A stretch of 64,000 nucleotides of DNA, taken from NCBI GenBank assembly GCA_963693365.1, contig CAVNZM010000015.1, positions 3,348,001 to 3,412,000 on the forward strand, written 5' to 3'. This document shows, one piece after another, positions 1-64,000 of this stretch (positions are counted from its first letter, which is position 1; the number at the start of each line of letters is the position of its first letter). Position numbers and translations under genes: made by a program. Under the pieces are notes generated by a model. It was not told where the DNA came from. It saw nothing but the letters and a program-made list of their open reading frames with translations, and did no database searches. This DNA is from Amoebidium appalachense (taxonomy: Eukaryota; Protista; Ichthyosporea).

Positions 1-344
1 TGCGCGTCGGTGTGTGTGTGTGCAAACTTTCGCTATGCCTCATGAGCACATGGCGCACATGCACAGACTCCTTATACATTGCTCATTGCATGTGTGCAGA
101 GGCGTTAAAAAAACCAGGTGTGTTTGCCCGTGTGTGTGCATGTGTGCGTGTTTGTGCGCGTGTTTGTGTGCGCGCATGAGTGCATGCATGTGTTTGTGTT
201 TGTGTTTGTGTGCGCACGTTGTGTGTAGTTGCATGTGTGTGGGCGCGCGAATGTCGATGTGTGTATGTGTGGGTGAGAGTGTGCGTGCGCGTGTGCGCGC
301 ATGTGCGTCCGTGTGCGCACACGTGTGTGTATAAGTGTGTGTGT

Positions 345-375
<31 letters not shown>

Positions 376-430
376 CATGTGCATGTGTGTGTGTGTGTGT
401 GTGCAAGTGTGAGTGCAAGTGCACACCCAC

Positions 431-26926
<26,496 letters not shown>

Positions 26927-27740
26927 TCTCTCTCATTTAGCATGACGTGCGTACCAAACTGTTACGCCAGTTCCATCACACTAGCTATCGTGACTGAAGA
27001 GATAGTATATGCTTCATACAGCTACCGTCACAAACGTAAAAACACCCTAAAGAACTTCGAAAGGAATCATATACGTAGCCTTTCAAGAACCAAGGCTATG
27101 CCATTGCGATAACTCTGTTCCTGTGGTAAGCCACAACCACAAACAGGCACTAAAGAGACAGAAATCGAAAACCTTTGCGAAACGGGCAAACTTTAGTGCT
27201 ATGTTGTAAGAATGTGAGCTAATTGGTAATGCATAAACGCTAGCATCACTTCAATTTCAGTCATATATGAATTCTCCTTCAGCTCTCCAAAATTTTTAGC
27301 GTGACTCTTACAAAAAGCTGGAAGGCCTTTGTGTACCAGACATTATGGTGTGGCTCAGCGGCTCACATTCAGGTATCCAGGGCTGTGCATTTTTGTGGAC
27401 TTTTTTTTCATAAAATGATTGGTTTGGTACTCCAATATACCCCGATATGGGTATAACATCATCGTTTAGATTGGTTGCAACGTTGACGCAAACAATTTGT
27501 TTGCGCAACCACCTCCCGCCGGCGCAGGCGCTGGAGACCCGGCACACGTGCGCGCACCCGGCGCACGCAAGTGTGTAGACAAGCACGTATTGTAGGCTAT
27601 TCACTTTGCGCTCTGCAGGCGCTGATGGCTGACGCCAGTAGCCGACGATCTAGGTCTAGATCACTTGGGCCAATCAGATACTATCCAGAATATCCACACT
27701 GTCCACGGTACTGCAGATCTTGTAGATCCGGTATACAGGC

Positions 27741-27781
<41 letters not shown>

Positions 27782-27954
27782 GCTATATCTCCACATACGA
27801 TGTCTATCTGATACGTTATATCTCCACATAAAAATCTGTATGATGTAAGTGTAACATCGATTTGTACATGTATATCTTGTTGGGTGGAAGTACTGTTGGC
27901 CTTGGTGCCGACATCTCATCACAGCTCACCTACATGTCGTTAATAAACAGCACA

Positions 27955-27989
<35 letters not shown>

Positions 27990-29464
27990 AGACACTACTG
28001 TATACCTAACGGTCTGAAATGAGTAACCTGCTCGGCGCTGTAGGTACACGGCTGTCAGTGACTGGCCCATATGCACTAGAACTATGCCTGCAGGCTCACG
28101 CCCATGTAAATGTATCATCAAATTTATGGCATTCTGCATGCAGCTATCTATCATCGCTTCTTAGACATGGTTCAGTTTTTATTATGAAGCCAGTGAAATA
28201 TATATCTGTGATAAATGAATTTCAGGAAAAGAGATGAAATTGTGAGAAAGTATCCGGCATGTTGATGAACGGTCCCACTTGGCAATGTGTGCGCCTGGTT
28301 GTATGTACATGTAATGTCACGGCCACGCGGCTCCGAGGAGTTCATCATGTACATGTTGGCCGTGGAAACTACGGCCTGTCCCATGCACGTTTATGTTTAT
28401 GTTGTGCTCACGCACTGTATTTGTTTTGTATGTACGTGAAACTGGCTCATGTTTGATTCAAGAGGCTCGGTGGAACACGTCCAACTCTAAACTTCAAAAC
28501 CTGCTCACGTTCGATAAGTCTTGCGTGAGCCTGCCCGTAATATTCAGGAAAACTGTGAATCCTTGTGTTCGTTTTTCACACGAACCGTTAGAGGGTTTGG
28601 GATACCGAAATGATACACATCCCTTGAAATTGATGCAAAAGTTTAGGAGGCTGCTCACGTACTTTGTTAGGTCTGACTGGTGCCGCTTCTTGGCGAGGCG
28701 TTCTATAGAATCTGAATCTGATGTGTTTATGCATACAGACACTTGCTTCTGTTTGACTGGCGTGTGACTGTTTTGCGGGGGGGGGGGGAAGTAGATGTTC
28801 GGCCTCGGTCCGATATGATATCTAGAGGAAATCGATGGCCGTAAAAGCGCCTGTCGTAATACGGCTATGAATTGTTAACCTTAATGTGCATGCATGAGCT
28901 GCATGCATGGGCCCATTATTTTGTGGGGAGAATCCGCAGCCGTGTCCGGACGGAATTTTGTTTCTACAACTGCTTTGGTTTGTGTTGGCTTCTCTTTCTA
29001 GAACTACCGTGAAATGTTTCTTCTTTTTATTTTCAACATCAACCTAGATCCATGTGTTCGTTTCTCTTGAAGAAAACTGGGCTACCCAATAGCTTCGACC
29101 TTCTGTGAAGGTTCGGCACGGTGCAGTTGATGCTCGTTTTGAGTTTTTGTGGTTCTCCAAATTCAAAAGATGCGGATTGGTCGGATCGCTATTCATTGCC
29201 TTTTTATGATTGGTTAGATACGCACCAGACTGTTCAAATAGATCTATTTGGGCTCTTATGATTGGTGGGATATATTTCACGGAAACGATTGGCCAGAACG
29301 ACACCAACACATATTCAGCCCGGCAGTAAGTATAAAAGACTTTCAATTGAGCAAATACAACCAACAACACACCTTGTGTTGCTTGAAGCGCCTTTGATTT
29401 CTCTCTGACGCGGCGAACCAGGACGCATTTCAAGTTTTTTTTCTGGGTGAAAAACGCAAAAAAA

Positions 29465-31665
29465 ATGGCACCAATCGCCATTACCCGCGCATTTCTCCTG
29501 GTCGCCCTGGCAGCCTCGGCCCAGGCATGGCCATCGTTTGAAATCAACTGTGATAAATGGCACATTCCCCAGTGGATGCGCTCCAAGCTGCCGTGCAAGA
29601 AAGTAGATGACGGAACAAACAACGGAGAGACCGCGGTACCCCAGGGGTACACAAACTGGGCGGATGACTACTACCCGCAGATCCCGCTCACATATGAGAC
29701 GACGTGGGAGAGGCTGTCTAAGTTCCCCAGCCCGGACAAATCCCCGTTCCGCTACGGCGTGCCTTTCCCCTCGTGTGACAAGTAGGTTTTCATACAAATG
29801 GACATATAAATACTATGTGACCCTGATTATTGCCATTTTTTTTTTGCTCATTCCCCATTCGTTTTGCAAGCTGTTACGTGGGAACATACGAACACAAGAC
29901 CTAGCTAGCTCGGCTGCAAAATTCGAACTGACGTGTCTCCGTTTTGTTATCGCAGGTACACTGCCCGTGAGGTGTTCAACGACCCGAAGGTGTTCAAGAA
30001 CGACACCACCACGTACCTGCCCACCGTGTATCTTCTCTCCTTCACGGCCTACTCCGCCGCCCACATGCAGGAGCCAGAGACGGACCAATGGCTGCGCTGC
30101 ATGGGCATCAGGGACATAGTCAACATCCACACCAAGGGTGATAACAGGGCCACTGTCATGCGCTCAGATCAGGCCGTCATGATTTTGCTCCCTGGTAGGC
30201 CCCTTAAAAAACATCTTGTATATTAAGTATCCAGAAAGGATATGCTTTTTTGATATTCAGGGGCTTTTTCATGATGTTGTTGGGATAATAGCAAGATTGT
30301 GGGTTTACTTTACGGGATATTTCGGTAACGGGTCATTTCAAGGTAGCCAGGGGCCATTTTCGGAATTTTTTGTCAAGGGCAAAAATGGTATCCCCCCCCT
30401 CTCCCCCCCACCCCCACCCCCCCTTGCCCACGGGGCCCTTGCCTGCACATCCCTGCCCTTGCTCCCGTTTTCCCTCAACCTGGCTTTCCGTTCCATGATT
30501 TGATCTTCGGCCCTGTGTGTTTTAATTTGCTTAAACATTCCTTCCACCTCGTGCACTCTCTCTCAGGATAGTGTTTTTGAGCTTAAAAGGGGGTATCAAG
30601 TAGATTTTTTCATCTGCTTTCTCCTTTCCATTCTGGGGTTTCATGTTCTTTTTCTGCTAAAAGCTTCATTGGAAACCCGACTAATTCTTAAATAACCAAT
30701 AGATATTCGAATTCCCCCTCACCAGGAACGGACGGTGTGCAGCAATGGATGTCCAACGTTAAGACCTGGAGCACCAACACTCTGTATTATGGCCCCGGCT
30801 ACCCGGACGAGAAGAACCCCAGCAAGGTCAACCAGGTACATAGTCGTAGCGGCATCTCTTCCCCCCCCTACCCTCCTCCCTCACCACCAAACAGAAGGAA
30901 AAAAAAAGAAGAAAAACCACATGACCTTCAGTTCCCCGCGTGCCTACCCCGACGAGACAAAATTCCGCTTCATCTGTTTAGTCACCCCCCCCCCCCCCCC
31001 TCCCCCATCCCCCCTCTCAACGCCCCAACACTCACACAACCTTCCCCCCCCCCCCCCCCCCCAATCCGCTGCCCCACTCCCCCCGTTCCCCGCCCCCTTC
31101 CGGCCCTCTCCCCGCCCGCACACACACCCACAGGTGAAAGTACACAAGGGTTTCCACGGGGGCGTGATGGACCTCGTTTCCAACGGTGGTCTTCTGGATG
31201 CCACCGACAAGATGTGTTCTGCAATCGGTGCCTCTGCCGGCCAGTGCCCAGTTTACATTGTCGGCCACAGCCGCGGTGGTGCTTTGGCTGTGTTGATGGC
31301 GGCACATGCGCGGAAGATTGGCTTCAACGTGCAGGTATGCAATTATGCCCCTCCCCCCCCCTCTCCCTATCCCCTCCCCCCGCCCCCCCCCCCCCCCCCC
31401 CCCCCCCGCCTCCCTCCCTCTGAGGCTCCCTCCCCCCCCCTTCCCCCCCCCCCCTTCCCCCCCCCCCGCCCCCCTCCCCCGCCTTCTCTACCCCAAGCAC
31501 CCTCCCTGCCACCACCACCACCACTATTGTGCTCGCTCTTTCTAGCGCTTCTTTTGTCCCTCAGTCCAAAAACAAGTAGAAAATATTGTTCCTTTCTTCT
31601 TGTCAGAGCACAAAATTCTCCTTAAGTAATTGAAGCCCCTTCTACCATTCCCCCCCCCCCCCCCC

Positions 31666-31701
<36 letters not shown>

Positions 31702-31906
31702 AACTCCCAGTGCAGACACAGACATCCACACACACACACACACAAAACAGGAGAACTGAATGATCCCATATGCTGACAACCATATGTCCCCTCCCCCCCC
31801 CCCCCCCCCCCCCCCCCCCCGCCTCCCTCTACATCCCTCCTTCCCCCCCCTGCCCCCCCCCCCCCCCCCCGCTCCCTCCCCCCTGTCTCCCCGGTCCCCA
31901 CCTCCC

Positions 31907-31937
<31 letters not shown>

Positions 31938-32280
31938 ACCCAAAACACACAAACGCAACAGGGTGTGTATCCGATTGGTGGTCCTCGTGTTGGTGACAAG
32001 ACCTTTGCCCGCCGCTACCAAGACATGGGCCTTGTAAATCGCACGATGCGCATGATCTACAAATCGGACGTCGTAATCGGCACCGTGTCGAACCCCCCTT
32101 CACGCACGTTGGACCCCAGAACTCGATTTTCGTTGTCGAGAACTGCCGCTACGAAGCACCGAACGCCGCCGCCAACGGAAATTCGCTCCTGAACAAAAAT
32201 GACGATCGCAGTTTGGCCGATCTTGCCGATGGGCTCCGTGACCACTACAGCTGGCTCATCCCCCGTGCCCTCTGGGAGAG
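29465..32280 (+). CDS. Secreted class 3 lipase (alpha/beta hydrolase), at least 5 exons; frameshift in C-run at ~32093-32098; final exon unresolved
   Basis: Exons 29465-29781, 29956-30194, 30726-30835, 31134-31334, 31962-~32280. Signal peptide MAPIAITRAFLLVALAASAQA; PGTDGVQQWMSNV; VKVHKGF; nucleophile elbow IVGHSRGGALA; GGPRVGDKTFA; KSDVV. After the frameshift: PFTHVG...LRDHYSW (candidate catalytic His). Confidence 0.88.
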
Positions 32281-32689
32281 GTGCCCCAACACGTTTTTCC
32301 CCAAGGGCGTGCTCCCTCCCCCCCCATTCCCTGATGGTGCTTTTGGCCTGCCTCGCCTGTAAAAACAGGTGAAAGATCGTTTTTGATGTATAATATATAG
32401 TATAATTCATTTAGCACACTTGCTAGAAGATTTTTGTTTTTTGAAAGTTTAAAGTTTCCTTTTAAAACAAATCTTTCTCTGTATAACTAACCTTTGTAAA
32501 AGCACCACTATCTATTAGTGCTGCACACGTGCCTTTTAGTTGTATACAAACGGGAACTGCTGGTCAGCTCTCATCAACTAAAAACACTGCCAGGGTACAT
32601 ACAAAAAGTTTATAATTTACGCGGAAAATTACATCCACATAAAGTTGCGCCAGAAAAATCGCCAACGTGCTTGAGCCAGCAACGTAGAC

Positions 32690-32726
<37 letters not shown>

Positions 32727-33659
32727 CCCCCCCCCCCCCCCCCTCTCCCTCGCCCTGCCTTCCCTCCCCACCTTCCTCCCTTCCCCTGTCCCCTCATCCC
32801 CCTCTTTACCCCCGGGCCATAAAATATAAGCACCCTTCCCCAACCCTCTCTCTTTCGAGGCTCGCTTTGATGGACTCTCTCTTACACTGTCCCGTTCTCT
32901 CTCCCCCGCCTAGCCACCTCCCCCCCTCCCCCAGTCACCTCATAAATAAAGAACGAAGCAACGAAGCAGAAAGTTTGGTCTCTCTCTTACACTTACTCAT
33001 TCTCTTCCCCCCCGCCCAGTTCCCTCCCATACCTACCCCCGATACCCCCTCCCCTTCATTCACCTTAAATAATAAGAACGAAAGAAACAACCAACACAGG
33101 AAAGAAAAGAAAAGAATGAAGAAATAAGAGGAAACATAGAACCAAATTACACCACACAAAACATGTGGCATTCACATTAATCGTCTCCAGCAACACACAT
33201 AGTACCCAAACGGGCTACTTTGTTTCAGTTCCTCATTCCTGCGTGTTTTAAGTGCACCTTTTACCTGCCCCCCCCCCCCCCCCCCCCCTCCCCAGTTCCC
33301 TCTCTCCCCCCTCCCCCCTCCCCCCTCCCCCCACACGCACACATGCACGCGCACACGACACACATATACATAATCATAACAAGAGAAAGTGAACAATTGC
33401 TGAGAAAACGATCACTTTAACACCCGGGCCCCACTGGCAGGATCCCCCCAGGGGGGAGGAAAGAATCAGGGGCAGGTCAGGAGGGCAGAGGGGGAAGGGG
33501 AGGGGGGAGGGGGGGAAAGGGGTGGAGGGAGAGAGGGGGGGGGGGGGGGGGAGTGGGGGGGGAGATGGCTGGAGGAACACAGAGACGGAGTACTCGGGTG
33601 ATGCATATCTGACGGTAAGCCTCGATGTACAGTTGCGGGGTTGGGTGGGTGGTGGTGAA

Positions 33660-33698
<39 letters not shown>

Positions 33699-34094
33699 GG
33701 AGACGGTTAACGTGTGATGCATACGTGACTCTAAGTTTGGAGGGGTGGTGGGGGTGGATGTGTGTGTGGGTGGGGGGGGGGGGGGGGGGGGGGGGGGGTA
33801 AGGGATGTGTGTTAGTAAAGGGTAAGGGAACTGCGAAGAGGACCCCAGTATAACGTTTTGAGTGTTCCAGCCTGGTATTTTGTTTTGAATAGAGAATATC
33901 TTTACTAAATTAGGATCTTTAGGATATTCTGGCACGTTGCTGCCAAGTATAAACACCTTCTAAAGCAGTATGAGATAATACATAAAAGTATTCGGATACG
34001 TTTTATAGGTAGTATCGATGGTACGAGATACATGTGTAAATGCTTACAAAGCCTGCTGCAGCTAATGCTGCTAGTAGTAAATTAAATACCTCAG

Positions 34095-34259
34095 AGCTCA
34101 GAGAACAAAATTTCGGGTGATCACTACAAGTAACCCCATCAATCTCCTGTAAAATCACTAACAACGCATTACATCTGAGCTCACAGAACAAAATTTCGGG
34201 TGATCACTACAAGTAACCCCATCAATTTCCTGTAAAATCACTAACAACGCATTACATCT
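34095..34259. repeat. Tandem duplication, two ~82-bp units, just downstream of the beta-helix gene
   Basis: gagctca.agaacaaaatttcgggtgatcactacaagtaaccccatcaat.tcctgtaaaatcactaacaacgcattacatct x2. Confidence 0.92.
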
Positions 34260-34317
34260 AAGAAACTACATCGATAAACCCCCTGAATTTCAGAGTTACG
34301 GAGTGGCAAGGGGGGTT

Positions 34318-36698
34318 TTAAGCAGCAGTTGCATTTTCCGTTGGTAGGTTTTCCGTTGGAACCTCAATGAAGCTCTCACTGGTTGATACGGGTGCGGCGG
34401 TGAAACTTTCACTAGTGGGTGCGGGTGCAGCCGTAGTGAAATTCTGCCCCGGGACAGGGACCCCCCCGGGGGGGCTCGAAACCACCTTTCCTGTGCTCGT
34501 AAATGTAGCGGTTCTATTTAGCCACATATTCAGAGCACTGAAGTACCCCCCGCCCATAATTGCGATCAACCTCCCGTTGGCGGCCGTATTATTGAACATA
34601 GTGGTTTGGTTGGAAATTGTCAGAGTTCCCCTCGGGTGAAGGGGGTTGTTGCTCGACCAAGAATCCCACACGGCGCTCAAATTTGCGACGTTTCCGATGA
34701 ATTCTGCGTTAATTACTGCTTTTCCGGTTAGGATGTTGTTTGCAATAGCGGCGCCGCGGCCCACGGGACATTGGTTGTAACGGAAAGAACCGTAAATTTC
34801 AGCCGTCCCTTCGATTCTTTCAAGCCATACAGCCCCACCGCGCGCCTTCCAACCAAACTCGCGCGCTTCGTTCGATTCGAACGTTGAATCCAAGATGGCT
34901 TTCGCGCCCTCTGCGATGCGGGCGATATGAAGGGCACCTCCGGCAGACGCCATGTTGTTTGAAAAGGTGCACGAGGAAACGGTGAGAGTAGAAGGGGAGT
35001 AAATAGTATCTGCAAAAAAGGCAGCACCGAGACTGTGCTTGAACCAGAATTTGTTTCCATCAAAACGCGTGTTGGTGACGCGCACGTCACCCATAATCTC
35101 CTTGATCCACACTGCGCCACCACCACCAAACATGTAAATCTGTTCGGTCCCATTCATGAAATCATGCACGACGTTCCCCTCAAAGCTACTGTGGTCGATT
35201 GTGAGCCCGGCCGTGCGACCAACGAAAATCGCCGATCCGCCGCGTGCGTAAGTTTCGAAATTTGTGAACGAGCAATCGTAAACGTTCAGGTTGACGGTAG
35301 TGGAAGAATACGTGGGGGCCCCGCCCGTCCCCAGATCGGGTGTACGAAAAGCGGTACAATCTCCGGTTCCCGATCGGGAAAACGCGATCCGACGAAGCGT
35401 GACGGTTTGGGAGTCGCCCGTGGCACGGAGCATACCGCCCCATGAGTTATTGAAACCGCACAAGAGTTGTGTGCGCGATTCGGAGTTGGGGTTTCCTTGA
35501 ATCGTAAGACTTTTTGAAAAGGCAATTTCCCTGGGAAGCACCATCCCATCCTTGAACACGGTGACAACGCCGCCGTCAGGTGCGCTGTTGATCGCCGTTG
35601 CTAGATCGTTGTAGCAGGCCTGAGGGGAACGAAAAGATGAGAAACCTAATTATCGGCAAATGGTATCATCAACCCCCCCTCCCCTCCCCCCCCCCCCCCC
35701 CCCCCCTCCCCCCCCTACACCCCAACAAAGAGGTTTATTAGTGTTCACCTAACCTTCACCACGATTTTCTCTTCCTCCAATGATTTATTTTGATGTGATT
35801 TTTTCTCCTTGTTCTGGATTTTGGATGTGAGCTCAACAAGTAGAGGGGAGATGTGTAGGAGAACAGAAGGGGGGGGAGGGGGGGGGGGAGAGAGAGAGAG
35901 AGAGGGGGGGGGGAGGGGGGGCTGTGAGTGTTGGGGTGTGCGTGTTGTGATTGTGTGAGGTGTGTGGAGGGGAGAAGAAGGGAGGGGGGAGAAGGGGGGG
36001 GGGGGGGGGCTGTGAGAGTGGTGTTTGGGTGTGGGTGTGTGAGGTGTGTGGAGGGGAAGGGGGGGGGGGTGGGGGGAGGGGAGGAGGGGGCGGGGAAGGG
36101 GGGAGTTGCTGGGGGAAGTAGGAATGGCTCTTTTTAATTTTCAGGAAAGGAAATCGTGAGGGTTGGCTGGAGGGCTGTGCTTGTCTTGTGCAACAACATT
36201 GAAGTGCGCAGGTGCATAGAGAGGTTGGTAGTGGCGGGGGGAGGGGAAGGGAGACTCCTGAGGATGAGGGAGGGGAATGAAAGGGCGGGTACATACGCTT
36301 CCAACACCCACGACAGGGCAAGTGGGGGTTTTCTCCAAGTAGCACTCCCCATTGGAGAGTGAAGCCCCCCCCATACATTCTGTGCACTGCGGCCATCCAT
36401 TTGAGCAAGTCTGTTGGGCGCAGTGAGGTAGGGTATCGCACTCCACAAAGCGTGTCGGCTCGGGGAATGTAAATAGATGTCATGAGTGGGGTTGGAGTTG
36501 AAATGGTGCTGGTGGGGGGGACGTCAGAAGTGGAAAGGAGGAGGTCTTGTGAGCCCGTGGGTATGGGTGCGATTGTCGTCTGCTCGGCTGCGGAATTCGA
36601 AGGGGAGTTCTTGGTTGCCATAACAACAGCCTGTTGGAGGATTTGTTTGTGTGTTAGGGTGATATGGGCGAGTCTTTTGTACACTTTTATCTCTTGGT

Positions 36699-36786
<88 letters not shown>

Positions 36787-37039
36787 CGCGCGCGCGCCCG
36801 TGTGTGCGTGTGTGCGTGTGTGTGTGCGTGCGTGTGCATGTCTGTGCTTCACGTGTGGCAACAAATGGCAAAAAACTACTAAGATAACATGCCAAGGTAC
36901 TTACAGCTGCAACACCACCCGCCACCGCCGCGGCCACCACACCCACTGCGGTGATGATTTTGCACCGACGGCTGCCTAGGCCGGCCTGGGGTTTGGCCGG
37001 GCCGTTCACTGCTAGAGCCTCGGCACTCGCCATAATCAT
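34318..37039 (-). CDS. Type II membrane/surface protein: N-terminal TM anchor, Ser/Thr/Pro stalk, Cys-rich module, right-handed parallel beta-helix (pectin-lyase-like / Pmp-type GGA-FxxN repeats)
   Basis: Exons 37039-36905, 36630-~36297 (1-nt frameshift near 36472), 35619-34318. TM: IITAVGVVAAAVAGGVAAAVVMA. Cys-rich: CDTLPHCAQQTCSNGWPQCTECMGGASLSNGECY. Helix cap: CYNDLATAINSAPDGGVVTV. Repeats: GGSAIF, FEGN, GGGAVW, FDGN, FSNNMASAGGAL, FESN, RGGAVW, FRYN, GAAI, FIGN. Confidence 0.85.
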
Positions 37040-38381
37040 GGAGTGCACACGCGGATTTCGCCTACTGCTTTCTATGAGCAAATGTGTTTACTATGAAAAA
37101 GACAAAACCCTGATGGAAAAGTACGGGAAAATAGAGATAATGACGCTCTAGCGAATTGTCTCGCCTGTGCTATGCTGGTGTGGTTGTGGTGTAATCTGGC
37201 GTGGGTGTTTTCTTTTATAGCTTGCTGGCTCAGTATGCCCCTTCTCCGTGGTGGGGCTCTGTGACCACGCATGTAGATCAGTGATGGAACGAGAAAAAGC
37301 ATTTTTAAGACGATGTGATTGGTTACAAGAAAATCAATCAGATTTATCGCGTTTTTGATTGGCTAATACTTTCGATATTAGCCAATGACTACCAGGGCAG
37401 GATATCTGGAATAGATCATGAAATGAATCATGATCATCAAAACATTGTGCCCGGGCGCAGCGCCGCCGCCCTGGCGCGCGGTCTTTCAAGCTCTCTCGCC
37501 AGGCACCGAACTATACGAGAAGGCCAAATTTGCACCTTCGGGCTAGCTAAAAATAGTATGCCAGCGTGGAAAAGAGCCTTTGTCAGATAATAGATATCCT
37601 CTTGACATCGTGTCAGCGGCTTTTAGGGAGGCTGCAGGCAGAACGCAAATCGGAAGCCTACCGTAGATAAGGCCAGGTCGTGCGCTATGTTGATGCATAT
37701 GGAGTCGCTGCACCATACATGTTTGCAATGCCCTGTGCACTACGTTTTTTTGTTTTCATTCCAAGTCTTTTACCCATTTCCCCTCTTTTTTTTTTTTTTT
37801 TTTTTTTTCATTTTTTTTTTTCTTTCTTTAACGCTTCTTTTATCGCTGCAATGGTTTGGTGTAGGCTAGCTAGGTCTTCTTTTCTCCTTGCAGTGGGGTG
37901 ATGTACTCATTGAAGGCGCGACCGGAGGGCGCGGCTGTACAGGCTAGTCCCACATAAATATAGCTTTTACCCATGGCCAGGATGTCGAAATTTCACCCCC
38001 AAAGATAGCAGGTGGTCGCAAAGTGCAAATAATTAGTTTCTAATATTCTTCTGAGGATATATGTACTGGCTAAACCGATGAAACTTTGAAATAGAGCTCT
38101 ATCCCCCCCCCCCCCCCCCCCCCCCCCCCGTCCCCGGCCTCCCCCACTCCTGTCCCTTCCCCCCCTCCCCCACTCCCCTGCCGCAAAAATGCTCCCTTTC
38201 TCACTATTCAATGCAAGGTCGCCTGGTAACGCTAACAAGCGGCCTCCCTCCCTCCCTCCCCCCCCTCCCCCTCCCCACACGCACACACACCGAGTCCCCC
38301 CCCCCCCCCCCCCCTCTCCCCCCGTGCTCCTCCCCCCCCTTCCCGGCTCCCCTCCGGACTTACACACGCCTTGCGTGTTTG

Positions 38382-38467
<86 letters not shown>

Positions 38468-38485
38468 GCGCACGGTGTGCGTGTG

Positions 38486-38586
<101 letters not shown>

Positions 38587-39248
38587 CGGTGTGCAACGGT
38601 GTGTTCCGAAACTATGTGCATGTAGTACCGAAGGTGCGCTAGCTATTTTCTGCCCGTGTTGGCATTGCCCCACTGTGCACACATGCGCAAACCCGCGTGT
38701 GTGAAATCTTTGACATGGGTGCATGTGTGTGTCTGTGTGTATGTTTGTGTGTTTAGTGTTGGCGATGCATGTGCATGCCTCACCGAGAGATCATGTAGAG
38801 AGGGAGGGGGTAGGAGGGAGAAAGGGAGAATTTTCGCGGGGAAGGAGGAAGGAAAGGGGATATTGAAGAGAGCATGTGAGGGGAGGGAAGCCCGGGAAGT
38901 GTGGGGGACTAGTAAAAAAAAGAGAAAGTGAGAAAGCGTGTGTGTTTGTGTGTGCATTTGTGCATGGCCTGGGGGTATCCAGTGTGTCCGTAAGTGTGTA
39001 TGTTTGCCTCAGTGTGTGAGTGTGTGTGTGTGCCAGTGTGAAACAGCATGTGTGTGTTCGTGCTTTTGTGCTCTAAATTTCTTGCGCTAGTAGGTACATA
39101 TGTGTCTGTCTGTCGATCCATGCCATCCACGTGTGCGTGTGTGGTACATGTGGTACATGATACATCTGTATTCTCATGGGATGTACGAAAAGGTGTCCCT
39201 GTGTGTGCGTGTAAAGGTGTCCCTGTCTGTGTGCGTGTGTAAAGCTGT

Positions 39249-39304
<56 letters not shown>

Positions 39305-39613
39305 TGTGTGTATGTGTGCGCGCGTGCGTGTGTTTGTACACGTCACGTTGTGTGTGTGTGCGTGTCGCATGTGCGTGGCACTGTGTGTGTGCCAGCTGTC
39401 TGTGCCTGTGTGCTTGTGTGTGTGTGTTTGTCTATGTGTGTGTGTGTGTTTGCATGTGTGTGTGCGTGTGTATACAGACAGCTAAGTGTGTGTGTCCACT
39501 GTGTTTTTTTAAGTGTCTGATTGTGTTTGTGTGTGAATATGTGTGGGTGTACATGTGCGCGTGCGTTTGTGTGTGTAATACGTATACACGTGGAGTATCA
39601 TCTGTGCCAGGGT

Positions 39614-39717
<104 letters not shown>

Positions 39718-40835
39718 CACAATGACGGTGTGTGTGTTTGCTACGGTGAATGTGTTCTTGCTGACGCCCAACGTGCACGGGTGAATGCTCGTTGTGGCAT
39801 TGGTTTTGATTTTCGTTCGGCAGTGGGCACCATGAAAGTGCCCGTGTTTGCGGTCGGAATGAGGTTGATAGAGGGCCTGACGGAACTTCAATTCAAATCG
39901 GGCGGAGAGACTGCGTTTGGGGCGAGCTCGAGGGAAGGGAGGAGGTCCGGAGAGGAGGGGGAGGGGGGGGGGGGGCTACATTGTCAAGAATCGATGTACG
40001 GCACAGGGAGAGACATCCCCGGGCGCGGCGTGCATGTGAAAGGCTGCCATGCCTGGGTCGCGAGCCGGAGGGAAGCGGGAGAAAGAGAAGTTGTGACCGA
40101 CACGCAGAAACTTTGGCACGGTGTTTCAACGTTGTGTGGGCGGCACATGTACAGTGGCCCGGGCCTGCAGTTGGCTGTGGGGCCGGGGTTGCCGGGTACT
40201 AGGCAGCAGTGCGGATATATGTCAGCTATCCCGCCCTTTCAGGGTTTGATTAAACGTGAGTTGTTCACTGATGGTAACAAAACATCAGGCGCTTACAAGC
40301 AAGCGTAGCATGGTGCACACTTTGATTCTTCAAGAGTTTTTCGCCGCTTTATTGACCGAATTGTGAAAACATGGCTGAGATTTAGGTATACATACCGTAC
40401 GGAATGACTGCTATTGTAATAAGCTGTACAATAAGGTAATTTATTGGGCCGCTGTTTATGCATTACGCAAAGATGATTATGGCTTGGCGGTGTAATCGGT
40501 TTCTGGTGTCTCCTGCTCGTATGTGTAATATGTGTGGGGGGCGGTTTACTCGCGGCTGCATATCTATCAATAAATGCAACCTGTTAGCTAATGTATTAGA
40601 ACCGGAGGTTATTGGCGGTTTTATTCTCTTTTCTTCATCTCTTCCTCAATATATCCGTTTTAAGATGACTATCCTAGATCACCTTATTAATGCTGCACAG
40701 TATGATATTGTGATCCGGTGCCTTAACTTTCTGTCGGAGCTACCGATGCTAGCATCTGCTTACCCATAATATGTAATAGGGGTGTCAGATCCTACGATGG
40801 CGCTCATTGTTGCCTAGCATGTACATATGTCACTG

Positions 40836-41265
40836 GCTGCATTTGATTGGCTGTGCTGGAAAACGCAGTAGGCCGTCGAATGTGGCTGGGCCTCCGGCAA
40901 TGTCCACGCAATAAAAAGTGTGTAAACCCCTTTATGCATTCCAACAGATAAATAAATTTCAATTGAGCCGCCTTTTTCGTCTTATCACTTCGACAGATAA
41001 CAAATTTGGATCGTTGTATGACTTTGCTCAGGACTTACCGGTTTACATCCTAAAGACGTTACATGCAATTGGGGGGTTTACGCTGTTTACTCGAGGCAAA
41101 GAGAACTGGTCTCAGGTATGGGGGGGGGTTTTGCTCGGAATATCCCCTCAGCGGTATATCATGATCACGTACATAGATGTCGGGTGGTGACTATATATCA
41201 GGGTTTACTTTCTCTACGAGACATCATAAAGACTACAAGGAGAAATCAATTAGTTGGGGTTCCCC

Positions 41266-41319
<54 letters not shown>

Positions 41320-41352
41320 GGGCTCCCCTTGGGACACTCGGTATCAGCTGGT

Positions 41353-41402
<50 letters not shown>

Positions 41403-42070
41403 TGTGTGTGTGTGCGCGTGCGCTATAATTTTGTAGTGATGTGTTTCTCAAGCCAATCAATACATCTAATAAACAGGTCGTAGTTACGCGTGTTTAGTAT
41501 AAAATCAAGGATGTTGTAATTTACAGGTAGGCTATCTTTCTGGGTGTCTGTTGTGAATGTGACGTGTGTGTGTTGCGGTATTATGTGGTCTATCAAACTA
41601 CATTTGGCGATACATGACCGGTTAAACTGGTGTGTGTGTGTGTTGTTTGGGCATGCAAATGATGCCACCTTATACTTATTAGATCTCCACTGTATAGCAC
41701 GTGTACAGTAAAAGCGTGGTAATTGATCAATAATACTATCAGCTAGAGAAAGACCAGTTCTACAGGAAGGTAATATGTATTTAGGTGTTATACATTTGCG
41801 AGTGCCATATTTGGCAATATGGTTGAGGCGGTCAGTATATATAAAACGAGACATAAGGCTTAGTTTTTCAAGGTGTATGCTTTCATCGGGTCTAGTGTCG
41901 TGTGGTATCTTTTTCCATTTGTTATATTGCGTGATTATCTTGTGATTGTGTACATGTTTAATAAGTAAGCAATTCGATAGCTGCATTTGATTGGCTGCGC
42001 TGGAAAACGCAGTAGGCCGTCAAGTGAGGCTGGGCCCCTGTTGATGTCCGCAGCAAAGTGCATAAACCCC
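40836..42070. repeat. Pair of ~90-bp diverged direct repeats (40836-40930 and 41980-42070)
   Basis: gctgcatttgattggctg.gctggaaaacgcagtaggccgtc.a.tg.ggctgggcc...atgtcc...aaagtg..taaacccct occurs twice, ~1.15 kb apart. Confidence 0.85.
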
Positions 42071-43372
42071 TTATAAAATTATTGCAAGTCGTTATCTCCT
42101 CCATATCCGAGAGTGAGGGCATTTGTATTTTCTTCTCCGAGATATCGGTGATATCTCGATGGCTTCTATTTTGCTGAGCATATCAATAAAGTCAATATAT
42201 ATAGGTATATTTATATATAAAGAATTCTTTCCCCACGTCCCTCTTCATTAGTCGATCATCGGATGACGTCAGCACAATCAAGAGCATGGGCGCGCTTGTT
42301 GGGTCAAATTATTTCACAGTGAAGTCTTCTTGTAGACTACAGTCAAAGATAAAATGTAGGTAACGGTCGTGAGTAAAGAACGTTTACCCACGTATGTATG
42401 TTGGTCACACATGTATATAAAGACACACCAAGCCACAATGTTTTCACAGAGAACCTTTCCTTTGTGTGACTCGTAAACATCTACCCACACCTATTATTAG
42501 CTATTGTCCTTTCTTAGAACTCGAGTATTTTTCTTGTTCCCATCACCCTGTGCTCCACTGGTTTTTGACAGTGATCTGAGGAGCAACTGATAACGTCTAC
42601 CTGACAACATCAGCTGCATCCGAAACGCTGAGTCGAGGTAAGCACAAATTGCTAGAGTAGGACTAAGTGTGTGGTTCCTTTCATGTCAAACATAATGATA
42701 TGGAGTTGACCCACTTTCCCAGAAATTTGTTTGACATGTTTGCCAACACCAGGCAAATCTATTTGGCAATGCACATCACGGTGGTGCATCGTCGGGAATG
42801 CATGACACCTGTAGAAAACATTTGCACCGCTTCTGTGTAACGTGACGGTATTGTTCAGGCGTATAATTGAATAACGGGCTGTGTGTTTGTGTTTTTCTTG
42901 CACTTGCATCTCGTACGGCATTTACATGGTTGCACTTCTTTCACATGCAACTCGTAATGGGGTTTGGGAAGCGATGGTTGTAATACCGGGGTGCAAAACC
43001 TTTCACGTGTGCTTACAATTTTTTGTCCTTCACATGTAAGTTGGTATACGATTCAATGCTGCTGTAGTACCTCTGGTGTCTTCACCTCCGTAGTTCAGAC
43101 TTCTGGTTAGCATTAATGCTTGTCTCCTCTTTACTCTCTTGTTGAACTAAGGGAGTCTAGCATGGACGTTTTGGTGACTACACGCCCAGAATGATACGCT
43201 TCTTGAAGCATATTGTTGAGCAGGAACTACAAACCTGTGTGGGACTATTGTAGGCCCTTTTGCCTACACAGCCTTTTCGTTCATGTTATCCTTCTCACTG
43301 TGCATGTTTAGCCTGACGGTGCTCACCATATGCATTTAACAATGTGTGCACTAAGTGCAGGAGGTGACCAGA

Positions 43373-43870
43373 ATGAGCACTCAGCAGAACCAAGTAAGCC
43401 CCTACGAGACTGCACGGGACACTGAGGAAGCCAAAAAGACAACAATGGAGCAGCAGCCTGACACGGTAGCCTCGGGCACTCAGGAAGATACTTCGACCAT
43501 TCCCGTGAAGGTATTTAGGCTGTCCCTTAGCCATGTTTAAGGTATCCCTGCAGATACACGCATTTTCAATTTTGGGATATTCACTCTATTACAAAATAGC
43601 GTTGATTTTGCAGCCCAAACAGCTGGTCAGTGTTTGCTTTTTTTTGGGGGGGGGGGGGGGGGGGAGGGGGGGGGGGGGGGGGGGGGGGGAAGGGGGAGGC
43701 CAACTGAACGGAGGGGAAAATGCATGGGGGGAGGGGGGTGGGGGGTGGGGGTGGGGGGGGGGGGGGGGGGGGGGGGGAGGGTGCGAAGGATGGGATATTG
43801 GTTTGGTGACCTGTGTCTATGTTTGTGTACGTGTGGGGCGAAGGAGATGGCAGTAGTGGTGGTGGTGTTT

Positions 43871-43932
<62 letters not shown>

Positions 43933-45184
43933 GCGGGGTAAATTGGATCATGCCCCCTTGGACATTAGTTGGAAAAGGGGCAGTCTCACAATGGTGGGTT
44001 GACACGGAATGGGGGGGGGAAGGGGGGGGGGGGGGGGGGGACGAGGGGAGGGGGGTGGAGTGAGAGGTAGATGGAGAGCGATGAAGACAAAGTCACGATG
44101 GAGCAGAATCACGACTCTTTGGGACTTTTAAAAGGGAAGCCGTGTTGGTGTTTGTGTGCGCGCATGTGTGTGTGGTGGGGGGGAGCCGTGGGGGGGGGGG
44201 GGGGGGGGGGGGGACGGGGGGGGGCAGTTTTTCTTTTTCTTTTTTTTTTTGTCCCCTTTTTCTTTCTTTCTTTTTTTTTTTTGTTCTTTTTCCGATCTCT
44301 TTTTTTCTCTATTTCCTTTCTGGTAAGCAGGTTAAGGCAAGATGCAGAGTGGTCACGTCGAATGGGTAGGTTACAGGGAAGAGAGTGTCTTGCTCTTTGA
44401 TTGTGTTTATCTTCGCTTTTTCCCTTTCTTTTTGTTTTGCAGAAAATTTTTTGGAAGGAGGGGTGTGAATGGGGAGGGGGGGAGGAGAGAGGAGGAAAGG
44501 TAGTGGGCTCTTGGCTCATATCTGTGGGAAGTCCGTAATGTCTGATGATATTAATTATATTAATCAAAGGAGTGAAGATATAGTAGCATATCATGGTCCA
44601 GGGGTACAATCTTCAGTCAAGGCTGTGCTAGTATAAATATCCCATAGGATCTGTGAAGCCTTTTCATAGAGAGCAAAATGCCCATCTTTTCTAACAATTT
44701 CGCACCTTAAAACCCCCCACACCCGAAATTCAGGAGAAAAATTTTCATAGAGAAAATTGCCCATTTCTTTTTATATTTTCGCACCATAAAACCTCCCACG
44801 CCCGAAAATCAGGAGAAATTATGTCGTTTTTCTGATGTTTTTTCCCCTTTTCCAGGGCACTGATTACAGCCAGAGCACCACGGTAGACCTCGACAAAGAT
44901 TCGACCAATTGGAAACTTGTATTCGCTCACCAGCAGTGGGGCCAGCTGGTCACGTGCCTGATTATCATTGGCGGTTGCGGGGTTGCCTATTTTGGGTTTG
45001 AACCACACATTCAGCAGTTTGACTACACGCCAGTCAAGACAAACGACAACATAAATTTCCCCGATAAGACCTCTACGATTCCTGCCATATGGGCTGTCGT
45101 TCCACCGGTATCTTTGTTTGTGGTGAAGTGTGGATTCTATTTTTTGGTGGGAATATTCGGTTGACACACACGCACACCGGACCT

Positions 45185-45216
<32 letters not shown>

Positions 45217-45419
45217 CCCCCCCCCCCCCCCCCCCCCCCACACACACCGTGAGGCACATTCACACACATACACACAACCTCCCTTCCCCTGCTCCTTCGA
45301 AGAAATACCGTTGATGACGGGCTTTGTTCGACGGTCTTCTGCCTACCATTTGGGTTTGCAGTGCATTTCCTGCCACCCCGGGGGGAGGGGGTGGGGTGGG
45401 GGGGGGGGGGGGGGGGGGG

Positions 45420-45459
<40 letters not shown>

Positions 45460-46441
45460 GACGTGTCCGGGAGCTTTCTCTTTGTGTGTGGTGGGGCGGG
45501 GCAGGGGGGAGGGGGGGGGGAGATACACTACATCCGCTCGACTCGGGACGGGGAAATGGAATCATATGGAGGATATGAAGGGGACAACAAAACGAGAAAT
45601 GGAACGTAGTAGATTTGTGTGCGAGCGAGGAGGGGATATTCCTAGACTGCAGCCTGCACCTAGAAGAAATTTAGTTGCATTTTATATACTTTTCATTCTC
45701 ACCCTTCTCATCCCATATTACTCATACCTTCCCCCCTCCCACCCGCCCTCCCCCTTCTTTCCTCCCCCCACTCCCCTCTCCCACCCGCCCACCCTCGTCC
45801 CTCCCCGCCCATGAGCCAACACAGACAAACCTCCCTCCCTATCCCTCCCTCCCCCCCCCTCCCCCTCCCCCCCCCCCCTCCCCCTCCGCTCTCTCCCCCT
45901 CCCCCCCCCCCCCCCCTCTCTGCCACCGACATTCACTCCCTCTCTCTCTGCAACCCCCCCCCCCCCCCCCCCCCCCCAGCTCGTTGCCATGGTAATCAAC
46001 ATCTTTGTGGTGGAGTTCTACCATCTCGGTCAGGCCCACTGCTATCCCACATTCAAGTGGCAGGCTGCCATACACTACCTGTTTGGAGGTTTCTCGGGTT
46101 TCTTTGTTGTCACGTTCTGCCAACAGGTATGTTCGGATCTCTTTGTGTCTCTCTCTTTCCGATTTCGGGTTTGTCATTTTTGTGACGTTTTGAAGTATGT
46201 CCTTTGGTGTCTCCTCCATATCGCCAACCCTCTAACGCATACATCACCCCCCCCCCCCCCCCCCCCCCCCCCCCCTTTGCCACCTCCTCAAATCACTCAC
46301 ACATGCATACGCCACCACACACATACACATACACCCATTTGGGCGCGCGCGCACACACACACGCACACGCACACACACACGCACACGCACACGCACACAC
46401 GCACATGCACACGCGCGTGCACACACACACACAAATGCGTG

Positions 46442-46479
<38 letters not shown>

Positions 46480-46690
46480 ACACCACACACGCATATGCAC
46501 GCGCGCGCACACACACACAAACCCGCCACCAGTATAAACAAACAAAACCAAAAGAGAGGAAAACAAAGATAACGAAACGAAAAGAACCGATGCGGGAGTG
46601 AACAAACGAAACTGTTAAAAAGAAAATATGCACGTAGACTGACAAAAAGTAAAATTAAGGCCTCCTTTTCCCTCTCCCCGCTCCCCCCCC

Positions 46691-46721
<31 letters not shown>

Positions 46722-47026
46722 ACGCACATGTACACCACCACCACCACCACCACCACCACCACCACCACCATCTTCGTAAGCACACCCCCTCCCCCCCCTT
46801 CTCCCCTCACCCCTTCCCCGCCACCAAATCCCGTATTCTTCTCCACCACCTGGATTTGTTTTTTTCCCAAGACTTCATTGGGTTCCAAGCCACCCACACA
46901 CATCAAAAAGCACACATTGGCGTGCACACACCCGTCACACACTTGATACACGCACACACGGATACGCGCGCACGCATGCATGCACGCACATGCACGCGAA
47001 CACACACACATACACGCGCGCGCGTG

Positions 47027-47061
<35 letters not shown>

Positions 47062-47102
47062 GCACAAACATAAACACGCTCACCCACACAAACACACAGA
47101 CG

Positions 47103-47138
<36 letters not shown>

Positions 47139-47766
47139 TCTACCCACCCACCCACACATATATCACAATCCTCTCCCACAATTCCATTTCAACTTTGCCC
47201 CTCTCGCTCCCTCACGCCCCATCACGCTCCATTAAACCCAAACTGTTCATCAGATTTTCGCTCTTCAAGCCGGTGAGCTCCGACCCGACTTCGTTGCCAT
47301 CTGCCAACCTCAATTCATCAACAGTACGTGGGTGTGCACCAACCCAGACACCTCATCCGTTGAAGACGCCCGGAAAACATTTTTCAGCGGCCACGCCAGC
47401 TCCGCTTCCTACGGCGCCGTTTTCTCCTTCCTCTACGTGCTTGTCTCCCTTGGGAGCAGGTTTAACAGGGCTCGCAAGAACAACCCTTCTCTTCAGTCCG
47501 TCCCCAACGGAAACGCGTGCGTGAAACAAACTGTAGACGCTCTGTGGCTCGCGTGGCTCCTTGCATGGATTTGTTTCGCAATTGCTGTCGGCGTGACTCG
47601 GATCACAGACTATAGGCACCGCGCAGTCGATGTTACAGCGGGGTTGTTTATGGGAAGTTTGTTTGCGTCCATTTTCTTTTTTTAAGACTTATGCATACCA
47701 TGATAGGACTGTTTGGGGCCTGGGAAGTGCGACGGTGAGAGCGGTTTCGCAAGCAAAGGAAGCGTG
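43373..47766 (+). CDS. PAP2-superfamily lipid phosphate phosphatase-like membrane protein, 4 exons
   Basis: Exons 43373-43510, 44856-45122, 45980-46126, 47254-47685 (to ~47766 if one T is removed from the T-run at 47677-47683). Motifs [37 protein letters not shown] and multiple hydrophobic helices. Confidence 0.9.
46155..46246. repeat. Intronic dispersed repeat family A, copy 3 (reverse complement of copies 1 and 2)
   Basis: ttttgtgacgtttt..cctttggtgtctcctccatatcgccaaccctctaacgcatacatc. Confidence 0.8.
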
Positions 47767-47778
47767 AAAAATCCCCCC

Positions 47779-47811
<33 letters not shown>

Positions 47812-48805
47812 CACACACCACCACAACACCACCACCACGGGGTTGCCCCATTGCACAGTTGAGCACGCTTTCATAATTAATTGGTGTTGTAATGAAGTCC
47901 TTTGTATACACAGTCCAAGTCAAAGTTCAAAGTTATCGACATTCCGTAAAAGTTTTCCGCGCACATTCCGTGTATAAGACTTCTGATTTAGCCTCACACA
48001 TTTTATATACCATCATAAGTTTTGGGACAGACGCGTCGGCTTTCTTTGACCATGAAGCAAGGTGGCACCCACGATTTCTTCATGTAATTATGTATGGCTA
48101 CTATTCGCAATATATAAGAAAAGTGCATGAGGAACCGATCAGTGTCAACATGTTGCTAAAGACGCCACAATGCTTGGCTGTGTTTTTTTCTACGCCACAC
48201 ATAGACCTTGGCATTTTTCACTGGTTTATTGGTTTGATCGGCGGCTGGAATTTGTTTTGTCCATGCACTATGGCAGGGAACACAGTTGTGAAGGACACTG
48301 AAGTATTATCAGACGGTAGATGCCATGTGGTATGGAGGGTGCCAACGAGAAGGCCTGCAGTAATATGTATTTCGAGAGTCTGCTAACTGGTGTAAACTAT
48401 TTGTTCCACTTGTGCATGATTATTGCATACCATTTGTGCATAGTCATAAGGATTCGCATCCACAAGTGACATCATCCAATCTCAAAAGGTGTTGTAAAGA
48501 ATTGAGTGGAGCCTTGAGCACAGCGCGACACTGCCAACTGTCGAGTTTCCACACCTTGTAATGATATCCGAAGGGGTATGCATATGTTCTCGTACAAGAC
48601 GAAATGCTCAAAATAATGTAACAAATATTCGGCTGGTGCACGTGATGCACGACCTATTGTGATAAGGCATAGTGGTGGGGATCAAATAAACCTGAACCTG
48701 AGACTTGAAAACAGAAAGAAATTTTTTAAAGGAAGGGGGTCCTATAATTTGGAGAAACTGTGCAACCACGTCACGGTGAAATGTCTATGTAAAAACAAGA
48801 CTCCC

Positions 48806-48836
<31 letters not shown>

Positions 48837-48849
48837 AAAAAATAATAAT

Positions 48850-48880
<31 letters not shown>

Positions 48881-49517
48881 GGGGGGGAGAAGAGGGGAAG
48901 GATTCGGGGGGGGGGGGGGGGGGGGGGAGGATCTGAGCTAATGGGGTGGACTATCAGTCATGCATCTGTGCTTTAGAATTCTTAATTAACACTTTAATTT
49001 GAAGTCTGAGCTTTACTTCCAACCTTAAATTATGTAATGACTTGCATTACTCTATTCCAATCTCACCCTTGCTAGCTGAATCTTCACTGCATGTCCCACA
49101 GATTATATTTGGAGTTATTTTACAAACATCCACCACCAAACAGGCATTCATCACGGCAATATATTTTGACTGAGTCAGACCATAAATTAAGGTATACACT
49201 AGTACTGCTACTCACCATTCCATAGCTCTGAGTCTATTTATACATTTAAAATTCACGCACATTTGGCGCAAAACAGCCAATCACCGCGGTAGGGTGTGCC
49301 CGGAGCGCTGCCCATGAGCCAGCCTACGCCGTTCGCTCCCTTGTCGATTATCTCCGAAGAGAGCTGCAAGAAAAATTGGGAGGCACGTGTCAGAAAGACC
49401 GTGTGGCAGATAGACCATGGTCCTGTCCTGTTTGCGCATTTCCTGTCTATGTAGTGTGTGTAGGAAACACCTTGCCCCCATTTATGCACACTACTACATA
49501 TGGGGGCGCGGCACCCC

Positions 49518-49553
49518 GTGGATGTGACGTCACAGGTGTGACGTCACATCCAC
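49518..49553. promoter_or_regulatory. Perfect 17-bp inverted repeat containing two TGTGACGTCACA (CRE/ATF-like) palindromes
   Basis: gtggatgtgacgtcaca-gg-tgtgacgtcacatccac. Confidence 0.75.
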
Positions 49554-49829
49554 ACGGTCCCGCAGCCCCCAAAGATATGGCATATGTGGATATGAGGTGT
49601 GTGATATCTGTGTATATCGCGACATGGGATATGAGATATGGGTGGATATATGTACAGGAGCACGTGCACACACTGTGTGTGTGCAAAACACGTGCAGCGC
49701 ACGTGGTTTTAATTAAAAAATTAAATAGAGAGGGCGGAACACGTGTACGCGTACGTGTACGCGTACATGTGGTGCGCACACGTACAGGTGCTGCGGATCC
49801 AAGGAATGCGAGAATTCTGAATTCCGGCG

Positions 49830-49997
49830 AAAACTGACCAATGGGAATTCGAATCCTGAATTCAATGGGAAACTGACCAATGGAAATAGTCGCCCAATGG
49901 GAATTAAGAGGCGAAAAAGCAAATTTGCCGGAACAATGACCAATCAGAACGCGTAAGCCGAAATCTGTACATTCCATCCCGAAACTGACCAATAGGA
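49830..49997 (+). promoter_or_regulatory. Cluster of five CCAAT-containing repeats (aactgaccaatgg-type) upstream of the viral-like ORF
   Basis: Copies near 49831, 49870, 49891, 49935, 49981. Confidence 0.65.
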
Positions 49998-50285
49998 CCG
50001 CGAATGGCTCATTGTTTTTGGTAAACAGAGGCGGCCGGCCGGCGGCGGCCAGACACGCGCACAGACTTGTTGTTTTTGCGTACTGCTTCGTGAGATTTGG
50101 AGAGATTTTTGCTTTTGAGATTTCACTGGGCTTTGAGATTTAATAGACACAGGCACAGAGACGTTATTTTGCATGCTGTTTTTTATTGAGGCATTGCTCT
50201 GGCACAGCCAGGCTAGCAACCATCGATTAGATTGATACTTGAGATTTATAAGATTACAGCCTGAGATCTAAGGTTACCATTCAAG

Positions 50286-51786
50286 ATATTCAGCGAGAGC
50301 CAGGAAGAGTTTGAAGATGATCTGTTGCGGGCACTGGATGCCGACCCGCAGCAGGTCCTGCAGGCCCACCCCTTCCTGCAGGCCATGTTGGCCCCACCAC
50401 CCCCACCCCCACCCCCTCCCCGGCCAGCCCCCCGCCCCCGCCCCCATCAATCACCCCGATGACCCCCAGATCATTGCCATGCCGGCCGAGGGCAACTGGC
50501 GACTGCGTTCCCGTGTAGATGACATGCAGGCACGGGGACTGGGTGTGCGTGGCCACACCCTCGAGTACCAACCCCTGCGCACCCTTGACGTGACTGAGTT
50601 CCCCCAGTTTTTTGCAGCCATGCTGTTCGATGCCATGGCCCGTGCAGATGTGCAGGCGGGGGACATGCTGATTGTGCGTATCATCAGCCTGCACGTGCAG
50701 GCCAACGGTGTGGACAACCAGATGGGGGATGATGGCAACCCCAACGCCGACGTGACCAACCGTCGTGTGTTTACTGCCGGCCCCATGGAGGTGTTCAATG
50801 GTGATGTCAACGCCGTGGTGCTCAAGCTGATGGAGAACATACGGCAACGCACCCAGAGTGCAGCCGAGACCTTCATGGACGGCAGATCCACCGTGCATCT
50901 GACGGTGGCCCGACCCCAGGACATGGTGAGGAGGGGGGCCTGCGGGTCCCTGTCCACCACCACGGGGGTGAATGCACGGTGGCTGCAGGATCTGGTGGAG
51001 GCCAAGGCCGTGGTGGATGTGACCGCCCTCGTGCAGGCTGCCTGCAGCACCGACGACCCACAGGTGACCGGGGAGAGGGCCCTCGACCACCAGCAGCTGC
51101 ACGGCTTTGCCTACGGCCCCAACTGTGCCCAGCTGTGCCTGTTGTACAGCATGGTGATGTGGGTGAAGAAGGCAGCCAATGGCAACGAGCAGGCCAGCCT
51201 GCCCACCGAGCACACACGCAAGGTGCTGGGCAAGGGGGGCAACCTCATGGATCGCAAGGACCACCACGTGCTGTGCCACCTGCTGACCCCGGAGGAGGTG
51301 TTGGGGGCCGGCAACACGACCCTGGGGGTGTCGAGATCTTCCGGCTGTGGGGTGTGCAACCTGCTACTCCCCCCCACAGATCCAAGGAGCCACCACCAAG
51401 ACCGTTACCTGCGGAGATTGGTGAGGGCAACCCGAGTGCTGTGGACCAAGTACGACCTGCCTGTGCCTGCAGAGGACGGCCTGACGGTGGATGAGCTGGG
51501 GGCAGCCGTGGATGCCCTCAACACAGCCATTGCCGAGCAGCCTGAGTCAGTCACCCGCGTGCGGCTGGTGGTGGTGGACATGGACAGCGGGGCCAAAGTG
51601 CTACGCCGGTACGGGGACCTGAGCATGGCCCTGCCCCCCTCCAAGCTGTGCACCATGTACTTGGCCCACTCCCAGAAGCTGGGCCACTTCACGGCCATCA
51701 CCTCCAGTGTCAGCACGACCATCGAGCGCCTACGACACAGCAACCACACGGGGGAGGCACGACGGAACCTCAGCACCTGCTACTAC
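50286..51786 (+). CDS. Truncated N-terminal region (terminal protein / vOTU-like) of a Polinton/adintovirus-type protein-primed DNA polymerase B
   Basis: Intronless, strong C/G third-position bias. The order NCAQLCLL ... RLVRATRVLWTKYDLPVP..GLTVDELG ... VRLVVVD ... MYLAH..GHFTAITS ... TCYY follows the remembered Polinton pPolB pattern (C-L..A-I; L...G.p...gleEi..f; i.vv; iyL...gHf.vI.s; C..C). The N-terminus (FSESQEEFEDDLLRALDADPQQVLQAHPFLQAML) is in another frame, joined across the C-rich run at ~50395-50445. The ORF-track tail beyond 51786 is host read-through. Confidence 0.6.
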
Positions 51787-52037
51787 CCTCTGTCCTCCAT
51801 CTCACCCCCAACCCCACCCAGCTCTGAAGGAACAACAGTTGTAAACAGACTATGTACGCTGTCAGACTATCAGGGGATTAGGGGATTATGTTCTCTTTCT
51901 GCAACGATTTTCCACAGACCCCCCCCCCCCCCCCTCCCCCTCCCCCCCGGCCCCCCCACTCCCCTTCCTAAAATGCACACAGGCACACATGCAAGTAAGC
52001 GCACGCACGCACACCCACAGCCGCACACACACGCGCG

Positions 52038-52069
<32 letters not shown>

Positions 52070-52209
52070 TCCGGTTGTATCCCTCGCTTATAAAAATGTG
52101 ATTCATGTTGTTCTAATAGAGTTTTGCCGGCAGGTGAAACAGCGGGCACAAGCATTTCTGGAACAGCTGTGGGAGCTAGCAGGTGCGTGTGCGTGTGTGT
52201 GTGTGTGTG

Positions 52210-52253
<44 letters not shown>

Positions 52254-52312
52254 TGAGCGAGTGTGTGTGTGTGAGTGTGTGAGTGTGTGTGTGTGAGTGT
52301 GTGAGTGTGCGT

Positions 52313-52353
<41 letters not shown>

Positions 52354-52801
52354 TGTGTGTGGGTGTGTGTGAGTGTGTGTGGGTATGGGTGTGTGTGTGT
52401 ACGTGGGTGGGTGGGTGGGTGGGTGGGTGGGGGTGGGTGTGTGTGGGGGGGGGGGGGGGGGGGGGGGTATGGGTGGGTGGGTGGGTGTGTGGGTGGGTGG
52501 GGGGAGGGTGTGTGTGTGTGTGTGTGTGTATGTGGTGTGCGAAAAAAAAGGTGAGGGGGAGGGGAGTAAGGGGGTAGGATAGCGATTTCTGACTCATGCT
52601 GTGAAAACAACACCACCAGGCCCCAGTATACGGCACATAGGGGTTGGCAGCCATTCAGGGTTCATACAGGCACTGCTTGCCCAGGTTGGGCATGTGGGCT
52701 ACAGGCCTATGAATGCTGAGATGATCCCTGTGGTCTTAAGGTGTGTGGGTGATTTGTGGGGTTTTGGATTTTGTTTTTTTTTTTTTTTTTGTTTTGTTTT
52801 G

Positions 52802-52860
<59 letters not shown>

Positions 52861-53115
52861 GGGGGGTTTGGTGGTTGTTTTGATTTGGCTGTGGGTTTTG
52901 GTGGTTGGATTTTTTTTTTTTTTTTTTTTTTTTTGGCCCCTTGAAATTAGGTTCGTGTTGTATTGTTTTCGGTGTGGTGTTGTGGGATACGGGCCTATGA
53001 ACTCAGAGATGGTCCCTGTGGTATTTAGGTACGTGGGTGGTGGTGTGTGGTTATTTAGGTTTTGGTGTTGGATTTCTCGTGGTTTTTTTTTTTTTTTTTT
53101 TTTCCTTTTTCTTTG

Positions 53116-53247
<132 letters not shown>

Positions 53248-53424
53248 TTATGGGTTGGATTATTTTTTTTTATTTTTTATTTTTTATTTTTGGCTTTTTT
53301 TGAATTTGGCATCGTGTGGTACTGTTTATATTGGTCGGGCTTGTGGGATACGGGCCTATGAAGACGGATATGGTCCCTATGGTGTTAAGGCCCATGGTGT
53401 TTTTGGGTTCTGGATTTCTGTGTT

Positions 53425-54185
53425 TAATTGGGTGGGTATAAATGTGTATAGTAGTAGGTGTTTATAAGTATGTAAGTGGGTTTGTATAGATGTGTAAGTG
53501 TGTGTGTCTGTGTGGGGGGGGATGTGTGTATGTGTGGGGGGAAGGGGGGTGAGGGTGGAGGGGGGTTGATGTTTAAATGCGGGGGGGGGGGGGGGAGGAA
53601 TGTAAAGTTGTTGTATAAGTGGGTGTGTATAAATATATCAAATGAGAGACAAAAAGACACCAGTTGGTAAGTATAAATCTGGACGTGGATGTGGATAGTG
53701 GGTGTGTATAAATATATCAAATGAGAGGCAAAAAGACACCAGTTGGTAAGTATAAATCTGGACGTGGATGTGGATAAATGCATGAGTGATTTGTGTAAGT
53801 ATACACTCATGTGGGAACAATGTCGAAGTGGGTGTGTACAAATGTATGAATGGGTGCCTCCATATGTGTCAGGTAGAAATGTAAAAATGGGGGTATGTAT
53901 AAATGTTTAAGTGGATTGGTGTATGTCTATGTGGTGTGAATAAATATGTAATGGATGTGTATGAATAACGGATGTGTAGAAGTCCATTTGTGGGTGGGTA
54001 TATGTGCAAAATGGATGCTTATAAATTTGTAACTTGGTGCGTGTAAATTCATAAGGGGGTGGGTATAAATGTATAGTGGATATGTATAAAAATCTTAAGT
54101 ATAAGTGGGTGCGTATAAATGTCTAAGTGGCCACGTTTTCATGCATGAGCGTGTTCGTATAAATGTTTGGCTGGTATAAATGTTA
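53425..54185. repeat. Degenerate minisatellite (gtgggtgtgtataaatgt-like) with a near-perfect 2 x ~80-bp duplication at ~53618-53776
   Basis: Directly visible. Confidence 0.8.
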
Positions 54186-55412
54186 AATTATGTAGTGGAT
54201 GCTGACCGTGTTACTACAGGGCACAGGTAGGAGAGGAAAAGGCAGGGAGCACAAATCTGCACATCTATGTCGCACTGGTGTGAAGCCCCCCTCTCCCCCC
54301 TCCCCCCCCCCCCTCCCCCCCCCCCCCCCTCTTTCCTTCTCTTCCTCTTATAGCTTTTCTCTTGGTCCACTGCCCTGCCTTCTTCCCCTCCCCGCGCTTT
54401 CGCCCCTCATATGTTATTCCCCCCCCCCCCTTCCCATGGACAGGGGAAGGGGCGGTCTGAGGTCAGGAGGGAGAGAGAGAGAGTGTGTGTGTGAGGGCAA
54501 GTGAGACTGAGAGTGTGAAACCCGAACATGCATGCGGAGACGAGAGAGGGGGGAAGGAGTCGGGGAGGTGGGAGAGAGAGGGGAGGGGGGGGGGAGGGAA
54601 GGGGACATCTAGGGGCGCCAAAAGCAAACAGAGGCACATACCACAAACGGATGCACGTACACACGAATAGCAATTTCATCTCCCTGATCGCTCCTTCCCC
54701 CCCCTTCCCCCTCCCCGCCCCCCTCTCTCATCCCCTCCACCAACCACCACCATCACTCCCAACATGTACACATACACACGCATACAATTACTGGCACACC
54801 TTTGGGTGCGTGCGCAGACACACGTGCACACACGCATACACGAAAACACGTTTTATTGTTATTATTATTTTACTTATTTTATTAGTTCTGATTGGCCACT
54901 TTACTTACACGGTCGTTTTAACTTCTAACAGGCCATCGTGATTGGTGGGTTTGGCGTGGGTGTGCTGGGTCTGCTCGTGTGGAGGAAGATGGGCAGGCGC
55001 AAGAGACAGGAACAGACACAAAGCAACATGTGGCTTCCGGTGGAGGACGAGGAGGATGAAAACATGTAGGGACGGTGTTTTTGGTTTAGTTTGCCGTATC
55101 TCCGTGTATGAAATAATGCAGGGAACATCCAATACGTGGTGTTTTTGGTTGAGTTTTCCGAATCTCCTGGATTTATCGGCGTTTAGGAGAGTGAAACATG
55201 TAGGGAGTATCAAAAAAAAACTGTGTTTTTGGTTTGGTTTTACGAGTTTCCCATGTCAGAGGGGGGGGGAAACAATTCGATAATAGAGAAACCCGGGCGT
55301 TTTGGGGTTCTTTTTCTTAGTTTTCCCCAACTCGAGGCACAAACTCAGGCTAACGCGTGGTTGCCTGTACATGTGGAGGACGAGGAGGAGGATGAAAACA
55401 TGTAGGGAACAT

Positions 55413-55812
55413 CGTGGTGACGTCATGCGTGACAAATGTTTCCGGCCCGGCTGTGCTGACTTGGCTGACGTAAGCTTAATTAAGACAGCAGAGTCGTAGA
55501 AGAGCAAAATAGATGACGAGGACGTTTTTTGACCTATACCCTTTAACCCTATTTTCCCTTATGCTAGCCATTGAAGTCTTTCAGTAGCTTGTGGAGCTTA
55601 GACAGACGAGCGAAGCGCTTTACAGCCCAAGGGGACCCATTCGCCTGCGAGCTGTGACGTCATACTTGGCGTAAGAGTCCAGTGGTGTGTGTCTGGAAGT
55701 CTATGGTCGAATATTTCATGGTTCCTTTGATGATCAGAGTACCTCGTCCCATTACCTCCACACATGCCTAGTCGAGCATGAGCTCTTTGTCGTAAGTAGC
55801 ACTTGCGGCAAC
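55413..55812. repeat. Left arm of long inverted repeat (interrupted by a ~190-bp insert at ~55457-55646)
   Basis: 55413-55456 plus 55647-55812 is the diverged reverse complement of 61092-61322. Confidence 0.85.
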
Positions 55813-57433
55813 CCAAAGTAACTAATTTTGCACTTCTTTTCGGGTTCGACAAGAGTTTTTTCCGGACATGGTGTACAAAACAAAATAATCAGTACTGAAG
55901 CTATGGCAGCTCGTGATCACATAGATGCTGTTTGGCCTAGTCTATTTCGCCCGTTGACTCTTAATGAGTCCTGAAATAACAGGGCTGGCTGACAAAGAGC
56001 TTGTCGAGACCTTGATCGAGACAGTTGTTAACGAGCATGCTGTTCAAGTTTGTCCTGATGACTAAGTCAAGCTGAAGCTTCGATTCCATGAAAGCGATGC
56101 GGATAGTACACACACACATGCACAAACACTAAGTTACCCCTGCCATTCACTTGCTAACAAACATCAACCATACTCTTGCTGTCCCCTCTCTCTTGTTCAA
56201 CACGTGCTTACTCTTAAGAGATTCGACCACCCTTTTCCTTTTGCCTCTTACTATCCCCCCGATTCCGTGCTTGCTTACTTGATACCCCCCCATTCATGCT
56301 CAACCACACACACACATGCATGAATTTGCTTTTTCTCCCCTCCCTCCCCTATCACCCCCCATGACTTTTTTATCTCCCTTCTCTCCTCGGAACCACAACT
56401 ATTTCGTACTCTGGCTCACCTCACACACACGCTTTCACACACTTTCTCTCTACTTTCGAACCACCCACCAACCCACTCGCCGTCCCTTCTCGTATATCTC
56501 CTATTTGCGCACTATCTACAGAAGTGAGCTATCGAGAGATTCACATTCGTTTTTAGATTCTATTATTATATATCTTTTATATTATATTTGCCCAACAATC
56601 TCTGTTCCTCGTTCCCTATAGTTGTTGAAAACCTTTGTGACACGTCCTTAATATGACCTATGAATGCTAAGGCTTAATGCCAGTTTTTGCAAATGATTGA
56701 CAACACTGTCATTTTTTGGTATAAAGCTGATAGACCCACACAGGAATCCAACTAAGCGCGGGGCATGGCTTCTGTGCTTCTGTGATGAGCCATGCTTATC
56801 ATTGCACAGTATAGCTAGCTTTAAGATGTCTAGTGTGTATGAACACATCAGGACATCTTGGCACCCTGGCACCCGGAATGGATAACGAGGGGGTAGAAGA
56901 GAGGAGTAGAACGGGCAGAAATCAAATCAACTGCCGCCGAGCTGCAGCGGCGAGACCCTAAGACGGCATCACCAGGGCCACGATCTCTTGGGAAGGCTTC
57001 TGCGTCTGCATGGCATTTAAGTGCGTAGTCAACTTGAGAGAAAGGTCATTCCAGCCTTATGTATTGATGTGGTCGTCAGCAAGGGTGAAGTGTCGATAGT
57101 GTAGGTCATTCGATAGAGGCAGCAGCTTACGGCTCCGACTAAAAAAATTCAAAACAAACGGTGTCCCTTGCTTCACTCAAATAAACGGCTAGCTATTGCC
57201 ACCTGGGCCCTGCAAGCGCTTTCACTGACCTTCACTCATATCCACTTTGCATGTCTTACAACTGGACTTGTACATCATCAACCTATGCCACGATCTCATA
57301 AACAACCTTCAAAAAATCAGTTTCCTAACAGCGAACAAATATATCTAAAACGAGTTTGCTGCATGCCCAGGCTCAAAGACGCCGGAAGTAACTCAACCAT
57401 AACAACTTCTTACGAGGACCTCTGACCAAGCAT

Positions 57434-57865
57434 CTACTGCCCGGCCTTGGGATGGGGCTGGAAAGGGTAGTCTGCAGACAGGCCGGTCTTCACCAGAACA
57501 TCCCACGTAAACGCCTTGAAGGCTTCCACCTCCCTCTGGTGCTTCTGCTCCTGTATCTCCAGCTTGTGCTCAAACAACTCCCTCTGGGCATCCATTTCCT
57601 TTTCCTTGCTATGCAGCTCAACCTCGAAGACCGCCTGAGTCTTGCTGATCTTTTCCTTTAGAGCTTCCTTTAGAGCTACCTCCTTGACCTCGAAGACCGC
57701 TTGAGTCTTGCTGATCTTTTCCTCCAGAACTGCAGTGCGCTGACGGTTTGCCTCAACGTAATGCCACGTAGCCCCGAACGTCCCAAACAGGGCCACCGCT
57801 GCGGTAATATTTGTTGCATTGTCGGTGAAGGCCTGAAAAAACCGTTGCGCCCAGTGGGTTGTCAT
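57434..57865 (-). CDS. Intronless 143-aa protein: N-terminal hydrophobic/TM segment plus coiled coil with internal repeat; function unknown
   Basis: Clean ORF with coding-like codon use; ITAAVALFGTFGATWHYV; EKISKTQAVFEV occurs twice. Confidence 0.65.
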   Translation of the reverse strand: MTTHWAQRFFQAFTDNATNITAAVALFGTFGATWHYVEANRQRTAVLEEKISKTQAVFEVKEVALKEALKEKISKTQAVFEVELHSKEKEMDAQRELFEHKLEIQEQKHQREVEAFKAFTWDVLVKTGLSADYPFQPHPKAGQ

Positions 57866-58538
57866 TTTTCTCTGACGACTTCTTGGTAGACTAGAGCAAG
57901 GCCTCCTTCCTGCAAATGAAAATGGGCGAGCGATTGGGCAAACTGATGATCATGTATGTTCGCAGACAAGGGTCGACGGGTCGCTTTTCGGGCCAGCACT
58001 CCAGATGTTCGCATGGAAAAGCAGGGAAACCCAGTCCGAAGTGGGTTTCAAAACTTTAAGGTGAAATCATATATTTTAAAAAGTAAAATATCATGCTATC
58101 GTATGCATTTATTACGGATATTATGTAATAAATATCATGCTATGTCTTTAGGGGGTAAACCTGCAAATCGTGAGAACTTTTCCCAGAAACTCGTATATCT
58201 TGTGAAGGGATGATTATTTTTAATAGCGGAAAAAACCTTTATAATACAATTTTAAGTCCTCTACTAGGAACTGGTACTTAAAACAACAAAGCGACAGCAG
58301 TTTAGTTCAGGCAGTTGATTTGTCGACCATACCTTCAAATCAATTAGAGAACCCTGTAGATCATGATACTATTAGGCTCTTGACTGTCGGATGATCGATC
58401 TATCACATGTCGCCGCAAAACAAAACAAGAGGTCCCGTCGAGTGCCCACACTATCTATTCTCCCACTTTCTCCTAGCTCTTTTTACGGTCACTAAAACTC
58501 CGAGGCTTCGAGGCCAAACATACACAAGGACAAGTAAA

Positions 58539-59021
58539 ATGGCATTTGCCGACATTATTCTTGTGCCCCGGCTTGACACAAGCGACATGGTTGACATAGA
58601 GTACAAGGATGATGCGCAGTTACTGAAAATCAAGCACTATCCTCACTTGGAAGTCCTGCTTACCATCTGGGAGGATACAGCACACATATACTACGCAAAC
58701 GTCACAACTGCGGAATATGAAGCTGTTCTGCGTCAAAAGGAACTCTTTATTTTTAAACAATCAGACGGCAGCCCCATAGTCCGACGCTCGTGGGCATCAC
58801 ATCATCCTCCGTGTCACTCCCACTTCCTTCACCTTCTTCCCCTACATCTTCCCACATGCTCCTCCCCCTGTATCTCTCCTCCCACTCCTCCTTTGCGCTC
58901 TGTTCCCCTCGCCCTCCTGTGCGTACTCGCTTTCGCTAACATCCTGCTCCGCATCATTGGTGGTGTTGTTCGGTTTCGCTGCGGCGCTTGTGTTCTCCAA
59001 CCCCTTGTTCCGTGTCTTTAG
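58539..59021 (+). CDS. Possible convergent second ORF inside the transposon, unknown function
   Basis: MAFADIILVPRLDTSDMVDIEYKDDAQLLKIKHYPHLEVLLTIWEDTAHIYY.. looks globular for ~85 aa; the remainder overlaps the transposase antisense. Confidence 0.35.
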   Translation: MAFADIILVPRLDTSDMVDIEYKDDAQLLKIKHYPHLEVLLTIWEDTAHIYYANVTTAEYEAVLRQKELFIFKQSDGSPIVRRSWASHHPPCHSHFLHLLPLHLPTCSSPCISPPTPPLRSVPLALLCVLAFANILLRIIGGVVRFRCGACVLQPLVPCL

Positions 59022-60429
59022 GTGCCGCTTGCACAGTCGCACCCCTCCGTGTTCGTGGCTTGGCATGGCTTTGAGGCCACAAAGTTCCCCCGACTGCTTG
59101 TTTGCTTGGCAGGGACCGATAACCAGTGCCACTAAGGCCTTTTGCTTCTTTCTTCCCTCCGCTGCCTTTGCCCGTTCCTCCTTCTTCTGCTTCTCCTCCG
59201 CCACAACACGTTCCTTCTCTCTTCTGCCGTCCAAGTGCTGCTCGCTTGTTCCGATCATGCACCCCTGTTGCTTTTTCTGTTTTCGCACTATCGTGGCGTT
59301 GCTGTTTGGGTTGCGTTCTGCGAGTGGTGCTCGACCGTGTGGTGGTGTTTGCTGGGGCGTGCTGGTGGGGTCGGCTGTTTGCACGGGGGGTTGGGTGGGG
59401 AGGGGGCCTGCCTGCTCGGGACGAATGTTGTGCACTGTACCGAACCGCTGTCTTGCTGTTTTGAGGGCAAAGACTTCTGCCTCCAATTCGGGTGTCGCCG
59501 GGTGTGCTCGAGGTATATTGTGCTGGTGCTCCAACCGTCATCAGAGTAGGCTAGCAACGCGTCTGGGTGGATATACTTAACGGCCGTTTCCATTAAATTT
59601 TCCTCTGACATGAGACTCGAGGGCACTACAATGGTGGGTGGGAGGGCGTCACCGGACGCAACAATAGTAGGAATGATGGATAGGTGCCAGTCTTGCTCCG
59701 CAAACCCATAGACGACTTTGTATGTTTTTCATGTCTGTGACCGTGAGAAGTTTCTGACCCGCACGCACGTTGGTTATGCGCAGTTGTTTCTCGTCGTCAT
59801 TGAACAGATTCTTCAGAATCTCCACGTTTATCTGCTTTTCTTCCACCAGTTCCTCCACCATATCAAACCACGAATTCATCTTCTCCTCCGTGAGAGCGGA
59901 AACGCGCGCTTTCGAAAGTTCGTTTGGTTTGCGGAAATTGAGGTTGTAATTATAACCGTGCTGTTTGGCACGGCGTTCGAACAAATTGAACCACCCCTCA
60001 CCCGGAAGCCAGTCTGCTGTATTGAATTTTTTGCCGTTACGCTCAGCAATGTCCCGTGCAGACCTGAGAACTTCAGCACGAGAAACCCCCAACCCCCTCC
60101 CAGCCAGGAACACCAGCCCACTAGCAAGGCCAATCTCCTCATCTCAGTGTTAGAATGGGCTTAGGGCCCGGTTTCTTGTTTCCATACTCAGGGTCTTTTT
60201 TGTGTCTGTATAGGGTTGCAACGGAAATGCCAGTGGTTGCAGCTACTTCGGCAACCCGTTGCTTGACTGAGCTTCTCTTCTTTAGCTGTCTAGTTGCCTG
60301 TTCCATGAACATGGGATTATACTTGGGCCCGTACTTGTAACCCTGCTTTATTACACTAGGTGCACTGCGAGTGGGCCCTTTTTTGCGAAGCTTAGGCATA
60401 TGCTTGTTTTTTTTGGGAGCCTTTGCCAT
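58842..60429 (-). pseudogene. Broken pogo-family transposase: HTH (psq-like), CENP-B HTH, start of the DDE region, deleted core, basic C-terminus with Cys/His knuckle
   Basis: VAEVAATTGISVATLYRH..KPGPKPILT (frameshift ~60145); GLGVSRAEVLRSARDI..PGEGWFNLFERR; FRKPNELSKAR..NLFNDDEK (cf. IFNxDETG); DDE core absent after ~59700; C-terminal CQANKQSGELC..RLCKRH. Confidence 0.85.
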
Positions 60430-61091
60430 TTTCTGACACGCAGTTACAACAGTGCTGTACTATGCTAGTGTTGTGGTCAGTAATGAAGGCCAATGCTACC
60501 CCGAGCATCACGTGCTCACACCAGCTACCTACCCCTACACAATTACACCCAAACAAAGACAAAAACTACTCAGAAACACTTATTTAGTTGAAAAGAAAGT
60601 GGTTTGTGCCCGTTTATTATGTACTTTTGTTGAACATGTCTGAAGGGTTTTGGTCAGCAGCTCATGAGAGCTCACATTTCACGTTCTGGGTATCGGAGAA
60701 GCGCCGTTTTTTTTTGCCGTTGCAGGCCTGAGTGCCAGTAACCGCCCCACCCATTTCCCCGCCCATATTCAAACAAAACCAATGAGAAAAAAAGCACAAA
60801 AAAAGAAAATAACCAAGTATGGGATCATAAGTTTCTCACGATTTACAGGGCTCTCAAGATTTGCAGGTTTGCCCCTATATGTGTGCATGGAAAATGAAAG
60901 GGGATTATGACGTCAGAGATGGAAAATGAAGGACCTCCATATCGGACATCGAACCCCCTCAACCAGGGGGATGCACATTTCCCCCCTCCTCAATATCGTG
61001 TATACAGGATATTTGAGATGCTCGTGTGACCTGGAAGCGGTGGAATTTTTTCTCAAGCCGCCCATTCCCAACCCAGGGGGGAGTTAGCCCC

Positions 61092-61322
61092 GGTTGCCGC
61101 AAGTACTACTGTACGACAAGGAGCTCATGCTCGACTAGGCATGTGTGGAGCTGGCATTGTAATGGGACGAGGTACTCTGATCATAAAAGGAACATGAAAT
61201 ATTCGACCATAGACTTCCAGGCAACTTGCACAGATACACCTGTGGACTATTCCACGCCAAGTATGACGTCACAGCTCGCACAGCCGGGCCGGAAACATAT
61301 GCCACGCATGACGTCACCACGA
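61092..61322. repeat. Right arm of long inverted repeat
   Basis: Reverse complement of 55413-55812 without the insert. Confidence 0.85.
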
Positions 61323-61811
61323 GTATCCGCTTAGCTCGGACAAAAAAGTGCAAAATTTCCCCATGCTATATGTGCCCCCCCCCCCCCCCCCCCCCCCCTC
61401 CCTCCCTCCCCACACACTGGCACACACGGGTACCCACACACACACTACAAAGCCACCACCATCACCACCGGCAAGATCTAGAATGATCTGCGATCTGATC
61501 CGGAATTCCATGTGAATATCCGGAATTCCATGTGAATATAAAATCTGAAATACAATCCAGTGAAAAACTCGCCCAGTTTTATTATCCAAAGCCACTGCCC
61601 GCAGTGCCTCTTATTGCCCATATATGGAAAAATTATGATTATGGCATGTCCAAAAAAGGAAACTGGTACCTGGTATAAGAATATGTGCATTTGTGTCCAC
61701 ATGTCACCGTGATTAAATTAAAAGCTTAACGCTCACAGTTACATGACGCTATGAAACCTTATGATTGTGATGAAGAAAAATATGTTTTAAAGTTAACAAG
61801 GAAAGAAGAAA

Positions 61812-61953
61812 ATATCCCTGAGTTGGGGATAGAAAAGTATGGATTAAAGTTAAAAAAAAATCCCTGAGTTGGGGATAGAAAAGCATGGGTTAAAGTTAAA
61901 AAGGAAAGGAAAAGCTAAAAAAGAAAGGAAAAGACAATCCCTGAGTTGGGGAC
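61812..61953. repeat. Three copies of atccctgagttgggga, with a ~45-bp tandem unit
   Basis: Copies at ~61814, 61860, 61937. Confidence 0.8.
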
Positions 61954-63360
61954 AAAGTGCAAAACATGTCTGTGTCTGTTGGTGGTGTAAGCCAGTGGTT
62001 CGTTTCGTGCAAAAAGTTTTAAATCGTCTATCGACAACAACTGCCTAAATTGGGTATCGATACTACATGTACGTTGGGTGTGCATGTGAGCATGAGGAAT
62101 TCTTAAGGGCAGTGTTCGATGCAAATGTTCGAGTCCAAACATATTATGGTATCCACACTGATACCTCAACCAATCACACACCAACACCAACTCCCTTAAA
62201 ATTTAACGAATCCACCGTAAAGAACCTTCTCTGTCTCACCCTGCCTTCCCTTAAAGTTGTCCACGCTCGAGCTTATGCCATATATGGTATCCACATCAAT
62301 GCCTGAACCAATCACACACCGGCCCCTTAAAGGACCTTCTTTGTCTCTGCCTGCCTGCCCTTAAAGTCGTCCATGCTCGAGCTAATTCCCAGCCATGCAC
62401 ACAGTGAGTCCATGACATCAGCAAACATCTCCCGGCATCTTTTTCCCGTCTCAAACCAGTCTGGGACATCCTAAACCCGTAACCCATCCTGAACCATACC
62501 CTTTGTAACCGTTATTAGTTAGAGATGACTCCAAGCTATCCCTAACCCGTCCGGCTTTAGCAGGCGATATTAAAGACATCTCTGTAAGTACGTCTTTAGT
62601 ATATCTGTAACCCGGCGAAACCCTATCCCGTGTTCCATCTATTTCCTCCCCCAAGCATATCTTAGAGCCGTCTTTGTTATGTCTTAAACGAGTCTATAAA
62701 AAGACAATATTTATGAACTTTTACTAAAAAAGATATCCCCAGCATATCTGTAAGCTATCAATCAGCCGTCTACAAGAGCGCTCTGCGATCACCAATATCC
62801 ATCTTTAATACTACTTTATGTAGTTCAGACGAACATATATGGCATACTTAACACCTCTTGAAGAATTTGCAGAGATAGATTAGAGATATGTTGTGGTTAA
62901 CCTAAATGTATCCTTACGATGTAGTTATGTAATATTTTATTTCAGTCTAACACGAATATTCGACTTTAGGACGTACTAAAAGCAACTCACCGATAGGCTA
63001 GGGATATTTTTATTGGTACATAGTGACACAAACAAGATATGTGTGAGACGTATTTACGTCATAATATAGATTCATCATCAATTGAGGAAAAGACACAATT
63101 AATATACACTTTAGACGGCTTTAGGACGGCCTAACGTTATATATGGTCGCTCCCATAGATAGAATAATTATATATTCATAGTTCTGGTAAGAGCACCGGA
63201 AGATTTCTTGATGCAATTTTAAAGCCATCTTTCAGGATGTTCTAAAAGTCACACTAAAAAGACCGTCGTCATCCTTAAAGTCATCTGTTGGATGGCTGGA
63301 GGTTGTCGTGATGATATCTTAAACCCCCACCTCCTCCTCCTCCCTCCCCCCCCCCCCCCC

Positions 63361-63935
63361 CCCCACCCCACATGAACCTTTGACGATCGATGACGACGAT
63401 GAGGTGCCAGACCCACAGGGTCTTTTCCTGGGGACCACCACCCACCCCACATGAACCTTTGACGATCGATGTCATTGACGACGACGAGGTGCCAGACCCA
63501 CAGGGTCTTGCCTCCATACTTTATTTACCTTAACAGGACAAAGAGCCGGTACCCACCTATGGGTGCTAAACATGCACATGATCATTCATGTGCTATAAGA
63601 GCAACACAGAAACGAAACACGGAAACAACAGCAGCCATAGGACAAAGAGCCCCAGACCCACAGGGTCTTGCCTCCATACTTTATTTACCTTAACAGGACA
63701 AAGAGCCGGTACCCACCTATGGGTGCTAAACATGCACATGATCATTCATGTGCTATAAGAGCAACACAGAAACGAAACACGGAAACAACAGCAGCCATAG
63801 GACAAAGAGGCCCAGACCCACAGGGTCTTGCCTCCATACTTTATTTACCTTAACAGGACAAAGAGCCGGTACCCACCTATGAAACGAAAAACGGAAACAA
63901 CAGCAGCCATATAGGACAAAGAGCCGGTACCCACC
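63361..63935. repeat. Tandem repeats: 2 x ~82-bp unit overlapping an array of 160-bp units
   Basis: ccagacccacagggtctt starts at ~63408, 63492, 63652, 63812; the 160-bp units are nearly identical, and the third is partial. Confidence 0.92.
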
Positions 63936-64000
63936 TCTACATCAGCAATCTTGTTGCGGCATCCAAAAGCTGTCGTAAACTACCCGACGACATCGGAAAC

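What the first reader, a model, noticed from the sequence alone, without database searches (positions are those of the whole stretch)
49491..51786. End of a Polinton/adintovirus-like virus inside a short host intron, bounded by CTACTAC direct repeats
Seen: identical 7-mers CTACTAC at 49491 and 51780 mark where composition changes. Removing the insert rejoins a GT.. segment (~49451) to a C-rich ..CCCAG acceptor (51821), giving one intron of ~80 nt. The insert holds ~0.8 kb of structured non-coding DNA and an intronless GC3-rich ORF cut at the right boundary. Known: Polintons/adintoviruses have protein-primed polB near one end and normally leave ~6-bp duplications flanking two TIRs. Inference: only one end is present and there is no second TIR. 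This suggests integrase-independent capture or microhomology-mediated truncation of a linear viral genome. CTACTAC may itself be the viral terminal short repeat used in protein priming (cf. CATCAT of adenovirus, AGTAGT of Polintons).
Basis: partly seen in the sequence, partly recalled or inferred. Interest (0 to 1): 0.8.

Follow-up and report, generated by a model that had tools for sequence, protein, structure and literature searches.

The report
Broken-off end of a Polinton virus
A 2.3-kb leftover end of a multi-copy element, predicted to be an integrated Polinton-type DNA virus with the priming and protease domains of its polymerase, was likely joined to host DNA through a short sequence match and later copied several times; it is a very divergent member of a known virus group, not a new mechanism.

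Summary
The 7-mers, the structured non-coding DNA and the cut GC3-rich ORF are real. No sequence search finds a relative. The N-terminal domain folds like the little finger of Y-family polymerases (Z 7.6-7.8), the published signature of the terminal-protein domain of Polinton pPolB. Six pPolB motif blocks match in order (0 of 400 shuffles). It is likely the terminal-protein + vOTU stub of a divergent Polinton/adintovirus.

Public runs show a multi-copy family (roughly 10-35 times flank depth) and a true left end, shared with copies that have other flanks. Most of those copies begin CACTAC, so the 7-mer is not itself the viral end.

Against a one-off insert: the right junction and at least 400 nt beyond it lie at about 6-7 times left-flank depth. 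No empty site appeared in the 3 runs covering both flanks. The host intron is possible but unproven. Best reading: microhomology joining at one host CTACTAC, then copying of stub plus flank. Host not determined.

The parts
49489..49500 (+). Left terminus of the element. This copy reads TACTAC from 49492 (or CACTACTAC from 49489); most other copies begin CACTAC.
   Evidence: Depth rises from flank level (22.6 / 9.0 / 19.6) to hundreds or thousands. Contigs with unrelated flanks join at 49493 (X19 1, X13 1, X7 3 contigs) and at 49492 (X13 1).
49491..49497 (+). Left CTACTAC; its last 5 nt (ACTAC) are shared with the family's end motif.
49497..49572 (.). About 75-nt sub-terminal hairpin with two TGACGTCA palindromes.
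   Evidence: Arms 49502-49534 / 49537-49569, 85% complementary; DNA fold -37.3 kcal/mol for 49489-49600, z -7.6, 0 of 200 shuffles.
49573..50285 (+). Non-coding terminal and likely promoter region: CACGTG palindromes and four AAACTGACCAAT-type repeats (49831-50005).
   Evidence: multi-copy. Promoter function is inferred.
50286..50462 (+). Acidic, Pro-rich leader of the ORF; no start codon in this copy and out of frame with the main ORF at the C-rich tract (the frame break could be an assembly slip in a homopolymer).
   Evidence: the read-laying tool skipped 50388-50449 as a repeat.
50536..50931 (+). Predicted terminal-protein (D1) domain of pPolB, residues 20-151 of P0001; Ser127 (50857) is the likely DNA-linking residue, between helix 2 and the last strand.
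   Evidence: Model pLDDT 65.8, pTM 0.59. 50 of 50 rows and 10 of the top 11 rows of a 48,161-chain search are Y-family little-finger domains. Ser127 aligns to a Ser invariant in 75 pPolBs.
51115..51708 (+). Predicted vOTU protease (D2) domain; Cys220 (51136) and His403 (51685) sit at the invariant Cys and His columns of 75 pPolBs.
   Evidence: Ordered-block test: His block 0 of 300 shuffles, Cys block alone 51 of 300. The fold of this part was not modelled with confidence.
51780..51786 (+). Right CTACTAC, where the ORF is cut inside a CxxC motif; its first 4 nt (CTAC) are shared with uncut copies.
   Evidence: Two X7 contigs leave the window sequence after 51783 and go on with a second Cys.
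51787..52185 (+). Host-like DNA right of the cut (C-rich acceptor-like AG at 51820-51821, microsatellites), itself multi-copy and joined to the cut ORF; right limit unknown.
   Evidence: One X7 contig of 191 nt at depth 112.4 bridges 51741-51915 against a left flank of 19.6. X1 164.8 vs 22.6, X2 56.1 vs 9.0; X7 142.3 at 52108-52185.
49314..49450 (+). Possible host exon (ATG 49314, GT donor 49451) on the low-depth left flank; unproven.
   Evidence: Frame stays open when joined to 51822. No Pfam family for the overlapping 195-aa frame; this frame itself was not scanned.

Best explanation
This is the 2.3-kb left end of a multi-copy element, predicted to be a Polinton/adintovirus-type virus whose cut gene encodes the terminal-protein and protease domains of a protein-primed polymerase, likely joined to host DNA through short matches to one host CTACTAC and later copied about six times with its right flank. 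Shown: the true left end, the multi-copy family, the cut inside the ORF, and the raised depth of the junction and right flank. Predicted: the two domains. Inferred: the host 7-mer matches the viral end by 5 nt (ACTAC) and the inside of pPolB by 4 nt (CTAC), so repair of a break would leave the 7-mer on both sides of a one-ended fragment. The later copies most likely arose by ectopic recombination or segmental duplication through the other family copies, which needs no second end. The stub cannot replicate: no exonuclease or palm domain follows in the window.
For: Fold: Y-family little finger, Z 7.6, rmsd 4.0, 107 aligned and Z 7.8, rmsd 3.6, 108 aligned; PMC11071308 reports this as the best PDB hit of pPolB D1/TP domains. 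BFVD lists an adintovirus protein (E 0.008), a phage terminal protein (E 0.015) and a MELD-virus PolB (E 0.02) at ranks 2, 4 and 7. Motifs: six blocks in order score 48.5 against shuffles of mean 4.3, max 22.0, 0 of 400; hhalign 27.3 against a maximum of 21.7 in 60 shuffles. End and copy number. Microhomology: both 7-mers depart from the family majority towards the same word (inference). No second TIR and no rest of pPolB downstream.
Against: No sequence search is significant; an HMM of 75 pPolBs gives P0001 -3.0 bits. Z under 8 can be a common arrangement, and an unrelated chain (5l9w) ties at 7.3. The motif blocks were chosen after seeing the query; 4 of 6 are not significant alone, and spacings are longer than in all 75 references (Ser-Cys 93 vs 48-61, Cys-His 183 vs 87-137, His-Cys 31 vs 17). 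A TACTAC end also occurs in another copy (X13), so the left 7-mer need not come from the host. Only one contig (X7) bridges the right junction, and contig depth is not a copy number. Nothing was laid beyond 52185, so the copying route is not tested.
Confidence: 0.5

Rival explanations
1. A full-length virus integrated normally with a 6-bp duplication (TACTAC). A microhomology deletion from inside pPolB to the right-hand duplication then removed the rest, and a slip shortened the left end. The empty site would be the same, but the insertion was integrase-made.
For: Intact Mavericks have 6-bp duplications and 96% of vertebrate loci are degraded (PMC8097293 passages); truncated adintoviruses are reported in Amoebidium (PMC11244446 passages). 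The family has many dispersed copies with different flanks.
Against: It needs two later events and a chance match at the first C of the 7-mer (inference).
Confidence: 0.2
2. A non-autonomous derivative: the viral left end and TP-vOTU stub fused once to captured host DNA, and a helper virus has since moved the unit to about 6 sites. This window holds one such copy, so its right flank is cargo and there is no host intron here.
For: Junction and at least 400 nt to its right are about 6-7 times the depth of the left flank, which begins exactly at the viral end. The window differs from the multi-copy contigs at 51802 in 3 of 3 runs.
Against: No inverted end in the 12.2 kb to the right. The only candidate (54189-54197) is the last of 9 similar array units and has no matching target duplication. 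The exact 7-mer on the left would be partly chance.
Confidence: 0.2
3. A CACTA/EnSpm- or Plavaka-type cut-and-paste transposon (5'-CAC..GTG-3' ends, subterminal repeats) that carries a captured piece of viral pPolB and is moved by a CMC transposase.
For: Most copies begin CACTAC, as do EnSpm ends (5'-CAC..GTG-3', 3-bp duplications; PMC12730594 passages). A TATAAAT array (14 of 17 window copies, 53437-54175) ends at TATGTAGTG.
Against: No 2- or 3-bp duplication (GCA left, GAT right). The motif is an array unit. Uncut copies continue the pPolB CxxC. The end followed by pPolB is the usual Polinton layout (recalled).
Confidence: 0.07
4. The ORF is an ordinary host exon and the repeat is chance.
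For: No sequence homologue among viral or other proteins.
Against: Multi-copy depth, a sharp shared end with unrelated flanks, TP-like fold and pPolB motif order, 1.3 kb without microsatellite introns in a window full of them.
Confidence: 0.02

Closest known systems
Polintons / Mavericks / adintoviruses (class Polintoviricetes), pPolB with TP-vOTU-EXO-PALM order (PMC11071308)
   Same: Predicted TP fold with Ser between helix 2 and the last strand, Cys and His at the vOTU columns, CxxC after it; short end motif close to a repeated trinucleotide; dispersed integrated copies.
   Different: No detectable sequence similarity; longer spacers than in all 75 references; end motif (C/T)ACTAC instead of the (AGT)2, (AG)3 or (AC)3A motifs of vertebrate Mavericks (PMC8097293 passages); one end only; 7-bp direct repeat instead of a 6-bp duplication outside two TIRs.
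Endogenous adintoviruses of Amoebidium appalachense (PMC11244446)
   Same: Tens of integrated copies in an intron-rich eukaryote genome, some truncated and degenerating.
   Different: No sequence comparison was possible and the host of this window was not determined. The passages read give no end motifs and no multi-copy truncation junction.
Polinton-like viruses and transpovirons with Tlr1-like helicase; cytoplasmic linear plasmids (PMC11071308)
   Same: Also carry vOTU and, in some, a PRD1-like TP domain.
   Different: The CxxC right after the His strand matches the 75 Polinton-type pPolBs, but what follows the cut was not seen, so these groups are not excluded.
CACTA/EnSpm and Plavaka transposons (CMCT clade; PMC12730594)
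   Same: 5'-CAC end, subterminal repeats.
   Different: No transposase in the stub, no 2-3-bp duplication, no matching right end found.

Membership tests
Polinton/Maverick/adintovirus | pPolB N-terminus with a PRD1-like terminal-protein domain (LF/PAD fold, linking Ser/Tyr between helix 2 and last strand) | tested here: met
   Predicted model only; Ser127 block 0 of 300 shuffles; Z 7.6-7.8 is middling.
Polinton/Maverick/adintovirus | vOTU domain with catalytic Cys and His after the TP | tested here: inconclusive
   His block 0 of 300, Cys block 51 of 300 alone, order test 0 of 400; no confident fold of this part.
Polinton/Maverick/adintovirus | pPolB exonuclease and palm domains | tested here: inconclusive
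   Not in the window downstream of the cut. The copy is truncated; uncut copies could be seen for 15 nt only.
Polinton/Maverick/adintovirus | Retroviral-type integrase, packaging ATPase, protease, capsid genes | not testable with these tools
   No genome held; none among 110 window frames scanned with Pfam.
Polinton/Maverick/adintovirus | Two terminal inverted repeats | tested here: inconclusive
   No second end in the window for this truncated copy. Contigs in X13 and X19 share the end only up to 49537 and then differ, which may be a second end with a TIR of about 46 nt.
Polinton/Maverick/adintovirus | 6-bp end motif of short repeats | tested here: met
   (C/T)ACTAC in 5 of 5 listed end rows of other copies; not one of the three vertebrate motifs.
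Polinton/Maverick/adintovirus | 6-bp target duplication outside the TIRs | tested here: inconclusive
   No right end to test against; a 7-bp repeat overlaps the end motif instead.
CACTA/EnSpm/Plavaka (CMCT) | 5'-CAC..GTG-3' ends | tested here: inconclusive
   Left end CACTAC in most copies; the candidate right end at 54197 is an array unit.
CACTA/EnSpm/Plavaka (CMCT) | 2-3-bp target duplication | tested here: not met
   GCA left of 49489, GAT right of 54197; holds only for that candidate end.
CACTA/EnSpm/Plavaka (CMCT) | DDE transposase | tested here: inconclusive
   No Pfam family for P0001; a non-autonomous element would lack it.

The most novel reading that the evidence does not exclude
A one-ended virus stub acts as a handle: helper Polintons recognise its end and copy it together with downstream host exons to new sites, a Polinton counterpart of Pack-MULEs, without a second inverted end.
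Probability: 0.15. Interest if true: 0.7.

Novelty: new member of a known kind. Interest (0 to 1): 0.36.

Why it matters
It marks a Polinton/adintovirus lineage whose polymerase N-terminus has no sequence match among 1.84 billion cluster representatives and is recognisable only by fold and motif order, with an end motif and a sub-terminal hairpin unlike the vertebrate types. The locus may keep a readable record of how such viruses are cut down (a duplicated 7-mer matching both the viral end and the cut site) and how the stubs then spread host DNA. Degraded Polinton copies as such are common.

Tried and rejected
No genome held. Sequence searches with P0001 found nothing: Pfam, 7990 longer candidates, 1.84 billion representatives, viral and metagenome contigs, ESM Atlas whole (best 0.79, caspase-like, below the useful range) and residues 295-436. 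Foldseek on the whole model gave no E <= 0.001 in BFVD or PDB. The end motif was not found in viral or metagenome contigs. A first motif pattern for reference polymerases found nothing; a second gave 3 near-identical loci with a C-terminal fragment only, used as seed. 75 of the 120 listed proteins (those of 1200 aa or more) were used; 45 shorter ones were dropped. tblastn of those 75 on the window gave 3 weak rows (E 0.003-0.044), none downstream of the cut, taken as chance. Empty site: no joint skipping the insert in the 7 of 24 listed runs that were laid, but only X1, X2 and X7 cover the left flank and contigs drop rare variants, so this is not absence; the X2 flank contig stops at 49496 for an unknown reason. 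No RNA holder listed. X15 shows mostly C>T differences and was not used. One search's splice test used one upstream frame twice; one search replaced it and reversed my first reading. Candidate right end 54189-54197 rejected as an array unit. Rfam: nothing at a gathering score in 48500-55500. Host lineage: a search with a PAP2 exon found nothing. Trinucleotide counts showed no window-wide CGC loss. Earlier scan findings: none in 4 look-ups. Literature: 'Polinton'+'TACTAC' gave 3 listings, none about end motifs by title or abstract start; 'Polinton'+'terminal inverted repeats'+'AGTAGT' gave 0; searches for non-autonomous or cargo-carrying Polintons listed mostly reviews and general transposon surveys (listings only, except passages of two). 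The library lacks most subscription papers, and figure panels of the PMC11244446 supplement were not readable, so prior description is not excluded.

Full report
Observation. CTACTAC stands at 49491 and 51780 and the match is exactly 7 nt. Between them lie about 800 nt of structured non-coding DNA and an ORF. The non-coding part has a hairpin at about 49497-49572 (z -7.6, 0 of 200 shuffles), four 24-nt CCAAT repeats and excess CCAAT, TGACGTCA and CACGTG. The ORF P0001 (50479-51786, 436 aa, GC3 0.82) is cut at CYY. The leader from 50286 has no start codon and is in another frame. No inverted copy of the end exists in the window.

The protein. All sequence searches were blank. A single-sequence model was poor overall (pLDDT 42.6), but residues 1-154 folded alone at pLDDT 65.8, pTM 0.59. 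Re-alignment of Foldseek's PDB matches gave 50 of 50 rows in Y-family polymerases, model 20-151 on the little-finger domain (Z 7.6, rmsd 4.0, 107 aligned). An independent search of 48,161 chains gave 10 of the top 11 (Z 7.8, rmsd 3.6, 108 aligned; one unrelated chain ties at 7.3). Krupovic et al. (PMC11071308; passages and Results parts 1-2 of 3 read) report that the terminal-protein domain of Polinton pPolB has this fold and these best hits, a linking Ser/Tyr between helix 2 and the last strand, and a vOTU protease after it. BFVD put an adintovirus protein, a phage terminal protein and a MELD PolB at ranks 2, 4 and 7 (E 0.008-0.02; the best row, E 1.5e-4, is unnamed).

To test motifs I fetched 120 Polinton-type pPolBs and used the 75 of 1200 aa or more. 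Their HMM does not detect P0001 (-3.0 bits). Six blocks taken from their conserved columns match in order with score 48.5 against 4.3 +/- 6.1 (0 of 400 shuffles). The Ser127 block and the His403 block are each 0 of 300; the other four are not significant alone (51, 95, 95 and 222 of 300). The blocks were chosen after I had seen the query, and the spacings exceed the reference range. hhalign scores 27.3 against at most 21.7 in 60 shuffles, probability 10%. Together this makes TP + vOTU of a divergent pPolB likely, not proven. The rest of the polymerase is not downstream in the window.

The element in public runs. 7 of 24 listed runs were laid; all are contigs, whose depth is only a rough guide to copies. 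In X1, X2 and X7 the left flank has depth 22.6, 9.0 and 19.6, and single contigs inside the insert have about 10-35 times that. The left junction is bridged in X7 and just so in X1. Contigs with unrelated flanks join at 49493 (X19, X13, three in X7) and 49492 (X13). Of five listed end rows, four read CACTAC and one TACTAC. So the edge is a true end, but the 7-mer is not the end motif; vertebrate Mavericks have (AGT)2, (AG)3 or (AC)3A, TIRs of 46-1447 bp and 6-bp duplications (PMC8097293 passages). Two X7 contigs leave the window sequence after 51783 and complete a CxxC, so uncut copies exist.

The right side is not unique DNA. One X7 contig at depth 112.4 runs from 51741 across the cut to 51915, and X7 depth at 52108-52185 is 142.3. 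X1 and X2 give 164.8 and 56.1 right of the cut. These are 5.7 to 7.3 times the left flank. No joint skipping the insert appeared in the three runs that cover both flanks, which does not show absence.

Mechanism. Both 7-mers depart from the family majority towards the same word: the left shares ACTAC with the usual end, the right shares CTAC with uncut pPolB. One other copy has a TACTAC end, which weakens this. Normal integration with a 6-bp duplication followed by microhomology deletions gives the same sequence and cannot be separated here. The intron is possible: donor 49451 joined to 51822 keeps the frame from ATG 49314 open, but so do 4 of 9 comparable pairs (which corrects), and no RNA run tests it. 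The roughly six copies of junction plus right flank must have arisen after the cut. With no second end in 12.2 kb, ectopic recombination through other family copies is my first choice and helper-driven movement of a cargo-carrying derivative the second. A CACTA-type reading of the CACTAC end (PMC12730594 passages) lacks a target duplication, and its candidate right end is an array unit.

Comparison and verdict. It works like the left arm of a Polinton/adintovirus. Membership rests on the predicted TP domain, motif order and end motif; integrase, capsid genes, TIR pair and duplication could not be tested. Degraded copies are the rule in vertebrates (96%), and truncated adintoviruses are described in the protist Amoebidium (PMC11244446, passages and supplement legends). 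The host of this window was not determined. Passages of PMC8502044, PMC3014272, PMC6431247 and 10.64898/2026.06.19.733378 added background only. New member of a known kind; interest 0.36.

Noticed in passing
window 55412-61322: A second, 5.9-kb element bounded by inverted repeats (45 nt at 96%, 190 nt at 84%), with a broken transposase-like frame on the minus strand at 59000-60450 (HTH_7 E 0.003; pogo/Tigger-like by recall) and two more ORFs (57434-57949 -, 58407-59021 +). Its ends also hold GTGACGTCA.
   Followed up: partly
window 49781 (run X13): A contig leaves the element at 49781 and ends in a poly-A run about 60 nt after ATTAAA motifs; a 2221-nt contig at depth 348 runs into the element end. 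The terminus may supply a poly(A) site to read-through transcripts, if that run is RNA (it is listed as DNA?).
   Followed up: no
window 49537 (runs X13, X19): Contigs share the end only up to the hairpin apex and continue with other sequence: possibly the second end (TIR about 46 nt) or a sister family.
   Followed up: no
window 51827-51869: A 43-nt stretch found in at least 9 other X7 contigs with unrelated neighbours: the end of another dispersed repeat.
   Followed up: no
window 52600-54197: Three degenerate units of about 350 nt with microsatellites and donor-like sites, then a TATAAAT/AGTGG minisatellite with a 79-nt duplication.
   Followed up: partly
window 26757, 49448, 54189: TATGTAGTG, the reverse complement of the family's first 9 nt, occurs 3 times besides the end itself (0.43 expected); the copy at 49448 lies 32 nt left of the element.
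   Followed up: partly
window 44790-47685, 31128-32189, 34318-35544: Host genes: PAP2 phosphatase (E 1e-14), class 3 lipase and a Chlam_PMP-repeat protein, with long microsatellite-rich introns.
   Followed up: no
L001:5421-6545 (same in L002, L003): A C-terminal Polinton-type pPolB fragment among ankyrin-repeat-like genes in three large viral contigs; a full-length relative at 82% identity exists (P0002).
   Followed up: no
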